DNA from: Gammaproteobacteria bacterium | GTDB taxonomy: Bacteria; Pseudomonadota; Gammaproteobacteria; SZUA-152 | Direction of reading: 5' to 3' | Length of the DNA: 64,000 bases | Assembly: GCA_021647705.1 (NCBI GenBank) | Contig: JAKIUF010000014.1 | Location: 1,577-65,576 of the forward strand | Shown: piece after piece, positions 1 to 64,000 of the stretch | Position numbering within the stretch: the stretch's first letter is position 1 | Layout of the letters: each line of letters opens with the position of its first letter | Translations under genes and position numbers: made by a program | Notes under the pieces: generated by a model | What the model saw: only the letters and a program-made list of their open reading frames with translations | Told to the model about the DNA's origin: nothing | Databases searched by the model: none

Positions 1-374
1 CAGAAGATTTCGTCATTATCCAATGGCTTCCAGTGGATAATTTATATAACCGGAGTAAAACCAAATAAGTGGATATGAATAAGCCTTACACCAGGGAGCC
101 GTACATCACCATACACTAATACATTGATTAATCTCTGTTTCTCCACCTAGTCAATGATACCAACATGGAGTATTCTGGCGCACAAGTCTGTTCCGCAGTA
201 ATACAGGTGCTGTATCGTAAGACCGCATTAAGCCTCCCTTTTTTAGTTTGGTCACCTTCCGCCCTATACTACTTTGGAACCTTTGGAGGTTTTTCCAAGG
301 GTGTGCTCGGCCAGGAAAAATGGTAAACCGGTAACACAGCACCACAAAAACCCTGTAAAGAAAAGGAAAGCATT

Positions 375-2711
375 ATGGGTGAATCTACTTTTGTTATTCG
401 CTATGCCCAATGGATCACCCGCCACCCATGGCTGGTGATGTTTGGCACTATACTTCTGGTGATGGCCGCATCTTCAGGCATGAAACACCTGACTATTAAG
501 ACTGATTACCGAATTTTTTTCAGTGAAGATAATCCTCAATTGCTTGCCTTTGAAGCACTAGGGACTATGTACACCAAGAATGATAATGTCATGTTCATTC
601 TGGCCCCTAAAGACGGGAATGTTTTCAGTAAAGAGACTCTGGAAGCGGTAAGAATACTGACTGAAAAGGCTTGGCAAACGCCCTATTCCATTCGCGTCGA
701 TTCACTGGCTAATTTTCAAAATACCAAAGCAGAGGGTGATGATTTACGGGTAAGAAACCTGATCGATCAAGAGATCGAATTAACGGATGATAACCGTAAA
801 AAAATAAAACGCATTGCGCTCAGCGAACCTATATTACTGAACCGCTTCGTTTCTGACCGCGCCCATGTCACCGGCATTAACGTCACCGTGCAATTACCCG
901 GCGAGAAATCAACTGAGGTTTTGGAGATTGCTACCTTCGCACGCAACATTGCTGCGGAAATTGAAGCATTATATCCACAAATTGATATCTATCTCAGTGG
1001 CGTTATCTTTATGAATAATGCCTTTTCTGAGGCCGCAAAAGGCGATTTGAAAAAACTGGTGCCCATCAGTTTTATTCTTATGTTGATCACTCTTGGCGTG
1101 ATGATTCGCGGATTTTCCGGCACCTTTGCTACCTTGTTGGTCATCATCGGCTCCATTTTAACAGCCATGGGCCTGGGAAGTTACCTCGGCTTTCCCATTA
1201 CCGCGCCTTCTGCTGCTACGCCAACCATTGTGCTCACCATCGCCATTGCTAACTGCGTGCATATTCTCGTTGCCATGTTGCATGAAATGCGTGTGGGCCG
1301 TGATAAAAACTCAGCCATTATAGAAAGTCTGCGCATCAATATGCAGCCGGTGTTTCTTGCCAGTATCACGACTACTCTGGGTTTTTTGAGCATGAATTTT
1401 TCCGACGCACCGCCCTTTCAACATTTGGGCAATATGGTTGCCATCGGTGTCGGTGCCTCCTTCTTTTTATCCGTCATTTTTTTACCGGCACTGATGTCAG
1501 TATTACCGGTACGAGTAAGCCCCGTTACCAATGATGACAGCCACCTGATGCATCGTGTTGGTGATTTTGTGGTCAAGCAACGCCAGAAACTGATTTGGGG
1601 GATGAGCATTGTGGCTATTGTTTTGGTCACATCAATACCCCGCAATGAAATGAATGACGTATTTGTACATTATTTTGACGAGACCATGCAGTTCCGTACC
1701 GATGCCGATTTTATGACCGAAAATCTGACCGGCCTTTATATCATCAGCTATTCCTTGGACTCCGGTGAACCTGGGGGTATCAACAACCCTGAATACCTGC
1801 GGGAAGTCAGTGCTTTTGCAGATTGGTATCGTGCGCAACCGGAAACCATTCATGTCAACAGCATTACCGACATTATGAAGCGGCTCAATAAAAATATGCA
1901 CGGTGATGAGCAAAGCTGGTACAGGTTGCCCGATGAGCGCGATCTGGCGGCACAATATTTGCTGTTATATGAAATGTCATTACCCTACGGGCTTGATCTG
2001 AATAATCAGGTCAATGTGGAAAAATCTGCCACACGCTTTACTGCCACACTACAAACTTTGTCAACCAATGACTTGCTGGCACTGGATAGACGCGCCAATG
2101 ACTGGCTGAAAAAAAATACCCCGCACATCAGTGGCAAGGAAGGCAGCGGGGTATCAATCATGTTTGCGGACATTGGAAGACGTAATATCGTTGGCATGCT
2201 GATCGGTACTACTCTTGCGTTGATCGGCATTTCCTTAATCCTGATCATCGCCTTGCGCTCAGTCAAAATTGGCTTGCTGAGTTTGATTCCCAATCTGATA
2301 CCTGCGGCGATGGGTTTTGGCCTGTGGGGTCTGCTGGTAGGTGAGGTCGGGCTCAGTCTTTCCATTGTCGCGGGTATGACTCTGGGTATCGTGGTCGATG
2401 ACACCGTGCATTTTCTCAGTAAATACCTGCGCGCCCGCAGAGAAAAAGGATTGAATGCTGAAGAAGCCGTGCGTTACGCATTCCGCAATGTGGGCATGGC
2501 TCTGCTGACAACGTCGGTGGTATTGGTGATCGGTTTCATGGTGCTGTCGCTATCCAGTTTTGAGCTGAATGCGGGCATGGGTCTACTCAGCGCTATCATC
2601 ATCGCCTTTGCATTATTGGCGGACTTTTTATTATTGCCTCCCATTCTCATGTTGTTTGACAGAAAAACAATCAATAAACAAGCTGCTATCAAGGCGCTTA
2701 GGCATGCGTAG
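375..2711 (+). CDS. RND-superfamily exporter, MMPL/COG1033 (HpnN-like) type
   Basis: 778-aa ORF whose ATG is preceded by AAAGGAAAG. The layout is internally duplicated: a long soluble loop then a block of hydrophobic helices, twice (LVPISFILMLITLGVMIRGF... and NIVGMLIGTTLALIGISLILII...GIVVDDTVHFLSKYLRAR). This matches MMPL-type RND exporters from memory; no search was run. Confidence 0.8.
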   Translation: MGESTFVIRYAQWITRHPWLVMFGTILLVMAASSGMKHLTIKTDYRIFFSEDNPQLLAFEALGTMYTKNDNVMFILAPKDGNVFSKETLEAVRILTEKAWQTPYSIRVDSLANFQNTKAEGDDLRVRNLIDQEIELTDDNRKKIKRIALSEPILLNRFVSDRAHVTGINVTVQLPGEKSTEVLEIATFARNIAAEIEALYPQIDIYLSGVIFMNNAFSEAAKGDLKKLVPISFILMLITLGVMIRGFSGTFATLLVIIGSILTAMGLGSYLGFPITAPSAATPTIVLTIAIANCVHILVAMLHEMRVGRDKNSAIIESLRINMQPVFLASITTTLGFLSMNFSDAPPFQHLGNMVAIGVGASFFLSVIFLPALMSVLPVRVSPVTNDDSHLMHRVGDFVVKQRQKLIWGMSIVAIVLVTSIPRNEMNDVFVHYFDETMQFRTDADFMTENLTGLYIISYSLDSGEPGGINNPEYLREVSAFADWYRAQPETIHVNSITDIMKRLNKNMHGDEQSWYRLPDERDLAAQYLLLYEMSLPYGLDLNNQVNVEKSATRFTATLQTLSTNDLLALDRRANDWLKKNTPHISGKEGSGVSIMFADIGRRNIVGMLIGTTLALIGISLILIIALRSVKIGLLSLIPNLIPAAMGFGLWGLLVGEVGLSLSIVAGMTLGIVVDDTVHFLSKYLRARREKGLNAEEAVRYAFRNVGMALLTTSVVLVIGFMVLSLSSFELNAGMGLLSAIIIAFALLADFLLLPPILMLFDRKTINKQAAIKALRHA

Positions 2712-3270
2712 TTTTTTGTCTGCATAAAAATAAAAAAGGGATGAAAACAACAAGGTGCGGGGGTTTTCAACCCGTTGTTAAACAACTTTAAAAAAACGGA
2801 CTAGAACGTACCGATAAATAGTGATAAAAAGGATAACTCTCAGCGAAAGGAAACAAGCTGACATTTCCAGCAGAAAGGAGGCAGGCTGACACATCACTGA
2901 TCAAAACCCTACAAAGCCGTAACGAATGGTAAAGACAAAGCCATTCAGTATGTCAATAAACGCCGGAAACCCGAAAAACACCAACGAAAACAATCCCGCT
3001 TGGTGCGATAAAACATAACGGCAAAGCGTAAAACTGTTATTTATCACTGAAACGATATCGTCTGGATACTTCATCCTGTTGTGGATAAACGGCTTGGATC
3101 GATCTGGAAAAATAAGTGTTATTTGAAAGTTTTATTGTGAATCGACAAAACAAGCAAACACAAAATAAACCAACGAGGCATCAAAAATGGGTGCAAGAAT
3201 CATTATTTTTACCCGTAAATATCGGTAAAAATACTCAGTTTTAAAAATTTAAATTTATCAAGGTACTCTT

Positions 3271-4293
3271 ATGTTTGAAGCTATCATTATCATTGCTGCG
3301 GTCGTTGCCATTGTCACTATCGCTATTATCGTTCGCGCCATGTGGGATCCGTTCTATTGTTGTTTCATGACCACTGCGGATATTGGCGTGTTGTCATCTT
3401 CATCACTCATCAAAATTTCATCTTCCGTTTATATCAGTGAGCATTTCATCAACTCAGGTAACTCCGGAAAATGGGCGCGTAGCATAACCAAATTCTCGCG
3501 TATGCTTGTAGTCGTCCATAACGGGAAGTTGTGTCTTTACAACCCATGCCCACTCACAGAGGATCTACGGAAAGAACTGAATGAGCTGGGAACCATTCAA
3601 CAGGTCGTTGTGACCAATTGTTTTCATTATGCATTCCTTACACAGTATATTGATGCCTACCCTGAAGCGACTTTCCTGGTACCACAAGGCATGATGTGGA
3701 AACGACCTGAGCTGCAACAACATTGCACGGCAATCCCGGCAGCGACAGAGGGTTCGTTATTTGCGGGCACACGCTATTTCAGGCTACCCGACTTTTATCA
3801 GGAGCATGCAATATTCGTCGAAGAAGCGGGTTTACTTTACTGTAGCGATACACTTTATATCAGGGAACCTGAAACACGCCCCCATGGTCGATTAGAAATC
3901 CGGCTAATGCAGGAATTCATACGCTTAATCAGTTTTTCACAGCCTTGCGGGGCAATACATTATTTTGATTATGTCAGACAGTTTCGTTACCCCAGTTCGG
4001 ATGATTTACATAAAAAAAATGCGGAATGTTGGCGCAAAATTTTCGCGCTGCCCATCACTCGTGTAACAACTGGCCATGGCGTATTTCGTGGATGTGTGTC
4101 AGTAACAAAAACTGAGTTGCAAAACCTCTTACGTTGTATTGAGCGCAAGGACGGATGGATGGACCGGGCAGGCCGAATGGTGTTTCGCCTGTGTGTACGA
4201 GGCTCATCAATTCGCTATAGAGATTGGACTTGCCTGTACGACAAGGAGGCACAGTTTGGTTATCACCCTCCTGTAAAGGAGGAAAAGGGCTAA
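3271..4293 (+). CDS. membrane-anchored hypothetical protein, DUF4336-like metallo-hydrolase fold (tentative)
   Basis: 340-aa ORF with AAGG upstream of the ATG and an N-terminal hydrophobic helix (FEAIIIIAAVVAIVTIAIIV). The segment RMLVVVHNGKLCLYNPCPLTEDLRKELNELGTIQQVVVTNCFHYAFLTQYIDAYPEATFLVPQG follows the DUF4336 pattern as I remember it. Confidence 0.45.
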   Translation: MFEAIIIIAAVVAIVTIAIIVRAMWDPFYCCFMTTADIGVLSSSSLIKISSSVYISEHFINSGNSGKWARSITKFSRMLVVVHNGKLCLYNPCPLTEDLRKELNELGTIQQVVVTNCFHYAFLTQYIDAYPEATFLVPQGMMWKRPELQQHCTAIPAATEGSLFAGTRYFRLPDFYQEHAIFVEEAGLLYCSDTLYIREPETRPHGRLEIRLMQEFIRLISFSQPCGAIHYFDYVRQFRYPSSDDLHKKNAECWRKIFALPITRVTTGHGVFRGCVSVTKTELQNLLRCIERKDGWMDRAGRMVFRLCVRGSSIRYRDWTCLYDKEAQFGYHPPVKEEKG

Positions 4294-4353
4294 CAACTCA
4301 ATTCAGAACATACACATTTCTTAAATCTTAATGTGAATTAAAGGCTAAATCAC

Positions 4354-4497
4354 CAATGTCATTAAGTTAAAGCCAAATTTCCGACCTGCTGTAGGTTGGT
4401 GGTGAGCTTGCGAACCCCAACATCGTCGATTCCGTTGGGGTTCGCAAGCTCACCACCAACCTACGGTACACCGTTTTTGGTTAATTTAATGACATTG
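4354..4497. mobile_element. 144-bp MITE-like palindromic element flanked by a 10-bp direct repeat
   Basis: Terminal inverted repeats CAATGTCATTAAGTTAA / TTAATTTAATGACATTG match at 16/17. Inner 33-nt arms 4389-4421 and 4434-4466 are complementary at 32/33. GCTAAATCAC lies immediately outside both ends (4344-4353 and 4498-4507), as expected for a target-site duplication. Confidence 0.6.
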
Positions 4498-4640
4498 GCT
4501 AAATCACTTTGTTAACACTTTTTGCTGAAAATACCGTTATTCCGGCATTTTTTTAGCCGGAATCCAGAGGTTTATACCCTGGATAAGCACTCCAGCACAT
4601 TGGAAAGTTGTGTTGTCGTGGCACTGACAAGCAACGTGTT

Positions 4641-4740
4641 ATAAACGCAGAGGACGCAGAGGAAAACACTAAAAATTCTGCATCCTTTGCGTTAAATACC
4701 CGGTGAATTTTTAAAAGCAGAGTGTTTTTAGCGCTTAATT
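4641..4740 (-). repeat. intergenic repeat family C (GAATTAAGCGCTAAAAACA head plus CGCAGAGGA units), inverted copy
   Basis: The reverse complement shares GAATTAAGCGCTAAAAACA and TTCACCGrGTATTTAACGCArAGG with 50789-50890. It carries two CGCAGAGGA units (4646-4663) that pair with TGCATCCTTTGCGTT (4679-4693). It overlaps the last codon and stop of asnB. Confidence 0.5.
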
Positions 4741-6519
4741 CGTATTTTCATCGACGTTTAATTGCAACCACAATTCCAACAAAGCCATGTGCCAGAGTTT
4801 GCTGCCTTGCAATTTGGTGAAGTGTTTATCCGGCTCAGCAAGCAACCGGTCAACATAGTGGCGGTTGAATATTCCACGCTGGCGACAGGCTTCGGAGTTA
4901 AGTATGTCGGACATAAAGTCGAGAAAATCTCCACGCACATATTTCAGTGCTGGCATGGGAAAATAACCTTTGGGGCGATCAATGACTGAATCAGGAATCA
5001 GGCCACGGGCGATATTTTTCAGGATGTGCTTGCCTCCTGACTTCATCTTTAACTCCGGTGGCATGCGCATCGCCAACTCCACCAGTTCATGATCCAAAAA
5101 AGGTACCCGTGCTTCCAGCCCCCACGCCATGGTCATGTTGTCCACGCGCTTCACCGGATCGTCAACAATCAACGTGGTAATATCAAAGCGCAATACCCGG
5201 TCGAGAAAGCTATCAGCGCCACCCTGCTCTAAATGTTTTTCCACCAGCATCGAGGTAAAGTCCTCGCTGACATAAGCCTCGGTGACTGAATCCCGAAATT
5301 CACTGTGGCGACAATCAAAATAATGACGCCGAAACCGTTCCAGGTTTGTACCACTGTCGGCATCCATTTGTGGGTACCAGAAATAACCACCAAACACTTC
5401 ATCTGCACCCTGACCACTCTGTACCACTTTTACCTCTTTGGCCACTTGTTCCGCGAGCAGATAAAATGCCACGGCATCCTGCCCTACCATGGGCTCGGCC
5501 ATATTGCGCACAGCATCAGGCAGCCGTGGTAAAACCTCAGTATTACGAATATGAATTTTTCGGTGGCGTGTATCAAACCGTTTCACCACCGCGTCAGAAT
5601 ACTCAAACTCACTGCCTGCTTCATCGGCAATGTCTTCAAAACCAATGGAAAAGGTGCGCAGATCATTCACACCTGCTTCCGCCAACAATCCCACCAGCAG
5701 GCTGGAGTCCAATCCACCGGAGAGCAGCACACCCACCGGCACATCAGCCACTGACAGGCGGCGTTCCACCGCTTTGCGCAATGCATCGTGAATCAGTTGC
5801 GTCCACTCGCTTTCATGTTTGGGTTCAGAAGGACGTATTGCAGAGAGATGCCAGTATTTTTTCTGTTCCGTACGAGCATCATGCTCCACAGTCATCGTGT
5901 GCCCCGGTGCCAGTTTGCTCACACCTTTCAAAATCGTATGCGGCGCAGGAATCACTGCATGCAGGGTCAGTTGATGATGCAAGCCCACAGGGTCAATATC
6001 GGTATCCACATCACCGGCTGCCAGCAAGGCCTGCAAGTTAGAGGCAAAACGAAAGGTGTGTTTTGTTTTTGAAAAATACAGGGGCTTGATGCCCAGCCGG
6101 TCGCGCACCAAAAACAGGCGTTGCTGTTTTTCGCTCCAGATGGCAAAAGCAAACATGCCGTGCAGATGTTCTACACAACGCTCGCCCCAGTGGTGAAAAG
6201 CTTTGATGATGACTTCGGTGTCACCTTCAGAAAAAAACCGGTAACCGGCATCCATTAATTCCGCACGTAGTGCCTGATAATTGTAAATTGCACCATTAAA
6301 TACCAGAGACAGGCCCAGCTCTTCGTCGATCATCGGTTGGCGTGAACGATCCGAGAGATCAATCACCGACAAACGCCGGTGACCAAAACCCAGCGGTCCG
6401 GAAATATACAGCCCTTCATCATCCGGCCCACGACGAGCCAGTTTTTGATTCATTCGCGTCAGCGTTGCTGCCTCGGGAGCATGACCATCAAACCGTAATT
6501 CACCGCAAATGCCGCACAT
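4735..6519 (-). CDS. asnB: asparagine synthase (glutamine-hydrolysing)
   Basis: Start placed at the MCGICG Met (ATG 6519-6517), 9 codons inside the tracked ORF, because Cys2 is the N-terminal nucleophile of class-II amidotransferases. The PP-loop SGGLDSS is present. Length of about 594 aa is typical. Confidence 0.9.
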   Translation of the reverse strand: MCGICGELRFDGHAPEAATLTRMNQKLARRGPDDEGLYISGPLGFGHRRLSVIDLSDRSRQPMIDEELGLSLVFNGAIYNYQALRAELMDAGYRFFSEGDTEVIIKAFHHWGERCVEHLHGMFAFAIWSEKQQRLFLVRDRLGIKPLYFSKTKHTFRFASNLQALLAAGDVDTDIDPVGLHHQLTLHAVIPAPHTILKGVSKLAPGHTMTVEHDARTEQKKYWHLSAIRPSEPKHESEWTQLIHDALRKAVERRLSVADVPVGVLLSGGLDSSLLVGLLAEAGVNDLRTFSIGFEDIADEAGSEFEYSDAVVKRFDTRHRKIHIRNTEVLPRLPDAVRNMAEPMVGQDAVAFYLLAEQVAKEVKVVQSGQGADEVFGGYFWYPQMDADSGTNLERFRRHYFDCRHSEFRDSVTEAYVSEDFTSMLVEKHLEQGGADSFLDRVLRFDITTLIVDDPVKRVDNMTMAWGLEARVPFLDHELVELAMRMPPELKMKSGGKHILKNIARGLIPDSVIDRPKGYFPMPALKYVRGDFLDFMSDILNSEACRQRGIFNRHYVDRLLAEPDKHFTKLQGSKLWHMALLELWLQLNVDENTN

Positions 6520-7042
6520 CAGCCAAATCCTCGTTAAACCGACCAAAAGAGTAAAACAGCTATTCTAGCGTGAAAACTGAAATAGCAATGAAATACAATG
6601 CATTAATTACCTTTCACTCACTTTGATCCGGAAAAACCAGCGACGGCACCAGGGGAAGGCACATGCCAGGAAGGTATGACTACTGCGTGACTTATGGGAG
6701 CGTTACCGCCTCCGTCTCCGACATTACATTCTGAAAAATACCTTGAAACACAATAAAACGATGCCCGTACCAAAACGCACTACGATGTCATTACAAAGGG
6801 GCTTGTTAACGCACACCCGGACGCCACTCCCTGTAATCGTGTTCGCTTCCCTGTTCACCGCACACAGCATTTTCACCACGGCCAAGGCCAAGCACGCACA
6901 CCAAGCCAGACTGCTGGATGACAAACAGGCTCCCACCGTGCTCTATCATCCATCCATCTCCACTTACCGACACAAAATCATTCACGGTCACAGTAAAAGA
7001 TGAAATTGCTTTTCCACAAACCGCCAAAGAAACAGATAAAAA

Positions 7043-8584
7043 TCAGTGGCTTTTATCCCCCCAGCCGCCGCCTCCCGGCGTTGCAATCATCAGACGTTCA
7101 CCCGGCTTAATCTCAAAACTTATTTTCTCTGGCAAAACGTCCTCATTGCGTAAATTACTGCCCGGCCAACCCTCACTTCCACCCCGTAGCCCCCATGGCG
7201 CATGACGACGACGCTCGGTCAATAACGTTACGATGGTGGGTGCCAGAAACTCAAACTCCCGTATCAAACCATCACCACCACGGTATTGACCTTCACCGCC
7301 TGAACCTTCTCGTAAGGCATAACGACAAATACGCAATGGGTAATGACTTTCCAATACCTCAATCGGTGTGTTCAATGTATTGGTCATGTGTGTCTGCACC
7401 GCACTGAGGCCATCATGCTCCGGTCCGGCACCCATACCACCCCCTATGGTTTCGTAATAGTCCCACTCAGCACCGGCAACACGCGAACCCATGGCAAGAT
7501 TATTCATGCTGCCATGACTGGCGGCGGGAATTTTATCCGGCAACGCCTGCGCCAGCGCCCCCATCACGACATCCACCACACGGGTGCTGGTCTCCACATT
7601 GCCCGCCGCCACTGCGGCAGGTCGTCTGGCGTTAAGCAGTGAGCCTTCGGGTGCCGTCAAGGTAATGCTGCGAAAACTGCCGGCGCAGGCTGGTGTCTGC
7701 GATGGCATCAAACAACGAAACACGTAATACACACCGGCCGCTGCCACCGATAAAGGACAATTGATATTACCCGCAGTCTGTGGCGCAGTACCGGTGAAAT
7801 CCACATGAATGTGATGTCCATTCACACGCAGTGTCACCACAATGAGAATGTCGGTGTTACCCAAACCATCATCATCCATCACATCCTCAAAATAATATTC
7901 ACCATCAGGAATGTCGCCCAGGCTACTGTCCGCCAAACGCTCAGCATAGGCATTGAGCTGTTGCAGACTCTCTTCATATCTCGTCACACCCATGCTCTGC
8001 ACTAATGTGGTGAGCCGTGCCAACCCGGTACGATTGGCGGAAATCTGTGCCGCGAAATCACCGCCGGATTGCTCAGCATTGCTGGTTGCCTCAATGATAG
8101 CCGTCAATCGTTGCTCATCCAGCCTGCCTTCCCGCACCAAAAATGTGGGCGGAATAATCATGCCTTCTTCACTCAACTGTCGGGAAATGGGCATGGAGCC
8201 CGGGGTACTGGCCCCGATATCCGCATGGTGAGCACGATTGGCAACAAACCCCACCACGGTATTTGCCGCAAACACGGGAGCAATGACCGTTACGTCAGGT
8301 AAATGGGTGCCGCCAAGATAGGGATCGTTAAGAATCACCATATCACCGGGTGACCACGGTAAATCAGACACGATGTCACGCATGGCGTAGGCCATACTGC
8401 CGAGATGCACGGGGATATGCGCCGCCTGGGCACAGAGTTCACCGGCAGCATCAAACACTGCACAGGAATAATCCAGCCGGTCCTTGATGTTAGGCGAAAA
8501 AGCGGTACGTTGCAGCACTGCCCCCATTTCCTCGCAGACGGCCTCAATACGGCTGGAAAACAAGCTGAGTTCAATGGAATTCAT
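7043..8584 (-). CDS. hydantoinase B / oxoprolinase family protein
   Basis: Start placed at MNSIELSLFSSRIEAVCEEMG (ATG 8584-8582). The tracked 599-aa ORF has an 86-codon basic/Cys-rich leader that runs into the sodB start on the other strand. Family-typical segments are present: DPYLGGTHLPDVTVIAPVF and GGGGWGD at the C-terminus. Confidence 0.85.
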   Translation of the reverse strand: MNSIELSLFSSRIEAVCEEMGAVLQRTAFSPNIKDRLDYSCAVFDAAGELCAQAAHIPVHLGSMAYAMRDIVSDLPWSPGDMVILNDPYLGGTHLPDVTVIAPVFAANTVVGFVANRAHHADIGASTPGSMPISRQLSEEGMIIPPTFLVREGRLDEQRLTAIIEATSNAEQSGGDFAAQISANRTGLARLTTLVQSMGVTRYEESLQQLNAYAERLADSSLGDIPDGEYYFEDVMDDDGLGNTDILIVVTLRVNGHHIHVDFTGTAPQTAGNINCPLSVAAAGVYYVFRCLMPSQTPACAGSFRSITLTAPEGSLLNARRPAAVAAGNVETSTRVVDVVMGALAQALPDKIPAASHGSMNNLAMGSRVAGAEWDYYETIGGGMGAGPEHDGLSAVQTHMTNTLNTPIEVLESHYPLRICRYALREGSGGEGQYRGGDGLIREFEFLAPTIVTLLTERRRHAPWGLRGGSEGWPGSNLRNEDVLPEKISFEIKPGERLMIATPGGGGWGDKSH

Positions 8585-8788
8585 GATAATGCCAGTGTAG
8601 CGTAACCTCCACCGGCCTCCCACCGCTATGCCCGATTGTTTTACTTGGTTATTAGCCCGGGGTAGAATACACAGCCGTCGCCTTTTGGCGGTCTTACGCG
8701 CATAATATCGCGCTTCAACATTCCGCCAGCGAACAAACCCTGGCATGATTTCGACATAAACATAAAGCAAGATCAGGAGAAAGAAAAC

Positions 8789-9370
8789 ATGGCACACGAA
8801 CTGCCTGCACTGCCCTACGCACAAGACGCCTTGGCCCCGCACATCTCAGCGGAAACTCTGGAGTACCACTACGGCAAACATCACCAGACTTACGTCACCA
8901 ACCTTAACAACCTTATCGAAGGCACCGAGTTCGCCGACGCCAGCCTCGAAGACATCATTATGAAAGCCGAAGGTGGCCTGTTCAACAACGCCGCCCAGGT
9001 ATGGAACCACACCTTTTACTGGAATGGCCTGAGCCCCACTGGTGGAGGTGAACCTACCGGCGCACTGGCTGATGCCATTAACAGCACCTTCGGTTCTTTT
9101 GCTGATTTCCAGCAGAAATTCGCGACTTCCTGTGCCACCAACTTCGGCTCCGGCTGGACCTGGCTGGTGAAAAACAGCGACGGCGCACTGGAAATTGTCA
9201 ACACCTCCAATGCTGCCAACCCGATGACAGCAGGCCAGACGCCAATCATGACCTGCGATGTGTGGGAGCATGCTTACTATATTGATTACCGCAACGCCCG
9301 TCCTAAATACGTGGAAGCGTTCTGGAACCTGGTGAACTGGGACTTCGTGGCCAGTAACTTCGGCGGCTAA
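8789..9370 (+). CDS. sodB: Fe superoxide dismutase
   Basis: 193 aa. Contains [33 protein letters not shown], the Fe-type signature [11 protein letters not shown], and [13 protein letters not shown]. Confidence 0.95.
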
Positions 9371-9398
9371 GCTTCCGTTTGTCGGTACATAACATGAG

Positions 9399-9423
9399 AA
9401 AGGGGCCAATGGCCCCTTTTTTC
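9399..9423 (+). terminator. rho-independent terminator of sodB
   Basis: AGGGGCC-AAT-GGCCCCT stem-loop followed by a T run, about 30 nt after the sodB stop. Confidence 0.7.
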
Positions 9424-9585
9424 TGGCAAACTAAATCATCATCAAATTGTTGTACCTTGATAAAAAATATATGTAACCACACTAAACCTCGCCACCTTGG
9501 GCATGAACAATAAAAAACCACTTCTTAATCTGGCCTTAATATTTTATTCATAGTTTTCCCCGTTGATTACTTTGATAATGTAGCG

Positions 9586-11166
9586 ATGTTCCGACTAAAA
9601 CTTACCTTGGCACTTGCCATACTATTAAGCATTGTGCTGTTACTAGCCGCCACTCTGTATTGGGGGGCCCAACGGGAAGAATATTATTTTCAACGCAGCC
9701 AGCTAGCCCATGATGCCGCCCTAGCCTACGTTCAGCTCTCCCACGACGCCTATCGTCACTTCAAAAAGCTGGTGGACATCGTAGCGCTTGACGGCGATAT
9801 CAGCGTAGAACAGGCAAAACTCTCTTACCAGAAACTCCAGCAATCGCTCAACCAGCTGCAGATCGCCACCAATGCTGAAATAAATCATGTGGATGAACAG
9901 GAGTTGGTACAGGAAACACAAGAACTTGAGCTGATCAATGAAATCGAAAAACTGCTGGCTGAGGGAACCTTGGCATTTGAACGCATCATGTCATTGCAGC
10001 GCCGTGGCGCAGAAGAACCGGCGCAAGCCGTATTAAGAACGGTGCTGGAACAGACCATCGATCAGCAGTTCAATCCCATTATCGATAGAGCAATTGCTGA
10101 AGAACGTGAGGAGCTAACAAACGCCCGCCAACAGGCCCAACAATTACTGGATGATCTTAAGTGGATGGCTGCAATAACCGCCGTAGTAACATTCTTCCTA
10201 GCACTGGCCATGGCCGCCTGGTTATTGCACAGTCTCAGTACTCCGTTGAACCAACTGGTAAAGGGGGTACGCCAAGTAGCCAAAAATGATCTGACGCACC
10301 GTATCAAGTTATCCGGGCGCAACGAGTTCACCTACCTAGCCAAAAACTTCAACGACATGACCCAGCAGCTGACTCAACAACGACAGCATCTGCTGCTGGC
10401 TCAAGCGGAATTGGAAAACAAAGTGGATACCCGTACCTATGAACTCCAACAGGCCAATGAAAAACTGCAGCACATCGACGAAGGCCGATTGCGTTTTTTA
10501 GCCGACATCAGCCATGAATTACGTACTCCACTGACGGCCATTCGCGGTGAAGCTGAGGTAACCGCACGAGGCAAAAATAAATCTACGAAAGAATATCGTG
10601 ATGCCCTCATCCGAATTGTTGAGCTTAGCGGCCAGTTGGGAAAACTAGTGGAAGACCTGTTATTCATGGCTCGCTCCGAATCCGCCAGCCTTCGTTTCAA
10701 TCTCTCCCCACTGGTATTAAATAATTTGCTCAATGATGTTTGTGAAAATACCCAAGCACTGGTTCGACAACAACAACTGCACTTAAGTCTGGAATTGCCA
10801 GAACACGACATCAGTGTTTCTGGTGATCGAATGCGCTTACGCCAGGTATTATTAATTCTGATTGACAACGCTTGTCGCTATTCCCGGTCCGACAGCAAAA
10901 TCATCATCACCCTGCACGCTGACAAAGACCGTGCCATCATGGTCGTCAGCGACCAGGGAATAGGTATTCCATCTGCGGAACTGGTAGAGGTGTTCAAACG
11001 TTTCTATCGAGGAAAACAAGCGCGCAACAAGGTTCCTTCCGGTTCCGGGCTGGGGTTGCCCCTGGCCAAATCAATTATTAAAGCACATCAAGGCACGATT
11101 GAAGCAAGCAGTACCCCAGGCCGGGGTACCCAAGTAACAATTACCCTGCCAATATTATCTCTGTAA
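9586..11166 (+). CDS. two-component sensor histidine kinase (two TM segments, HAMP, HisKA, HATPase)
   Basis: N-terminal TM (LTLALAILLSIVLLLAATLYW), second TM (WMAAITAVVTFFLALAMAAWLL), H-box SHELRTPLTAIRGEAE, and G-boxes DQGIGI and GSGLGLPLAKSII. Confidence 0.9.
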   Translation: MFRLKLTLALAILLSIVLLLAATLYWGAQREEYYFQRSQLAHDAALAYVQLSHDAYRHFKKLVDIVALDGDISVEQAKLSYQKLQQSLNQLQIATNAEINHVDEQELVQETQELELINEIEKLLAEGTLAFERIMSLQRRGAEEPAQAVLRTVLEQTIDQQFNPIIDRAIAEEREELTNARQQAQQLLDDLKWMAAITAVVTFFLALAMAAWLLHSLSTPLNQLVKGVRQVAKNDLTHRIKLSGRNEFTYLAKNFNDMTQQLTQQRQHLLLAQAELENKVDTRTYELQQANEKLQHIDEGRLRFLADISHELRTPLTAIRGEAEVTARGKNKSTKEYRDALIRIVELSGQLGKLVEDLLFMARSESASLRFNLSPLVLNNLLNDVCENTQALVRQQQLHLSLELPEHDISVSGDRMRLRQVLLILIDNACRYSRSDSKIIITLHADKDRAIMVVSDQGIGIPSAELVEVFKRFYRGKQARNKVPSGSGLGLPLAKSIIKAHQGTIEASSTPGRGTQVTITLPILSL

Positions 11167-11177
11167 GGATACACGCA

Positions 11178-11882
11178 ATGACGCTATTGATTATCGAAGA
11201 TGATGAACGGATTTTACAATTTATCAAGCGAGGACTGGAAGCAGAAGGTTATCTGATTGAAACAGCCGCTAACGGAAAACTGGGTTTACAGCTCGCAACT
11301 CACATCGAATATGATCTGTTATTACTGGACCTGATGCTTCCTGACATCAGCGGCCAGGATATCTGTCGCCAACTGCGTCAGCAAGGTATCACCACGCCGA
11401 TTCTGATACTCACCGCTATGGATGCCCTGGAAGACAAGGTGACGGGTCTGCACATAGGAGCGGATGACTACCTCACCAAACCCTTTTCCTTTGACGAGTT
11501 GATTGCCCGTATTCAGGCGCTACTACGACGCAGCCAGGGCTATAAAGAACAACCCATAAAACTACAGATATCTGACCTGACGCTCAACCGGGAGACCCGG
11601 GAAGTGCATCGTGCAGGTCAGCTCATCGAATTGACTCCCAAGGAGCATGCGCTACTGGAATATTTCATGAACGCCCCGGGGCGGGTGTTCAGCCGTAGCA
11701 AAATACTCGATCAGGTGTGGGGCTACAACACAGACCCGTTAACCAATGTAGTGGAAGTCCACATTCGTAATCTCAGAAAAAAAGTGGATGATGGATTTCC
11801 CACATCACTCATCAAAACTGTACGAGGCTTTGGTTACAAACTGGGGGTAACTCAGCCCTCTCCTTTGAAAAAGGAGGGTTAA
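11178..11882 (+). CDS. OmpR-family response regulator
   Basis: Receiver domain (LLIIEDDE..., LLLLDLMLPDISG, KPF) plus a winged-helix output (LTPKEHALLEYF..., VRGFGYKL). Lies 11 nt after the kinase gene. Confidence 0.92.
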   Translation: MTLLIIEDDERILQFIKRGLEAEGYLIETAANGKLGLQLATHIEYDLLLLDLMLPDISGQDICRQLRQQGITTPILILTAMDALEDKVTGLHIGADDYLTKPFSFDELIARIQALLRRSQGYKEQPIKLQISDLTLNRETREVHRAGQLIELTPKEHALLEYFMNAPGRVFSRSKILDQVWGYNTDPLTNVVEVHIRNLRKKVDDGFPTSLIKTVRGFGYKLGVTQPSPLKKEG

Positions 11883-11961
11883 GAGGGATTTGGCTAAATT
11901 GCAGGTGCTTTATCTATATTTATCCTAAAATTGAGAGTGATAATACATAGAGTGTATGCAC

Positions 11962-12150
11962 GGTCATGGTGGAACCGCTACGCTTGTTCCACCCTACTCC
12001 ACTATCGATATCCAGCTCCACCCTCTACTCGGGTAGGGTGAAACAAGCGTAGCGGTTCCACCATGACCTACAATTCTACTCTGTGTTGAATAAAGCGAAA
12101 CAAAAAAACCTACCTTCTATTCGAGCAGGGCTTAGCCTGACGGCTATGGG
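11962..12150. repeat. REP-like family A: inverted pair of GGTGGAACCGCTACGCTTGTTCCACCCTAC units plus an about 80-bp tail
   Basis: The unit is itself a hairpin (8-bp stem GGTGGAAC/GTTCCACC, 10-nt loop). Inverted units lie at 11962-11997 and 12033-12068. The tail CTGTGTTGAATAAAGCG...GGGCTTAGCCTGACGGCTATGGG recurs at 27764-27860. Confidence 0.7.
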
Positions 12151-12193
12151 CTTAAGGCGGCATAATTATTAACTTTTGGCGACAACTATCTTG

Positions 12194-12268
12194 AACCTAA
12201 CACATCAGTTGAGCCTACTACGAGCATCTAAGGTGCTCTCGCTACGACTCAACTGATTAATGTAGGTT
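12194..12268. repeat. 75-nt imperfect palindrome in a convergent intergenic region
   Basis: AACCTAACACATCAGTTGAG...CTCAACTGATTAATGTAGGTT with an inner GAGCATC/GGTGCTC stem. Lies between the 3' ends of the response-regulator and methyltransferase genes. Confidence 0.5.
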
Positions 12269-12430
12269 GAAAAACACCGGCATGCACACCAACTCGATTG
12301 TGATAACCAACAACGAAATACGCGAAATTATTGAATCATGACGCTAGACGCCTGAAATTTTTAGACGATGGGCAGGGTGTATTCCATGCACCATAAATTG
12401 ATAATGTTGATTATCAAACATCAACAACCC

Positions 12431-13090
12431 CTAGTTAATTTTTTGGGCAAGAGCCCAGCCACTGCCTTCGAGCAACATAAAATTACCGTAGCATGGATGT
12501 TGTTTTACCAGTAGCTCGAAGATATCTCTAACATGGGGTGTTTCTTGTTCCTCCGCAGATAATGAGCGATGAGTGATACCATCGGTGATATCACGCCGGT
12601 TGTCCGCCGCCGCATAAGTCCAGTTATAGTCATCAAAAATAATCCAGGCATTTTTTTTAAGAAGTTTATCTGCAAAGAAAAAAGCTGCACCATCAATAGT
12701 CCAATTTTTGGGGCCGTCAATAATGCACAGATCATAAATTTCATTGCACGTATTATCTTTTGTGTTTCTTAAAATTTCATCATGCAAAAACCAAGTATAA
12801 CCTGTTTGCATACGTACCACATTGGCGATTTCCGCTAAGCCTGATTTCTGTAATTGCTCTTCTGCCGATGGTTGGAAACTGTTTTTAAATAAGTCTACTG
12901 CTGTGATTGACCCTTTACCAAGCTCCTGTAACGCTGCGGCCATATAGCAAGTAGCTGTTCCATGAGCAATCCCCAGCTCAAGAATATGCGTCAGCTCTTC
13001 CCTTAAAATAAGATCGTAAAGGAATTGGGCATTTTTCGTTTTGATATATTTTACACCACCAACAATTGAATATATTTCTTCGAATTTCAT
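12431..13090 (-). CDS. class I SAM-dependent methyltransferase
   Basis: 219 aa. SAM-binding motif I ILELGIAHGTATCYMAAAL and an acidic loop AVDL. Last gene of the minus-strand operon, 36 nt after the barrel gene. Confidence 0.75.
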   Translation of the reverse strand: MKFEEIYSIVGGVKYIKTKNAQFLYDLILREELTHILELGIAHGTATCYMAAALQELGKGSITAVDLFKNSFQPSAEEQLQKSGLAEIANVVRMQTGYTWFLHDEILRNTKDNTCNEIYDLCIIDGPKNWTIDGAAFFFADKLLKKNAWIIFDDYNWTYAAADNRRDITDGITHRSLSAEEQETPHVRDIFELLVKQHPCYGNFMLLEGSGWALAQKIN

Positions 13091-13126
13091 TTCTTTCTCC
13101 TTTAATAATGTGTACTAGGTTCAACA

Positions 13127-14563
13127 TCAAAAATTGTATTCGGCCTGAAAATTGATACTCGATGCCGCTCGACCAGAAAACTTGCCATAGGCTTTGCCGG
13201 CGCGAAATTGAGCGGCAATCAGTTCAAATTCCCATTGTTTCGATTCCTCTAATCCCAGGATGATGTTGAATTCTTCGCCGATGTCGCGGTATTCACCTGC
13301 CGGATCGGTACGTAGTCGACTGTTACGCAGCTGATCCGTGGCGTAGATTTGCATGTAGCGGTGATAAACCAATTCAACAGAGCTGTCTTTTAGCAATGGA
13401 AAACCTAACGCAACTGTTTGGATATTCAGGTTGGAGAGCTCGGGGCGTAACAATTCACCATAGTAGCGAAAACTGTTGACGCCACGAAACTTGTCATCAT
13501 TACTTTGCAGCCCACTTTGGCGATACGCGCGGTTCATGTCATCATTGGGATCCGCGTCGCCAGAACCTATTGCGTAGCCGAAGGTCAATCGCGGTTGATA
13601 AGGCAGTTTAGTCTCCCAGGTAGCGCCGACATCGAGTCCCCAGCCATAGCGACTACGTTCGCGTCGCTTGCTGACCAGGCTCTGATTGTTACCGATTTTG
13701 TCAAAATCAATCTGCGTTTCTTTGCCATAAACAATGCCACTGTCTAACCAGTAATGAAGTCTTCCTAAATCAGTTTTTTTTAATTTTCCGCGGCTACGCA
13801 GACCGAACCAATTGATCACGGCATCTTCCTCGTCCTCCAGTGCCGCAGGGATGATAGCGCCTACTGCGGGCGTCGTGGAGTGATCGAAGTGGAATAGATA
13901 GAATGCTTCGAAGTAATTTTTTTTTGTCCATTCCCAATTTATGCTGGCCAGTAGCCAGATAATATTTTCATCTTCGGGGTTCAAATCATCATTCTCGGTG
14001 GAAATCGTGGTCGGGTTTACGCCAATGCTGAATTGGGCCTTGAGCGTATCACCAGTATACTGAACGCGTACGGCGTCCAATTTTTTATCCCACCACCATT
14101 CGCGCTGGTCACCGAAATATTGACGGCCTATTTGCATGCTTATTAGGTCGTAATTTCCGAATCCTTTCAGGTATATCCACCATTCTCCGATTTCGATTTC
14201 GCCTGTTGATTCTGTGTCGTTATCTTCCGTATACAACTCTGTTTGGTAACTGGAATCGATTTCAAAATAAAACGATGTATTGGGTGTCAAACGATAGAGG
14301 AACTCCAATTGTAGGCCGAGGCTGAGGCGTGAGTCATCATCGTCGCGTCGGCCGAGCGATAAATCCTCGCGGTACCTCAGCTTAGTATCGACTTCACCAC
14401 CAATGGTCAAGGGCCGATTGAACAGCTGCAAGGTCAATTGCTCTTCGGGCCGCTCTTCGTCCTGTGGACGCTGAGTGAATGGAGGCACGTTCTGGAGATT
14501 TTGCGCGACAGCGACCGAACAGGTCGCTGTTAGACTCAGCGTTAGGCAACAAGTCAAGGTCAT
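13127..14563 (-). CDS. outer-membrane beta-barrel, alginate-export (AlgE-like) family (tentative)
   Basis: Start placed at the ATG giving the signal peptide MTLTCCLTLSLTATCSVAVAQ; the tracked ORF starts at a TTG 38 codons upstream. Alternating-hydrophobicity strands run throughout, and the C-terminus ends ...FQAEYNF (terminal Phe typical of OMPs). Confidence 0.55.
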   Translation of the reverse strand: MTLTCCLTLSLTATCSVAVAQNLQNVPPFTQRPQDEERPEEQLTLQLFNRPLTIGGEVDTKLRYREDLSLGRRDDDDSRLSLGLQLEFLYRLTPNTSFYFEIDSSYQTELYTEDNDTESTGEIEIGEWWIYLKGFGNYDLISMQIGRQYFGDQREWWWDKKLDAVRVQYTGDTLKAQFSIGVNPTTISTENDDLNPEDENIIWLLASINWEWTKKNYFEAFYLFHFDHSTTPAVGAIIPAALEDEEDAVINWFGLRSRGKLKKTDLGRLHYWLDSGIVYGKETQIDFDKIGNNQSLVSKRRERSRYGWGLDVGATWETKLPYQPRLTFGYAIGSGDADPNDDMNRAYRQSGLQSNDDKFRGVNSFRYYGELLRPELSNLNIQTVALGFPLLKDSSVELVYHRYMQIYATDQLRNSRLRTDPAGEYRDIGEEFNIILGLEESKQWEFELIAAQFRAGKAYGKFSGRAASSINFQAEYNF

Positions 14564-14673
14564 CCTGGAAAAATTAATTGAGGATGGATTTTTGTGAAAC
14601 CAGTGTTGCTTTATTTGCATAGGTAAACGGGGTTCTAACAAACACAATGCTTTGCAATATTCCATAGCGGTGG

Positions 14674-15699
14674 TCAACTGTCGAAACGTTGTTCCACGAG
14701 TTCAAGTAAGGCTTGTGTATAGGGACGCCGTTCGGGCGACAAGGTGCTAATATAGATATGTCTTGCCAGCGTCAAGGTGGTATAGACGTGAATAGTTTGC
14801 GCAGTGATCTTGGGATTGAGTTGCAAAAACCGTTGCGCCAGCGCGTGTTCTACATAAGCTAGCGCACTAGGGTCTCCCAATGTACGTAAACTAAATTCAG
14901 TGATATGTGCAATGAAATTACCGATATCAAGTGCGGGATCCCCTTTACAATACAAATCAAAATCCAACAGATAAAGTGCCTCACCATCGGCAATAATTTG
15001 CTCGGCGTAAAAATCCCGATGGATACCGCATACGACGGCTGGCGGTAAGCTGTTTCCGAGGCTTTCACAACGGCGAATGATGTGCTCAATTCGGCTCGAC
15101 CACTGGGGGTAAGCATTGACTATTATGCCCAAACGTTGGTGTAAAATAGTTAATTCATCCGCCATGGTGTGGTCGCGACGTGTGGGCACGCCGCTGCGAT
15201 GGATTTTGTTTGCGGCTTCGGCAACACGCACTGCCAAGTGTTCTCCCTGTGGACCGGCAAATAGTTGCTCCAGCGTAACACCCGGTACTTTGAGCTGTAG
15301 CCACATATGCCAACGCGGAATCTCTCCAACAGGGCGTGGTATTGCGATGCCGTCGTCGCTTTGCGCGTTCATGCCAGCCTCCCATAGCCCGTTGACCGCA
15401 GCCCAAGTGCGGCGGTCATGCGCTTTCATTCGTATTTTTCCGATCAACGTCAGCGGTTGAGGTCTGCGTGCGGGATGTTTGATCAGAAGGTCGTATTCAA
15501 TCAGGCAACGCCGTCCAGGCTTGTGATGGCTAACACGAATCGCAGTGAGTTCCGGCAAGACACCATCGCGCCGAAAAAAGGGCAGGCGTGATAATTCGGT
15601 TTGTACCGCTGTAGCGTCGAGCGCCTGATGGGCACGCTTGAAAGTTTCGTTGGCCAGACAGGTCGATGGGTTTTTAACCGTCATATTCAGGCTGCTCAT
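14674..15699 (-). CDS. kinase-fold protein (aminoglycoside phosphotransferase / APH-like family)
   Basis: 341 aa. Catalytic loop GIHRDFYAEQII followed by LLDFDLYCKGDPALDIGNFIAHI (Brenner motif plus DFD metal-binding motif). Confidence 0.75.
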   Translation of the reverse strand: MSSLNMTVKNPSTCLANETFKRAHQALDATAVQTELSRLPFFRRDGVLPELTAIRVSHHKPGRRCLIEYDLLIKHPARRPQPLTLIGKIRMKAHDRRTWAAVNGLWEAGMNAQSDDGIAIPRPVGEIPRWHMWLQLKVPGVTLEQLFAGPQGEHLAVRVAEAANKIHRSGVPTRRDHTMADELTILHQRLGIIVNAYPQWSSRIEHIIRRCESLGNSLPPAVVCGIHRDFYAEQIIADGEALYLLDFDLYCKGDPALDIGNFIAHITEFSLRTLGDPSALAYVEHALAQRFLQLNPKITAQTIHVYTTLTLARHIYISTLSPERRPYTQALLELVEQRFDS

Positions 15700-15710
15700 G
15701 TTTGTGACCT

Positions 15711-17000
15711 TTAGTTTGTCGAGTAAGGTGAATGCAGAATGTCATTGACGCGTTCCAACATAGCTTGTATATCCTGAGGCCAATTGGGCTTGTGGTGTCT
15801 AAAAGATTTATGGGTCACCGCAAACAACGCAGTCGCTATGTGATAATGCAGTGTTTGCGTCACCTGTTGCTGGGCGGTGAATTGATAGCCTTCGATGAAT
15901 GCATCAATCAGTAATTCAGTCTGGCTAGGTGCTATTTTTCCTTTATGCTCGTACTTGAATAGGCATGCGATGAATAAACCTAGATCCTCTATCGGGTTGC
16001 CGCAGACGTTTTCATCATGGTCGATAATCGCGACTTGACCTTGATCCAGCAAAACGATTTGACTCGGGGAGAAATCACCATGTATGCGCTGCGTAACGGG
16101 CACCTCTTGCAACAGTTTTTGGCCGATGCGGGTGGCAAGGTCTTGGGCAAATGCAGCCAGTGGTGGGTGAAGCAGAGCAATGGTGGTTGCAACAGTATTT
16201 AATTTGTTGACTTTCATGCTGAGTGTTCGCTGTTTCAAACCGTCGGTTGCTAGGGTGTGAAATTCAGCCAGTGCAGCACCGATGGCGTATAGAGAAGATG
16301 CAGCCGTCGAGGCAACGATCGTTTCAGTATCCACCAATCGTCCAGGGAACCATTCGAATAACAGGCTTTGGTGACGTTGTGATCGTCCCAAGATACGGGG
16401 TGTTCGTAATCGAGCGGTGGTGGGACTATCGATCACATTAGCCACTGCTGACGAATGATAATCGCGTTCACGATAATGTTTCAATAATGCGCTAGTGCCG
16501 TGTTCGAAGTGGACGCGGCCGACGTAGCGTCGTTGCGGTTTATACGCCAGGGTTTTGATATCTCCCGAAATATTGCCTAACGAAGCTTCAACGTTAGCAG
16601 GCAATAAATTTCTCATGATAGCTTGCCGGTTATCAGGATTCATCAACGATGCGAGAGAGGTCAGTTTGCTGTCTCCTGGAAAGATGGAAAGCAACACTTG
16701 ACTCTGTAGCTCGATGTGGTGATTACCGCTGACTATAGGCAACTTGCTCCAGCGTTTATCATTATAAGCTGTCGCATGGACTAACAGCGGTGTGTTAGCA
16801 TTTGGAATTCTGACTTGGTAAGCCCCCAGACAAAATTGTGTTGGGCGATAACGGATATAGGTTAATTGTGCATTGCTCACATTCAGTTCGGGCTGAGCGC
16901 TGTTTAATGCATTAAAAAAGGCATCAGGATCCACTATTATCTTCATACCAGCAATGGTTTGATCCCTTTGTACAAGCTTGGCATTAGCGGTTGACAACAT
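15711..17000 (-). CDS. kinase-fold protein (APH-like family), paralogue of the downstream gene
   Basis: 429 aa. Catalytic loop IHGDFSPSQIVLL then AIIDHDENVCGNPIEDLGLFIA. The start overlaps the ABC gene stop by 17 nt. Confidence 0.7.
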   Translation of the reverse strand: MLSTANAKLVQRDQTIAGMKIIVDPDAFFNALNSAQPELNVSNAQLTYIRYRPTQFCLGAYQVRIPNANTPLLVHATAYNDKRWSKLPIVSGNHHIELQSQVLLSIFPGDSKLTSLASLMNPDNRQAIMRNLLPANVEASLGNISGDIKTLAYKPQRRYVGRVHFEHGTSALLKHYRERDYHSSAVANVIDSPTTARLRTPRILGRSQRHQSLLFEWFPGRLVDTETIVASTAASSLYAIGAALAEFHTLATDGLKQRTLSMKVNKLNTVATTIALLHPPLAAFAQDLATRIGQKLLQEVPVTQRIHGDFSPSQIVLLDQGQVAIIDHDENVCGNPIEDLGLFIACLFKYEHKGKIAPSQTELLIDAFIEGYQFTAQQQVTQTLHYHIATALFAVTHKSFRHHKPNWPQDIQAMLERVNDILHSPYSTN

Positions 17001-18822
17001 CGTTATGTTCCTCTTGATTTACGCCTTTGAGGCCTGCTTTGAACATGGCCGCATAGCGTTGGTTGATTTGCATGAGTTCGGCGTGAGTGCCTTGTTCAAC
17101 AATGCGTCCTTGCTCAAGCATCCATATGGCATCGGCGTGCATGGCATGGTGCAAATGATGAGTGATTTGAAAAGTGGTACGACCTTTCGATAGCCGCTTG
17201 AGTGCATCGACAACAGCGATTTCGTTTTCACGGTCAAGACCTGTAGTAGGCTCATCCAGAATCAATATCGGTGAGCGACGCATTGCGGTTCTAGCAAGAG
17301 CAATGCGTTGTCGTTGGCCATTCGAGAGCGTAGCGCCACGTTCGCTAATAACCGTGTCATAACCTTTAGGTAAGGACAGGATAAATGCATGGGCATTGGC
17401 CAATTTAGCGGCAGTTTCGATTTCTGCATCGCTGGCATCAGAGATGCCGTAAGCGATATTATTGCGCACGCTGGTGGCGAATATGCAAGAGTCTTGCAGC
17501 GCCACGCTGATCTGGCAGCGCAACGAATGCACGCTGAAGTCACGAATATCATGACCGTCAATCAGTATTCGGCCGCTTTGTGGGTCGTACAAACGTAATA
17601 ACAGGCTTATGATTGTGGATTTTCCACTACCGGAGGCACCGACCAACGCAATTTGTTGACCGGCGGTTACTGAAAAATTCAAGTCTTGAAATACTGGATG
17701 TTTGGCTTCGTAGGCAAAGTTGACCTGCTCAAAGCGGATGTGCCCCTGTAGCGGCGGCGCGGGTTGCGCATGAGGTAAGTCACAGATGTCGGGTGTCTGC
17801 TCAAAAATATCCAGCACACGTTCGCCGGAAGTGGCGGCCTTGGCAAGTCGACTGACCTGTTTGGAAAATTTTCTGACTGGTTTGAACGCGGATTTAAGAT
17901 ACGCAAGAATCACGAGTAACTCACCAGGAGAGAGTTCGTTATTTAAAACTAGACGTGCGCCAAACCATAATACCAATGCGGTGACCACACCGATAAGGAT
18001 ACCCACTGTGCCAGTCAATAAGGCACTAAATCGTTTGGCGCGTACGCTGTGGTGGAGATCTTTACGGTTGTTGACGCCAAATGAATGAGCAAATTTATTA
18101 TCGAGTGACAGTGCCTGTACGGTTTTAATCGACGCAATGGATTCGGCCGCAGTAGAGGCCATGGCACCTTCCTGATAGCGTTGTTTGCGAGATGCTTTTT
18201 GGATTCGTTTCCCAAGATAACTTGCCGCCAACCCAAACAACGGTATGACTGCCAACGCAATCAATGCCAGCTGCCAGTGTAACCAGAATATGATGCCAAA
18301 CATGCTGACCAGCAATACCAAACTGCCAAACAACGGCAGTACGGTATTGATCATCACGTCTTTGACAATGCCGAGATCATTGATGACCCGCGTAATCAGA
18401 TCCCCGCTTTTGTTTTTAGTGTGGAAACTCAGAGATAAGGTTTGTAGATGTTGGTAGAGATCCTGACGAACCGTAGCCAATACCCGGCTACCGATCAGTG
18501 CAAAACCGATGGTATGGAAATAGCTTGCCAAGGCCTTGAGTCCTGCGATAACGACCACTGCGACAGCAGATAATATCAATAATATCTCTGGGTTTGATAA
18601 TACGTCACCTGCACTAGGATCTTGAATAATGAGATGGTCGATCAAAAATTTGAGCGGCCACGGAGCAGCGATCACGAATAAAATTTCACACAGCAGCGCA
18701 ATAAACGAACCTGTCAGTAATAGCCGGTAGGCACCCATTTTAGCCGAAAAAAAATGGGCTATCCGCCATAAGCCTGGAGCACTGTCACCGAGATTTTTAC
18801 TTTTTCCCATCGCGTTTCTCAT
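16984..18822 (-). CDS. ABC exporter, fused TMD-NBD half-transporter (MsbA/NdvA-like)
   Basis: 612 aa. Six-helix N-terminal domain, Walker A GASGSGKST, signature LSNGQRQRIALART, Walker B ILILDEPTTGLD. Confidence 0.9.
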   Translation of the reverse strand: MRNAMGKSKNLGDSAPGLWRIAHFFSAKMGAYRLLLTGSFIALLCEILFVIAAPWPLKFLIDHLIIQDPSAGDVLSNPEILLILSAVAVVVIAGLKALASYFHTIGFALIGSRVLATVRQDLYQHLQTLSLSFHTKNKSGDLITRVINDLGIVKDVMINTVLPLFGSLVLLVSMFGIIFWLHWQLALIALAVIPLFGLAASYLGKRIQKASRKQRYQEGAMASTAAESIASIKTVQALSLDNKFAHSFGVNNRKDLHHSVRAKRFSALLTGTVGILIGVVTALVLWFGARLVLNNELSPGELLVILAYLKSAFKPVRKFSKQVSRLAKAATSGERVLDIFEQTPDICDLPHAQPAPPLQGHIRFEQVNFAYEAKHPVFQDLNFSVTAGQQIALVGASGSGKSTIISLLLRLYDPQSGRILIDGHDIRDFSVHSLRCQISVALQDSCIFATSVRNNIAYGISDASDAEIETAAKLANAHAFILSLPKGYDTVISERGATLSNGQRQRIALARTAMRRSPILILDEPTTGLDRENEIAVVDALKRLSKGRTTFQITHHLHHAMHADAIWMLEQGRIVEQGTHAELMQINQRYAAMFKAGLKGVNQEEHNDVVNR

Positions 18823-18847
18823 TGCAGTTTTTACACCGTATACCTCA

Positions 18848-20047
18848 CTATTTCGATGCTGCGTTCAGGCCATCCCGACTGATTTGTTGTGGTGGTTTTA
18901 CTGCGGTGATATCAGCAAGTTCAAGGATGCGCTGCGCAACCGAATGCCAGCTATGTGCCTGGACTGTATAGCGAGCCTCGTTACCCAGGGTGTGGCGCAG
19001 CGTTGGGTTTTCCAAGAGCTGCTCCAATGCTTCAGCTAAAGCCACAGGCTCGCCGGGAGGACACAATATGCCGTTACGACCATGTTGGATCAACAAAGCA
19101 AGCTGGCCAATGCGACTGGCAATAACAGGCAAGCCTGCTGCCATATATTCCAATACTTTTAACGGTGAGAAATAAAAATCCGGATTGTCAGGATAGGGTG
19201 CGACAGCAACATCCATTGAAGCCAGCAGCGCAGGTATTTGGTCAGGCACCACTGCACCGGTAAAGTAGGCGCTTTCGGTGAGGCCATGGGATTGCAGTGC
19301 GCTTTCCAGTTCGGCACGCTTGGGGCCATCACCTACGATTAGCAACCGAGCTCTGGAGTGCTTGTGCTGCAACAGTACAAATGCGTCGATTAAACTATCA
19401 AGCCCATGCCAAGGTTTTAGCGTGCCGACAAAACCAATGATGAAAGACTGCACTGACTTGACGGCAGGCGGCCATTGAAAGCGTGCAAGATTGACACCAT
19501 TGCTAATGACGTGAACACGCTCGCAAGTTTCGCTATAACTATCCAAATAACGGGCAACTTCGGCGGATACCGCAATCAATGTTGATGCGGCAGCAAACAC
19601 ACGACGGGTGGTTTGCTCAGCCTTAATCCGGTTGACCAATTGGCGGTGACGGCTTTGTTCTTCGATCACTGGCGCATTGACTTCCAAAATACCGGGCAAT
19701 GCCTGGGTTCGGGCAAACTCCATCGCCGCAAAGCTCCAAAGTGAATAGCGTTCATACACCATCTCAAAAGGACCGGCATGTGCCAATGCTGACGTGATAT
19801 GTTTATTTAGATTGAAGGTAAATGTTTCACGTTGAGCCGGAATCGTAGAAGCATTGTCAGGCAGCTGAACAACCGTCAGACCTTTCAGGTCAGGGGGGAT
19901 TTCGCCACCCAGGCGAGGGGTAAAGAGCGTGACATCCGCTCCCTGGTTTAAAAAAGCCCGAATGACTTCCTGCACATGTATCGAACATCCCTTGCAACCG
20001 AAAACCGGCACTCCCAGATCAGCGCAAACATACGCAATTTTCATCAT
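18848..20047 (-). CDS. glycosyltransferase, GT4 (GT-B fold) family
   Basis: 399 aa. N-terminal KIAYVCADLGVPVFGCKG, and a C-terminal EX7E-type region SPLKVLEYMAAGLPVIAS. The start overlaps the upstream gene stop (20044-20047). Confidence 0.85.
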   Translation of the reverse strand: MMKIAYVCADLGVPVFGCKGCSIHVQEVIRAFLNQGADVTLFTPRLGGEIPPDLKGLTVVQLPDNASTIPAQRETFTFNLNKHITSALAHAGPFEMVYERYSLWSFAAMEFARTQALPGILEVNAPVIEEQSRHRQLVNRIKAEQTTRRVFAAASTLIAVSAEVARYLDSYSETCERVHVISNGVNLARFQWPPAVKSVQSFIIGFVGTLKPWHGLDSLIDAFVLLQHKHSRARLLIVGDGPKRAELESALQSHGLTESAYFTGAVVPDQIPALLASMDVAVAPYPDNPDFYFSPLKVLEYMAAGLPVIASRIGQLALLIQHGRNGILCPPGEPVALAEALEQLLENPTLRHTLGNEARYTVQAHSWHSVAQRILELADITAVKPPQQISRDGLNAASK

Positions 20048-21294
20048 CCAGCCTTTTTGTTTTTCAGCACGTTATTGGATGTGGCGGTGTCGAACACTGA
20101 ACGTAAAGCCGCCGTGTTTTGATCAATATCGAAAGCCTGTTCGATCAAGCGGCGTGCGTGCTGTGCAAGCCGTGTACGTTCCTGCGAATGGAGCAACAAA
20201 TGCGCCAATGCATCTGTGAGGGCAGCAACGTCTTTTTGCGGTACGATAAGACCAGAGTGATTGTGCTTGATGGCTTCCGGAATACCGGTGACATCAGTAG
20301 AAATACACGGTACACCCAAAGCCATAGCTTCGAGCAACACGGTAGGCAAACCATCACGGTTGCCATCTAAGCCGACAACACACGGTGCGGCAAATACTGC
20401 GGTTTGTTGCAAACAGGCGATGACTTCTTTTTGTGGCAACGGCCCAAGAGTTTTAACCTTGTTTTGCAAACCACGCTGATGAATATCCGCAACGAGCGTA
20501 TCCTGCAATGGACCACCCCCTATAATCTGACATTCAAAATCGATATTACGCTTATGCAATTCAGCACAGGCAGCGATTAAATCACAGAAGCCTTTTTTTT
20601 CGATCAAACGGCCAACGGCAACAATACGAGGCGGTCGATGATGAGGATCGGAATACGGCAAGCGAAGTAAATCGAGGCCATTGTAGATACGCTGAACCTT
20701 GCTTGCAGAATGCCCGAATCTGTTTTGTAGAAAATCTACATTGTAATTGCTGACAGTAATGACCGATGTAGCATCCGAGATTTTTTTCTGCAAATCGTGA
20801 TGTTGCACACTTTCATGGAAAATGTCTTTGGCATGGGCGGTAAAAGAATAGGTGAGTCCAGCAAACAATGCGGCTAAACGAGCCACGGTCGTTGCCGACG
20901 TAGCGAAATGGGCATGCAAGTGTTCAATACCTTTTTCGCGTGCCTGCAAAGCAAGTAACGCCGCCTGATAAACATCACGAGCAACTTCATACTGTGCAGC
21001 GTCGAGACCGGTTACCCAGTCTGGTAGACTTTTGATCGCAGCCATAAGCTCGCTCCAGAATTCACTGACGCTGAGCGCACTCGGTGCAGGCAGGTAGGTG
21101 ATGGGTGCGCGCACTTTTGCGATGTTATCCTGAAAATGCGTATCGTTGGATGGGCGTAAAGCAAAAATGTCTAATGAGAGCCCCGCTTTCTCATGAGCAA
21201 GAATTTCATTAACGATGAATGTTTCTGAGTAGCGCGGATAACGTTTTACGACATAACCGATTCGCGGCAGGTAAGAGCAGGGAATCATAATCAC
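20044..21294 (-). CDS. glycosyltransferase, GT4 (GT-B fold) family
   Basis: 416 aa. RIGYVVKRYPRYSETFIVNEI at the N-terminus; GLPTVLLEAMALGVPCISTDVTGIPE in the C-terminal half. Confidence 0.85.
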   Translation of the reverse strand: MIMIPCSYLPRIGYVVKRYPRYSETFIVNEILAHEKAGLSLDIFALRPSNDTHFQDNIAKVRAPITYLPAPSALSVSEFWSELMAAIKSLPDWVTGLDAAQYEVARDVYQAALLALQAREKGIEHLHAHFATSATTVARLAALFAGLTYSFTAHAKDIFHESVQHHDLQKKISDATSVITVSNYNVDFLQNRFGHSASKVQRIYNGLDLLRLPYSDPHHRPPRIVAVGRLIEKKGFCDLIAACAELHKRNIDFECQIIGGGPLQDTLVADIHQRGLQNKVKTLGPLPQKEVIACLQQTAVFAAPCVVGLDGNRDGLPTVLLEAMALGVPCISTDVTGIPEAIKHNHSGLIVPQKDVAALTDALAHLLLHSQERTRLAQHARRLIEQAFDIDQNTAALRSVFDTATSNNVLKNKKAG

Positions 21295-21307
21295 GGACTC
21301 CTATGAA

Positions 21308-22567
21308 TTATTGGGTACATTGGCAAACTTCAGTGATCAAGCCAGGCAAACGGGACAAACCACCAAAATCCAGTTGGGCATGTACTTCAGGAGTCGTGGG
21401 ATAACGAGTGGCATGCGCTATCCATAGTGAGAGCCCCTCCGGACTTACATGCTCTGGAAGAATGAGATCAATCACACCCAGGGCTTTAAGTCGTTCGGCA
21501 CGCAGCAGTTGTTCCCGACGGGGCTTAATGCGAGGAACAATCAGCGCACGTTTCTCGAATGAGAGTATTTCTGAAACGACATTGTAACCCCCCATGGCGA
21601 CCACACAGTTGGCTTGCTGCAGCAAGTGTGTTGGTTCGTTGAGAAACTCAAGCACCTTCAGGTCAGTCCGAATGGCGGCCATGCGGTGGAGTGCGGCTTT
21701 CGTTTCTGGGGGCATGAATGGCCCGGTGACGATAACGCCAAACATGTTCACAGGCAGTATAGCCTGTGCAAATGCCTCAGTGAGGCATGCACCATCCTGC
21801 CCACCGCCCACCATACATAAGACGAAGCGTCCGTCAGGAATACCGAGTTCAGCGCGACTCGGTTTTATGGTATTCTCCTGATGCTCTGTAAAACGAATGC
21901 GGCGGTCAAAATAACCGGTGTAACTCACCTTATCCGCTATGTCGTTACTCATACTGTATTCACGAACAGCATCATAAACATTGGGGTCGCCATAAATCCA
22001 CACTTTATTGTAAAAATGGTGAATCGCTTCCCTGTTACCGGCTTTATGCCATTCGGCCTTCACTTGCTCAGGTTCATCAAGCACGTCCCGCAAACCGAGT
22101 ACACAACGTGTGCGGCCGCGTCGGCGAATGTCCCACAAGGTCGCATCCAACTCGCCGAGTGCGCCGCGTGGCACATTGTCAACAATGAACACATCCGGAT
22201 CGAAGGCCGTAATTGAAGCACGTATCATCTGCGCGCGGATTTTTTTTAAATCTTCCACCGGAATATTCAACGAGCGTGACAGGTAACAACCGTTACTTTT
22301 TTTGCGTAAAGACGGCAATGTGACACAGTCAACTCCCGGTGGCATTTGAGCAGCGCTTGCCTGACGAGCACCAGTGATCATTAAAATATTGGTTTGCAAC
22401 TCGGAACAGGACAAGGCCTGACTGATCATCAGATTACGCCGCATGTGCCCCATTCCCATCGTATCGTGGGAATATAAGGCAATGCGCAGTCTGTGCGGTT
22501 CAGTGCGGGCAAACTGCGGCGGTTTTTTCAGGAATTCCCGGGGGAATGGCAAGAATGTTTGAGTCAT
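21308..22567 (-). CDS. glycosyltransferase-like protein (GT-B, COG4671/GT28-like; tentative)
   Basis: Start placed at MTQTFLPF (ATG 22567-22565, preceded by TAAGGA), 32 codons inside the tracked ORF. G-loop YSHDTMGMGHMRRN. The C-terminal half VVAMGGYNVVSEILSFEKRALIVPR resembles MurG-type sugar-donor domains. Confidence 0.6.
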   Translation of the reverse strand: MTQTFLPFPREFLKKPPQFARTEPHRLRIALYSHDTMGMGHMRRNLMISQALSCSELQTNILMITGARQASAAQMPPGVDCVTLPSLRKKSNGCYLSRSLNIPVEDLKKIRAQMIRASITAFDPDVFIVDNVPRGALGELDATLWDIRRRGRTRCVLGLRDVLDEPEQVKAEWHKAGNREAIHHFYNKVWIYGDPNVYDAVREYSMSNDIADKVSYTGYFDRRIRFTEHQENTIKPSRAELGIPDGRFVLCMVGGGQDGACLTEAFAQAILPVNMFGVIVTGPFMPPETKAALHRMAAIRTDLKVLEFLNEPTHLLQQANCVVAMGGYNVVSEILSFEKRALIVPRIKPRREQLLRAERLKALGVIDLILPEHVSPEGLSLWIAHATRYPTTPEVHAQLDFGGLSRLPGLITEVCQCTQ

Positions 22568-22934
22568 GGCAGTATCCTTACGCCGCATGTTGTTGAATAT
22601 AACGAACACGGTCACTGTTTCATTCCCGTTTGACCAAACTGTAACCTTCTGCCGTGAGCTCATAATGAACTTGTCATGAAGTATTCATAAACTTGAGATT
22701 AAAACTAAGGTTTCACGCTTTTTAACGACGCTATAAATTTTGTTCACTCGTTTTTGTTCAAAACAAAGTTTCAATCCACGCGCCCATGAAGGCGCGACAT
22801 TTACTTTTAGCCACACCGCCATCCAACAGGGCCTGCAAAAGTATTATTGAGGCTTGTTCAGGCTGACCCGGAGTCAGTTTTTGAAAACCTTCATATCAAT
22901 CACACATAAATGAATAAGGTGCGTACACGTTCCT

Positions 22935-23106
22935 TTATTGTTTCACCTTCCCCAAACAACACTTTTTAATATTTTTTACCACTTCCACAGAAACAAGGAT
23001 CGTTACGACCAATTTGTGGAACAAGCGCGGCAGTTCTACCAATAGGCGAGGAAAGGGCAACTAGATCGTCTCCGTGCTCAGGATCGCTGACAAAAAAATC
23101 AACCCT
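22935..23106 (-). pseudogene. startless C-terminal fragment of a SEC-C-motif protein (SecA-tail / YecA-like)
   Basis: Minus-strand reading gives ...PQIGRNDPCFCGSGKKY then a stop. Skipping one T restores KKCCLGKVKQ, i.e. the canonical [13 protein letters not shown] motif. No ATG/GTG/TTG lies between the upstream in-frame stop (23109-23107) and the motif. Confidence 0.35.
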
Positions 23107-23230
23107 CTACAACAAAAACTCGATTGCCTGAAATAGGAAAAAAGGCCTTTATTCAACAACAACTCACTGGTCAACGGCGACTCAAGGTGAACGTCGATAG
23201 CCGATCAAACCTTGAATAGGTCTCTTTCCC

Positions 23231-23266
23231 GTTTGGTGGAACCGCTACGCTTGTTCCACCCTACCC
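23231..23266 (+). repeat. REP-like family A unit
   Basis: GTTTGGTGGAACCGCTACGCTTGTTCCACCCTACCC. The left flank TTGAATAGGTCTCTTTCCC matches the flank of the inverted copy at 27188-27246. Confidence 0.65.
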
Positions 23267-23276
23267 AGCTTAGACA

Positions 23277-23350
23277 GACTTTATGTATTCACTCGCCAAC
23301 CGCTTGTAAATTCCCATACATTGCCTGTTGGTGAGTCAATACATAAAGTC
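23277..23350. repeat. long hairpin (24-nt arms, 26-nt loop)
   Basis: GACTTTATGTATTCACTCGCCAAC ... GTTGGTGAGTCAATACATAAAGTC, with 2 mismatches. Confidence 0.55.
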
Positions 23351-23364
23351 GGATGATATTAAGC

Positions 23365-23404
23365 AATCACTATTCCAGAAAAAAAGACTTCTGGAATAAT
23401 GATT
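23365..23404. repeat. hairpin (15-nt arms, 10-nt loop)
   Basis: AATCACTATTCCAGA-AAAAAAGACT-TCTGGAATAATGATT, with 1 mismatch. Confidence 0.55.
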
Positions 23405-23424
23405 TGTGAGTTAATACATATCAG

Positions 23425-23598
23425 GGACATGCATGTAATAACTTTCGGTTTAGCGCTCGGATTTAGTGTGTATTCGTTCGTTCTGATTGAATAAAAATAT
23501 AGGAATAGTCATTTTATTTCGAGCTTTTGTGATTGAAGAACGGGCGAAGATGGGCTGAAACCGGGATACAAAACAGAAAGTTATTACATGCACGTTCC
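23425..23598. repeat. 174-bp element bounded by about 22-bp inverted repeats (MITE-like or structured RNA)
   Basis: GGACATGCATGTAATAACTTTC at 23425-23446 and GAAAGTTATTACATGCACGTTCC at 23576-23598, with an A+T-rich 129-bp interior. Confidence 0.45.
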
Positions 23599-23911
23599 TT
23601 AGCCGGACAGCCATGGGCTATTTCCGGGGTTTCCCCCTCTGTATTATTTCAATTTTGTGCAAATACCTGCCGACATAACAGGTCTTGCTCCCCTCACGCA
23701 TCAACGTTGTATTGCCCATTCCGCTGCTGTATTACATGGGTGCCCAGAGCCACGGTGGTTTTTGAGGGAATCGCAGTGGTTTTTCCGGCTATTGCCTCTC
23801 TCCCGGCAAATCGCTAGAATTTCCATCTAATATTGCATGGCGGTCTCTATTGGGGGGCTGCCTTTTTGTTTTTGGCGGTTTTTTTGTCCGTCTGTTGGGA
23901 AATTGAAAGCT

Positions 23912-25090
23912 ATGTCCGATGCGTTAATGCACACTTATGCTCCGTTACCCGTTACCTTTGATAAGGGTGACGGCTGTTGGTTGTGGGACACCGAGGGTAA
24001 ACGTTACCTCGATGCCCTCGGCGGTATCGCTGTCTGTGGCCTGGGCCATGCCCACCCCGCTGTGACCGAGGCCATTTGCCAACAGGCTGGCCAGTTGATA
24101 CACACGTCCAACCTTTATCACATCGCCCATCAGCAGGCATTGGCAGACAAACTCACTGCGCTGGCGGGTATGGAACGGGTGTTTTTCAGTAATTCCGGTG
24201 CCGAGGCTAATGAGGCCGCCATCAAGCTTGCGCGCTTGCACGGTCATTCCCGAGGCATTGAAAAGCCTACGGTTATTGTTATGGAAGGCAGTTTCCACGG
24301 CCGTACTCTGGCCACGCTGAGTGCTACCGGCAATCGCAAGGTGCAGGCGGGTTTTGAGCCGCTGGTGAGCGGTTTCCTGCGCGTGCCTTACAACGACCTT
24401 GATGCCATTGCTGCTGTGGCCAAAAACAATCAAAACGTCGTGGCCGTGCTGGTGGAGCCTATACAGGGCGAAGGCGGCATTCGCATTCCCGATGACAATT
24501 ACCTGCCCGGTATCCGTGCTTTGTGTAATGACAATAACTGGCTAATGATGCTAGATGAAATTCAGACTGGCATGGGCCGTAGCGGACAGTGGTTTGCGCA
24601 CCAGCAGCAAAGCGATGCCACACCCGACGTAATGACTCTCGCCAAGGCGCTGGGCAACGGTATGCCCATCGGTGCCTGTCTGGCACGCGGCGCGGCGGCA
24701 CACACTTTCCAGCCCGGTAATCATGGCTCCACCTATGGTGGCAATCCGTTGGTTTGCCGAGTGGCTCTGAGCGTTATCGACACCATTGAAAAAGAGAAAC
24801 TTTGTGAGCGTGCTGCGTCTTTGGGCACACGGCTGCTAACCGCATTTGGTGAGCAACTGGCCGATGTCGAGGGCGTTAACGAGATTCGCGGCAAGGGGCT
24901 GTTGCTGGCCATCGAGCTGGACCGACCCTGTGCCGAGTTAGTCAAAATTGCGCTGGCTGAGGGTCTGCTGATCAATGTTACTGCGAACAACGTGGTGCGA
25001 CTGCTGCCGCCGCTGATTATGACCGATGACGAAGCAACACAACTGGTTGAGCAGCTCAGCACGCTTATCCGCGATTTTCTTTCCCGTTAA
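23912..25090 (+). CDS. argD: acetylornithine aminotransferase
   Basis: Start placed at MSDALMHTYAPLPVTFDKGDG (ATG 23912), 25 codons inside the tracked ORF. Class-III aminotransferase motifs are present: SGAEANEAAIKLAR, DEIQTGMGRSG, and the PLP lysine in TLAKALGNGMPIG. Lies directly upstream of argF. Confidence 0.9.
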   Translation: MSDALMHTYAPLPVTFDKGDGCWLWDTEGKRYLDALGGIAVCGLGHAHPAVTEAICQQAGQLIHTSNLYHIAHQQALADKLTALAGMERVFFSNSGAEANEAAIKLARLHGHSRGIEKPTVIVMEGSFHGRTLATLSATGNRKVQAGFEPLVSGFLRVPYNDLDAIAAVAKNNQNVVAVLVEPIQGEGGIRIPDDNYLPGIRALCNDNNWLMMLDEIQTGMGRSGQWFAHQQQSDATPDVMTLAKALGNGMPIGACLARGAAAHTFQPGNHGSTYGGNPLVCRVALSVIDTIEKEKLCERAASLGTRLLTAFGEQLADVEGVNEIRGKGLLLAIELDRPCAELVKIALAEGLLINVTANNVVRLLPPLIMTDDEATQLVEQLSTLIRDFLSR

Positions 25091-25118
25091 TCATTTGTAG
25101 TTTCCAGCGAGACAGTCC

Positions 25119-26021
25119 ATGAACGTGCGCCATTTTTTGACCCTCAATGATTTGAGTCGTGATGAGTTACATAAGCTGATCCAACGTGCTATTGAACTGA
25201 AAACCCAACAAAAAGCGGGCACAATTTTTGAGCCTTTAAAAAATAAAGTGCTGGGCATGGTGTTTGAGAAATCCTCTACCCGTACCCGGGTTTCCTTCGA
25301 AACAGGCATGGTGCAGTTTGGTGGCCAAGCCATTTTTCTGTCGCCGCGCGACACACAACTGGGCCGTGGCGAACCCATTGAGGATTCGGCACGGGTATTA
25401 TCGCGCATGGTGGATATCATCATGATCCGCACCTTCGAGCATGAAAAAATCCAGCGCTTTGCAGAATATTCACGGGTGCCGGTCATCAATGCGCTCACCA
25501 ATGAATACCACCCCTGCCAGCTTTTGGCCGACATGCAGACGTACTTTGAGCATCGCGGCGACATCAGCGGCAAGCGTGTGGTATGGATCGGCGATGGCAA
25601 CAACATGTGCCACTCATACATTAACGCCGCAAAACAGTTTGGCTTCCAGTTGCAAATAGCCAGTCCTGAAGGTTATCTGCCTGATGCACAAATCCTCGCG
25701 GCGAGTGAAGGCTATGCCGCTTTGAGCCCATCACCTCGCGCAGCCGTGCAGGATGCTGACCTGATCGTCACCGATGTGTGGGCCAGCATGGGCCAGGAAG
25801 AAGAACAGGCTGCGCGCGAACAGGCATTTGCCGACTATCAGGTCAACCCGGAATTGATGGCACTGGCCAAACCCGATGCCTTGTTTATGCACTGCCTGCC
25901 TGCCCATCGCGGTGAAGAAGTGGCGGCTGCCGTTATTGATGGCACGCAAAGCGTGGTGTGGGATGAGGCGGAAAATCGCCTGCACTCACAAAAAGCCCTG
26001 TTGGAGTTTCTGATCGGCTGA
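25119..26021 (+). CDS. argF: ornithine carbamoyltransferase
   Basis: 300 aa. Contains [13 protein letters not shown] and [10 protein letters not shown]. Lies 28 nt after argD. Confidence 0.93.
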
Positions 26022-26121
26022 ATTCAAGCTGGCCTCAATACACCCGCATTAAACGCGGGTGATCTGGTATCATATCAGGAATGATTCTCACTCACGCTGC
26101 CACCGACGCCCGAAAAACCTC

Positions 26122-27165
26122 ATGAGCCCCCTGCTGGATGTTCGTGATATTGAATGCCGCTATCGTAATCAGGCGGTGGTCAGCAACCTGTCGATGCATG
26201 TTAAACGCGGCAGCCTGGTGTGTCTGTTGGGCCCCAGCGGTTGCGGCAAAACCACGGCTCTGCGTGCCATCGCTGGCTTTGAACCCATTTTCCACGGTGA
26301 AATTTGCATCGATGGCAACACCGTATCCCGCCCCGGTTATGCGCTGGCACCGGAAAAGCGCCGTCTCGGCATGGTGTTCCAGGACTACGCTCTGTTTCCG
26401 CACATGAATATCAGCGACAACGTCGGCTTTGCCTTACGCAAGACTTCCAGTGCAGACCGGCGAAAAATGGTAGCGCGCATGCTGCAAATGGTGGGGCTGG
26501 AAGAATTCAAGACACGCTTCCCTCACGAACTGTCTGGTGGGCAACAACAGCGTGTCGCTCTGGCCCGCGCGCTGGCCGCACAACCTGAAGCCATTTTACT
26601 GGACGAGCCCTTTTCCAATCTCGATATCGATACACGTGAACGCCTCAGCCTGGAGGTACGCGAAATTCTTAAACAGGAAGGCATCACCGGTATTCTGGTC
26701 ACCCACCATCAGGACGAAGCCTTTGCTTTGGGCGACTATATCGGCGTCATGGATCAGGGACGTATTCGGCAATGGGATACACCTTTTAATCTCTATCACG
26801 AACCACAAAATCGTTTTGTTGCCGACTTTATTGGCCAGGGCACTTTTTTGAAAGGCATTATGGTGGAAACCGATACGGTTGATACCGAGCTGGGACGACT
26901 GACGGGTGACCGTGCTTATAACTGGCCCAAAGGCACCGAAGTGGAAGTGCTGATTCGCCCGGATGATATTGTGCCCGATACCGACGGCCCTCTCACTGGA
27001 CTTATCACTCAAAAGGCTTTCAAAGGGGCCGAGGTCATGTACACCCTGGAGCTGCCGTCCGGTAACCAGGTATTATCATTATTTCCCAGCCACCACGACT
27101 ACACGATTGGCACACAAGTCGGCATCCGCGCTGACATGCATCATGTCGTGGCTTTCAGCCAATAG
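26122..27165 (+). CDS. ABC transporter ATP-binding protein (PotA/FbpC-type importer ATPase)
   Basis: Start placed at MSPLLDVRDIECRY (ATG 26122). Walker A GPSGCGKTT, signature LSGGQQQRVALARAL, Walker B ILLDEPFSNLD, and a C-terminal TOBE-like regulatory domain. Confidence 0.85.
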   Translation: MSPLLDVRDIECRYRNQAVVSNLSMHVKRGSLVCLLGPSGCGKTTALRAIAGFEPIFHGEICIDGNTVSRPGYALAPEKRRLGMVFQDYALFPHMNISDNVGFALRKTSSADRRKMVARMLQMVGLEEFKTRFPHELSGGQQQRVALARALAAQPEAILLDEPFSNLDIDTRERLSLEVREILKQEGITGILVTHHQDEAFALGDYIGVMDQGRIRQWDTPFNLYHEPQNRFVADFIGQGTFLKGIMVETDTVDTELGRLTGDRAYNWPKGTEVEVLIRPDDIVPDTDGPLTGLITQKAFKGAEVMYTLELPSGNQVLSLFPSHHDYTIGTQVGIRADMHHVVAFSQ

Positions 27166-27187
27166 ACTCCACAGGCCAAGCCCCACC

Positions 27188-27246
27188 TGGGTAGGGTGGA
27201 ACAAGCGAAGCGGTTCCACCAAACGGGAAAGGGGCATATTCAAAGC
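27188..27246 (-). repeat. REP-like family A unit (inverted) with conserved flank
   Basis: GGGTAGGGTGGAACAAGCGAAGCGGTTCCACCAAACGGGAAAGGGGCATATTCAA is the reverse complement of the 23215-23266 copy with a few substitutions. Confidence 0.65.
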
Positions 27247-27257
27247 TCGGTCAGCGA

Positions 27258-27577
27258 TACCCATAGCGTTTGGAATTTAGGTTTGAATGTGCGTCATATC
27301 GATTTCATGGCCAAGCAAAGTGGCGTGGAACCGTCACATTCTATACCCGTAGCGTTTGGGATTTAGGTTTAAGTGTGCGTCATATTTTCTCCATGGCAAG
27401 GCGAAATGACACGGAATAGTCGTTCTATTGCAAGGCATTTCAACGCAGCCATGGGGTAAATAGGGCATGCAATTAGACCTAAATCTCAATCGCTACGGGT
27501 ATATTGCAAGCCATTTTAACGCCGCTATGGAGTCAGTAGAGCGAGCAGTCAGGTCTAAACCTCAATCGCTATGGGTA
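27258..27577 (+). mobile_element. MITE family B, older copy split by insertion of a second copy
   Basis: The left half 27258-27341 (TACCCATAGCGTTTGGAATTTAGGT...) and right half 27504-27577 (...GTCTAAACCTCAATCGCTATGGGTA) are colinear with the intact copy at 42801-42959 once 27344-27501 and one TA are removed. Confidence 0.7.
27344..27501 (+). mobile_element. MITE family B, intact 158-bp copy nested inside another copy, with TA target duplication
   Basis: 25-nt terminal inverted repeats TACCCGTAGCGTTTGGGATTTAGGT / ACCTAAATCTCAATCGCTACGGGTA match at 23/25. TA dinucleotides lie at 27342-27343 and 27502-27503. Confidence 0.75.
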
Positions 27578-27733
27578 TATCGACACCCACCTTGTCGTCG
27601 CTGCTTGCCAGTGAATCGTTATTGCATGAGGGCTTTTTTCTGTTTCAGGCAATCGGGTTTTTGTTGCAGGGTTTTGATTTTTTGTTAGCGGGCAGTGAGC
27701 ATAGGGCGATTTGTTGGCTCTTATTAACCTATT

Positions 27734-27860
27734 GGTGGAACCGCTGCGCTTGTTCCACCCTACAGCTTTACGCTGTGTTGAATAGCGTAGAACAAAAAAA
27801 TCTATAAACACCCTGGCTCCACTCTCTGTCACGGGTAGGGCTTAGCCTGATGGCTATGGG
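27734..27860 (+). repeat. REP-like family A unit plus conserved tail
   Basis: GGTGGAACCGCTGCGCTTGTTCCACCCTAC followed by CTGTGTTGAATAGCGTAGAACAAAAAAATCTA...GGGCTTAGCCTGATGGCTATGGG, matching 12033-12150. Confidence 0.65.
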
Positions 27861-27894
27861 AGGATTAACAATCATTTTAATGGTGTAATAACCT

Positions 27895-28458
27895 ATGAAT
27901 AACAATGAGCCGCATGAGCCACAGGAATCTGATTCGGTAAACCCACACCGTCGTCTGGGCATGAAAATGACCATCGCCATGTGGGTGGTGATCATGGGCC
28001 TGCTGGTCATGTTCTTTCATTCATGGCAGGAAAAACAACATAACCCCAATCAGAATTTATCGTTGAACCTGGAGGCCGACGGTACGCGAGAGCTGGCTTT
28101 GCAACGCAATCGTTTTGGGCATTATGTGGCCAGCGGCAGCATTAACAATACGCCAGTGGTTTTTTTGCTGGATACAGGGGCCAGTGATGTGTCTGTGCCC
28201 GAGGAACTGGCACAGAAAATCGGCCTGAAACGCGGCAGACCGATGATATACCAAACCGCCAATGGCACAATCACTGTATATGCCACCCGTCTGGATAGAG
28301 TGGATTTGGGTGGCATTGTGCTGGGACAGGTACGCGCATCGATCAACCCCAACATGCAGGGCAATAAAGTATTGCTGGGCATGAGCTTTTTAAAGCACCT
28401 GGAATTTACCCAACGAGGTGACACACTTATTCTCAGACAATACCCGCCATTGTCATAA
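27895..28458 (+). CDS. retropepsin-like (clan AA) aspartic protease, membrane-anchored
   Basis: 187 aa. One TM helix (TIAMWVVIMGLLVMFF), the active-site motif FLLDTGASDVSV, and C-terminal LLGMSFLKHLEF. Confidence 0.75.
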   Translation: MNNNEPHEPQESDSVNPHRRLGMKMTIAMWVVIMGLLVMFFHSWQEKQHNPNQNLSLNLEADGTRELALQRNRFGHYVASGSINNTPVVFLLDTGASDVSVPEELAQKIGLKRGRPMIYQTANGTITVYATRLDRVDLGGIVLGQVRASINPNMQGNKVLLGMSFLKHLEFTQRGDTLILRQYPPLS

Positions 28459-28591
28459 ATAAACTACTCTACGGCAAGCTATCTCGCTACACGAAGAAGG
28501 GTATTACAACTACCAGTTCAAACGCTTACGCAGCAAGCTGCGGGGAATTAAACCCAAAGAGATTAAAACGGGAAAAGTCAGATTCAAAAAA

Positions 28592-29101
28592 TCAATATTG
28601 ACGGGTTATTTCAAAGGCGGCAATTGAACAGGCCATCGCTACATTCATTGAAGAATTCTTCCCAAGCATCGGAATATGAATCGTAATGTCCGACAGATCA
28701 AGCAGTGCTTGATTAACACCTGCATTTTCAGACCCTAAAACAAGACATATCTTTTCATTTTTTGAAATGTCGAGATTTTTTATATCGATACTTGAGGAAG
28801 TGATTTCCAAGCTGATAATCGTATAACCTGAATGTTTAAGGCTTTCTATTATTCTGACCGGGTCTTTTTCATAAACATACGGCACATATTTTTCGGTGGA
28901 CCGTGATGTTTTCTTGATTTTTCTATTAGGGGGAACGATTGATGTCCCGGATAAATATATTTTCTCCACGCCAAGCGCATCGGCAATTCTGAACAAACTC
29001 CCGACATTCGTAGGCACGTCAATATCATGCCCCAAAAAACAAAGAGGATATTTTGTTGATGTTAAGCGATGCTGACCATGGCCGGATTGTATGTTTTCCA
29101 T
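28592..29101 (-). CDS. TrmH/SpoU-family RNA 2'-O-methyltransferase
   Basis: Start placed at MENIQSGHGQ (ATG 29101-29099), which removes the overlap of the tracked 286-aa ORF with ychJ. SpoU motifs are present: NVGSLFRIADALG, LVLGSENAGV, IPMLGKNSSMNVAMA. Confidence 0.75.
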   Translation of the reverse strand: MENIQSGHGQHRLTSTKYPLCFLGHDIDVPTNVGSLFRIADALGVEKIYLSGTSIVPPNRKIKKTSRSTEKYVPYVYEKDPVRIIESLKHSGYTIISLEITSSSIDIKNLDISKNEKICLVLGSENAGVNQALLDLSDITIHIPMLGKNSSMNVAMACSIAAFEITRQY

Positions 29102-29108
29102 TGCGGAT

Positions 29109-29591
29109 TCAACCGCAGCATTTTTTATATTTCTTTCCACTGCCACAAGGACAAGGCTCATTGCGACCGACTTTGGGTGACTCTCTGCGCACGGGTTGCT
29201 GATCCAACCCATCGACATAAAACCAACGCTCTCCATCGTGAATGAATTCACTGATTTCATGTAATTGTGAGGGCTTTTTGCCAACATTGCAGCTGGCAAT
29301 AAATTCAACAACGCCGGTTTTATCACCTTCCAACCCTGCTTCAGTACGCAGAACCGACAGTCCTGTCCAAGTGGTGTCATCACCATCATCGCTGGGATGA
29401 GGAGTATCGGGCCGGGTATCCGGGTGCCAGGTTGCCAGCAAATAATCATCATCCATGCGGGTATAGGCGGTATAGCGTGAGCGCATTAATATTTCGGCCG
29501 TAAGGGGAATTTTATCGCCCGATAAATAAGGCTCACAACAACTTGCAAAAATTTCCTGGCTGCCACAGGGACAGCGTGTTTCCTGGTTCAT
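29109..29591 (-). CDS. ychJ: YchJ-family protein (UPF0225) with SEC-C motifs at both ends
   Basis: 160 aa. N-terminal CPCGS...SCC and C-terminal [17 protein letters not shown]. Confidence 0.85.
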
Positions 29592-29663
29592 AATTGATAC
29601 CTGATAAAAGTGATGGGTCTGCGAAATAACAAATGACCTAATTCAGTTATGCGGTGAATAAGG

Positions 29664-30071
29664 CTATATTTCATCGTCTGGATGAGTATCGCTGTCAGCA
29701 AGGAAAGAAAGCGAAGCCGAGTTAATGCAATAACGTAAACCAGTGGGTGGTGGTCCGTCTTCAAACACATGGCCTAAATGGGCATCACACTGCGCACAAC
29801 GGGTTTCCGTGCGCAGCATGCCATGGCTGTGGTCAGAGATATCCTGAATGACCTTATCGTTAAGTGCTGCCCAAAAACTGGGCCAGCCACTTCCCGAATC
29901 ATATTTTTGCCGGGTATGAAACAACGGCGCATCACAGCACACACAATGATACGTGCCAACTTCTTTATGTTCATAATACTCGCCACTAAAAGGAGCTTCA
30001 GTACCACCCTCGCGGGTAATACGATATTGTTCTGTCGTGAGTTTTTGTTTCCAGTTCGTATTTTTATCCAT
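29664..30071 (-). CDS. msrB: peptide-methionine (R)-S-oxide reductase
   Basis: Start placed at [12 protein letters not shown] (ATG 30071-30069). Zinc-binding CVCC and CAQC pairs, GWPSFW, and the catalytic Cys in [11 protein letters not shown]. Confidence 0.92.
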
Positions 30072-30200
30072 GTGAAGCCTCTGGACATTCCGCAGTGTTG
30101 ATCTTGTTATGCAGTATACAATACCTGTTAAAAGGGAGATAAATCGCCCCGGTATCGGCCAGAGTGATTTTCTGTCCCAGATCCGGCACAATTAGCCCGC

Positions 30201-31817
30201 TTGAATATTAACAAACAGGGGCACGCATTGTACCGCATCGCTGAACAGCGACTTTCAACATTGGTGAATCGGGGGGGTAACCGCCCACTGGCAAAAAGCC
30301 GGATTGGCCTGGAAAAAGAGAGTTTACGCGTTTCCCCGGAAGGTCATCTGGCACAAACCCAGCACCCGCTGGCATTGGGCTCGCCGTTGACGCACCCGTA
30401 CATCACCACCGACTACTCTGAAGCACTGACAGAGTTTGTAACGCCACCCTGCACCGATATTCCATCAGCACTGAATTTTCTGCGTGACACCCAACAGTTT
30501 GTATACAACGTACTAGCCGCGGCACCGGAGCACGAACGGCTCTGGGCCACCAGTATGCCCTGCGTAGTAGCAGGAGAGACCAGTATTCCTATTGCCCAAT
30601 ACGGTGATTCCAACCCAGGGGTGATGAAAACCGTTTATCGGCGTGGCTTGGGCCATCGTTATGGTCGCGTTATGCAAGTCATCGCCGGGGTACATTTTAA
30701 TTATTCTTTTCCCGATGCCTTCTGGCCCCTGTATCAGGAACTGGAACAGCACCCGGGAAACAGGCAAACATTTATTTCCGAACAATACTTCGGTTTGATT
30801 CGCAATCTGCAACGCTTCGGTTGGCTGGTGCCCTATTTGTTTGGCGCATCTCCCGCCGTGTGTAAATCTTTTTTAGGCGGCCAGCCCACCTTGCTGGATT
30901 CTTTTGACGAACACACCTATTTTCAACCCTTTGCCACCTCGTTGCGCATGGGTGATATTGGCTATCAAAATAATAAAGAAGCCGAGATGGGCGTCAAAGC
31001 TAATTACGACAGCCTGGAAACCTATACGGCCAGCCTGATGAAAGCTACTGAAACGCCCTATTCCGAATTTGAGAAACTAGGTGTGGTGGTCAACGGGCGT
31101 TACGAACAGCTCAATGCGAATATTTTACAAATCGAAAATGAATATTACAGCACCATTCGCCCCAAACAAATTGTTGACCCTTTTGAAAAACCTTCCCACG
31201 CATTACTTCGCCGTGGCGTACAATATGTGGAGCTGCGCTCTATTGATGTCAACGCTTACGACCCGTTAGGCATCAGTGAACGACAATTACATTTCCTGGA
31301 AGCCTTTCTGGTTTTTTGTTTATTACATGAAAGCCCACCCATTAGTGAACAGGAACGTAAGGACATTAACCACAATGAATTGTCCGCCGCACACCGAGGA
31401 CGTGACCCCCACTTGATGCTAAACCGGAACGGTAAAAAAATATCCTTAAAAAACTGGGCAGCTGAAATCACTGAAGCCATGACCGGAGTATGCGCATTAC
31501 TGGACAGTGGGCATGAAGACAAGCCTTATACGAATGCCCTTGCTATGCAGGCTGAGAAAATCAAAGACCCGGACCGTACTCCCTCTGCACGTATGCTGGC
31601 AGAAATGCGACAACAGGATGAAGCCTTTTTCCATTTTGCCTTGCGTATGTCACAACAACATCAAGCTTACTTCCAGGGACTGCCATCAAACCCAACCAGA
31701 GAAGCTGAGTTCATTCAACAAGCTGAGCAATCATGGGCGCGCCAACATGAACTGGAAGCCAGCAAAAAAGAACCCTTTGCTGCCTATTTACAACGATATT
31801 TTTCCCAATCTGTCTGA
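30201..31817 (+). CDS. gshA: glutamate--cysteine ligase (E. coli type)
   Basis: 538 aa, colinear with E. coli GshA as I remember it (GLEKESLRV near the N-terminus). There is no in-frame ATG near the 5' end. The start is TTG at 30201 or TTG at 30228, so the 5' end is uncertain. Confidence 0.88.
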   Translation: MNINKQGHALYRIAEQRLSTLVNRGGNRPLAKSRIGLEKESLRVSPEGHLAQTQHPLALGSPLTHPYITTDYSEALTEFVTPPCTDIPSALNFLRDTQQFVYNVLAAAPEHERLWATSMPCVVAGETSIPIAQYGDSNPGVMKTVYRRGLGHRYGRVMQVIAGVHFNYSFPDAFWPLYQELEQHPGNRQTFISEQYFGLIRNLQRFGWLVPYLFGASPAVCKSFLGGQPTLLDSFDEHTYFQPFATSLRMGDIGYQNNKEAEMGVKANYDSLETYTASLMKATETPYSEFEKLGVVVNGRYEQLNANILQIENEYYSTIRPKQIVDPFEKPSHALLRRGVQYVELRSIDVNAYDPLGISERQLHFLEAFLVFCLLHESPPISEQERKDINHNELSAAHRGRDPHLMLNRNGKKISLKNWAAEITEAMTGVCALLDSGHEDKPYTNALAMQAEKIKDPDRTPSARMLAEMRQQDEAFFHFALRMSQQHQAYFQGLPSNPTREAEFIQQAEQSWARQHELEASKKEPFAAYLQRYFSQSV

Positions 31818-32137
31818 GATCATAAACACATCTATTATCCTGGAGCCTCCAATTGAGCGGCTTGTAGCGTACCTTCAACACCCAGCGAAAGTGTGAGAAC
31901 AGCACCAACACCCGATGGTTTCTTTATGAAACTCATAAACAGAATTCGCATGGGTAAAAATACTGTTTATAGAAAAAACCAGAGATTGTTAAGACCCGCT
32001 AGCACCGAATAGATAACTTAAATTCATCTGCTGAATTTTTCTCAAAAAAATAGCCGGAGCCAAACAATAGTGTCTGACTCCAGCCGTTTACTAATGAGTG
32101 GTGTGTAAAAATACACCACTTACAGCTTAGCTGTTAC

Positions 32138-32653
32138 TTAGCAATCGCCCCCGGCGGACAAAATATCAAGAAATTCCTGGGGAATGCCCGGCCCACAAAA
32201 TGCAGCGGCAGCACCAGGGATCTGTAACCCACCTGTTGAACCACCACCCGAACCATCACCAGCGGCAGCATCATCAGGACAACAAGTGCCTGCAAGATGA
32301 AGTGTCATCATGCTTTGATAGAATGCAATTTCGGGCACATCTGCTGCATCGATTAACCCTGCACTGACACCCAATCCTAAACCTGCCTGAAAGATCTGGT
32401 TAAACGAACCATCTCCATTACCCAAAAAGACATTGAGTTTATTGCCTGGGCCACCCGTTGTAATAATATCCAGAATTTGATCAAAGTTAATATCTTGCAC
32501 AGTAACAGTCCCTGCTTCACTCCCTGAACCTCCTGAGCCTCCTGAGCCCATCATATGGTCCTGCGCAGCTGCACTGGATGTGAAAAGAGCTGCGCTCAAT
32601 AATACTGCAGCACCAATCATTCGTTTTTTTGTCTTAATTTTCAATAGATCCAT
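32138..32653 (-). CDS. small secreted Gly/Ala-rich protein with one FG-GAP/VCBS-like motif (hypothetical)
   Basis: 171 aa. Signal peptide (RMIGAAVLLSAALFTSSAAAQ), a GSGGSGGSGS linker, VFLGNGDGSF (FG-GAP-like), and Cys residues only in the C-terminal third (TCC, FCGPG, terminal GGDC). Confidence 0.4.
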   Translation of the reverse strand: MDLLKIKTKKRMIGAAVLLSAALFTSSAAAQDHMMGSGGSGGSGSEAGTVTVQDINFDQILDIITTGGPGNKLNVFLGNGDGSFNQIFQAGLGLGVSAGLIDAADVPEIAFYQSMMTLHLAGTCCPDDAAAGDGSGGGSTGGLQIPGAAAAFCGPGIPQEFLDILSAGGDC

Positions 32654-33227
32654 CAGACTTTATCTCCTTGATTTTATACAAAACACCTACTACGGAATTA
32701 AACATGATGTTTAAATTCCGGTTAATTTTGATGCATAAAATGCATCTTTCAATAACGTCTAAAACAAGCGAGGGTAACCTCTCACATTGCATCAGGGATT
32801 ACCCTGAGTTTACTTAGATGTTATCTCTATAAACCTTTAAACTTAAGCAAAAAGTTAAAGGACTTACAGGTGGCGAGTGTATCAAAAATTGAAAAATTTG
32901 CAATCGATAAAGCCTACTATTAGCAGTGATCTATGGTAATAACCTATTGGAATTAATAGTACCAAAACTAACTTCATATAAAGTCTATGAGAAGGAAATT
33001 CGATACTTCGCAGCGACATTAAAGCTCCCTATAACAATCAGACTATTGCTCGTTATTTCACCTGCCCATGAAACGAACAAAGTTCACACTGCCTCCTTCA
33101 CCAAGCAACCACTTAAATAGCCTGCTGAAAAATCAGGCTAACTAAGTAATTTTACCCTATCAGGGTTAACCCTTTAACTTGAATGAATTACAGACGGCTT
33201 AACAAGCTCCACACCCGTTCGACATAC

Positions 33228-33384
33228 TACCCGTAGCATTTGATATTTAGGTTTAAGCGTGCATCATATTTTCTCCATGGCAAGGTAAAATGATGCGTAA
33301 TAGTCGCTTTATTGCAAGGAGTTTCAACACCATCATAGGAAAGATAGAGCATGCAACTAAAGTAAATCTTAATCGCTATGAATA
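33228..33384 (+). mobile_element. MITE family B, degenerate copy
   Basis: TACCCGTAGCATTTGATATTTAGGTTTAAGCGTGCATCATATTTTCTCCATGGCAAGG...AATCTTAATCGCTATGAATA is colinear with 42801-42959, but both termini are eroded. Confidence 0.55.
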
Positions 33385-34658
33385 TATATAAATATATTTT
33401 TTACAACATAATCATGGTCTGCTATTAAAACCCCAGCACTTTTTTTATCATCACGAGAAATTCACCATCACCTGTATTTTATTGCAACGAAAACAGTGTA
33501 AGTAATCGCTCCAAAACAGAATTATTTTATAATTAAAACTAAATTGCGGAGCATCATCACTGACACATAGGGCGATATATTATTAGCAATTTTTACTTGA
33601 TAACCGACTGACTTACAGTGTTTTTTGATTACCCTAAAAATCCTATATAAAGAAATGGATATCATGAAAAACGTTAACGATACGAAGGGACATTACCATA
33701 CTGATTGACATTTCTACCTGACTGTACGCTATTGATTACATATCGATAGTAAAATATTTCACAATACAATAATTATTCGTATCATTTTTCATGCCCATAA
33801 AATACACACATTTATTTTCAACACATTTTCCTTAGCCAGCCCGTCAGCCCGTCAGCCCGCGTAAAATTATAATCACCAGGAACATAAACATTTCACCTCA
33901 TCACCAGCATTGACTCTGAAAGACTTAAGTGAACCTATGTAGGTCAGTCATGGAATTCCATAAATACATTCATATTTGTGTAACAAATAAAGATTATTAA
34001 GTGACTATTCATAGACAAAAAATATATGTTATATACCTGTATTAACAACGCTCACCTAAAAACTCAAAGGGGAGGGGTAGTCCTGTTTCTATAATTTTTA
34101 TGGTCCGATTTAATATATTCCCCATGACTCTAAAAACTTTTGGGGATTAACGGGATAATAATTCAGTAAAAATAACTCTACCCATCAGAACGGAATACCA
34201 TGTATGCGCTTTACATGATTACTGGAAAACTGTATTAGCAAAAAATATCAATGAATTTATAAGCCCATTAAAAGACATAAGGACTATTGAAAAATAGTCC
34301 AATATTGGGATTCCTAACGGTGTATTAGACAGTATTGATATTTTGATCAACGGTACAACGCCCGGATAATCATCTGATCAAATAGTTTCATAGATAGATA
34401 CAAGGAAAATATTCAAAAACTTACAATCGATGACTGTTGATCATGCCTCCTCTAAAAAACTATATTAACGCGCATGGAATTCCGTATAATGGACCTCTCT
34501 TTAATGGGATGTATGTTATATATACAAACCGTTACACCAATGAAATCTGGCATACGAACTAATGATGATGAGGAAGAAACGATAATACGAAAATCAAGCA
34601 ATACGGGCCCACATAGTTGATGGAATATTAGCATGGGCATAACAGGGAACAGGGAGAA

Positions 34659-36152
34659 ATGTTAAATATGCTTATAAAAAATCAGCAAAAGTTACTGGAA
34701 CAACTACTTAGCAGTGTCAATCATGAACAAAAAATCTGGCTGGCTGGCTATATGCAGGGTCAAATTGGAACCGTTAATGCCAATACAGCAACCGGTATCC
34801 CTAATATAGAAAAACCACCTGCGATAATTTATTTCGCAACAGAAACGGGCAACGCCAAGGGATTGTCACTTCAAGTGATGAAAGCAATAAAGGCCGAAGG
34901 GTACAAAGTGAAAACTTCGGCCGTTAACCGTTTAAAAGTTAAAGACATAAAACCAGACACGATGACAATATTCATTGTCAGCACACACGGTGAAGGTGAC
35001 CCGCCAGAAAGCGCCCTTCCCTTTTTTGAAGACCTTCAGAATGCAGGTGATGGGCAACTCAATGGATTAAACTATGCGGTGGCAGGGCTGGGTGATGCCA
35101 GTTATGAAATATTCTGTGGCGCGGCAACCAAAATGGATAAAGAATTACAACGCCTCGGTGGAAAATCGTTTCAGGATCCATTTCTATTTGATGTTGATTA
35201 CGCAACTCATACCTCGGCATGGATTGGACAAACGGTTAAATCCATAAACGATCTGGTGGGTGCAAATACTTCCGTTGCAGAAGAAACTTTATCATTAGAA
35301 GAAGAGTTGATAGTACGTACTGGGAAAGGCTACACACGCCTAGAGCCCGTTAAAGGCGTTGTAAAGCATATTGTCTGCTTGAACGACATTGACTCAACCC
35401 GACAAACCTTTCATATCGAAATAGAATATGAAGACGATATCATTTATACCTGTGGAGATGCTGCCGGGGTTATGCTGCCCGATAAAGACCATAATGGCGA
35501 CAACACACCACGACTTTATTCCATCTCCTCCTCTCCCTCTTACCATGAGGGAGAAATCCACCTGACCGTGGCACTGGCAACACATGAAAATGAAGATGGT
35601 GGTATGGGATATGGTACATATTCCAGATATTTGGCAGATCGTCAGGAAGGTGACGAAATTGAGTTTTATATTCACCAAAATCAGATTTTTAATTTAGCCG
35701 CAGATAATAAGGACATCATTATGATCGGCCCCGGCACAGGCATTGCCCCATTCAGGTCTTTCATTTATGAGCGCTCGGAACGTGGAGCCGCAGGACGCAA
35801 CTGGTTATTTTTTGGCGCTCAACATATGCATTGTGATTTTCTTTACCAGACTGAATGGCAAGAACATCTGGCCACTGAAACACTGCATAAAATCGATTTA
35901 GCCTTCTCACGTGATCAGACACATAAAGTTTATGTGCAGGATCGCCTGAAAGAAAAGGCAAAAGATATTGTGGAGTGGATTGATAATGGAGCAATCCTTT
36001 ATCTCTGTGGAACCAGAGACCCAATGAGTAAAGATATTGATCAAGCGTTGATTGATATTATTGCCGCACAGAAGTCTTTATCCCCCGAAGAGGCCGCAAA
36101 TTTTGTTGCTGATTTAGAAGAAAATGACCGTTATTTAAAGGATGTTTACTAA
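34659..36152 (+). CDS. cysJ: sulfite reductase (NADPH) flavoprotein subunit, short form lacking the connecting domain
   Basis: 497 aa. CysJ N-terminus (QKIWLAGYMQG), flavodoxin motifs (TETGNAKGLS, STHGEGDPP), FAD motif RLYSISSS, NADPH motif GPGTGIAPFRSF, and C-terminal RYLKDVY. Only 10 residues lie between GDAAGVM and TPRLYSISSS. The stop overlaps the cysI start (TAATG). Confidence 0.85.
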   Translation: MLNMLIKNQQKLLEQLLSSVNHEQKIWLAGYMQGQIGTVNANTATGIPNIEKPPAIIYFATETGNAKGLSLQVMKAIKAEGYKVKTSAVNRLKVKDIKPDTMTIFIVSTHGEGDPPESALPFFEDLQNAGDGQLNGLNYAVAGLGDASYEIFCGAATKMDKELQRLGGKSFQDPFLFDVDYATHTSAWIGQTVKSINDLVGANTSVAEETLSLEEELIVRTGKGYTRLEPVKGVVKHIVCLNDIDSTRQTFHIEIEYEDDIIYTCGDAAGVMLPDKDHNGDNTPRLYSISSSPSYHEGEIHLTVALATHENEDGGMGYGTYSRYLADRQEGDEIEFYIHQNQIFNLAADNKDIIMIGPGTGIAPFRSFIYERSERGAAGRNWLFFGAQHMHCDFLYQTEWQEHLATETLHKIDLAFSRDQTHKVYVQDRLKEKAKDIVEWIDNGAILYLCGTRDPMSKDIDQALIDIIAAQKSLSPEEAANFVADLEENDRYLKDVY

Positions 36153-37828
36153 TGGACACAGAGATCAACAAACCGGAAAATCTTTCAGACGTTGAAGGAA
36201 TGAAAACCGCAAGCCGTGGCCTTCGTGGTGACTTGAGTGAACAGATGGAGAACCTTCTCACTGGCAATGTGAATGAAGAAGGTAAGCAACTTATTAAATT
36301 TCATGGCTCATATGTTCAAGATAACCGTGACCGACGCGCCGAGCGTGATGATAAAAAACTGGAATGGGCATATTCTTTTATGATTCGCCTGCGTATTCCA
36401 GGCGGAGATGTAAGCGCTCAACAATGGCTCGGACTGCAAGAAAGCTGTGATGACAAAGCAAGTGGTGTGATTAAAATAACTACCCGTCAAACGGTGCAGT
36501 TTCATGGCGTAGTCAAAGCCCGCATGAAGCCTGTAATGAAAGATTTTGATGCCCTTGGCCTGGATGCCATATCAGCATGCGGGGATGTAAACCGCAATGT
36601 GATGACAGGATCAAATCCTGCAATTGTGCGTTTTCATGCCGAAGTCCATGAGTATGCGCAAAAAATCAGTGAGCACTTACTACCAACAAGCAAAGCATAC
36701 AGCGAGATTTGGCTTGATGGTGAAAAGCTTCCCTCTGGACATGAAGCGGAAGAAGACCCTTTATACCAAAACCGTTATCTTCCTCGTAAGTTCAAAATTG
36801 CAATAGCCATTCCTCCGCATAACGATGTGGATACATTCATGAATGACGTAGGCCTTATCGCTGTTGGAGAAGGTGAGTATTTTGAAGGCTTTAACGTCGC
36901 GATTGGGGGTGGTTTGGGAGCAACACATGGCAACAAAAAAACCTACCCACGACGTAGCGATATCATCGGCTTTGTACCAAAAGACAAAGCGCTTGATGTC
37001 TGCTGGCAGATTGCAGCCGTGCAGCGTGATTATGGTAATCGTGAAGACCGAAAATTAGCGCGCCTGAAATATACACTTGACCGCCTGGGGCTTGGTTTTT
37101 TTGTTGGGGAACTTGAAAAACGCCTTGGCTATAAAATGGAGCCCGCACGCAATGTTCCTGCCTTTACCCACCGTGGAGATGCATTTGGATGGGTACAAGA
37201 CTATAAAGGACAATGGTATTACACCGCCTTTGTTGAAAGCGGGCGTGTTATTGATGAGAACGAATACAACATCAAGAGTGCCATGCAGGAAATTGCGGAA
37301 GCGAACTTTTGTGGATTCCGTTTTACCGGCAATCAAAATGTAATGTTCACTTACATTGCTGAAAAAGATAAACCTAAATTCGAAAGTATTTTGTCCAGGC
37401 ATGGCATTACCATTGATGCAATGAACCCGACACGTCGTGAAGCGATGGCCTGTGTAGCACTGCCGACTTGTCCACTTGCATTAGCAGAAGGACAACGTTA
37501 TTTACCAGAATTCGTGACCAAGGTTGAAGCCTTGCAAGAAAAATACGGTATTTTAAGTCGCCCGATTACTACGCGTATTACAGGGTGCCCAAACGGATGT
37601 GGCCGTTCTTATCTCGCAGAAATAGGGTTGGTTGGGAAAAACCCAGGTAAGTATGTTTTGCGCCTTGGCGGTGATTATGAGGGTGAGCGTTTAAACACGG
37701 TTTATCTTGAGGAAGCCGATGAAACAGAAATTTTAAGCACGCTGGATAATCTTCTCAATAAATACACAAGCAACAAACAAGGTACTGAAAGCTTTGGTGA
37801 TTACACACAAAGAACGCTTTTTAGCTAA
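36152..37828 (+). CDS. cysI: sulfite reductase (NADPH) hemoprotein subunit
   Basis: 558 aa. Cys cluster for the siroheme-[4Fe-4S] site (ACVALPTCPLALAE, TGCPNGCGRSYLAE). Translationally coupled to cysJ. Confidence 0.92.
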   Translation: MDTEINKPENLSDVEGMKTASRGLRGDLSEQMENLLTGNVNEEGKQLIKFHGSYVQDNRDRRAERDDKKLEWAYSFMIRLRIPGGDVSAQQWLGLQESCDDKASGVIKITTRQTVQFHGVVKARMKPVMKDFDALGLDAISACGDVNRNVMTGSNPAIVRFHAEVHEYAQKISEHLLPTSKAYSEIWLDGEKLPSGHEAEEDPLYQNRYLPRKFKIAIAIPPHNDVDTFMNDVGLIAVGEGEYFEGFNVAIGGGLGATHGNKKTYPRRSDIIGFVPKDKALDVCWQIAAVQRDYGNREDRKLARLKYTLDRLGLGFFVGELEKRLGYKMEPARNVPAFTHRGDAFGWVQDYKGQWYYTAFVESGRVIDENEYNIKSAMQEIAEANFCGFRFTGNQNVMFTYIAEKDKPKFESILSRHGITIDAMNPTRREAMACVALPTCPLALAEGQRYLPEFVTKVEALQEKYGILSRPITTRITGCPNGCGRSYLAEIGLVGKNPGKYVLRLGGDYEGERLNTVYLEEADETEILSTLDNLLNKYTSNKQGTESFGDYTQRTLFS

Positions 37829-37892
37829 AAAATACAACTACTCAGCCTAGTTTTTAGAAAAATGTAACATTATTACGTTAGGGACGTGTAAA

Positions 37893-37945
37893 TGCAAAGG
37901 GCGTAAAGAAAAACGGTACACACTTTACGTTCTTTGCATCTTTTC
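37893..37945 (+). terminator. hairpin terminator between convergent cysI and the RND pump genes
   Basis: TGCAAAGGGCGTAAAG ... CTTTACGTTCTTTGCA (16-nt arms, 2 mismatches) followed by TCTTTT. Confidence 0.55.
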
Positions 37946-38021
37946 ACCTCTGCGTTAGGTTTTCCATTACCCAAACCCTGCTAACAACCTGCACTGGCAT
38001 GAATTTTCATCAAGACTCAGG

Positions 38022-41000
38022 TCAATTTCCCACAGTGCCTTTGCTAAAGGAAATTTCAATTTTTCGAAATAAAACATAAAATACAGGCGTAAATATCAGA
38101 CCGAAGAAAGTCACGCCTAACATGCCGGAAAATACGGCAATACCAATAGCCTGGCGCATTTCTGCCCCTGCCCCCTGACTCATCACCAGCGGGAAAACAC
38201 CCATAATAAATGCGAAAGAAGTCATCAAAATAGGTCGTAAACGTAAGCGTGACGCTTCAACGACAGCTCGTATTGTGTCATGCCCACGCCTTTCCAGATC
38301 ACGTGCAAATTCTACGATAAGTATTGCATTTTTTGATGCCAGACCGGCAAGTAAAAACAAACTTATTTGCGTAAATATATTATTTTCTCCGCCCATGATA
38401 TACACCCCGGCAATAGCGGATAAAATACTCATTGGCACAATTAAAATTACCGCCAATGGCAAGGTAATACTCTCGTATTGTGCAGCAAGTACAAGAAAAA
38501 CCAAAAACAAACAAAGCGGAAAAATATATATTGCAGTATTGCCAGCAAGAATTTGCTGGTACGTCAACTCTGTCCACTCGAAGTCCATACCCGGCGGCAG
38601 AGTTTCATCAAGTATTTTACTAATAGCCTGTTGCGCCTGACCGGATGAGAACCCGGGTGCGGCACTGCCATTTAAGTCTGCGGAACGATAGGCGTTATAA
38701 CGCATTGCCGTCTCAGGACCAAATGTTTCCTCAACGTTAATGACCGAGCCCAGCGGCACCATTTGACCGTCATTATTTCGTGTTTGCAGGCGCAATATAT
38801 CCTCAGGTCTGGAGCGAAACTCTTTATCCGCTTGTGCAATAACCTGATAGGTCCGCCCAAATTGATTAAAATCGTTAATATACAAAGAACCCAGGTAAAT
38901 CTGCAGGGTACGGAATACTTCTTCTACAGGGATGCCTAACTGAACCGCTTTGGTACGATCCAGATTTGCATGAAGCTGTGGTACGTTAACGTTATAATTG
39001 GAAAAAACTCTACTCAATGCCGGATCAGCACGCGCTTGTTTCAACACCTCCTTTAGTACATTATCCAGAGCCTGATAACCCTGATCAGAACGATCCTCTA
39101 TTTGTAATTTAAAACCACCTTTAATACCAAGACCGCGTACAGGTGGGGGTGGAAATATAGCGATAAATGCTTCGTTAATACCCGCATATTTATTTTGCAA
39201 TCGTGCAGCAATTGCGCCAGCACTCAAATTCGGGTCTTTTCGTTTATCAAAATCTTCCAGCGTGACAAAAACGATACCTGCGCTGGCAGAATTCACAAAT
39301 CCATTAATGGATAAACCCGGAAATTGAACGGCACTCACCACACCATCCTCTGCCAATGCCGCATCAGCAATTTTGCGTGTTACTGCTTCAGTACGTTCTA
39401 ATGTCGCACCCGATGGAAGTTGTGCAAAGCTAACCAGATATTGTTTATCCTGCGCAGGAATAAACCCTGCTGGAATCAACTTGAAACTAAGAGCCGTAAG
39501 AACAACTAATACAGAAAAAATCCCCATCATGATTAATTTTCGAGAGGCAAATACGCCTACATTTCTCGCATACTGACTGCGACTTTTATCGAATATTTTG
39601 TTGAACCAACGAAAGAATCCACCCAATAACAAATCCATGATCTTTGATAATCTGTCTTTAGGGGCATCGGATGATTGTAACAATAGTGCAGATAGAGCCG
39701 GAGTAAGCGTTAAGGAGTTCAAGGTGGAAATAAACGTAGCAATCACAATTGTCAAAGCAAACTGTTGGTAAAACATTCCCGTTAGACCACTGATAAAAGC
39801 AATCGGAATAAATACGCCAGCAATGACTAATGAGGTTGCAACAATAGGGCCGGTCACTTCTTTCATCGCTTGCATTGTTGCATCACGCGGGTTTTTTCCT
39901 CTGCGGATATTACGCTCTACATTTTCGACGACAACAATCGCATCATCCACAACGATACCAACCGCCAGTATCAAACCGAACAATGACAATACATTAATCG
40001 AAGAACCGAGCATGTACATAAAAGCAAATGTCCCGACAATGGACACGGGAACAGCCAGCAAAGGAATAATAGAAGCCCGCCAGGTTTGTAGGAAAATAAC
40101 AACAACCAAAACAACCAATGCAATAGCTTCCAGTAACGTGATAACAACGGCATTAATCGAGCTACGTACAAAAATAGTTGGATCGTAAACAATGCTGTAA
40201 TCCAGATCATCGGGAAAATTTTTCTTCAATCTCTTCATGGTTTCCCGTACACCATCAGAGATATCCAATGCATTGGACCCTGGTGCTGAAAAAATAGGGA
40301 TCGCAACAGCCTGCTTGTTATCCAACAAAGAGCGCAATCCGTAACTTTGTGCATCCAATTCAACACGGGCCACATCTATCAGGCGAGTAATAACTCCATT
40401 ATTTCCCCGTTTAACCAGGATATTTTCAAACTCCTCCACGCTTTGCAGTCGCCCTTGCACATTAATGGGCATTTGTATTTCAACGTTATCCTGATAAGGC
40501 GGGCCACCAATCACACCTGCGGAAACCTGAACATTTTGTCTGCGAATAGCATCAATAACATCATTAGCTCGCATATTGCGTTCTGCAATTTTGTCAGGAT
40601 TAAGCCAGATACGCATTGCGTACTCACCCGAACCAAATAACCTGACTTGTCCAACACCCGGAATTTGTGCCAATTGATCACGCACATTCAAAGTTGCATA
40701 ATTACGCAGATACAACATGTCATAGCGTTCATTGGGCGAGTGCAAATGCACAACCATGGTTAAATCCGGCGAACTCTTGGTAACAGTAACGCCAAGCTGC
40801 CGGGTAATATCAGGTAGTCTTGGCAATGCTTGCGAAACACGATTTTGTACTAACTGCTGAGATAAATCAGGGTCAGAGCCAATAGCAAAGGTAACGGTCA
40901 GTGTCAGTTGGCCATCTGATGAGGCCAGAGAATTCATATAGAGCATATTCTCCACACCATTTATTTGTTCCTCCAATGGCATGGCAACGGTTTCTGAAAT

Positions 41001-41174
41001 AACAGCAGGATTTGCACCTGGAAATGACGCATTAATAATCACTGAAGGCGGTGCAACTTCTGGGTATTCGGCAATGGGCAACTGAAACATGGCAACAAAA
41101 CCAGCTACAAAAATCAATAACGATATTACGCTAGCAAAAATTGGCTTATCGATAAAATGTGTTGATAAATTCAT
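38022..41174 (-). CDS. multidrug efflux RND permease (HAE1, AcrB/MexB family)
   Basis: 1050 aa. N-terminus HFIDKPIFASVISLLIFVAGFVAM; 12-TM layout with two large periplasmic loops; conserved VVDDAIVVVENVERN. Confidence 0.93.
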   Translation of the reverse strand: MNLSTHFIDKPIFASVISLLIFVAGFVAMFQLPIAEYPEVAPPSVIINASFPGANPAVISETVAMPLEEQINGVENMLYMNSLASSDGQLTLTVTFAIGSDPDLSQQLVQNRVSQALPRLPDITRQLGVTVTKSSPDLTMVVHLHSPNERYDMLYLRNYATLNVRDQLAQIPGVGQVRLFGSGEYAMRIWLNPDKIAERNMRANDVIDAIRRQNVQVSAGVIGGPPYQDNVEIQMPINVQGRLQSVEEFENILVKRGNNGVITRLIDVARVELDAQSYGLRSLLDNKQAVAIPIFSAPGSNALDISDGVRETMKRLKKNFPDDLDYSIVYDPTIFVRSSINAVVITLLEAIALVVLVVVIFLQTWRASIIPLLAVPVSIVGTFAFMYMLGSSINVLSLFGLILAVGIVVDDAIVVVENVERNIRRGKNPRDATMQAMKEVTGPIVATSLVIAGVFIPIAFISGLTGMFYQQFALTIVIATFISTLNSLTLTPALSALLLQSSDAPKDRLSKIMDLLLGGFFRWFNKIFDKSRSQYARNVGVFASRKLIMMGIFSVLVVLTALSFKLIPAGFIPAQDKQYLVSFAQLPSGATLERTEAVTRKIADAALAEDGVVSAVQFPGLSINGFVNSASAGIVFVTLEDFDKRKDPNLSAGAIAARLQNKYAGINEAFIAIFPPPPVRGLGIKGGFKLQIEDRSDQGYQALDNVLKEVLKQARADPALSRVFSNYNVNVPQLHANLDRTKAVQLGIPVEEVFRTLQIYLGSLYINDFNQFGRTYQVIAQADKEFRSRPEDILRLQTRNNDGQMVPLGSVINVEETFGPETAMRYNAYRSADLNGSAAPGFSSGQAQQAISKILDETLPPGMDFEWTELTYQQILAGNTAIYIFPLCLFLVFLVLAAQYESITLPLAVILIVPMSILSAIAGVYIMGGENNIFTQISLFLLAGLASKNAILIVEFARDLERRGHDTIRAVVEASRLRLRPILMTSFAFIMGVFPLVMSQGAGAEMRQAIGIAVFSGMLGVTFFGLIFTPVFYVLFRKIEISFSKGTVGN

Positions 41175-41290
41175 CGCGTCTTACTCTGGGTGAGAGGTTT
41201 CGGGCGAACAACCCTGGGGAAATATGTACAAATATAGAATGATGGTGGACAACATTTTCCAGGTAACATTCCGTACAAATTTTAAGTAGC

Positions 41291-42487
41291 TCAGGAACTA
41301 AAAACCGGATTATTTTTCTCCGAGATATCTTGTACTATCCTTGGATTAACCAGCATGCCGGGGCGAATTCTCATTAGTCCACGGATAATAACTTTCTCCC
41401 CGGGCTTAAGGCCAAAATTTACAACCCGATGTCCATCGACACTATCACTAAGCTTTATTTCACGATAAACGGTTTTATTTTCACCATTGACAACATAAAC
41501 AAATTTACGATTTTGATCTGTGCCAATTGCACGTTCACTTAATAAGATTCTATTTTTTTTGATAGGACTGCCAAGCTTCATGCGCGCGTACATACCCGGT
41601 AACAACTTTCCTTGAGGATTATCAAAAATGGCACGGGCTCGAATTGTTCCAGAGGCAGGATCTATGCGATTATCAAATGCGTGAATTTCTCCCTTGTACG
41701 CTATGTCATCTCTCTGCAAACGAAATTCGACAGGGGCTTTTTGTGATATTGCGCTATTAAACGAGCTATCCTGTATGTGCCTTAAGTAAGTTTGTTCATC
41801 AATTTCAAAATCAGCATAAATGCTATCGCTAGATACAATCGATGTTAACAGTGGCGCATTGGGGCTCGCAGAAACCAGATTTCCTATAGTGATTTCTGTT
41901 CGACTGACACGACCGGAAATAGGTGCTTTTACATAAGCATAACCCAGGTCGATTTTTGCTTGATCCAACTGTGCTTTGGCGCTATCTACCGTTGATTTAG
42001 CAACCTGACTGGCATTGGTGCGTTCATCGTAGATACGCTGAGAAATCATTTTTGTTATGATTAAATCTTTGGCTCTCTTATATTCTTTCCTGGCCAGATT
42101 TTTCTGGTTAAGTGCAGTAACAAGGTTTGCTTTCGCCTTCATGACAGCAGCTTTATACGGCCGAGGATCAATAACATATAAAATATCGCCTTTATTGACG
42201 ATTTGCCCACCCTTAAATCTCACATCCGTAATAAGGCCGGATGCCTGTGGCTTTATTTCAACAAAGTCTACTGCGGTCAGGCGTCCTGAAAAGCTTCTCC
42301 ATATACGCCCTGACTGCTCTTTTATAACCACCACCTCAACAGGTATTGCATGTTTCTTGTTATCTTTTGCATGTGTTGGTGCCCAAAAAAATACTACAGC
42401 AATAGCCAGAGTCACGGTGAATAAAATTGTCAGGGGCAACATGTTAACCGTCTTCATTTTTAACAACGTCATTATTTTATTCTCCAT
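41291..42487 (-). CDS. efflux RND periplasmic adaptor (membrane fusion protein, AcrA family)
   Basis: 398 aa. N-terminal anchor helix, lipoyl-like and coiled-coil hairpin segments (LDQAKIDLGYAYVKAPISGRV). Lies directly upstream of the RND permease. Confidence 0.9.
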   Translation of the reverse strand: MENKIMTLLKMKTVNMLPLTILFTVTLAIAVVFFWAPTHAKDNKKHAIPVEVVVIKEQSGRIWRSFSGRLTAVDFVEIKPQASGLITDVRFKGGQIVNKGDILYVIDPRPYKAAVMKAKANLVTALNQKNLARKEYKRAKDLIITKMISQRIYDERTNASQVAKSTVDSAKAQLDQAKIDLGYAYVKAPISGRVSRTEITIGNLVSASPNAPLLTSIVSSDSIYADFEIDEQTYLRHIQDSSFNSAISQKAPVEFRLQRDDIAYKGEIHAFDNRIDPASGTIRARAIFDNPQGKLLPGMYARMKLGSPIKKNRILLSERAIGTDQNRKFVYVVNGENKTVYREIKLSDSVDGHRVVNFGLKPGEKVIIRGLMRIRPGMLVNPRIVQDISEKNNPVFSS

Positions 42488-42800
42488 AATTCATCTTGCT
42501 TTCCTTCAATCCATCGATTATTCAGTTCTTTTATGCTCATAACATAAAAGACCCTTACTTTAGAAAGCACTGATAACAAACGTTGTATCTATGCCTGACA
42601 CTCACTAGCGATACTCAGTAATTACCAGCAAGCATTACCGTATTACTATAATTCTAGTGTTAAGTGAAAATATAGTATCTTCAATTATTATACTATATAT
42701 TCGTACAGCATACCGGTGGACACATGAATGCGCAAAGTGAATTCAGAAGAATAACAGCCTACTGCTGACACCAACCTGTTCCTTACCCACAACTAAACTA

Positions 42801-42959
42801 TACCCGTAGCGTTTGGGATTTAGGTTTATAAGTGTGCGTCATATTTTCCTCATGGCAAGGCGGAATGACACGGAATAGTCGTTCTATTGCAAGGACAACA
42901 ACGCAGCCATGGGGTAAATAGGGCGTGCAATTAGACCTAAATCTCAATCGCTACGGGTA
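42801..42959 (+). mobile_element. MITE family B, intact 159-bp copy flanked by TA/TA
   Basis: Same termini as 27344-27501. TA lies at 42799-42800 and 42960-42961. Sits in the intergenic region upstream of the RND adaptor gene. Confidence 0.75.
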
Positions 42960-43107
42960 TATCACACTAAGTCCGCATGAAATTCCATTCAAATTATAAA
43001 AATCTCGGCCGCAAGCGACCGAGTTTTAAGAACCCAACGGCTTTATCGCTTCGCGATGAAAAAATTAGAGGCTCTGTACGTTTATGTACATCACAGAGAT
43101 ATCCCAA

Positions 43108-43171
43108 GAGCTGGATAGTATCGACTGGGGCAAGCCCCAGTCACACTATCCAGCTCGGGGGCGAGCCCCCG
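43108..43171. repeat. tandem hairpins (23-nt arm palindrome plus a GC-clamp hairpin)
   Basis: GAGCTGGATAGTATCGACTGGGG-CAA-GCCCCAGTCACACTATCCAGCTC followed by CGGGGGCGAGCCCCCG. Confidence 0.5.
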
Positions 43172-44091
43172 AGATTTACGCTGCGCGGTTAAATAAAACA
43201 ATATGCCGCATGCCTGCCCGGGTCATTACAACACTAAAAACCACTACAGCCGATCGGCTTTTCCACTGGATTAAATACGGTATGCATGTAACACACACAA
43301 TAAAAATACAAAAAATAGCGACGATAAGCACACAAATCACTTGCGATAACCTACGCTAACTGGCATACGCAACCTGGGAAAGCTCTACAATAATTCCTTA
43401 AAATGGAGCGAAAAAGTCTGTTTTTAAATGAGTATGTTACTTTTGGCGGCGGACTGTTAAATGGGATCGAGGCAATTTTCCAGTTTAGCGATTACAGTAA
43501 ATTTGCGTATTTTTTATTCTGCTTGAGGTAAAACCATAGGAAGCCACTGTTCTATTTACATATTCTTTGATTGAAGAATGAACACTAAAATGGATATAAC
43601 ATATTTTTACATTCCTATTCTACTGATTGAAACTTTGCACATTTTATACCCAATCGGACTTGACCGGACTTCGCTATTATGCGGTCAAAAATATCTTTTG
43701 CACATGCCTACACTTACCGGCCTGCTTTATAATAAAAAATAATGCTCTTACTGTAACTATACTGTCATCTATAGCCTCGTCATAACCTTATATAGAGACC
43801 AATAAGCCATAACACAGGCGTACGCCTCTTGCAAAATATACGTGCTTTAATGTAGTATCCCCCAACAACAAGGATGACATATCAAACACGATATTATTCA
43901 AATATTAAAAGAATTTTCTGGCGCACTCATCCACATAAATGGTGATTCGCCAACGACTGAAATTTTTTTATGAACATAAGAATTATGTGTTTATGTAGCG
44001 TAACGTGGATAACCAGAGGGCCGGGAAAAACATACCCCTATGGTAGATAAATACACGAATATACGGATACCAGTCAACAAATAAACTGATA

Positions 44092-44205
44092 GATATCAGC
44101 CTCTGGATGAGCACATAGATATCAGTTAATGGAAATAGCAAGGATGCTAGTTAATGGAAGTCACACGGATGTCAGTTAATGGAGATCAACAGCATATGGA
44201 TATCA
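44092..44205 (+). repeat. phased array of 25-26-nt direct repeats with core GATnnnAGTTAATGGA
   Basis: Three full units at 44118, 44143 and 44168 (GATATCAGTTAATGGAAATAGCAAG / GATGCTAGTTAATGGAAGTCACACG / GATGTCAGTTAATGGAGATCAACAG). Partial GATATCA units lie at 44092 and 44199. Sits just upstream of the biosynthetic island. Confidence 0.6.
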
Positions 44206-44528
44206 ATATTGCATGTTGTATTACATACCCATCAAATACGAATATCGCCTATTTTCTCACCAAGATTCGCGATTACCTCAGTGAAAATATCAAGTTTGGG
44301 TTTGTGCGTTTCTTCGATTACGCCAGACAGAACAACACTCTCAAATTAAAACGTAATCATTGCAGCTCTCAAACTGATCTGCCCCTCCATCCCTCAACAT
44401 CCATGAGATTTGACACCGGAAATAGTAATTTTCCGGGTACTCATCTCAACAATCTCCTTCGGGCTATTCCGAAGCCGTTTGATTGGGCATTTGAAAGTCA
44501 CAATAACGACTTGCTTCGGAAGCTTTAA
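44196..44528 (+). CDS. hypothetical protein (start uncertain)
   Basis: The tracked ORF starts at 44154, inside the direct-repeat array where each unit supplies an ATGGA. I prefer the ATG at 44196 (MDINIACC...). No recognisable motif. Ends 33 nt before the ligase gene. Confidence 0.3.
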   Translation: MDINIACCITYPSNTNIAYFLTKIRDYLSENIKFGFVRFFDYARQNNTLKLKRNHCSSQTDLPLHPSTSMRFDTGNSNFPGTHLNNLLRAIPKPFDWAFESHNNDLLRKL

Positions 44529-44561
44529 GTGCTTTAACAACGACGAAAAGGAATTTATGTT

Positions 44562-45845
44562 ATGTACCCAATATCAAGACTGAATACTGTATTAAAACAA
44601 GCTTGGCAGCGAAAATATTACCAGCAACATTGGCTCATGAGCCTGAATGAAGCTTTGGCCTTACTGGCTAGCCAGCAGTACCATACCATCCCCATTATCC
44701 GCAAAAACGACATCTCGAAAAATTGGGACACCTTGATAGAGTACGGTGATTTCACTGATGCCGTCAGCTCATCAGGCACCACCGGACGCCCTGTCGATCT
44801 CCCCGTCCATCGGCTTCAGGAACAAATATGGGTTGACTGTGTGAGCAGAGTATTTGGCGAACTGGGTGCCGTACCTGGCGACAGACTTTTACAATTACTC
44901 AGTAATAACGATATGTTTACGCTTGGGCCTCTGGTATGGCAGGCCGCAAAGAAAACAGGGGTTGGTACATTTCGATGCTCACCACAGAGGACAAAACGAA
45001 TATTAGAGGTCATTAAATACCATCAACCAAAGTTCGTCGCTGGAAACCCGAATATCATGTTGAATATCGCCGAAGAATTAGGCGATGATTTCCCACCCCC
45101 TGAATCATTACCAGACTACGCCTATTTTGGTGCGGGTGTCGCTTTTGACGGAAACAATGAAGCAACACCGGTCGCCAAAAAAGTGATGCAGTTATGGGGA
45201 CTAAAAGATGCATTAAACGAATATGGGTGCAGTGAACTCGGCTCAGTTGGACATGAATGTCGCCAGCATAACGGGTTCCATATCAATGATGATGCCGTTT
45301 TTGTTGAACTGATCGACCCGGCTACCGGCTTACCCGTTAAAGAAGGAGAGCCTGGTGAAATAGTCGTTACCTCACTCACAGTGCCTCGTGGCTTCATTGC
45401 CATACGCTACGGTACAGGTGATATATCAGCATGGATTGATTATGAACCCTGCGAATGCGGCCGACGAACACCCCGTATCGGCGGAATCATCGGAAGAGTT
45501 GACCATCAATTAAAAGTGCTCGGACAAACGGTTTTCCCGGACCTGATCTTCAATGTTGTAGACACGATGGATAATATTAACGCCTCTCTGATTGTCAAAT
45601 ACTCGGACAACAATGATGCAGAACAAATCGAATTGTGGGTATCCCCAACGGAAGACCCGGAAAAAACCATTGAGTCGATCCAAAAATCACTTGAACAACG
45701 CTTAGCAGTATATCCAAAAATCCGTCAAATCGAAGCAGCCACCATTAAAAAACTGCAAAAGGACAAAATGGCTGAAAGTAATGGCGTCAAGCTTCCACGC
45801 TTGATTGAAATAAGCAATATCGACATCTACATTGGCTTGGGTTAA
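44562..45845 (+). CDS. PaaK-like adenylate-forming ligase (phenylacetate-CoA ligase / coenzyme F390 synthetase family)
   Basis: 427 aa, with AAAGGA upstream. AMP-binding P-loop SSSGTTGRP, YGCSELG, IRYGTGDIS, and CECGRRTPRIGGIIGRVDHQLKVLGQTVFP, which matches the PaaK C-terminal pattern. Confidence 0.8.
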   Translation: MYPISRLNTVLKQAWQRKYYQQHWLMSLNEALALLASQQYHTIPIIRKNDISKNWDTLIEYGDFTDAVSSSGTTGRPVDLPVHRLQEQIWVDCVSRVFGELGAVPGDRLLQLLSNNDMFTLGPLVWQAAKKTGVGTFRCSPQRTKRILEVIKYHQPKFVAGNPNIMLNIAEELGDDFPPPESLPDYAYFGAGVAFDGNNEATPVAKKVMQLWGLKDALNEYGCSELGSVGHECRQHNGFHINDDAVFVELIDPATGLPVKEGEPGEIVVTSLTVPRGFIAIRYGTGDISAWIDYEPCECGRRTPRIGGIIGRVDHQLKVLGQTVFPDLIFNVVDTMDNINASLIVKYSDNNDAEQIELWVSPTEDPEKTIESIQKSLEQRLAVYPKIRQIEAATIKKLQKDKMAESNGVKLPRLIEISNIDIYIGLG

Positions 45846-45848
45846 ATC

Positions 45849-46670
45849 ATGACACCATTAATTTCAGCCCAGTCATTGATGTCAGAGCTCTATTTAAAAA
45901 TTGAGTACAATAATCCCTCGCTGTCTATAAAACATCGAAGCATACCAAACCAGATATTTTCTTTGTTTCGCGATAAAATCATCACCTCAAAAACCCACCT
46001 CGCCATTCTTACCGCAGGTAGTGCGGGAGCAAGTGTCGCATGGGCAGCCCGACAAATCGGTTGTAACTCAACCGTGGTTGTCCCTAACGGAACATCAGAA
46101 AATCTACTGAGATATATAAAATGGCTCGGAGCAGAAGTCATTGCTACCGAGCCAAGTCAGGTAGTAACCGTAATAAAAGAGTTTCAAAATGATCACACCT
46201 GCAAAGTAGTCGAGCAATTAAGTGACCCGGCATTTATACCGCACTATTACGAAATAGGAGACGAACTCCTAAAACAACACTCCAATATTTCAGCGGTCGT
46301 TGTTCCCGCCGGAACGGCGGCCTCTGTTATGGGGATATCCAGCTCACTCCGCAAAACCGGAATAAAAGTCTATGCAGTAGAACCTGCGGAAGCCCCTGTT
46401 TTGCAAGGGGGCGCATGGGGGCCACACAATATTCCCGGTCTTGCTCCTCCAGTTAAAACAAAATTATTTGACCCCAAGGGTGTTGACGGCATCATTTCCA
46501 TCCCATCACAAAAATCATGGGATACGGCAGCTTCAGCGCTGGAAATAATTGGAGAGCCTGTCGGCCCATCTTCTGGTGCTGCGATTGCGGCCGCACAACA
46601 ACTACAAAAAGAAGGGCTTTCAGGGAACATCGTTGCCATCTGTCCCTCACAAATAGTCACATCTCTATAA
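45849..46670 (+). CDS. PLP-dependent enzyme, cysteine synthase (CysK/CysM/SbnA)-like, divergent and short
   Basis: 273 aa. NPSLSIKHR aligns with the NPxGSxKDR PLP-lysine motif. GPHNIPGLAPP and PSSGAAIAAA align with CysK GPHKIQGIGAGF and SSGAAVAAA. The Asn-loop (TAGSAG) and Gly-loop (PAGTAAS) deviate from consensus. Lies 3 nt after the ligase gene. Confidence 0.75.
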   Translation: MTPLISAQSLMSELYLKIEYNNPSLSIKHRSIPNQIFSLFRDKIITSKTHLAILTAGSAGASVAWAARQIGCNSTVVVPNGTSENLLRYIKWLGAEVIATEPSQVVTVIKEFQNDHTCKVVEQLSDPAFIPHYYEIGDELLKQHSNISAVVVPAGTAASVMGISSSLRKTGIKVYAVEPAEAPVLQGGAWGPHNIPGLAPPVKTKLFDPKGVDGIISIPSQKSWDTAASALEIIGEPVGPSSGAAIAAAQQLQKEGLSGNIVAICPSQIVTSL

Positions 46671-46951
46671 CGAGCATATCGCAAACATCCATTTAATAAG
46701 TGTATCAATATAAATAACATGAATATCCGACTATCCACTCACCCCGCTCAGCATCATTGTTCGAATTTGGAATTTTGGCATATTCCTGTGTCCGAACATT
46801 TTTTTGGGCGGGCGACGCCCTACCTGCATGTCCAGATTATTTTGACACTCCTCTTCAACAAAACATTACGGTTTTTAAATACCAGGATGGTGAAAATGGA
46901 ATCTGTGAAAGTTCGAAGGGATATCAACTCGAACGTTAGAGAGGATAAAAA

Positions 46952-47485
46952 ATGCTTACCCAATGTATAGACCTCAGTTTTGCCAAATACATTACTCAAT
47001 CGCAACTTCCTGAAGTATATAGCACCATTCTTGATCACGATGACTATATGACGCTAAGGATTTCAAGATTAAAAAAATGCACGCTTTCCATCACCAAAAT
47101 GTTTCAGGAGGTTTCCTCTAATAACATTCTCAACCGATGTGTTGTGCTGCATGATGACAAAGGAACGGCATACATTTCTGCATTCATTGAAATTTATCTG
47201 GAAAATTTACCGTTGGATGTAAGAGAAACACTGATTCATTCCAATGAACCATTGGGAAAAGTCTTATTTGATAAAAAAATACACCCAAAGTTTTCCAATC
47301 GAAAGTATCTTTTGACCAACCGGGAGTGCATTTTGATTCCTTATCTACGAGACCATATAAAGATGAATCACTTGTATGGCAGGTTTCACTCTCTTCTGAC
47401 CGCCTCCGGAAAAAAAATAGCGAATGTATATGAATTTGTCACTTACATGGAAATGGACTCGATAAACCAAGTATGTGAAGCCTGA
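46952..47485 (+). CDS. chorismate lyase-like (UbiC/DUF98 fold) protein, tentative
   Basis: 177 aa, with GAGAGG upstream. The pattern RCVVLHDDKGTAYISAFIEIYLENLP...NEPLGKVLF...LYGRFHSLL...ANVYEFV parallels the UbiC layout (R-x-V-x-L ... PLG..L ... R ... E.F) from memory. Confidence 0.35.
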   Translation: MLTQCIDLSFAKYITQSQLPEVYSTILDHDDYMTLRISRLKKCTLSITKMFQEVSSNNILNRCVVLHDDKGTAYISAFIEIYLENLPLDVRETLIHSNEPLGKVLFDKKIHPKFSNRKYLLTNRECILIPYLRDHIKMNHLYGRFHSLLTASGKKIANVYEFVTYMEMDSINQVCEA

Positions 47486-48133
47486 TATTACCTAATATAC
47501 ACTCAATAAAAAATGGCCTCACAAAATGCTTACGGAACATCAACATCACACCAACAAAGGCTCCATATGATATAACCCATAACAACCTATAAAAAGCAAA
47601 CCCTGGAAATAGAAAAAAATATTGATTAATACAGGTACTCTGAACACCCTCATGACATCTATTGACTAATCACCTCCATCCAAAATGCGGATGGGGGGAC
47701 AACAAATTTTTATAGGAAAATAAAATAATATCGTTGTTTTTCCTACCAAAAAAATAAAACGTCCATCCTACCCCCATTCCTCACCTACAGAAAACCCCAC
47801 CTAAACTCCTAACAGGTCACGTCACCGTGAATAAAATAGGAACGTCACAAATATCTCAATGCTTTTCTCTACGAACACATAGATAAATATCCCCCCCGGC
47901 CTGACAGGAACATGGCTCAATAAACCCTGAAATAAATACAGCACCATTAGTGATCTCATCCCAATGATTGATTTATTCGGAAAAACTTTGGGGAAGCCCT
48001 CAATGGAGCTGGGAGATTGCCTCATTGATTCAACACCTGATACACCACAAAATATTTTACGGAACAACAGAAAGACCACAAAAGGCACCGACAGTTACGA
48101 CCATGATCATTATCACCCAAAAAAGGAAATACA

Positions 48134-48949
48134 ATGAAACAACAAACATATTTCAGTATTTTTATCGGCGGACTCGCTATCGCGTTATGGACTATCAACG
48201 CCGTGGCTGACAATGATGATAATCAGGGGAAAAACCGCATATATATTTCTATCGAGGCCAGTAACCCAATACTGATTCAGAGGGTCATGGGCCCTATCAC
48301 GAACAGCGTCAATGGCGTACCAACTGAAACCGTTGATGGTTTTGATTGGGCCGGTCAGGCAATTCGCTCCACTGAAGGTAGTGTTGAAATAAAAATTGAC
48401 TCTATTGCTAATACCGGCAGTATCATTGCCAACTGGAAAGATGAATATGGTGACTGGACATACCAACAGATAATATCTGTGCCATCGGACCATGCCACTG
48501 GCGTACGCATAAAACCATCCGAAGATACAATGATGGCAGCCATTGAAGATGATCCAACAACCACAAACATCTATCTGCACGGTAATGCCGGCACTGCTGT
48601 GTCACTGGCACCTACGGTATTTAATTTACTCGCCACCTGGGGTGAAGCAAAAGTAACGCTCAACGGCGTGCCCTTTGATAATCCCTTTGATGGTCCAACA
48701 CCTCTATGGATCGGTCACACTATGCTCTCTGAAGGAGTGCGTAATGTCGATGGCGCAGTACACACTACTCCTGGTGCTATTTTCGAGATGAGCCGTGGCT
48801 CCGAGAGCCAGGTATATCCAGATGATTTAGTCCTCCATATCGCCTTCCATGATATGCCGGGGCCAGATATGAATACCAGCGCATCGCCAGTATGGTCATT
48901 TTTCTACCAAATTGCTTTTCATAAAGTGAAAGTCAAACATAATAACTAA
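48134..48949 (+). CDS. secreted hypothetical protein
   Basis: 271 aa, with AAGGAA upstream. Signal peptide MKQQTYFSIFIGGLAIALWTINAVA. No motif recognised. Confidence 0.5.
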   Translation: MKQQTYFSIFIGGLAIALWTINAVADNDDNQGKNRIYISIEASNPILIQRVMGPITNSVNGVPTETVDGFDWAGQAIRSTEGSVEIKIDSIANTGSIIANWKDEYGDWTYQQIISVPSDHATGVRIKPSEDTMMAAIEDDPTTTNIYLHGNAGTAVSLAPTVFNLLATWGEAKVTLNGVPFDNPFDGPTPLWIGHTMLSEGVRNVDGAVHTTPGAIFEMSRGSESQVYPDDLVLHIAFHDMPGPDMNTSASPVWSFFYQIAFHKVKVKHNN

Positions 48950-49615
48950 CACTTGTTTTTACCGATACTGATCCAGTTTACACTCTGGGCAGTATCGACA
49001 ACAAGAGTGCTCTATTAACTTCACATACAGAATGATTAACCATTATCCATCAATAACATTGGTGAAGCTATCAAGGCAGTTTTACTCGTCCTTTGTAACA
49101 CAACTTTTACCAACAGGTTTCCCAAATAGCAGGAGGAATAAAAATTTATCATCAATCTTTTCCTGATAATCTTCCTGAGATGGATTATCCGCAATAATAT
49201 CCGTTTTTATTCCTGTAAAAATAGGGTTTTTATGTATAATTTTCGGAAAAATAGGTAACTATTGACCTTCAAAAACTTCCTATCTATACCCGGTAAAATT
49301 TCATAGAGAACAAGGCTTTTATTTTCCCCATGCTATAGGTTATAGTGTTTCTCTCAGGGAGAGGTATTGTCGAATTCAGTGGACCGAAAACGATGTACGG
49401 AAAGAACACATATAGCAGCAGAATGCTGCTGTCATCACAATGGAAAGCCCCGCGAAAACGGATCGCTCTCTACAGACTACATCTTGTCGTCACGCCATAT
49501 CTTGAAAAACCCGTGAGCAAAAACTGATGTGCCTGCACCCTACTTCGCCACGAATAACAGCCCGGTTGCTTTTATTGGAAATTGCTAACAACCACTATAA
49601 ATAAGGGACTAAATT

Positions 49616-50653
49616 ATGAATGACACGCCTGAAACCAACAATCCTTTCGCCTCGCTGGCACCTGAAAAAGCCCTCGAAACTTTTATAATGGGCGAAGCTG
49701 TCAGCCGCTGTCTTCAAGTGCTTGCTAAACTACTCATTGCAGACCGTCTGACACAATCACCCAAAACAGCAGAAGTGCTTGCCCGCGAAACATCAACTCA
49801 CGCACAATCGCTTTACCGTGTGCTTCGCATCGTTGCAAGTGTCGGTGTTTTTCGGGAAGACGAACAAGGTCGTTTTCATATGACACCCACAGCCGAGTTA
49901 CTGCGTACCGATGTGCCTGACTCGATGCAACCTTGGCTGGTATTACGGGGTGAAGAATGGCACCGGAGTAGCTGGAATAAACTTTATGCCACAGTATCCA
50001 CTGGCGAGACAGCATTTAATATTGCTCACAATGAAGGATTATTTGACCACCTCAAACACGACCCTGATGCAGCCACCGTGTTCAATAAAGCAATGGCGGC
50101 CACAAAAGGCTTCACTCAGTCTATTGTTGATGCGTACGATTTTAGCGATACACAAAAAATTATTGATGTAGGTGGGGGTTACGGCAGTTTGCTCTCTGCT
50201 ATCTTGCAAAAAAACACCCATTTGCAAGGTATATTATATGACACTAAAAAAGTCACCTCAGAAGCCCGAAAAGGCATTGAAGATGCCGGACTTGCATCAC
50301 GTTGTGAAATAATCGCTGGCGATTTCTTTTCCAGCGTTCCTTCAGGTGCCGATACTTTTCTATTACGTCGCATCATTCACGACTGGGATGATGAAAAATC
50401 CATTAAAATACTCAAAAACTGCCGCCAGGCTATGGATAATGGCGGGAAACTGCTATTAGCTGAAACCATAATCGAACATGGTAATGCACTTTCTCCCGGA
50501 AAGTTTTATGACATCGACATGATGGTCATGGTCGGCGGTCTCGAACGCACTCTTGATGAATACAGCGTTTTGTTTGAGGCAGCAGGGTTTACATTAACGA
50601 ATGTGGTTCCCACCAAAAGCAACATGAGCATTATGGAAGGCCAAGCCATCTAA
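49616..50653 (+). CDS. SAM-dependent O-methyltransferase (family 2, with N-terminal dimerisation / winged-helix domain)
   Basis: 345 aa, with AAGGGA upstream. Motif I IIDVGGGYGSLL, GDFFSSVP, and LLRRIIHDWDDEKSIKILKNC, as in small-molecule OMTs. Confidence 0.85.
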   Translation: MNDTPETNNPFASLAPEKALETFIMGEAVSRCLQVLAKLLIADRLTQSPKTAEVLARETSTHAQSLYRVLRIVASVGVFREDEQGRFHMTPTAELLRTDVPDSMQPWLVLRGEEWHRSSWNKLYATVSTGETAFNIAHNEGLFDHLKHDPDAATVFNKAMAATKGFTQSIVDAYDFSDTQKIIDVGGGYGSLLSAILQKNTHLQGILYDTKKVTSEARKGIEDAGLASRCEIIAGDFFSSVPSGADTFLLRRIIHDWDDEKSIKILKNCRQAMDNGGKLLLAETIIEHGNALSPGKFYDIDMMVMVGGLERTLDEYSVLFEAAGFTLTNVVPTKSNMSIMEGQAI

Positions 50654-50788
50654 AGGCTTAAGCTTGCACCACCACGGTATCAAACGAGTGCCGTGGTGGG
50701 TTAAAATCTGAAAAGACTACCCTGCCTGAGATTCAAAGGCGTACTACATATTCCACAGACTAACGGATGTTACGCAGACCTCAAGTGT

Positions 50789-50890
50789 GAATTAAGCGCT
50801 AAAAACATCGATTTTAAGAATCACCGAATTAAGAATCACCGAGTATTTAACGCAGAGGTCGCAGAGACGCAAAGGACGCAGAGGAAAACA
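50789..50890 (+). repeat. intergenic repeat family C with four tandem CGCAGAGGA-like units
   Basis: GAATTAAGCGCTAAAAACA head, duplicated TAAGAATCACCGA, GTATTTAACGCAGAGG core, and 9-mers at 50851-50885. Related to 4641-4740. Confidence 0.5.
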
Positions 50891-50895
50891 TCTAT

Positions 50896-51180
50896 TTACA
50901 TGACTTCGAATTGTTTGACACTCACTGAAACTGAGTGCTGGCCCTGGTAATCCTGATGCATATCACTACTTATTCTCCAGGCCAAAACAATATGTGATAC
51001 TACAAATATAACGCCGTATATTTTCAGTATTTTAATATTGCTCGCACTTATTGAAAACGCTGCAAATATCAGTGAAATATAGGTAAAAATAATTGCTACG
51101 CCATCAACAACAATCAAAAATGCTGAAAATGTAACCACTAGCGCGGCGACAACGCCAGAGATGAATTTGAGTTTTACCAT
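50896..51180 (-). CDS. small hydrophobic membrane protein (hypothetical)
   Basis: 94 aa from MVKLKFISGVVAALVV. Two or three predicted TM helices and no Shine-Dalgarno sequence. Weakly supported. Confidence 0.3.
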   Translation of the reverse strand: MVKLKFISGVVAALVVTFSAFLIVVDGVAIIFTYISLIFAAFSISASNIKILKIYGVIFVVSHIVLAWRISSDMHQDYQGQHSVSVSVKQFEVM

Positions 51181-51308
51181 TAAATTACGAATAATCAGGG
51201 TCTGTTGATATTGCATATTTTGAGACAGGTAACACACAAAACCAAACCTGTGCTTTCCTCCCATGTTCTTCTACCCTGCTGACTATCACGCATGCCCTGT
51301 GACCGGTA

Positions 51309-51827
51309 CTATTCTTTTTTTAATAAAGCCTGGGAAACGTCAATCGCTTTTTCAAGATAATTATCATATAGACCAGGGGTTTGATAGCCTATAATTTTTG
51401 GCACCAGCTCCTTTCCCGTTGCATCCACCAGCTGCAAGGTCGGCACAACTTCCACGCCACGATCAATCGCAAAATCTTCGGCATTACGCTCACGTCCACT
51501 GAAATCACGCAAGGTGTCGTATTTATCCATCATCACTTTGCGCAAGATAACGCGTTGGGGATCAATTCCCGCGAGGCGCATAGGACCCAGTACTTCTGTT
51601 TCCAGGCGTTTGCAGTAATGGCAATCTTCGGAGGCAAACATCAGCAGGATGGGGACACCCTTTTCGCTCGACAGTTTGCTTAAGGCGGTCATGTCCAGAC
51701 TGATGACGAGTCGCAACTTTTCCGACACGAACAGGTCTTCGTCTTCGTCCATTTCCACGGGGGTTACTCCGGCTGCATACCCAGCAGCCAGATTAAACAG
51801 TAGAAAAAAAGTCAGCAGGTATCGCAT
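51309..51827 (-). CDS. periplasmic thioredoxin-fold protein (CxxC)
   Basis: Start placed at the signal peptide MRYLLTFFLLFNLAAGYAAG (ATG 51827). Redox motif FASEDCHYCKRLE. Confidence 0.75.
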   Translation of the reverse strand: MRYLLTFFLLFNLAAGYAAGVTPVEMDEDEDLFVSEKLRLVISLDMTALSKLSSEKGVPILLMFASEDCHYCKRLETEVLGPMRLAGIDPQRVILRKVMMDKYDTLRDFSGRERNAEDFAIDRGVEVVPTLQLVDATGKELVPKIIGYQTPGLYDNYLEKAIDVSQALLKKE

Positions 51828-51913
51828 TGTAAATACCTTGAAACCACTCCCGTTCACTTTTGTCGTATTCCGGTGTAAACAGGGATAACCGGAGGCGTTA
51901 CTTTCGTCTTTCG

Positions 51914-53920
51914 TCAACCCAGCATATCACGCAAATTTGCCAGATGAGCACGACCACGCTCCTGACGTTCTTCAGGATCAACCTGCTCACCCCGGCCTTC
52001 CCACACCAAATCATCCTCGGGCAATTCACTCAAAAACCGACTGGGTTCGCAGTCTACGGTTTCGCCATGTTTGCGACGACGGGCGGACATGGTGAAGGTC
52101 AGTGTTTTTTGCGCTCGGGTAATCCCGACATACGCGAGCCGCCGCTCTTCTTCTATATCGTCTGCTTCCAGACTGGCATGATGGGGCAGCAGGTTTTCTT
52201 CCATACCCACTACAAACACATGGGGAAATTCCAGCCCTTTGGCGGCATGCAACGTCATCAGTGAAATACAGTCATCACGTTTTTCATCTTCGTTGCGTTC
52301 GAGGATATCCATTAACGTCATCTGTGCTACCAACTCACCGAGCCCGGTGTCACCCTCACCTTTTTCCGCCATGCGTGTCAGCCAGTCCACCAGCTCATGC
52401 ACATTGGCCATGCGCCGCTCAGCACCTTTGGGGTCGTTACAGGTGTCCAGTAGCCAGTCTTCATAACGGATATCGCTGATCACTTCCTTGACCGCCGCCA
52501 CCGGATCACCTCGCTCGGCCAACTCTGCTTTCGCCGCCAGCCAGCGAACAAATTCCCGCACCCGGTTCAAAGCGCGCTCATTCAGCTGCATTTCCAGTCC
52601 CAGCTCATCGCAGGCGGCATACAGACTGATACCCCTCTCGCCTGCATATGTGGCTATTTTCTCCAGCGTGGCCGGGCCGATCTCGCGCCGTGGCGTATTG
52701 ACCACACGCACGAAGGCATTATCATCTTCCGGATTCACCAGCAGGCGCAGGTAAGCCATAATGTCTTTCACTTCCTGGTAGGCGAAAAACGAAGTGCCAC
52801 CGGAAATTTGATACGGCAACTGGTTTTCGCGCAGCCCCTTTTCAAACAATCGTGACTGGTGATTACCACGATACAAAATGGCGTAATCACTAAAATGACC
52901 ACCGTTCTGGAATTTGTGCGCCAACAGCCGCGACACCACTTGTTCGGCTTCATGATCTTCATTACGCGCCTGCACCACTTTGATGGGGTCGCCATAACCC
53001 AGCTCACTCCACAGGCGTTTTTCAAATACATGGGGGTTGTTGTCAATAAGCTGGTTGGCAGCCTTCAAAATGCGCCCTGTGGAACGGTAATTCTGCTCCA
53101 GCTTGATAACTTTCAGCGTGGGGAAATCCTGCGACAACAGCGCCAGATTTTCTGGCTGTGCGCCGCGCCAAGCATAAATGGACTGGTCGTCGTCACCCAC
53201 CACCGTCAATGCGCCGCGCACCCCCACCAGACTCTGCACCAGGCGGTACTGGGCACTATTGGTATCCTGATATTCATCCACCAGCAGATAACGAATACGA
53301 TTCTGCCAGCGCTCCAGTACCTCGGGAAACTCGCTAAACAATTGTGCAGGCAGGCTAATGAGGTCGTCAAAATCCACCGCATTGTAGGCCCGAAGATGAT
53401 GATTGTATTGCTCATACAATATCGAAGCAGCGGTTAATTTGGGATCACCGTTGGCCAAAGCCTGTGCCTGCGCGGAACTGACCATGTCATTTTTCCAGTG
53501 CGAAATTTGCCACTGCATCGACTGCGCCTCATCGTCAGCATCAAAGGCCCGACGCATTAATTCCTTAATCAGCGCCTGTGAGTCCTGCGAGTCATAAATG
53601 GAAAACCCCTTGCGTAACCCCAGCGCCTTGCCGTCACGTTTGAGAATATTCAACCCCAGGTTGTGAAAGGTGGAAACACGCATGCCACGACGTTCAGCGG
53701 CCTTCAATTCACCCTTAAGCCGTGCCCGCATCTCGCGTGAGGCCTTATTGGTAAAAGTCACCGCCGTAATATGGTGGCCTTTGATATCGCAGTTTTGTAC
53801 CAAATGCACGATTTTTTGCGTAATCACACGCGTCTTGCCGGACCCGGCTCCGGCCAGCACCAGTAACGGGCCATCAATGTAACGCACCGCCTCTTTCTGG
53901 CGGGGATTGAGTTGGGACAT
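51914..53920 (-). CDS. rep: ATP-dependent DNA helicase Rep
   Basis: 668 aa. The N-terminus LNPRQKEAVRYIDGPLLVLAGAGSGKTRVITQKIVHL is colinear with E. coli Rep. UvrD/Rep motifs are present throughout, and the length fits Rep rather than UvrD. Confidence 0.93.
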   Translation of the reverse strand: MSQLNPRQKEAVRYIDGPLLVLAGAGSGKTRVITQKIVHLVQNCDIKGHHITAVTFTNKASREMRARLKGELKAAERRGMRVSTFHNLGLNILKRDGKALGLRKGFSIYDSQDSQALIKELMRRAFDADDEAQSMQWQISHWKNDMVSSAQAQALANGDPKLTAASILYEQYNHHLRAYNAVDFDDLISLPAQLFSEFPEVLERWQNRIRYLLVDEYQDTNSAQYRLVQSLVGVRGALTVVGDDDQSIYAWRGAQPENLALLSQDFPTLKVIKLEQNYRSTGRILKAANQLIDNNPHVFEKRLWSELGYGDPIKVVQARNEDHEAEQVVSRLLAHKFQNGGHFSDYAILYRGNHQSRLFEKGLRENQLPYQISGGTSFFAYQEVKDIMAYLRLLVNPEDDNAFVRVVNTPRREIGPATLEKIATYAGERGISLYAACDELGLEMQLNERALNRVREFVRWLAAKAELAERGDPVAAVKEVISDIRYEDWLLDTCNDPKGAERRMANVHELVDWLTRMAEKGEGDTGLGELVAQMTLMDILERNEDEKRDDCISLMTLHAAKGLEFPHVFVVGMEENLLPHHASLEADDIEEERRLAYVGITRAQKTLTFTMSARRRKHGETVDCEPSRFLSELPEDDLVWEGRGEQVDPEERQERGRAHLANLRDMLG

Positions 53921-54267
53921 GGGGACGTTTTTAAACCTGCGGAGTCTGCATAACAGACAAAAATAATGAATAGCTATTGTATACCATCATCATCAGCTTT
54001 CCCGATGAAATACCAAAAAACGACATCATTTACAACTTTTCTGCACTGCATATTATGAGTACATAAAAAAACGCATACGAATAAATAACTGTTTACATGA
54101 TTAAATGTTATACCGTATAACGACATTTGCCGCTCTTCACATTTGTAAATTTTCTTTACATAATCGGGATTTACAATGCATGTTGCCAAACTAGGCTTTT
54201 GGTGGCTCTCCGGCAGACAAGCGGAAAACAGTTTTACTGGCTTTAAAAACGATTAAGGAAACACACT

Positions 54268-57200
54268 TTGCGTATTCGTCATATCAGCACAACCGGTTTT
54301 GTTCTCGTGGCAGCATTGACCAGCCACTTCGTTCACGCCGAAGGGAGTTATCAGGTCGGTCTGAATCAACCCTTTGTTGAATATGGCGCAACCGTTTTTG
54401 GTAATTCACACGATGAGCCTCTGCATGTCGATATTCGCACCGCAGGTGAAGTAATCAACATATCGTTGTGCGGGTATGCAGATACACACGATATCCAGGC
54501 GGAAGTTTATGATCCGCTCGGCAGTTTGGTCGAAACTTTCACGCATAATCACGGCAATGTCTTTTGTAATGATCCCTTTACAGCACCGCTTTCGCTTAAT
54601 GGCCCCCTGGGCGATCAAGGGCCATTCCAGCACACCACCACCACGACAGGCGCATATTCGATCCGCCTCTACAACACAGCTCTTTCTGGCGGCAGCAGCA
54701 GTGAAAGACAGTTAATTCGCCGCTTTGACATCACCGTTACACCTGACAACTCAACGCTCCCGGACCCCTCGGCACAGGCCGGGCGACTCTGGTCCAGCGC
54801 ATGGAGTTTCTGGACAGGATCATTTGCTGAAAATGAAGCCACGGATGCCAATTATTTTCCTCTGGTACCGGGTGGTCGTGCTAATACTCATTATGTTTGG
54901 AAGCTGGATCTGAATAATTTTTCGGGCAACCTGTACACCCTTATCGCAAATGACGTAGGTGTAACAGCACCCGGATCAGGCTATAGCGTTCCTGAAAGCG
55001 GGAACAGTGTTACACCCAAGTATCCCATTTACCTGTCCTATCCCGTCACTGCAAACCCTCGCCCCACCGATCCACCGGAAATCAGCGGGCTGACGTTTAC
55101 AGATGATGCAGGAATAGATTATGGCATTTCACCGGGTACAACACCCAGCGTGCAGGACTCCGGTGTTTTTGAATTCACAACAGATGTGGACGGCACCTAC
55201 GCGCTGGTTATCGATACCAATGACGACGGACAGTTTGGCGCTAACGACACATTGCTACTGGGCAGTGTGGTACCAGGACCGAACCAAATCAACTGGGATG
55301 GAACAGACGAAAATGGTAATACACTGTCACCTGCCATCTACGATGCCCAGCTTCGGGTCAGCCTGGGTGAATACCACTTTGTTACCCGTGATGCCGAAAC
55401 CAGTGGTGGCACTGAAGATGGTCTGACCATTTTCCAGGCAAACGCTGACGGCAGTACCGATAACACCCAGGTTTACTGGGACGATGAAACACTACTTTCG
55501 CCTCCCTCTGGCACCACAACCCTGCCCAACGGTCAGTCGTCTGCAACATCTGCTGGCCACCACACCTGGGGAGACTTCAGCGGAGCAGGTATCGGTAATG
55601 AACGCTATATTGATACTTATGTATATGGCTTAACCGTCAATGCAACAATACAAGCCGCCATCGTACTGGATGACGTCCCCTTAAGCGGTAGCGACGGCAG
55701 TATCGCTTTTTCCGGCACCAGCCTGCCCGGCGATAGCATCCTCATTACCGTCACTGATCCCGACCTCAATACAAACAATACCATCACGCAAAGTGTTGTT
55801 GTACAGGTCAGCAATGACAATACCGGAGAACAGGAGCAGGTATTGCTCACTGAAACCGGTCCCGACACCGCTGTTTTTTCCAACACCATCACCACCCAGC
55901 CGGGAGCCTCGGCAGGCACCAACAACGACGGTGTACTTAACACCCAAAGCGGCCAAAATCTCACCGTCACTTATTACGATCAACTCCACTCAACCAGCAC
56001 CGGCGGCACCTCGCGAACCGCACAAATTCAGGTGGAATTTGATACAGACAACGACGGCATTGCCAACACACTCGACCTCGACAGCGATAACGACGGCATT
56101 CCCGACAGTATTGAAGGCGACGCCAGTGTAGACAGCGATGGTGACGGTATCCCTGACTACCGCGATCTCGACAGCGATAACGATGGCCTGTTTGACCTCA
56201 CGGAATCCGGCATCAGCAACCCTGCTGCGCTTGACACTGATAACGATGGCCGCATTGATAACAGCAACACCGTTGGGGCTAACGGCCTCGCCGACATCGC
56301 AGAAACCAGCGCCGACAGCGGCAGCATTAATTACACCATCGCCGATACCGACACGGATGGCGTCGCCGATTACCGTGATCTCGACAGCGACAACGATGGT
56401 CTGTTCGACATAGCCGAAGCCGGTGGCAGTGATGCCGACAATGACGGCATCCTCGGCAGCGGCGTACCCGGCGTCGATGCCAATGGTCTCGTCAGTGGCG
56501 CGGGTCTGAGCCCTGTCGATACCGATACCGACGGCATCGCCGACTTCCGTGATCTCGACAGCGATGGCGATGGTCTGTTTGACGTAACCGAAGCCGGTGG
56601 CAGCGACCCCGACAACGACGGCATTCTCGGCAGCGGCACACCCGCTGTCGGTGGCAATGGCCTTGCCAGCGGCGCAGGTCTGGCCCTTATCGATACCGAC
56701 AACGACGGTACGCCTGACTATATCGACCTCGATGCGGATAACGACGGTACCCCTGATGCCAGCGATGTTTTCCCCACCAACGGCGGTGAAAGTGCTGACA
56801 ACGACGGTGATGGCGTTGGCAACAACGCTGATCTTGATGCCGACAATGATGGCATTCCTGACAGCATCGAAGGTGACGACAGTGTAGATACCGATAGTGA
56901 TGGCACACCCGACTATCTGGATCGCGACAGTGATGGTGACGGCATCAATGACATCATCGAAGCCGGTGGCATAGATACCAATAATGACGGTTTGGTCGAT
57001 GGTTTCACCGATGCCAACAGCGATGGTCTCGACGATACCCTGGCCACCAATCCATTACCGGTTACCGACAGCGACAACGACGGCACACCTGACTACCGGG
57101 ACAACCGCGACAGTGATAACGATGGCATTCTCGACACACTCGACCTCGACAGTGATAACGACGGCATTCCCGACAGTATCGAAGGCGACGCCAATGTAGA

Positions 57201-60200
57201 CAGCGATGGTGACGGCATTGCCGATTTACTCGATCTCGACAGTGATAACGATGGTCTGTTCGACCTTGTTGAATCCGGCATCAGTAACCCTGCCTCGCTT
57301 GATGGTGACAACAACGGCCGCATTGATGCTACCTCCCCTGTTGGCAATAATGGCCTCGCCGACGCGATAGAGACCGCTGTGGACTCCGGATTGGCGGACT
57401 ATAACAACGATGGTAATCCCGACAGCCCGCGCGACACCGACAGCGATGGCATCGCAGATTACCGTGACCGTGATTCCGACAACGATGGTATTCCCGATGT
57501 TACCGAAACCGGTGGCAATGACCCGGATGGAGACGGCATCCTTGGCAGTGGTGTGCCCACTGTTGATGCCAATGGTCTTGCCAGCGGGGCTGGCCTGAGC
57601 CCGATTGACACGGATAGTGACGGCACTCCTGATCAGCGTGACCCTGACAGTGATGGTGACGGCAGTAACGACATCATTGAAGCTGGCGGCACTGACACCA
57701 ACGGCGACGGCCAGGTGGATAACTTCACCGATGCCAATAATGACGGCTTCGACGATACCCTTGCTGCCACCCCCCTGCCACTGCCCGACAGTGACGGTGA
57801 CAGCATTACCAACAACCTCGATCTCGACAGTGATAACGACGGCATTCCTGACCTTATAGAAGGCAGTAACACCAACGTAGACACCGACAACGATGGCATT
57901 GCTGATTACCTCGACCTAGACAGTGACAACGATGGCCTGTTCGACCTCATAGAATCCGGCATCAACGATCCTGCCAGTCTTGACACCGACAACAATGGCC
58001 GCATCGACGACAGCAACACAGTGGGAACAAACGGTCTTGCCGACATCGCTGAAACCAATGCTGACAGTGGTGTACTTGACTACACCGTTGCCGATACCGA
58101 TGGCGATGGCATTGAGAACTTCCGCGACCTTGACAGTGACAACGATGGCATTCCTGATCTCATCGAAGGTAGTGGCACTGGTGTGGATACCGATAACGAT
58201 GGCATCCCCGACTACCGCGACCTCGACAGTGACAATGACAGCCTGTTCGACCTCACAGAATCCGGTATCAGCGATCCCGCCAGTCTCGACACCGACAACG
58301 ATGGCCGCATTGATGCCGGCAATCCCGTGGGTGCAAATGGTCTTGCCGACATCGTCGAAACCGCTACCGACAGTGGCACACTCGACTACACCGTTGCCGA
58401 CACCGATAGCAACACCCTTGAGGACTTCCGTGATCTCGACAGCGATGGCGACGGTCTGTTCGATGTGATCGAAGCAGGCGGCAGCGATGCTGATAACGAT
58501 GGCATTACGGGTAGCGGTGTACCCAGCGTCGATGCCAATGGTCTCGCCATGGGTGCGGGCCTGATCCCAGCCGACAGCGACGGTGATGGCACATCTGATC
58601 AACGTGATCTCGACGCTGATAACGACGGCACACCCGATGCCAACGATGCCTTCCCCACCGACGACAGCGAAATTGCCGATGGCGATGGCGACGGCATTGG
58701 CAACAACGCCGACCTTGATGCCGACAACGATGGTATTCCGGACAGCATTGAAGGTGACGACAGCGTCGATTCAGACGGTGATGGCACACCGGATTATCTC
58801 GACCGTGACAGCGATGGCGACGGTATCGATGACATCATCGAAGCCGGTGGCACTGATGCCGACAACGATAGTCAGGTGGATGATTTCACCGACACCAACA
58901 ATGATGGCCTCGATGACAACCTCGCCATAACACCTCTGCCAATGACCGACAGCGATGGCGACGGTACCCCGGATTACCGGGATAACGCCGATAGCGATGC
59001 TGATGGTGTCGTCAACAGCCTCGACCTCGATAGTGACAATGACGGTATCCCTGACAGCATCGAAGGTAATGCCAGCATCGACACCGACGGAGACGGCATC
59101 GCCGACTACCTCGATCTCGACAGTGACAACGATGGTATTTCTGACTTGATCGAATCCGGCATCAGTGACCCTGCCACCCTCGATGGTGACAACGATGGCC
59201 GCATTGACGCCAGCAACTCCGTTGGTGATAACGGTCTTGCTGACGCCGTGGAAACCGCAACAGATTCAGGACAGGCGGATTACAATGGTGACGGCAATGC
59301 CGATGCACCGCGTGATACCGACAGCGACGGCACACCGGATTACCGCGACCTCGACAGTGACAACGATGGTATCAACGACATCATCGAAGCAGGCGGTAGC
59401 GATACCAATGCTGACGGCAGAATTGACAATCCCGTGGATACCAACGGAGACGGCCTCCACGACGATCTCGTCAACAGCCCTCTGCCGGATATCCACACCG
59501 ACGCCGACAGCGACGGCATCCCTGACTTCCGGGATAACGACGATCTCGACAACGATGGTATTGCCGACATATCTGATCTCGACAGCGATAACGATGGCAT
59601 TCCTGATCTCATCGAGGGCAGTGATACCCGCGTGGATACCGACAACGACGGCATCCCCGACTACCGTGATCTCGACAGCGACAACGACGGTCTGTTCGAC
59701 CTGACGGAATCCGGCATCAGCAATCCCGCCAGTCTCGACAGCGACAACGATGGTCGCATTGATACCGGCAACACTGTCGGCAGCAATGGTCTCGCCAATG
59801 TGGTGGAAACCGGCGTGGACAGCGGTAGCATCAACTACGTCGTGGCTGATACCGACAGTGATGGTATCGACGACTACCGCGACCGCGATGCCGACAATGA
59901 TGGCATTCCTGATGTCACCGAGTCTGGCGGTAACGACCCTAATGGCGATGGTGTCCTGGGTAACGGCACACCGGTCGTGGATGACAATGGCCTTATCACC
60001 GGTACTGGCTTGACCCCGGTGGACTCTGACAGTGATGGTATCCCTGACTACCGTGACCTCGATAGCGACGGCGATAACATCACCGACATCATCGAAGCGG
60101 GTGGCAGCGACGGCAACAGCGATGGTCAGGTCGATAACGCCACCGATAACAACAATGATGGGCTCGCCGACAATATTGTCAACAACCCTCTGCCACTGCC

Positions 60201-61296
60201 CGACAGTGACGGCAATGGCATCCCGGACTACCGTGACAACGGTGATTTCGACAACGACGGCATTGCCGACACGTCCGATCTTGATACCGACAACGACGGC
60301 ATCCCTGACCTCATTGAAGGCCGTGATACCTCCGTGGATACCGACAGCGATGGCATCCCCGACTACCGCGACCTCGACAGCGACAATGACGGCCTGTTCG
60401 ATCTCGCGGAATCTGGCATCAGCAATCCCGTTAGTCTCGACACTAACAATGATGGCCGCATCGACAACAGCAACACCGTTGGCAGCAATGGCCTAGCCGA
60501 TGCAGTGGAAACCAGTGCGGATAGCGACAGCATCAACTACACGGTAGCCGATACCGATGGCGATGGTCTTGATGACTATCGCGACCTCGACAGCGACGGC
60601 GATGGTATTCCCGACGTGACGGAAGGCGACCGCAGTGATGGTGACAATGACGGTCGTATCGGCACAGGCAATCCGCCGATTGATTTCAATGGTGTTGCCA
60701 GTGGCAGCGGCACAACTGTCCCTGACAGCGACAACGACGGCGTGCCCGATTACCGTGATCTCGACAGCGACAACGACAGCATTACGGATGTTGTGGAAGC
60801 CGGAGGCACAGACAGCGATGGCGACGCCCGCCAGGATGCGACAGGAGACAGCAACAACGATGGCCTCGATGATGCCGTACAAGCCACGCCTCTACCGCTT
60901 TACGACACCGACAGCGATAACACACCAGACTACCGCGACATTGACAGCGACAACGATGGCATCCCGGATCTGTCAGAAACAGGTGCCATTGACCGTGATC
61001 GCGATGGCCGTGTGGATGATTTCAACGACGCCAATAATGATGGCCTGGACGATAGTCTGAGCGGCACAGTCCCCGACCTGCCCGACAGCAATGGCAATGG
61101 CATCGCAGACTACCGTGACCCTGCCACAGCCAGCGAGCCAAAAACCGTACGCACCGGCCTGGATGGACTGGGCGGCTGCACACTCAACCCTGCGGCTGCC
61201 TTCGACCCCACGCTGCCCCTGCTGCTGCTCATCGCCCTGCTTTCCCTCTGGCGCAGAAAATCTGTATCAGACAAACACCTGCAACCCGGAAAATAA
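54268..61296 (+). CDS. giant secreted calcium-binding surface protein with thrombospondin type-3 repeats and a C-terminal sorting-signal-like tail
   Basis: 2342 aa. TTG start 10 nt after AAGGA, with no nearby in-frame ATG. Sec signal peptide (GFVLVAALTSHFVHA-EG). About 590-aa non-repeat N-terminal region, then about 1700 aa of DxDxDGxxDxxD repeats. The tail is GLGGC...LPLLLLIALLSLWRRK. Confidence 0.9.
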   Translation: MRIRHISTTGFVLVAALTSHFVHAEGSYQVGLNQPFVEYGATVFGNSHDEPLHVDIRTAGEVINISLCGYADTHDIQAEVYDPLGSLVETFTHNHGNVFCNDPFTAPLSLNGPLGDQGPFQHTTTTTGAYSIRLYNTALSGGSSSERQLIRRFDITVTPDNSTLPDPSAQAGRLWSSAWSFWTGSFAENEATDANYFPLVPGGRANTHYVWKLDLNNFSGNLYTLIANDVGVTAPGSGYSVPESGNSVTPKYPIYLSYPVTANPRPTDPPEISGLTFTDDAGIDYGISPGTTPSVQDSGVFEFTTDVDGTYALVIDTNDDGQFGANDTLLLGSVVPGPNQINWDGTDENGNTLSPAIYDAQLRVSLGEYHFVTRDAETSGGTEDGLTIFQANADGSTDNTQVYWDDETLLSPPSGTTTLPNGQSSATSAGHHTWGDFSGAGIGNERYIDTYVYGLTVNATIQAAIVLDDVPLSGSDGSIAFSGTSLPGDSILITVTDPDLNTNNTITQSVVVQVSNDNTGEQEQVLLTETGPDTAVFSNTITTQPGASAGTNNDGVLNTQSGQNLTVTYYDQLHSTSTGGTSRTAQIQVEFDTDNDGIANTLDLDSDNDGIPDSIEGDASVDSDGDGIPDYRDLDSDNDGLFDLTESGISNPAALDTDNDGRIDNSNTVGANGLADIAETSADSGSINYTIADTDTDGVADYRDLDSDNDGLFDIAEAGGSDADNDGILGSGVPGVDANGLVSGAGLSPVDTDTDGIADFRDLDSDGDGLFDVTEAGGSDPDNDGILGSGTPAVGGNGLASGAGLALIDTDNDGTPDYIDLDADNDGTPDASDVFPTNGGESADNDGDGVGNNADLDADNDGIPDSIEGDDSVDTDSDGTPDYLDRDSDGDGINDIIEAGGIDTNNDGLVDGFTDANSDGLDDTLATNPLPVTDSDNDGTPDYRDNRDSDNDGILDTLDLDSDNDGIPDSIEGDANVDSDGDGIADLLDLDSDNDGLFDLVESGISNPASLDGDNNGRIDATSPVGNNGLADAIETAVDSGLADYNNDGNPDSPRDTDSDGIADYRDRDSDNDGIPDVTETGGNDPDGDGILGSGVPTVDANGLASGAGLSPIDTDSDGTPDQRDPDSDGDGSNDIIEAGGTDTNGDGQVDNFTDANNDGFDDTLAATPLPLPDSDGDSITNNLDLDSDNDGIPDLIEGSNTNVDTDNDGIADYLDLDSDNDGLFDLIESGINDPASLDTDNNGRIDDSNTVGTNGLADIAETNADSGVLDYTVADTDGDGIENFRDLDSDNDGIPDLIEGSGTGVDTDNDGIPDYRDLDSDNDSLFDLTESGISDPASLDTDNDGRIDAGNPVGANGLADIVETATDSGTLDYTVADTDSNTLEDFRDLDSDGDGLFDVIEAGGSDADNDGITGSGVPSVDANGLAMGAGLIPADSDGDGTSDQRDLDADNDGTPDANDAFPTDDSEIADGDGDGIGNNADLDADNDGIPDSIEGDDSVDSDGDGTPDYLDRDSDGDGIDDIIEAGGTDADNDSQVDDFTDTNNDGLDDNLAITPLPMTDSDGDGTPDYRDNADSDADGVVNSLDLDSDNDGIPDSIEGNASIDTDGDGIADYLDLDSDNDGISDLIESGISDPATLDGDNDGRIDASNSVGDNGLADAVETATDSGQADYNGDGNADAPRDTDSDGTPDYRDLDSDNDGINDIIEAGGSDTNADGRIDNPVDTNGDGLHDDLVNSPLPDIHTDADSDGIPDFRDNDDLDNDGIADISDLDSDNDGIPDLIEGSDTRVDTDNDGIPDYRDLDSDNDGLFDLTESGISNPASLDSDNDGRIDTGNTVGSNGLANVVETGVDSGSINYVVADTDSDGIDDYRDRDADNDGIPDVTESGGNDPNGDGVLGNGTPVVDDNGLITGTGLTPVDSDSDGIPDYRDLDSDGDNITDIIEAGGSDGNSDGQVDNATDNNNDGLADNIVNNPLPLPDSDGNGIPDYRDNGDFDNDGIADTSDLDTDNDGIPDLIEGRDTSVDTDSDGIPDYRDLDSDNDGLFDLAESGISNPVSLDTNNDGRIDNSNTVGSNGLADAVETSADSDSINYTVADTDGDGLDDYRDLDSDGDGIPDVTEGDRSDGDNDGRIGTGNPPIDFNGVASGSGTTVPDSDNDGVPDYRDLDSDNDSITDVVEAGGTDSDGDARQDATGDSNNDGLDDAVQATPLPLYDTDSDNTPDYRDIDSDNDGIPDLSETGAIDRDRDGRVDDFNDANNDGLDDSLSGTVPDLPDSNGNGIADYRDPATASEPKTVRTGLDGLGGCTLNPAAAFDPTLPLLLLIALLSLWRRKSVSDKHLQPGK
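56041..61120 (+). repeat. coding tandem-repeat region (TSP3 Ca-binding repeats arranged in three or four larger module types)
   Basis: Module A (DLDSDNDGIPDxIEG...DLDSDNDGLFDLxESGI...GRID...NGLAD) starts near 56081, 57150, 57828, 58134, 59029, 59581 and 60283. It is interleaved with EAGG-containing modules at irregular spacing. Confidence 0.85.
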
Positions 61297-61304
61297 AAAA
61301 AACC

Positions 61305-62801
61305 ATGCCAAAATATTTCATTCATCTCACCGGCTGCCTGCTGGGCACCACGCTGATGTTCAGTACACCAATGGTTATTGCCACAGAAACATCCGCAGAT
61401 ATCGATACCTTCGATAAACAATGGTATCTGGGAGCAGGTCTCGGGCGATCCACACTACAACCGGACACCGACGGCACAGGTTTCAGCCTGGATGACAAAA
61501 ATGATACCGGCTACAAATTTTTTGCCGGTTATGACTTCACGGAACGTTTTTCGCTGGAAGGTTATTTTTCCCGGCTGGGCCAATCCGAACTGTCCCCCAA
61601 CGGCACAGTGAAATATCAAGACTTCGGCATCAGCGCGCTGTATTACCTCTACAAGTCCCGGCAACCCCATGTGGGCTGGGGTATCTTTGGCCGTGGCGGT
61701 ATCGGTCGCATGAAAAATACCGTCGATATTCCCTATGAACGCGAGAATGACAACCACATTATGTTCGGTGCCGGCGTGGAATACGGTTTCAATAACGGCC
61801 TTGCCCTGCGACTCGATGCTGACTTTTATGACAGCGATGCACAACTCGTTGCCATCAATATACTGAAACGTTTTGGTGCCGACAAAAAGGACAGCAAACC
61901 GCAACCGGTTGCCGTAATCGACAGCGACAACGATGGCATTGCCAACGATGCGGACCGCTGCCCCGATTCAGCCGCTGACACAGTGGTCGATAGCCAGGGC
62001 TGCGAACTGGATAGTGATAACGACGGAGTGGTCAACAGTCAGGACCGTTGTTCAAATTCACCGGCCGGCAAAAAAGTCGATGCATACGGCTGTGAACTCG
62101 ACAGTGACAACGACGGCGTTGCAGACAGCCGCGACAGCTGCCCGAACTCACCCGCAGACGTAAAAGTTGACCCAAGCGGCTGCGAACTCGACAGTGACAG
62201 CGACGGAGTCACAGACAATAACGACCGTTGCCCGGACACACCCGCAGGCGTAAAGGTTGGCCTAAACGGCTGTGAACTCGACAGTGACGGCGACGGAGTC
62301 ACAGACAACAACGATAACTGCCCGAACTCAGCCACAGGTGCAAAGGTCGATACACGTGGCTGTGAACTCGACGATGATGCTGATGGCATAATTAACAGTC
62401 AGGATCTCTGTCTTGAGACACCCAGCGAAGCACCCGTGGATACAAACGGTTGTAAACTGCAAGCCACATTCGTCCTCAAAGGTGTCACCTTTGCCACCGC
62501 CTCCGCAGAGCTGATTGGCGGCTCTCGGCAAGTGCTCAATAAAGTGGTTGAAACCCTGCGCCTCAACCCTGAACTCAAACTGGAAATCGCGGGCTACACC
62601 GACAACCGGGGCAAGCGTAGTTATAACGTACGACTTTCACAGCAACGTGCAGACTCTGTGCGCAACTATCTCATTACCCAGGGAATTGCCAGTGAGCGCC
62701 TAGAAGCCAAAGGCTATGGTCCGGCTGACGCCATTGCCGACAATGGTACTGAAGATGGTCGTGCAACCAACCGCCGGGTAACGCTACACATCATCGAATA
62801 A
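61305..62801 (+). CDS. OmpA-family outer-membrane protein: N-terminal beta-barrel, TSP3/Cys repeats, C-terminal peptidoglycan-binding OmpA domain
   Basis: 498 aa. Signal peptide; barrel-like segment (YLGAGLGRS..., FGAGVEYGF); C-terminal GYTDNRGKRSYNVRLSQQRADSVRNYL...NRRVTLHI. Lies 8 nt after the giant gene. Confidence 0.9.
   Translation: MPKYFIHLTGCLLGTTLMFSTPMVIATETSADIDTFDKQWYLGAGLGRSTLQPDTDGTGFSLDDKNDTGYKFFAGYDFTERFSLEGYFSRLGQSELSPNGTVKYQDFGISALYYLYKSRQPHVGWGIFGRGGIGRMKNTVDIPYERENDNHIMFGAGVEYGFNNGLALRLDADFYDSDAQLVAINILKRFGADKKDSKPQPVAVIDSDNDGIANDADRCPDSAADTVVDSQGCELDSDNDGVVNSQDRCSNSPAGKKVDAYGCELDSDNDGVADSRDSCPNSPADVKVDPSGCELDSDSDGVTDNNDRCPDTPAGVKVGLNGCELDSDGDGVTDNNDNCPNSATGAKVDTRGCELDDDADGIINSQDLCLETPSEAPVDTNGCKLQATFVLKGVTFATASAELIGGSRQVLNKVVETLRLNPELKLEIAGYTDNRGKRSYNVRLSQQRADSVRNYLITQGIASERLEAKGYGPADAIADNGTEDGRATNRRVTLHIIE
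61920..62459 (+). repeat. six tandem 30-aa (90-bp) repeats DSDxDGVxDxxDxCPxSPAGxKVDxxGCEL
   Basis: Read directly from the translation. Each unit contains one DxDxDG calcium-binding loop and two Cys residues. Confidence 0.85.
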
Positions 62802-62821
62802 AACCATCGCCCGGAAAACCG

Positions 62822-62862
62822 GCCCGTGTCTCCTATTCTGCAAAGGAAACACGGGCTTTTTT
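62822..62862 (+). terminator. rho-independent terminator after the OmpA-family gene
   Basis: GCCCGTGT ... ACACGGGC stem (8 bp, 19-nt loop) followed by TTTTTT. Confidence 0.75.
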
Positions 62863-62890
62863 ATGCAAGAACCTTTCTGGAGATACATCT

Positions 62891-63346
62891 GTGATGAATG
62901 TCCACGCACCCAAACAACTGAAAAGCCTGTTTCAAGACTCCCTATTCTGGCTGGCCCTGCTGGCTGGCCCAGCGACATGGACAGCACTCTATTTCTGGTT
63001 ACCTTACTTACCTGTCCAAAGTGAACATCTGAATCAATGGTGGACACTGCTGCTTTTGGCAGGCCTGTACCCACTACTGGAAGAATGGTTATTTCGTGGT
63101 TTGTTACAACCACAACTGTTAACCTTTCGCCCGTTGCGAACCCGAATTCTAGGCATCAGTAACGCCAATCTGCTAACCAGTCTACTATTCGCTGCGGCCC
63201 ACCTGTTTGTTCAGTCTCCCCTTTGGGCTGCCGCAGTTATTGTGCCTTCACTGGTCTTCGGTGCCTTTCGCGACCGTTATCAAAGTGTCGTTCCCGCCAT
63301 TATCCTGCACAGTTTTTACAATCTTGGTTATTTTCTTGTTTTCTGA
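62891..63346 (+). CDS. CPBP-family (CAAX protease / Abi, PF02517-type) glutamic intramembrane endopeptidase
   Basis: 151 aa (GTG 62891 or ATG 62894). About four TM helices and all three family motifs: LLEEWLFRGLL (EExxxR), FAAAHL (FxxxH), ILHSFYNL (HxxxN). Confidence 0.8.
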   Translation: MMNVHAPKQLKSLFQDSLFWLALLAGPATWTALYFWLPYLPVQSEHLNQWWTLLLLAGLYPLLEEWLFRGLLQPQLLTFRPLRTRILGISNANLLTSLLFAAAHLFVQSPLWAAAVIVPSLVFGAFRDRYQSVVPAIILHSFYNLGYFLVF

Positions 63347-63547
63347 AAACTACCCCTTCCTCTGCTTCGATAGCCGAAAAGCTCACGCCGTCTATTCCCG
63401 ACGCACCCTTATTTGACCGGGCAAGGTTATCGGCTACAATACGACCGCCCAATAAACCTTGTCGTACAAAGCATAAAAACAATAGCCCGGTTCCTGCTTA
63501 GCCCTGGTATATAGCTTTCTCTGTAATGTCCTGATCTTTGTCGGAGT
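63345..63547 (-). pseudogene. N-terminal remnant of a group II intron reverse transcriptase/maturase (frameshifted, truncated)
   Basis: The minus strand reads KIRTLQRKLYTRAKQEPGYCFYALYDKVYW, then after a frameshift IVADNLARSNKGASGIDGVSFSAIEAEEGVV. This matches the IEP N-terminus pattern LQxKLYxKAKxEPxxRFYxLYDK...NKGAxGxDG. Similarity stops where the CPBP gene ends. Confidence 0.5.
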
Positions 63548-63554
63548 GACTAAG

Positions 63555-64000
63555 TTAAATCGCCGCTTCCCCAAAATCATAAAAAGCGATATCCGAGCCG
63601 AAGCCTTTCTCCAGTAATACATCACGTAATTTTTCGTGTACCAGAATGGCATTCGTAGATTCCGCCAGACGAAACATCTGAATGCCTTTGGTGGTGGTCT
63701 CATCCACCACCAGTTCATCAAAGTCCACGTCAATCAGTGGAATGCCGTCATGCGCCGTAGCAACGGATTTGTCCATGTCGGCAGCGGCAATCAATCCCAG
63801 CATGTTAACTACTTTGTAGTGGGTGTGTATTGCGCCATCATCCGGGTCATGAATAGCCACATCGTAAAGGTCAAAATCATAGACACCACACTCCTTGAGT
63901 GCGGCAATAAAATCATCGCGCCACAGCGGGGGATTGGTATAAATAATCGCTCCCATGTACTGGTCTTCAGCAGGGGAGCGTGGCTCGTAAGGGTCAAGTG
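63555..64000 (-). CDS. Imm11-like (DUF1629) immunity protein, possibly 5'-truncated by the window edge
   Basis: The frame stays open from the tracked Met (63956) to base 64000 (LDPYEPRSPAEDQY-MGAII...). The C-terminal pattern IQMFRLAESTNAILVHEKLRDVLLEKGFGSDIAFYDF resembles the Imm11 consensus (FRL...iiVSEefk..le..g.tG.eF) from memory. Confidence 0.45.
   Translation of the reverse strand, partial: LDPYEPRSPAEDQYMGAIIYTNPPLWRDDFIAALKECGVYDFDLYDVAIHDPDDGAIHTHYKVVNMLGLIAAADMDKSVATAHDGIPLIDVDFDELVVDETTTKGIQMFRLAESTNAILVHEKLRDVLLEKGFGSDIAFYDFGEAAI

Follow-up and report, generated by a model that had tools for sequence, protein, structure and literature searches.

A predicted outer-membrane barrel protein as probable third partner in a gammaproteobacterial JDVT-CTERM/MrtJ sorting locus

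The window, a 64-kb stretch of gammaproteobacterial DNA, carries three neighbouring open reading frames on the forward strand (54268-61296, 61305-62801 and 62891-63346), which confirms the three genes, their coordinates and the 8-nt spacing of the first two as given in the original prediction. The first encodes a giant acidic protein and starts with a TTG codon, with AAGGAA 8-9 nt upstream of it. The start of the third, a CPBP protease gene, is more likely ATG 62894 than 62891, because the homologues open with MN(V/A) and this exact 150-aa protein is on record; the likelier length is 150 rather than 151 aa. The features of the locus are listed below.

54029 to 54164, forward strand: AT-rich region 5' of the giant gene, with two sigma-70-like promoter candidates
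54268 to 61296, forward strand: highly acidic JDVT-CTERM client, 2342 aa, with signal peptide, beta-sandwich head, Asp-rich repeats and sorting tail
54340 to 56034, forward strand: N-terminal head of the giant, a predicted chain of beta-sandwich domains (AlphaFold2)
56035 to 61137, forward strand: Cys-less DxDxDGxxD calcium-loop repeats, about 1700 aa (motif count, tandem repeats)
61147 to 61179, forward strand: VRTGLDGLGGC motif (aa 2294-2304) with the invariant Cys2304 as its last residue, common to all barrel-linked clients
61171 to 61293, forward strand: JDVT-CTERM sorting domain with GGC, DP, Leu-rich helix, RRK cluster and short cytoplasmic tail
61305 to 62801, forward strand: TraB-like partner, 498 aa (signal peptide aa 1-26, barrel aa 27-200, TSP3 aa 206-383, OmpA aa 395-490)
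62821 to 62862, forward strand: intrinsic-terminator-like hairpin and U6 tract between the barrel gene and mrtJ
62894 to 63346, forward strand: MrtJ, 150-aa glutamic-type (CPBP/Rce1-like) intramembrane protease of the JDVT-CTERM system (NF033192, PF02517)

The two promoter candidates (54029-54056 and 54136-54164) each match 10 of 12 hexamer positions; the assignment is weak because such sites are no commoner here than in shuffled sequence. Folding supports the strong terminator described earlier upstream of the protease gene: the hairpin at about 62821-62857, followed by the U6 tract, reaches -23.3 kcal/mol (z = -3.07). A consensus terminator scanner missed it because its loop is 9 nt long. 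The hairpin probably attenuates rather than terminates the operon, and in relatives the barrel gene and mrtJ lie 8-220 nt apart or overlap. Type II secretion genes were not found within the 64-kb window; this and the hairpin were counted as points against the cassette proposed below.

The tail of the giant, GGCTLNPAAAFDPTLPLLLLIALLSLWRRK, is tripartite, with a Cys motif, a hydrophobic helix and a basic cluster. It had been described as sorting-signal-like, with the JDVT-CTERM/MrtJ pairing named as an example, and the JDVT-CTERM model (NF033191, curated cut-off 27 bits) does match, at 39.7 bits for the whole giant and 44.9 bits for the tail alone (aa 2302-2331). A DP pair follows Cys2304 by nine residues (Cys-to-Asp = 9), and the family is defined by a single Cys with DP nine residues on (bioRxiv 10.1101/2023.06.07.544157). 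The search for a cognate protease was likewise positive: the 150-aa protein scores 105.3 bits with the MrtJ model (NF033192, cut-off 75 bits) and 61.9 bits with PF02517. Its EExxxR, FxxxH and HxxxN motifs, already noted as intact, are E64-E65-xxx-R69, F100-xxx-H104 and H140-xxx-N144, and they are invariant in 25 homologues. The AlphaFold2 model is all-helical (pLDDT 90.5) and had no match by Foldseek or PDB profile search. By sequence, the locus belongs to the sorting system that Haft has described in silico.

The giant is extremely rich in Asp (20.9%, net charge about -480), and we judged by eye a signal peptide of aa 1-24, cut around HA/EG; both features agree with the earlier description, and the mature start EGSxQ is kept in 38 homologues. 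The head runs from aa 25 to about 590. Its AlphaFold2 model is all-beta (pLDDT 90.4, pTM 0.84) and returned only generic Ig/MG-chain matches from Foldseek (TM < 0.2). The head family recurs in many adhesin-like proteins, and 93 homologues have DUF11, SdrD-B, GEVED or cadherin tails. From about aa 590 to 2290 follow the calcium-loop repeats, with 76 DxDxDG motifs (residues 592-2242), 25.9% Asp and no Lys; the region forms a super-repeat with an offset of 627 aa, and its DNA has tandem repeats of 174 and 306 nt. The whole protein has only three Cys residues (68, 100 and 2304). The original prediction called it a TSP3-repeat protein. The approximately 1700 aa of DxDxDG loops are there; the Pfam TSP3 identity is not, as neither TSP_3 nor TSP3_bac was called on the giant. 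An HMM built from the TSP3 units of the barrel protein matched the giant only over the first 8-12 positions of the model, the calcium loop. Given the missing Pfam call and the restriction of the HMM match to this loop, the repeats are by sequence Cys-less TSP3-like calcium loops and not canonical TSP3 repeats. The repeats of relatives match Pfam PF18884 (TSP3_bac).

The product of the middle gene was described earlier as an OmpA protein whose barrel and peptidoglycan-binding domain are separated by six TSP3/Cys repeats, and Pfam and the repeat count agree. Pfam places OMP_b-brl/OmpA_membrane at 29-177 (PF13505, PF01389), TSP_3 (PF02412) behind it and OmpA (PF00691) at 395-490; the TSP3 stretch consists of six 30-aa DxDxDG...C...C units with 12 Cys. 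The barrel is predicted to be of the 8-strand outer-membrane type and the OmpA domain to bind peptidoglycan, with the TSP3 spacer on the periplasmic side of the barrel. PDB 5wtl (TSP3 + OmpA) aligns with aa 236-497 at E = 1e-42. As in this part of our protein, the 5wtl protein (Dai et al. 2017, as cited in PMC12045341) has disulfide-bracketed calcium-binding TSP3 units followed by OmpA, whereas the structure is silent on any sorting-signal partner.

We compared the gene order with that of other MrtJ loci. Of the 35 loci whose upstream DNA was readable (species-representative genomes, the window not counted), 18 show the same order of client, barrel and MrtJ; the sample is biased by search patterns drawn from relatives of the window's MrtJ. 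In the 18, MrtJ identity ranges from 78% down to about 42%, an NJ tree places them on three branches or more, and the genes are tightly spaced or overlapping. Their flanks have nothing in common beyond close relatives, so that the trio is kept and its surroundings are not, which answers in the affirmative the question of co-conservation raised with the original prediction. In all 18 loci the middle gene encodes a barrel of the 8-strand type, to which TSP3 and OmpA may or may not be added. The barrel matches at E-values of 1e-46 to 1e-102, and the other two parts come and go: the spacer varies between 0 and 6 units, with 8 of the 18 loci having none, and two loci lack the OmpA domain. By sequence, the conserved element of the middle gene is thus the barrel itself. 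The calcium-bridged tether that the original prediction derived from shared TSP3 chemistry is accordingly not supported as a conserved mechanism; in addition, the spacer is periplasmic, and the repeats of the giant have only the DxDxDG loop in common with TSP3.

The presence of the barrel follows the type of client. With the window, there are 19 trio clients, all of which have DxDxDG repeats, whereas in nine loci with non-acidic clients the client adjoins MrtJ directly and no barrel gene lies between or nearby. This comparison (19/19 vs 0/9) does not amount to 28 independent events, because the trio loci share ancestry. In an alignment of 29 tails (the 19 trio clients and 10 tails from the nine two-gene loci), every one of the 19 trio clients has the motif [VLI]xTG[LI]xG[VL]GG right before the Cys, single loci deviating from it by one or two substitutions; Ser/Gly linkers replace it in the other 10. 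L041 and L042 are two further loci without a client nearby; in each, mrtJ overlaps with a homologous barrel-OmpA gene.

Searching exhaustively with the barrel as query also brought up natural fusions. Of the best 151 barrel-family representatives, 55 have acidic repeats, sorting signal and barrel fused in one reading frame, with a membrane helix and basic cluster between passenger and barrel. Three junctions exceed the JDVT-CTERM cut-off. The fusion of locus L014 is found again, with substitutions, in a second protein, which indicates that the frame is conserved. Most fusion proteins lack the Cys and DP motif, and therefore the partnership of the barrel is not MrtJ-specific.

The pairing of protease and tail is already catalogued; what appears to be undescribed is that a barrel accompanies them as a third, conserved partner, which elsewhere is often fused to the giant. 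The Haft paper mentions neither OmpA, thrombospondin, TraB nor calcium, and uses "barrel" for the sortase A fold only (bioRxiv 10.1101/2023.06.07.544157). Our locus resembles the JDVT-CTERM/MrtJ systems (NF033191, NF033192) in the single Cys, the DP at nine residues, the Leu-rich helix, the basic cluster and the small CPBP protease nearby on the same strand. It differs in that a barrel-TSP3-OmpA gene lies between client and MrtJ, with the barrel gene likewise present in 18 further loci, and in that the clients carry acidic DxDxDG repeats and the xTGLxGxGG motif upstream of the region covered by the model.

By analogy, the architecture of the trio copies Myxococcus TraA/TraB. TraB consists of barrel, TSP3 and OmpA, is encoded after traA and forms a 1:1 complex with TraA, and its OmpA domain is needed for function (PMC12045341, PMC6372800); it anchors TraA complexes to peptidoglycan (PMC11980579, PMC12045341, PMC6372800). 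The MYXO-CTERM of TraA is cut by the myxosortase MrtX, which needs the Cys residues and is active both in M. xanthus and in E. coli (PMC11980579); the earlier statement that sorting CPBP proteases are essentially untested hence fails for the class and stands for MrtJ. In both systems a surface protein (in our case a predicted one) with a Cys-containing C-terminal tag is encoded directly upstream of a barrel-TSP3-OmpA protein, and the tag is assigned to closely related CPBP proteases. The differences are considerable: Gammaproteobacteria and a JDVT tag here versus Myxococcota and a MYXO tag, and a dedicated, adjacent protease versus a housekeeping MrtX with about 35 clients. The client here combines a beta-sandwich head with acidic loops free of Cys, TraA a variable domain resembling PA14 with a stalk rich in Cys, and no function in outer-membrane exchange is implied. 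The TraB model scores 176 bits (cut-off 700) with our barrel protein, over the TSP3/OmpA part only, and in this search a relation to the barrel of TraB was not detectable.

We hold with moderate confidence that the locus is a three-gene JDVT-CTERM sorting cassette of client, anchor and sorting enzyme. The giant would be exported by Sec and tethered in the inner membrane by the JDVT-CTERM helix, with the RRK cluster in the cytoplasm. Cys2304 would be modified, most likely lipidated, by analogy with MYXO-CTERM and CAAX substrates, and the intramembrane EExxxR/FxxxH/HxxxN site of MrtJ would cut just past it, freeing the helix. The mature giant may then reach the outer membrane or cell surface, probably via a type II secretion system, a route favoured by the gsp operon around one MrtJ homologue described below; there its modified C-terminus, after the xTGLxGxGG motif, could dock on or beside the small barrel. 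With its periplasmic TSP3 and OmpA part presumably bound to peptidoglycan, the barrel protein would be the load-bearing base of the giant, as TraB is for TraA. The Asp-rich region of about 1700 aa would bind Ca2+ to form an extended polyanionic stalk, with the adhesin-like beta-sandwich head presented at its tip.

The barrel could instead act after tail processing as an usher- or autotransporter-like export or assembly partner, with the fused forms as passenger-barrel polyproteins. Fusions of a long passenger-like part to a C-terminal barrel are indeed common, and barrel-only forms without OmpA occur in Thiodiazotropha and among the barrel-family representatives, so wall binding is dispensable in some lineages. 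We consider this role unlikely, as the barrel is about 170 aa long and matches the 8-strand OmpA-type families PF01389 and PF13505. Barrels of this type are too narrow to pass a polypeptide. Moreover, the membrane helix and basic cluster of the fusions are not found in autotransporters, type II secretion serves the related sorting systems (PMC11980579), and in Sulfuricella sp. T08 the MrtJ homologue lies between gspF and gspG in a complete gsp operon.

Equally, we doubt that the processed giant serves as an envelope spacer or as a polyanionic buffer for calcium or metal while kept in the periplasm by a lipid anchor, whether in the inner membrane or in the inner leaflet of the outer membrane. 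Such a location would place it beside the periplasmic TSP3/OmpA part of its neighbour, with which it has DxDxDG loops in common, and would fit the lack of secretion genes in the window. However, the head family goes with DUF11, GEVED, cadherin-like and SdrD-B modules and, in fused relatives, with a "choice-of-anchor D" domain, all typical of cell-surface proteins; the clients of the MYXO-CTERM and GlyGly-CTERM systems are exposed on the surface (PMC11980579), the trio loci do not all keep the TSP3 spacer, and an extended protein of 2300 aa would fit the periplasm poorly. That the OmpA-like gene is an ordinary envelope gene caught by chance within a two-gene JDVT-CTERM/MrtJ pair is very improbable and disfavoured: Haft found client and MrtJ directly adjacent in 16 of 17 cultured genomes and no further neighbourhood cluster of more than six members (bioRxiv 10.1101/2023.06.07.544157), and the hairpin separates barrel gene and mrtJ, but the order persists between unrelated flanks in 18 loci, the 55 fusions join client and barrel, barrel-mrtJ pairs occur without a client, and the barrel is strictly tied to acidic-repeat clients with the xTGLxGxGG motif.

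Two other systems offer partial parallels to the cassette. In the dedicated sortase system of proteobacteria (PdsO, target and sortase; TIGR03789; PMC11580497), a single-client enzyme is also encoded with its target and an OmpA-like protein, whereas the enzyme is a sortase and the signal is of the LPXTG type; the PdsO model scores 90.8 bits (cut-off 152.2) with our barrel protein, over the OmpA domain only. In the GlyGly-CTERM/rhombosortase system (PMC3237569, PMC6219818), an intramembrane protease likewise cuts a tripartite C-terminal signal before type II secretion to the surface, whereas that protease is a serine rhomboid and the signal lacks the Cys. The tail of the window's giant did not match the GlyGly-CTERM model; in one fused barrel relative the junction exceeds the cut-off of that model (17.5 vs 15.5 bits).

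Three plus-strand reading frames were recovered where the original prediction had placed them, with the same short gap between the first two:

54268-61296, + strand: giant client gene, 2342 aa, TTG start
61305-62801, + strand: barrel-TSP3-OmpA gene, 498 aa, 8 nt after the giant gene
62891-63346, + strand: open reading frame of MrtJ, a small CPBP protease; start most likely the ATG at 62894, giving 150 aa

The giant protein has AAGGAA 8-9 nt upstream of its TTG start. It is 20.9% Asp with a net charge of about -480, and its 76 DxDxDG motifs span residues 592-2242, a repeat region that contains neither Lys nor Cys; the whole protein has only three Cys residues (68, 100 and 2304). A super-repeat has an offset of 627 residues, and at the DNA level there are tandem repeats of 174 and 306 nt. 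Horizontal transfer was considered for the high G+C of 54-62 kb (0.55-0.57) and rejected, because this composition is explained by coding, namely by the GAC and GGC codons of a protein with 21% Asp and 12% Gly. Of the earlier description as a TSP3-repeat protein, the calcium loops stand but the Pfam TSP3 identity does not: neither TSP_3 (PF02412) nor TSP3_bac (PF18884) matched the whole protein at E ≤ 0.01 or a 200-aa segment of its repeats at E ≤ 0.1. A Hidden Markov Model (HMM) made from the TSP3 units of the neighboring protein aligned to the giant over only the first 8-12 positions, the calcium loop. PF18884 does match the acidic repeats of the clients of relatives.

The head of the giant (residues 25 to ~590) has 93 detected homologues in Gammaproteobacteria, Cyanobacteria and others, joined to DUF11, SdrD-B, GEVED, cadherin-like or tandem-95 modules. 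Its AlphaFold2 model, based on a 38-sequence alignment, is all-beta and multi-domain (pLDDT 90.4, pTM 0.84). Foldseek matched this model only to generic beta-sandwich chains (Ig-like or macroglobulin-like, including Nitrosopumilus S-layer, complement and alpha-2-macroglobulin), all with TM < 0.2, and no function could be read from them. The head resembles adhesin-type modules more than enzymes.

We compared the outer two genes to the JDVT-CTERM/MrtJ system. Its sorting signal was defined in silico by one Cys that is followed, nine residues on, by a nearly invariant Asp-Pro, in a two-gene neighborhood where client and protease were adjacent in 16 out of 17 cases, typically with one client per genome; the CPBP protease was identified by partial phylogenetic profiling (bioRxiv 10.1101/2023.06.07.544157). 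The giant scored 39.7 bits against the signal model NF033191 as a whole protein and 44.9 bits over its last 98 aa (cut-off 27; aa 2302-2331). Its tail contains the single C2304, with D2313-P2314 nine residues downstream and inside the helix, a spacing found in 27 out of 29 aligned tails. MrtJ scored 105.3 bits against NF033192 (cut-off 75), and the runner-up model, MrtP, reached 68.2 bits, under its cut-off of 250. With both models above their cut-offs, the tail can be read as the sorting signal it had been proposed to be, and the suggested JDVT-CTERM/MrtJ pairing holds. The giant gene and mrtJ lie on the same strand, 1.6 kb apart with one gene between them, and the 64-kb window has only one JDVT-type tail; another locus (L014) has two tandem clients. 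In every testable feature except strict adjacency, the pair agrees with the JDVT-CTERM/MrtJ family.

The protease had been described as a minimal 151-aa protein with intact EExxxR, FxxxH and HxxxN motifs. The motifs are confirmed (E64-E65-xxx-R69, F100-xxx-H104 and H140-xxx-N144, invariant in 25 homologues) and the length is more likely 150 aa: MrtJ homologues begin MN(V/A), and the exact 150-aa protein is on record in a public assembly. MrtJ matches PF02517 (CPBP/Rce1-like) at 61.9 bits, with a gathering score of 22.4. Foldseek of a confident MrtJ model against the PDB returned nothing below E = 5 and a profile search of PDB sequences returned nothing, so that the relationship to Rce1 rests on Pfam and NCBIfam. 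The hairpin between the barrel gene and mrtJ (-23.3 kcal/mol, z = -3.07), which is followed by six U, was missed by a consensus terminator scan because of its 9-nt loop; folding confirmed it as a terminator-like structure where a terminator was predicted before the third gene. The earlier statement that CPBP sorting proteases are essentially untested is outdated for the enzyme class, since MrtX cleaves the MYXO-CTERM tag of TraA, requires its Cys residues and also works in E. coli (PMC11980579). In the working model for MrtX, the client is exported by Sec and lipidated at its Cys, then cut within the membrane and finally brought to the surface by type II secretion (PMC11980579). Cleavage of the giant's tail by MrtJ is predicted from this relative, the only one for which cleavage has been demonstrated (PMC11980579).

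The middle protein has the predicted make-up: an OmpA-type barrel is followed by six Cys-bracketed TSP3 units of 30 aa each (residues 206-383) and then by a peptidoglycan-binding OmpA domain. PF02412 matches it at 85.4 bits, and a solved TSP3-OmpA structure, 5wtl, aligns with its periplasmic part (E = 1e-42). We rejected a lipoprotein reading based on L-T-G-C (residues 8-11), as a lipobox Cys would not lie so close to the N-terminus and as this one is followed by a longer hydrophobic stretch that ends VIA|TE. In the literature searched, MrtJ is mentioned only by the preprint that defined the system and by PMC11980579. OmpA, thrombospondin, TraB and calcium do not appear in the preprint, which speaks of a ‘barrel’ only with regard to the sortase A fold, and a barrel partner for JDVT-CTERM systems is nowhere described in the literature searched. 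We therefore take the three-component variant with a barrel as new, and the JDVT-CTERM/MrtJ core as known.

The closest precedent in architecture is TraB of Myxococcus, a barrel-TSP3-OmpA protein encoded directly after traA, which associates with TraA in a 1:1 ratio and depends on its own OmpA domain for function (PMC12045341, PMC6372800). The window’s middle gene likewise encodes a barrel, TSP3 repeats and an OmpA domain after a client with a Cys tag. It is not a member of the TraB family: NF033763 scores 176.2 bits against a cut-off of 700, with its best stretch at aa 325-496 only, and the barrel alone had no match to the TraB model at E ≤ 10. The giant also differs from TraA, as it has no Pfam matches to a PA14-like variable domain or a Cys-rich stalk, its repeats are Cys-less and its tail matches JDVT-CTERM, not MYXO-CTERM. 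The likeness to TraA/TraB is thus one of architecture and presumed working, not of family. The OmpA-like PdsO of a proteobacterial dedicated sortase system is a second precedent (PMC11580497), from which the window’s protein differs in scoring 90.8 bits against TIGR03789 (cut-off 152.2), over the OmpA domain only.

The reading with the best support is a cassette of client, anchor and sortase. The giant would be exported by Sec and then retained by its tail helix; Cys2304 would be modified and the tail then cut by MrtJ. The product would be moved to the outer membrane, probably via type II secretion, and the mature giant would dock at its dedicated barrel, whose TSP3/OmpA part would tie the complex to peptidoglycan in the window’s organism. 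Each of these biochemical steps is an inference; the observations are the model matches, the conserved gene order, the strict association of barrel and client, natural fusions and a gsp context. The last comes from Sulfuricella sp. T08 (L040:4240-16349), where an MrtJ homologue lies between gspF and gspG in a complete type II secretion operon, with no JDVT-like tail in the 20 kb searched there. No type II secretion genes were found in the 64-kb window. It is unlikely that the barrel is an export aid rather than an anchor, and similarly improbable that the giant stays periplasmic.

We assessed the conservation of the cassette in 38 loci with MrtJ relatives, retrieved from species-representative genomes with peptide patterns from an 11-sequence MrtJ alignment, and searched every ORF of these loci with the window’s domains. 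All are from uncultured or little-studied bacteria, labeled mostly as Gammaproteobacteria, Chromatiales, Ectothiorhodospiraceae, Thiodiazotropha and Thiomicrorhabdus, with two Nitrospirota and a few others. A DxDxDG-rich client with a JDVT-like tail, a barrel protein and MrtJ follow each other in this order in 18 loci, a share that is not an unbiased frequency because the patterns came from the window’s MrtJ clade, and a count that does not represent independent events because the loci share ancestry. The junctions are complete in 17 of them (L002-L004, L006-L014, L017, L018, L021, L022 and L032), and L015 is cut. MrtJ identity falls from 78% to ~42% over the trio loci, and trio-linked MrtJ sequences are on at least three branches of a neighbor-joining tree. 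All-against-all clustering of the flanking ORFs left only the three trio families common across the set. The expected co-conservation was thus borne out, with the order kept while the flanks are not common, and a coincidental placing of the barrel gene beside client and MrtJ is very improbable.

The barrel is the constant part of the middle gene (E = 1e-46 to 1e-102 in trio loci). The TSP3 spacer varies from 0 to 6 units and is undetectable in 8 out of 18 trio loci, and the OmpA domain is absent from two Thiodiazotropha loci, which encode a 187-aa barrel alone. A calcium bridge through the shared TSP3 chemistry of giant and OmpA partner, as originally suggested, does not fit these data, because the spacer is dispensable across the family and is on the periplasmic side of the barrel. 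In nine loci (six that are Thiomicrorhabdus or have Thiomicrorhabdus-like clients, plus L028, L036 and L037), a non-acidic client adjoins MrtJ directly, without a barrel. The heads of trio clients vary (the window’s beta-sandwich, FG-GAP, Big_13, GEVED), unlike the acidic repeats. Directly before the Cys, each of the 19 trio clients carries [VLI]xTG[LI]xG[VL]GG, with one or two substitutions in single loci, upstream of the stretch covered by NF033191; in the tail alignment, the clients of two-gene loci have Ser/Gly linkers in its place. The barrel is strictly associated with acidic xTGLxGxGG clients. In both L041 (a Granulosicoccaceae MAG) and L042 (an ENA contig), mrtJ begins within a homologous barrel-TSP3-OmpA gene, and there is no client within 10 kb.

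Some loci have other neighbors. TlpA-like proteins are encoded near some JDVT loci (bioRxiv 10.1101/2023.06.07.544157). We dropped the window’s thioredoxin-like gene (51309-51917) as a part of the system, as it is on the opposite strand, is coupled to a gene for a UvrD/Rep-type helicase and has no conserved counterpart near other trios. Where no client could be recognised, two loci encode a signal-peptide protein, one directly upstream of the MrtJ homologue (L026:6502-7485, ending …GLNWQMH) and one a gene away from it (L035:5973-6671, ending …LGLAWMF). Their aromatic end pattern resembles that of an outer-membrane beta-barrel, and by phmmer they are unrelated to the window’s barrel. A contig labeled as a Halobacteria archaeon MAG has a tandem-duplicated unit of three genes (L027:6725-10423), encoding a 222-aa membrane protein, a 140-aa protein and a 147-aa MrtJ-like CPBP protein, with no client tail nearby; L030 has one copy.

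Client and barrel are also found in one polypeptide. At L014:1004-5254, a JDVT-CTERM client (head, repeats and tail) is in frame with a barrel-OmpA protein, and at the junction the tail helix is followed by RRR and a signal-peptide-like hydrophobic stretch. Downstream come another client, a barrel gene and mrtJ, giving two clients in this locus, against the one per genome described for the family. Representative proteins P0223 and P0226 show this type of fusion too. Two diverged proteins have the L014-type junction with substitutions, still in frame. We ran an exhaustive phmmer search with the barrel domain against 1.84 billion representative proteins, which returned 1292 matches at E ≤ 1e-3, of which 61 had E ≤ 1e-30. 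The sequences of this library, the fusion proteins among them, have no genomic context or names. Among the best 151 of the 1292 matches, 55 carry >150 residues ahead of the barrel, in long upstream parts (median Asp 16% in the 47 proteins with >300 residues upstream). A strict TG[LIV]xG lies within 110 residues before the barrel in 33 of the 55 fusions, and a relaxed version in 46. Scanned whole against NCBIfam, the fusion proteins had their best 25 matches filled by OmpA models, and they additionally carry ‘choice-of-anchor D’ domains. Ten junction segments were scanned on their own: the JDVT-CTERM cut-off is passed by all three that contain Cys (at 30.2, 40.7 and 41.7 bits), a single Gly-rich junction is above that of GlyGly-CTERM (17.5 versus 15.5 bits), and the remaining six, the GxGxFNxW type included, reached no cut-off of any NCBIfam sorting-signal model. 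By a hydrophobicity count, only 13 of the 55 fusions have two strong hydrophobic segments before the barrel, so the hairpin of helix, RRR and signal peptide is documented for some fusions, not all. In P0231, P0237, P0253, P0254, P0260, P0264 and others, a hydrophobic helix and then a basic cluster come after xTGLxGxG, and both Cys and DP are lacking, as in TGLKGVGQFNLWILLVL...K. No NCBIfam sorting-signal model matched these junctions. These Cys-less junctions may represent an unclassified C-terminal sorting signal.

We tentatively raise the possibility that surface proteins processed at their C-terminus have a widespread class of outer-membrane partners, so far undescribed, of which the small barrel would be the founding member. 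This reading reaches further than the core finding and is less certain; in it, the barrel family would be a general partner of several sorting-signal types, often as a polyprotein. An acidic-repeat protein would then end in xTGLxGxG plus a JDVT-CTERM, GlyGly-CTERM-like or unmodelled Cys-less tripartite signal, and would be made beside its own barrel anchor or in one polypeptide with it. The fused form might be split in the inner membrane on both sides of the hairpin, with an intramembrane sorting protease cutting one side and signal peptidase the other, and the xTGLxGxG motif could be the barrel-docking element.

To our knowledge, the fixing of very large proteins outside the outer membrane of Gram-negative bacteria is known for few systems only. 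Until now, JDVT-CTERM/MrtJ was a pair of genes known from bioinformatics only, to which a conserved third component is now added. This component has the architecture of TraB, the only characterised partner of a myxosortase client, and TraA/TraB may therefore be one case of a wider design in which a sorted protein is paired with its own wall-linked barrel. Each natural fusion would be a single precursor, expected to split into two envelope proteins. Being compact (three genes, one client), the cassette offers simpler access than Myxococcus to three questions: the agent that modifies the Cys, the site of the protease cut and the way in which the product reaches and holds on to the surface. Most organisms with the cassette are uncultured Gammaproteobacteria, sulfur-oxidising and from vents or sediments, Thiodiazotropha symbionts included, and in them a huge calcium-binding surface filament could matter for attachment.

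The window has further features. Rfam and tRNA scans of its whole length were both empty. A region of ~1.3 kb (33121-34451), just upstream of a sulfite-reductase-like gene pair (34659-37828), has no ORF ≥ 50 aa on either strand and a G+C of ~0.38 (window ~0.47), with only short repeats and no Rfam match. A 187-aa protein (27895-28458, + strand) strongly matches PF13975, a retropepsin-like aspartyl protease domain (E = 3e-26). Seven minus-strand genes (13127-22663) are probably a cluster for the export of a surface glycan or glycolipid. Their products are an outer-membrane protein of the alginate-export type, two APH-like kinases, an ABC exporter to which a transmembrane domain is fused, two glycosyltransferases of the GT1 family and a protein of 451 aa without a Pfam match. 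Downstream of mrtJ, a gene with a weak Imm11-like match (63555-63956, - strand) is the first of a minus-strand run of small genes, which continues on a contig matching the window (L039:2809-7908) to an Imm11 gene and a Tox-PAAR-like gene and looks like a polymorphic-toxin and immunity cassette.

Follow-up and report, generated by a model that had tools for sequence, protein, structure and literature searches.

A JDVT-CTERM tail on a giant calcium-repeat protein encoded in a cluster with an OmpA-like protein and the intramembrane protease MrtJ

We analyzed a 64-kb stretch of gammaproteobacterial DNA (64,000 nucleotides, hereafter the window) and found three genes on one strand in an operon-like cluster: a very long gene for a repeat protein (the client), a gene for an OmpA-like partner that starts 8 nt past the client stop codon, and mrtJ, which starts 1.6 kb downstream of the client (Table 1). 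A scan for promoters and terminators found no plus-strand terminator-like site between these three genes, and the total number of promoter and terminator sites was no higher than in shuffled sequence.

Table 1. Features of the client–OmpA–mrtJ locus, in positions of the window
Feature	Position	Strand	Basis and remarks
Client gene, 2342 aa, predicted secreted	54268..61296	+	Ends in JDVT-CTERM tail
Predicted Sec signal peptide, MRIRHISTTGFVLVAALTSHFVHA	54268..54339	+	By eye from sequence; predicted cleavage after VHA (MRIRHISTTGFVLVAALTSHFVHA, then EG)
Signature TGLDGLGGC, residues 2296-2304	61153..61179	+	HMM match; Cys2304 codon at 61177-61179
Leu-rich transmembrane segment PAAAFDPTLPLLLLIALLSLW, residues 2308-2328	61189..61251	+	Hydropathy; holds D2313-P2314 (61204-61209)
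Basic cluster RRK (61252-61260), then 11-residue SVSDKHLQPGK and stop	61252..61296	+	Translation, relatives' tails
OmpA-like partner gene, 498 aa	61305..62801	+	Pfam OMP_b-brl, TSP_3 and OmpA matches
mrtJ, minimal CPBP (Rce1-like) glutamic intramembrane protease, 151 aa from GTG	62891..63346	+	NF033192, Pfam Rce1-like

The client is rich in aspartate (20.9%) and carries approximately 70 DxDxDG calcium-loop (TSP3-like) repeats. Its N-terminus resembles a Sec signal, with a probable cut after VHA. The N-terminal region of approximately 570 aa gave 0 matches at E ≤ 1 against PDB sequences and none of significance against Pfam, where a FlgD_ig match was sub-threshold. A further Pfam match of the client, to DIPSY (37.9 bits), covered no separate stretch and was taken as a low-complexity Asp/Ser artefact. 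Only three Cys residues are present, at positions 68, 100, and 2304, and Cys2304 is the sole one beyond residue 100, which agrees with an earlier statement in the first-pass annotation that the repeat-bearing C-terminal region contains a single Cys.

Positions 61156-61296 (plus strand) translate to GLDGLGGCTLNPAAAFDPTLPLLLLIALLSLWRRKSVSDKHLQPGK and a stop codon, which is the exact C-terminus of the client and is identical to the 46 residues quoted in the first-pass annotation. There, the tail had been given the tripartite architecture of C-terminal sorting signals and likened to the Cys-containing classes for which cleavage and lipidation have been proposed. This general reading is right. The NCBIfam model for JDVT-CTERM (NF033191) matched the tail with 47.1 bits (E 1.6e-12), exceeding the curated cut-off of 27 bits by 20 bits, with tail residues 6-35 aligned to model positions 4-33 of 35. 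Because a curated HMM of 35 columns matches at this E-value, the tail pattern is far beyond chance. The JDVT-CTERM/MrtJ system was described by Haft, and its sorting domain is defined by a single invariant Cys, a nearly invariant DP nine residues on, a Leu-rich helix, and an Arg cluster (bioRxiv 10.1101/2023.06.07.544157). In the client, the tail contains no Cys other than Cys2304, and D2313-P2314 are found at +9/+10 from it. The order of a Leu-rich helix and then Arg-Arg-Lys had been read correctly, whereas the length of 13 residues assigned to the helix (LPLLLLIALLSLW) was too short: hydrophobicity peaks at residues 2309-2327 (Kyte-Doolittle 19-residue mean, 1.93), R2329-R2330-K2331 come next, and the family model gives a membrane segment of approximately 21 residues (approximately P2308-W2328) that includes the conserved DP. 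The cytoplasmic end (11 residues) falls outside the NF033191 match.

The suspected link to a CPBP protease was also confirmed, as the third gene of the cluster encodes a protein that passes the cut-off of the MrtJ equivalog model NF033192 (105.3 bits; cut-off, 75), in addition to matching Pfam PF02517 (61.9 bits). Its catalytic motifs are intact (E64-E65-x3-R69, F100-x3-H104, and H140-x3-N144), and E64, E65, R69, F100, H104, H140, and N144 are invariant across 12-13 homologues. The true start of mrtJ is probably the ATG at 62894, which would give a protein of 150 aa, like close homologues. In NCBI records, homologues of the protease already carry the name 'JDVT-CTERM system glutamic-type intramembrane protease'. 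The first-pass annotation had expected that a known class would involve a rhombosortase or exosortase instead of a CPBP protein. This expectation did not hold, as the known class JDVT-CTERM is itself CPBP-linked.

The class of the tail had been considered unclear and perhaps new, and several features would suit a Cys-containing sorting class distinct from all catalogued ones. Neither PEP nor LPXTG nor a clean GlyGly-Ser motif is present in the tail, as previously remarked. In addition, the signature before the Cys has an extended, lineage-specific form (TGLxG[LV]GGC), and the cytoplasmic end is longer than the part that the 35-column model covers. However, the NF033191 score, the diagnostic DP at +9, and a published JDVT description that fits point by point (bioRxiv 10.1101/2023.06.07.544157) all argue against a new class. 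Since the tail passes NF033191 and its cognate enzyme passes NF033192, we regard the idea of a new class as already refuted, with next to no probability left to it. The tail clearly belongs to a catalogued class, which standard annotation pipelines would name.

The alignment with CTERM sorting models, which the first-pass annotation had proposed, also bears on whether the tail is instead a MYXO-CTERM or another myxosortase-type signal, served by an MrtX-, MrtC-, or MrtP-type enzyme and not by MrtJ. At E ≤ 10, the 46 residues of the tail matched only JDVT-CTERM and two MYXO-type models of NCBIfam, and no PEP-CTERM, GlyGly-CTERM, or LPXTG model. JDVT-CTERM passed, whereas the weak matches to the two MYXO-type models fell short of their cut-offs (TIGR03382, 13.4 bits against 15.85; TIGR03901, MYXO-CTERM, 10.9 bits against 20). 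Likewise, the protease does match the MrtP, MrtC, and MrtX models, but at 46-68 bits, far under cut-offs of 180-250, and these scores do not place it in any of the three families. TSP3-type proteins with MYXO-CTERM do exist (MtsC model), which would favor a MYXO-CTERM signal, but the tail combines a single Cys with a DP in the helix, and MYXO-CTERM has no DP (bioRxiv 10.1101/2023.06.07.544157). We therefore consider a myxosortase-type signal very improbable. The very likely reading is a JDVT-CTERM sorting domain, with the TSP3-repeat protein as dedicated client of the MrtJ encoded two genes downstream. An HMM built from the tails and run on the window found exactly one tail, which fits the published rule that a genome typically has one JDVT-CTERM client (bioRxiv 10.1101/2023.06.07.544157).

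The first-pass annotation had looked to relatives for conservation of the tail, and we found that eight retrieved loci, one of them in a Nitrospirota MAG, preserve the tail along with its C-to-D spacing. The C-to-D offset was nine residues in the window and in five related tails (computed), and likewise in loci L010 and L015 (read from the tails). Loci L002, L003, L004, and L006 (Chromatiales/Gammaproteobacteria MAGs) and L007 (the Nitrospirota MAG) have tails scoring 31-47 bits and the order client–OmpA–MrtJ. The same three-gene order occurs in L010 and L015, whose N-terminal cargo is unrelated and whose tails score 40.0 and 44.3 bits, respectively. All seven of these loci conserve TGLxG[LV]GGC, whereas the residues after the basic cluster vary among relatives in length (9-26) and are not conserved in sequence. 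Linkage between the tail and mrtJ was found in these seven loci as well as in L017 and L021.

Among the 54 informative metagenome loci, the client–OmpA–MrtJ layout was found in 6, and the client was directly adjacent to the protease gene in 26. The three-gene layout recurs in several lineages, yet it is a minority. The cluster in the window shares with the described JDVT-CTERM/MrtJ system a Gly-rich one-Cys signature, DP nine residues on in a Leu-rich helix, a basic cluster, a minimal CPBP protease with EExxxR, FxxxH, and HxxxN encoded in the same operon-like cluster, and a single client visible in the region searched. It differs in its extended pre-Cys signature, its longer and non-conserved cytoplasmic end, and the OmpA-like gene placed between client and protease, which are adjacent in 16 of the 17 published cases (bioRxiv 10.1101/2023.06.07.544157). 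It also differs in its cargo, a giant TSP3-repeat protein, and the known JDVT clients thereby gain a giant calcium-repeat fibre. TlpA-like genes lie near some published JDVT loci (bioRxiv 10.1101/2023.06.07.544157). A thioredoxin-like gene in the window (51309-51917, minus strand) was rejected as a linked gene: it is on the opposite strand, and a Rep/UvrD helicase gene lies between it and the client.

We propose the following route for the client, in which lipidation, the cleavage site, and type II secretion are extrapolated from MYXO-CTERM/MrtX and Rce1. The precursor would be exported by Sec via its N-terminal signal peptide and held transiently in the inner membrane by the C-terminal helix (approximately residues 2308-2328), with the RRK cluster in the cytoplasm. 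A separate enzyme would then lipid-modify Cys2304, the proposed lipidation site. Within the membrane, MrtJ would recognize the helix with its conserved DP and would cut directly after Cys2304, removing approximately 38 residues, after which the client would move to the cell surface by type II secretion. The cleaving role of MrtJ is modeled on the sister enzyme MrtX, whose Cys-dependent cleavage of the TraA MYXO-CTERM has been shown by experiment, also in E. coli (PMC11980579). Among the related loci, L012 and L014 have mrtJ within a type II secretion operon or immediately behind it; this supports the type II route for JDVT-CTERM, which until now had been shown for MYXO-CTERM and GlyGly-CTERM alone.

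Given that processing of JDVT tails is such an extrapolation, the tail might instead be a permanent inner-membrane anchor that is never cleaved, with the nearby CPBP gene serving another role, e.g., bacteriocin immunity. Other roles are known for CPBP proteins (bioRxiv 10.1101/2023.06.07.544157), and here one gene separates client and protease. However, tail and protease are found together in different phyla, combined with unrelated cargo domains, the conserved residues inside the helix (DP, LP) point to intramembrane recognition, and the sister system is cleaved (PMC11980579). Furthermore, an Asp-rich calcium-repeat fibre of 2342 aa with an OmpA partner would be implausible if trapped in the periplasm. 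We thus consider a permanent anchor improbable and favor the JDVT-CTERM sorting domain. With one client and a protease of 150 aa, the system would offer a convenient minimal model for the proposed lipidation and subsequent cleavage of Cys-type tags.

Like the system in the window, MYXO-CTERM/MrtX (PMC11980579) has a tripartite Cys-containing tag and a protease of the same superfamily, whereas the tag and protease sub-families differ (the MYXO-CTERM and MrtX models stay under their cut-offs) and a myxosortase has dozens of clients to which it is unlinked. GlyGly-CTERM/rhombosortase of Vibrio cholerae resembles the system in its C-terminal tripartite tag, its intramembrane protease, and the existence of dedicated single-client pairs and, as proposed for JDVT-CTERM, in a new lipid-type anchor and type II secretion-dependent surface display; conversely, its protease is an unrelated rhomboid serine protease and the GlyGly tag has no Cys. 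The dedicated proteobacterial sortase system with PdsO (TIGR03789) is also a one-client sorting system with its own OmpA-like protein, but it uses a sortase and an LPXTG-type signal, and the pdsO model matched the partner in the window with 90.8 bits, under its cut-off of 152.2.

In the partner, an N-terminal outer-membrane beta-barrel precedes six Cys-paired TSP3 repeats, and the C-terminus is formed by an OmpA peptidoglycan-binding domain. The partner passed the cut-off of no NCBIfam family, the best matches being PA1041 (181 of 250 bits) and TraB. Its gene arrangement is reminiscent of TraA/TraB of Myxococcus xanthus, where the gene directly behind that of a surface adhesin encodes a beta-barrel and OmpA-domain protein with TSP3 repeats. 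The common architecture and the match to the TraB model NF033763 (E 6e-52) amount to a resemblance and not membership: because the 176.2 bits of the match are far under the 700-bit cut-off, the partner is an analogue or distant relative of TraB and not an orthologue. By analogy with TraB for TraA, it is probably a structural partner by which the fibre at the cell surface is tied to both outer membrane and peptidoglycan. The client–OmpA–MrtJ cassette, recurrent in Gammaproteobacteria and in the Nitrospirota MAG, mirrors TraA/TraB of myxobacteria.

Over its full length, the partner shares 46% identity with that of L007, and its barrel domain is 45-46% identical to the barrels of L010 and L015. 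This conservation holds although the tail is all that the clients have in common (L010), or the tail plus TSP3-type repeats (L007, L015). An OmpA-like component was not mentioned in the JDVT-system descriptions that we searched. As a tentative suggestion, which we hold to be somewhat less probable than its opposite, the OmpA-like beta-barrel protein whose gene lies immediately upstream of mrtJ in one JDVT-CTERM sub-lineage may be a dedicated, TraB-like third component. It would serve at the outer membrane as the receiving or docking site of the lipid-anchored client and would link the client to peptidoglycan. In the window, client and partner might be coupled via calcium-bound TSP3 repeats, which are common to both. 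In some genomes, the OmpA–mrtJ pair occurs with no client within 10 kb. We considered the OmpA-like protein itself as an MrtJ client in L011 and L013, where its gene immediately precedes mrtJ and the neighbourhood contains no other client, and rejected it, as it has no Cys/helix/Arg tail. We also considered the partner in the window as a possible lipoprotein, given an LTGC near its N-terminus, but the Cys of this motif is missing from the orthologue in L007, and the N-terminus is compatible with an ordinary signal peptide.

We found that the C-terminal tail of the 2342-aa calcium-repeat (TSP3-like) protein in the window (hereafter the client), together with the nearby protease gene mrtJ, is a clear instance of the JDVT-CTERM/MrtJ system and not a new class. 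When the last 46 residues were scanned against NCBIfam at a permissive threshold (E ≤ 10), they matched NF033191 (JDVT-CTERM) with 47.1 bits (E = 1.6e-12; curated cut-off 27); thus, the first-pass annotation rightly saw a Cys/CPBP-type sorting signal, but its view that the class was unclear or perhaps new did not hold. Two MYXO-CTERM-type models remained under their cut-offs (13.4 bits vs 15.85 and 10.9 bits vs 20), and no PEP-CTERM, GlyGly-CTERM, LPXTG, or other CTERM model matched. According to the preprint describing JDVT-CTERM (Haft, bioRxiv 10.1101/2023.06.07.544157), such tails have a single invariant Cys, an Asp-Pro at +9 that is nearly invariant and sits within a Leu-rich helix, and an Arg cluster; a genome typically carries one client, and the cognate CPBP protease is encoded close by. 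With D2313 at +9 from Cys2304, the client tail agrees with this definition point by point. An HMM built from collected tails matched exactly once when the 64-kb window was searched in all six reading frames.

The translated C-terminus, GLDGLGGC-TLNPAAAFDPT-LPLLLLIALLSLW-RRK-SVSDKHLQPGK, was identical to the one quoted in the first-pass annotation. The client is rich in Asp (20.9%), carries about 70 DxDxDG calcium-loop motifs, and contains only three Cys (positions 68, 100, and 2304), so Cys2304 is indeed the sole Cys of the repeat-bearing part. The hydropathy maximum at residues 2309–2327, followed by R2329-R2330-K2331, bore out the proposed order of helix and basic cluster. However, the reading of a 13-residue helix with TLNPAAAFDPT as a linker was not upheld, as the family model places the membrane segment at roughly P2308–W2328, which includes the DP. 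The TSP3 repeats are preceded by an N-terminal domain of ~570 residues (window 54340–56040), for which there was no PDB sequence match and Pfam gave only a sub-threshold FlgD Ig-like match.

Features of the client–OmpA–mrtJ cluster and the genes upstream of it
Feature	Position in window	Strand	Basis or remark
Thioredoxin-like gene	51309–51917	−	upstream of client
Rep/UvrD helicase gene	51914–53920	−	upstream of client
Client ORF, 2342 aa	54268–61296	+	ORF call
OmpA-like partner, 498 aa	61305–62801	+	starts 8 nt past client stop codon
mrtJ	62891–63346	+	NF033192 and Pfam Rce1-like

The mrtJ product scored 105.3 bits against NF033192 (JDVT-CTERM system glutamic-type intramembrane protease MrtJ; cut-off 75). 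The residues of its CPBP motifs, E64-E65-W-L-F-R69, F100-A-A-A-H104, and H140-S-F-Y-N144, were invariant across the 12–13 aligned homologues (40–76% identity). A protein search returned 170 relatives at E ≤ 1e-10, several of which carry the NCBI names "JDVT-CTERM system glutamic-type intramembrane protease" or "...CAAX-type protease". The listed start codon is GTG, with ATG directly next (window 62891–62896); because the 150-aa homologues start at the equivalent of this ATG, with MNxxxPKQLK, translation probably begins there (62894), one codon past the GTG.

Among nine genome loci with relatives of the protease, five had sufficient upstream sequence for a client, namely L002, L003, L004, and L006 (Chromatiales/Gammaproteobacteria MAGs) and L007 (Nitrospirota MAG). 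The suggested check on homologous tails gave a consistent picture: the same tail ended a large protein in all five, with a C-to-D offset of 9 in each and NF033191 scores of 31–47 bits for the four distinct sequences (L004 and L006 tails are identical). The N-terminal domain of the window's client was absent from the Nitrospirota client. Two loci reached via more distant proteases, L010 and L015, had clients that differ at the N-terminus (Big_13-like and FG-GAP + TSP3_bac domains, respectively) and tails of the same type (40.0 and 44.3 bits). The pre-Cys signature TGLxG[LV]GGC was common to the window and all seven of these loci. Sequence and length past the basic cluster differed among the relatives, so the closing SVSDKHLQPGK of the client is a cytoplasmic end that is not conserved.

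By Pfam, the protein encoded between the client and mrtJ joins an outer-membrane beta-barrel to TSP3 repeats and an OmpA peptidoglycan-binding domain. Its gene lies 89 nt from mrtJ, and no plus-strand terminator-like sites were found by scanning inside the cluster. The client–OmpA–MrtJ order was preserved in L002–L004, L006, L007, L010, and L015. The partner was 46% identical to that of L007 over its full length, and its barrel domain shared 45–46% identity with the L010 and L015 barrels; the client N-terminal domains were unrelated. The partner fell under every curated NCBIfam cut-off (best: PA1041, 181 of 250 bits; TraB, 176 of 700; PdsO, 91 of 152). In TraA/TraB of Myxococcus xanthus, and also in the fused MXAN_5598 protein, a tagged adhesin is joined with a beta-barrel and OmpA module (PMC11980579). 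Similarly, the window pairs a tagged client with a beta-barrel/OmpA protein, as two tightly coupled genes. Because of this pairing, the most economical reading is that the partner would be a structural counterpart tying a surface fibre to an envelope anchor. OmpA is unmentioned in the searchable text of the JDVT-CTERM preprint.

A search of metagenome contigs based on the protease alignment gave 80 loci, which we classified by tail and partner HMMs. The client directly adjoined mrtJ, the published layout, in 26 loci, an OmpA-like gene was directly upstream of mrtJ in 6, and the client was downstream or divergent in 5; 17 showed nothing recognisable across 2 kb or more of upstream sequence and may include divergent tails missed by the tail HMM, trained on the OmpA sub-type, and 26 contigs were too short for judgement. 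Among the six OmpA loci, two had a client before the OmpA gene, two were ended by the contig edge, and two were client-free in 10 kb. With 6 OmpA loci against 26 client-adjacent ones, the window falls into a sub-type that is in the minority within the known system, and its three-gene layout is recurrent. In L011 (8824–10447) and L013 (8589–10468), the OmpA-like beta-barrel gene overlaps the mrtJ start and no tail-bearing gene was found within 10 kb, indicating that the OmpA–MrtJ pair can persist unlinked to a client. Metagenome loci L049 and L094 resemble these two (OmpA–MrtJ, no client within 10 kb).

In the sister system, MrtX was shown to cleave the MYXO-CTERM tag of TraA, dependent on the Cys, and to do so in E. 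coli too. The working model there starts with Sec export; the tag then anchors the protein in the inner membrane, a separate enzyme (Lgt suggested) lipidates the Cys, the tag is cleaved within the membrane distal to the Cys, and transfer to the cell surface depends on the T2SS (PMC11980579). Applied by analogy as a working model, the client would be exported by Sec and anchored in the inner membrane by its tail, Cys2304 would be lipidated by a separate enzyme, and MrtJ would cut within the membrane distal to it, leaving a mature client that ends at the lipidated Cys2304 (~38 residues lost) and that the T2SS might move to the cell surface. No T2SS, exosortase, or rhombosortase genes were found among the 20 window ORFs scanned. 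Support for a T2SS link in JDVT systems comes from two related loci. In Sulfuricella sp. T08 (L012, 4240–16349), mrtJ lies inside a complete T2SS operon, between gspF and gspG, and no JDVT client was found within 10 kb. In L014 (1–10465), an S8 peptidase gene and then mrtJ come directly after a T2SS operon (gspK, L, M, C, D, E, F); the peptidase tail combines a poly-Gly run and a single Cys with a helix and RRARRAR, lacks the DP motif, and missed E ≤ 1e-6 on NF033191.

Synteny with the relatives breaks right 3' of mrtJ. A TatD-like gene, whose product starts with xQLIDTHCHLD, follows mrtJ in L001–L004 and L006; window 63346–64000 holds other sequence in its place, including a minus-strand ORF (63555–63998) with no Pfam match. 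Elsewhere in the window, a minus-strand gene run (13127–22663) has the look of a cluster for the export of a polysaccharide or glycolipid, with genes for an alginate-export-type outer-membrane protein, a pair of APH-like kinases, an ABC exporter, two group-1 glycosyltransferases, and a protein of 451 aa without a Pfam match.
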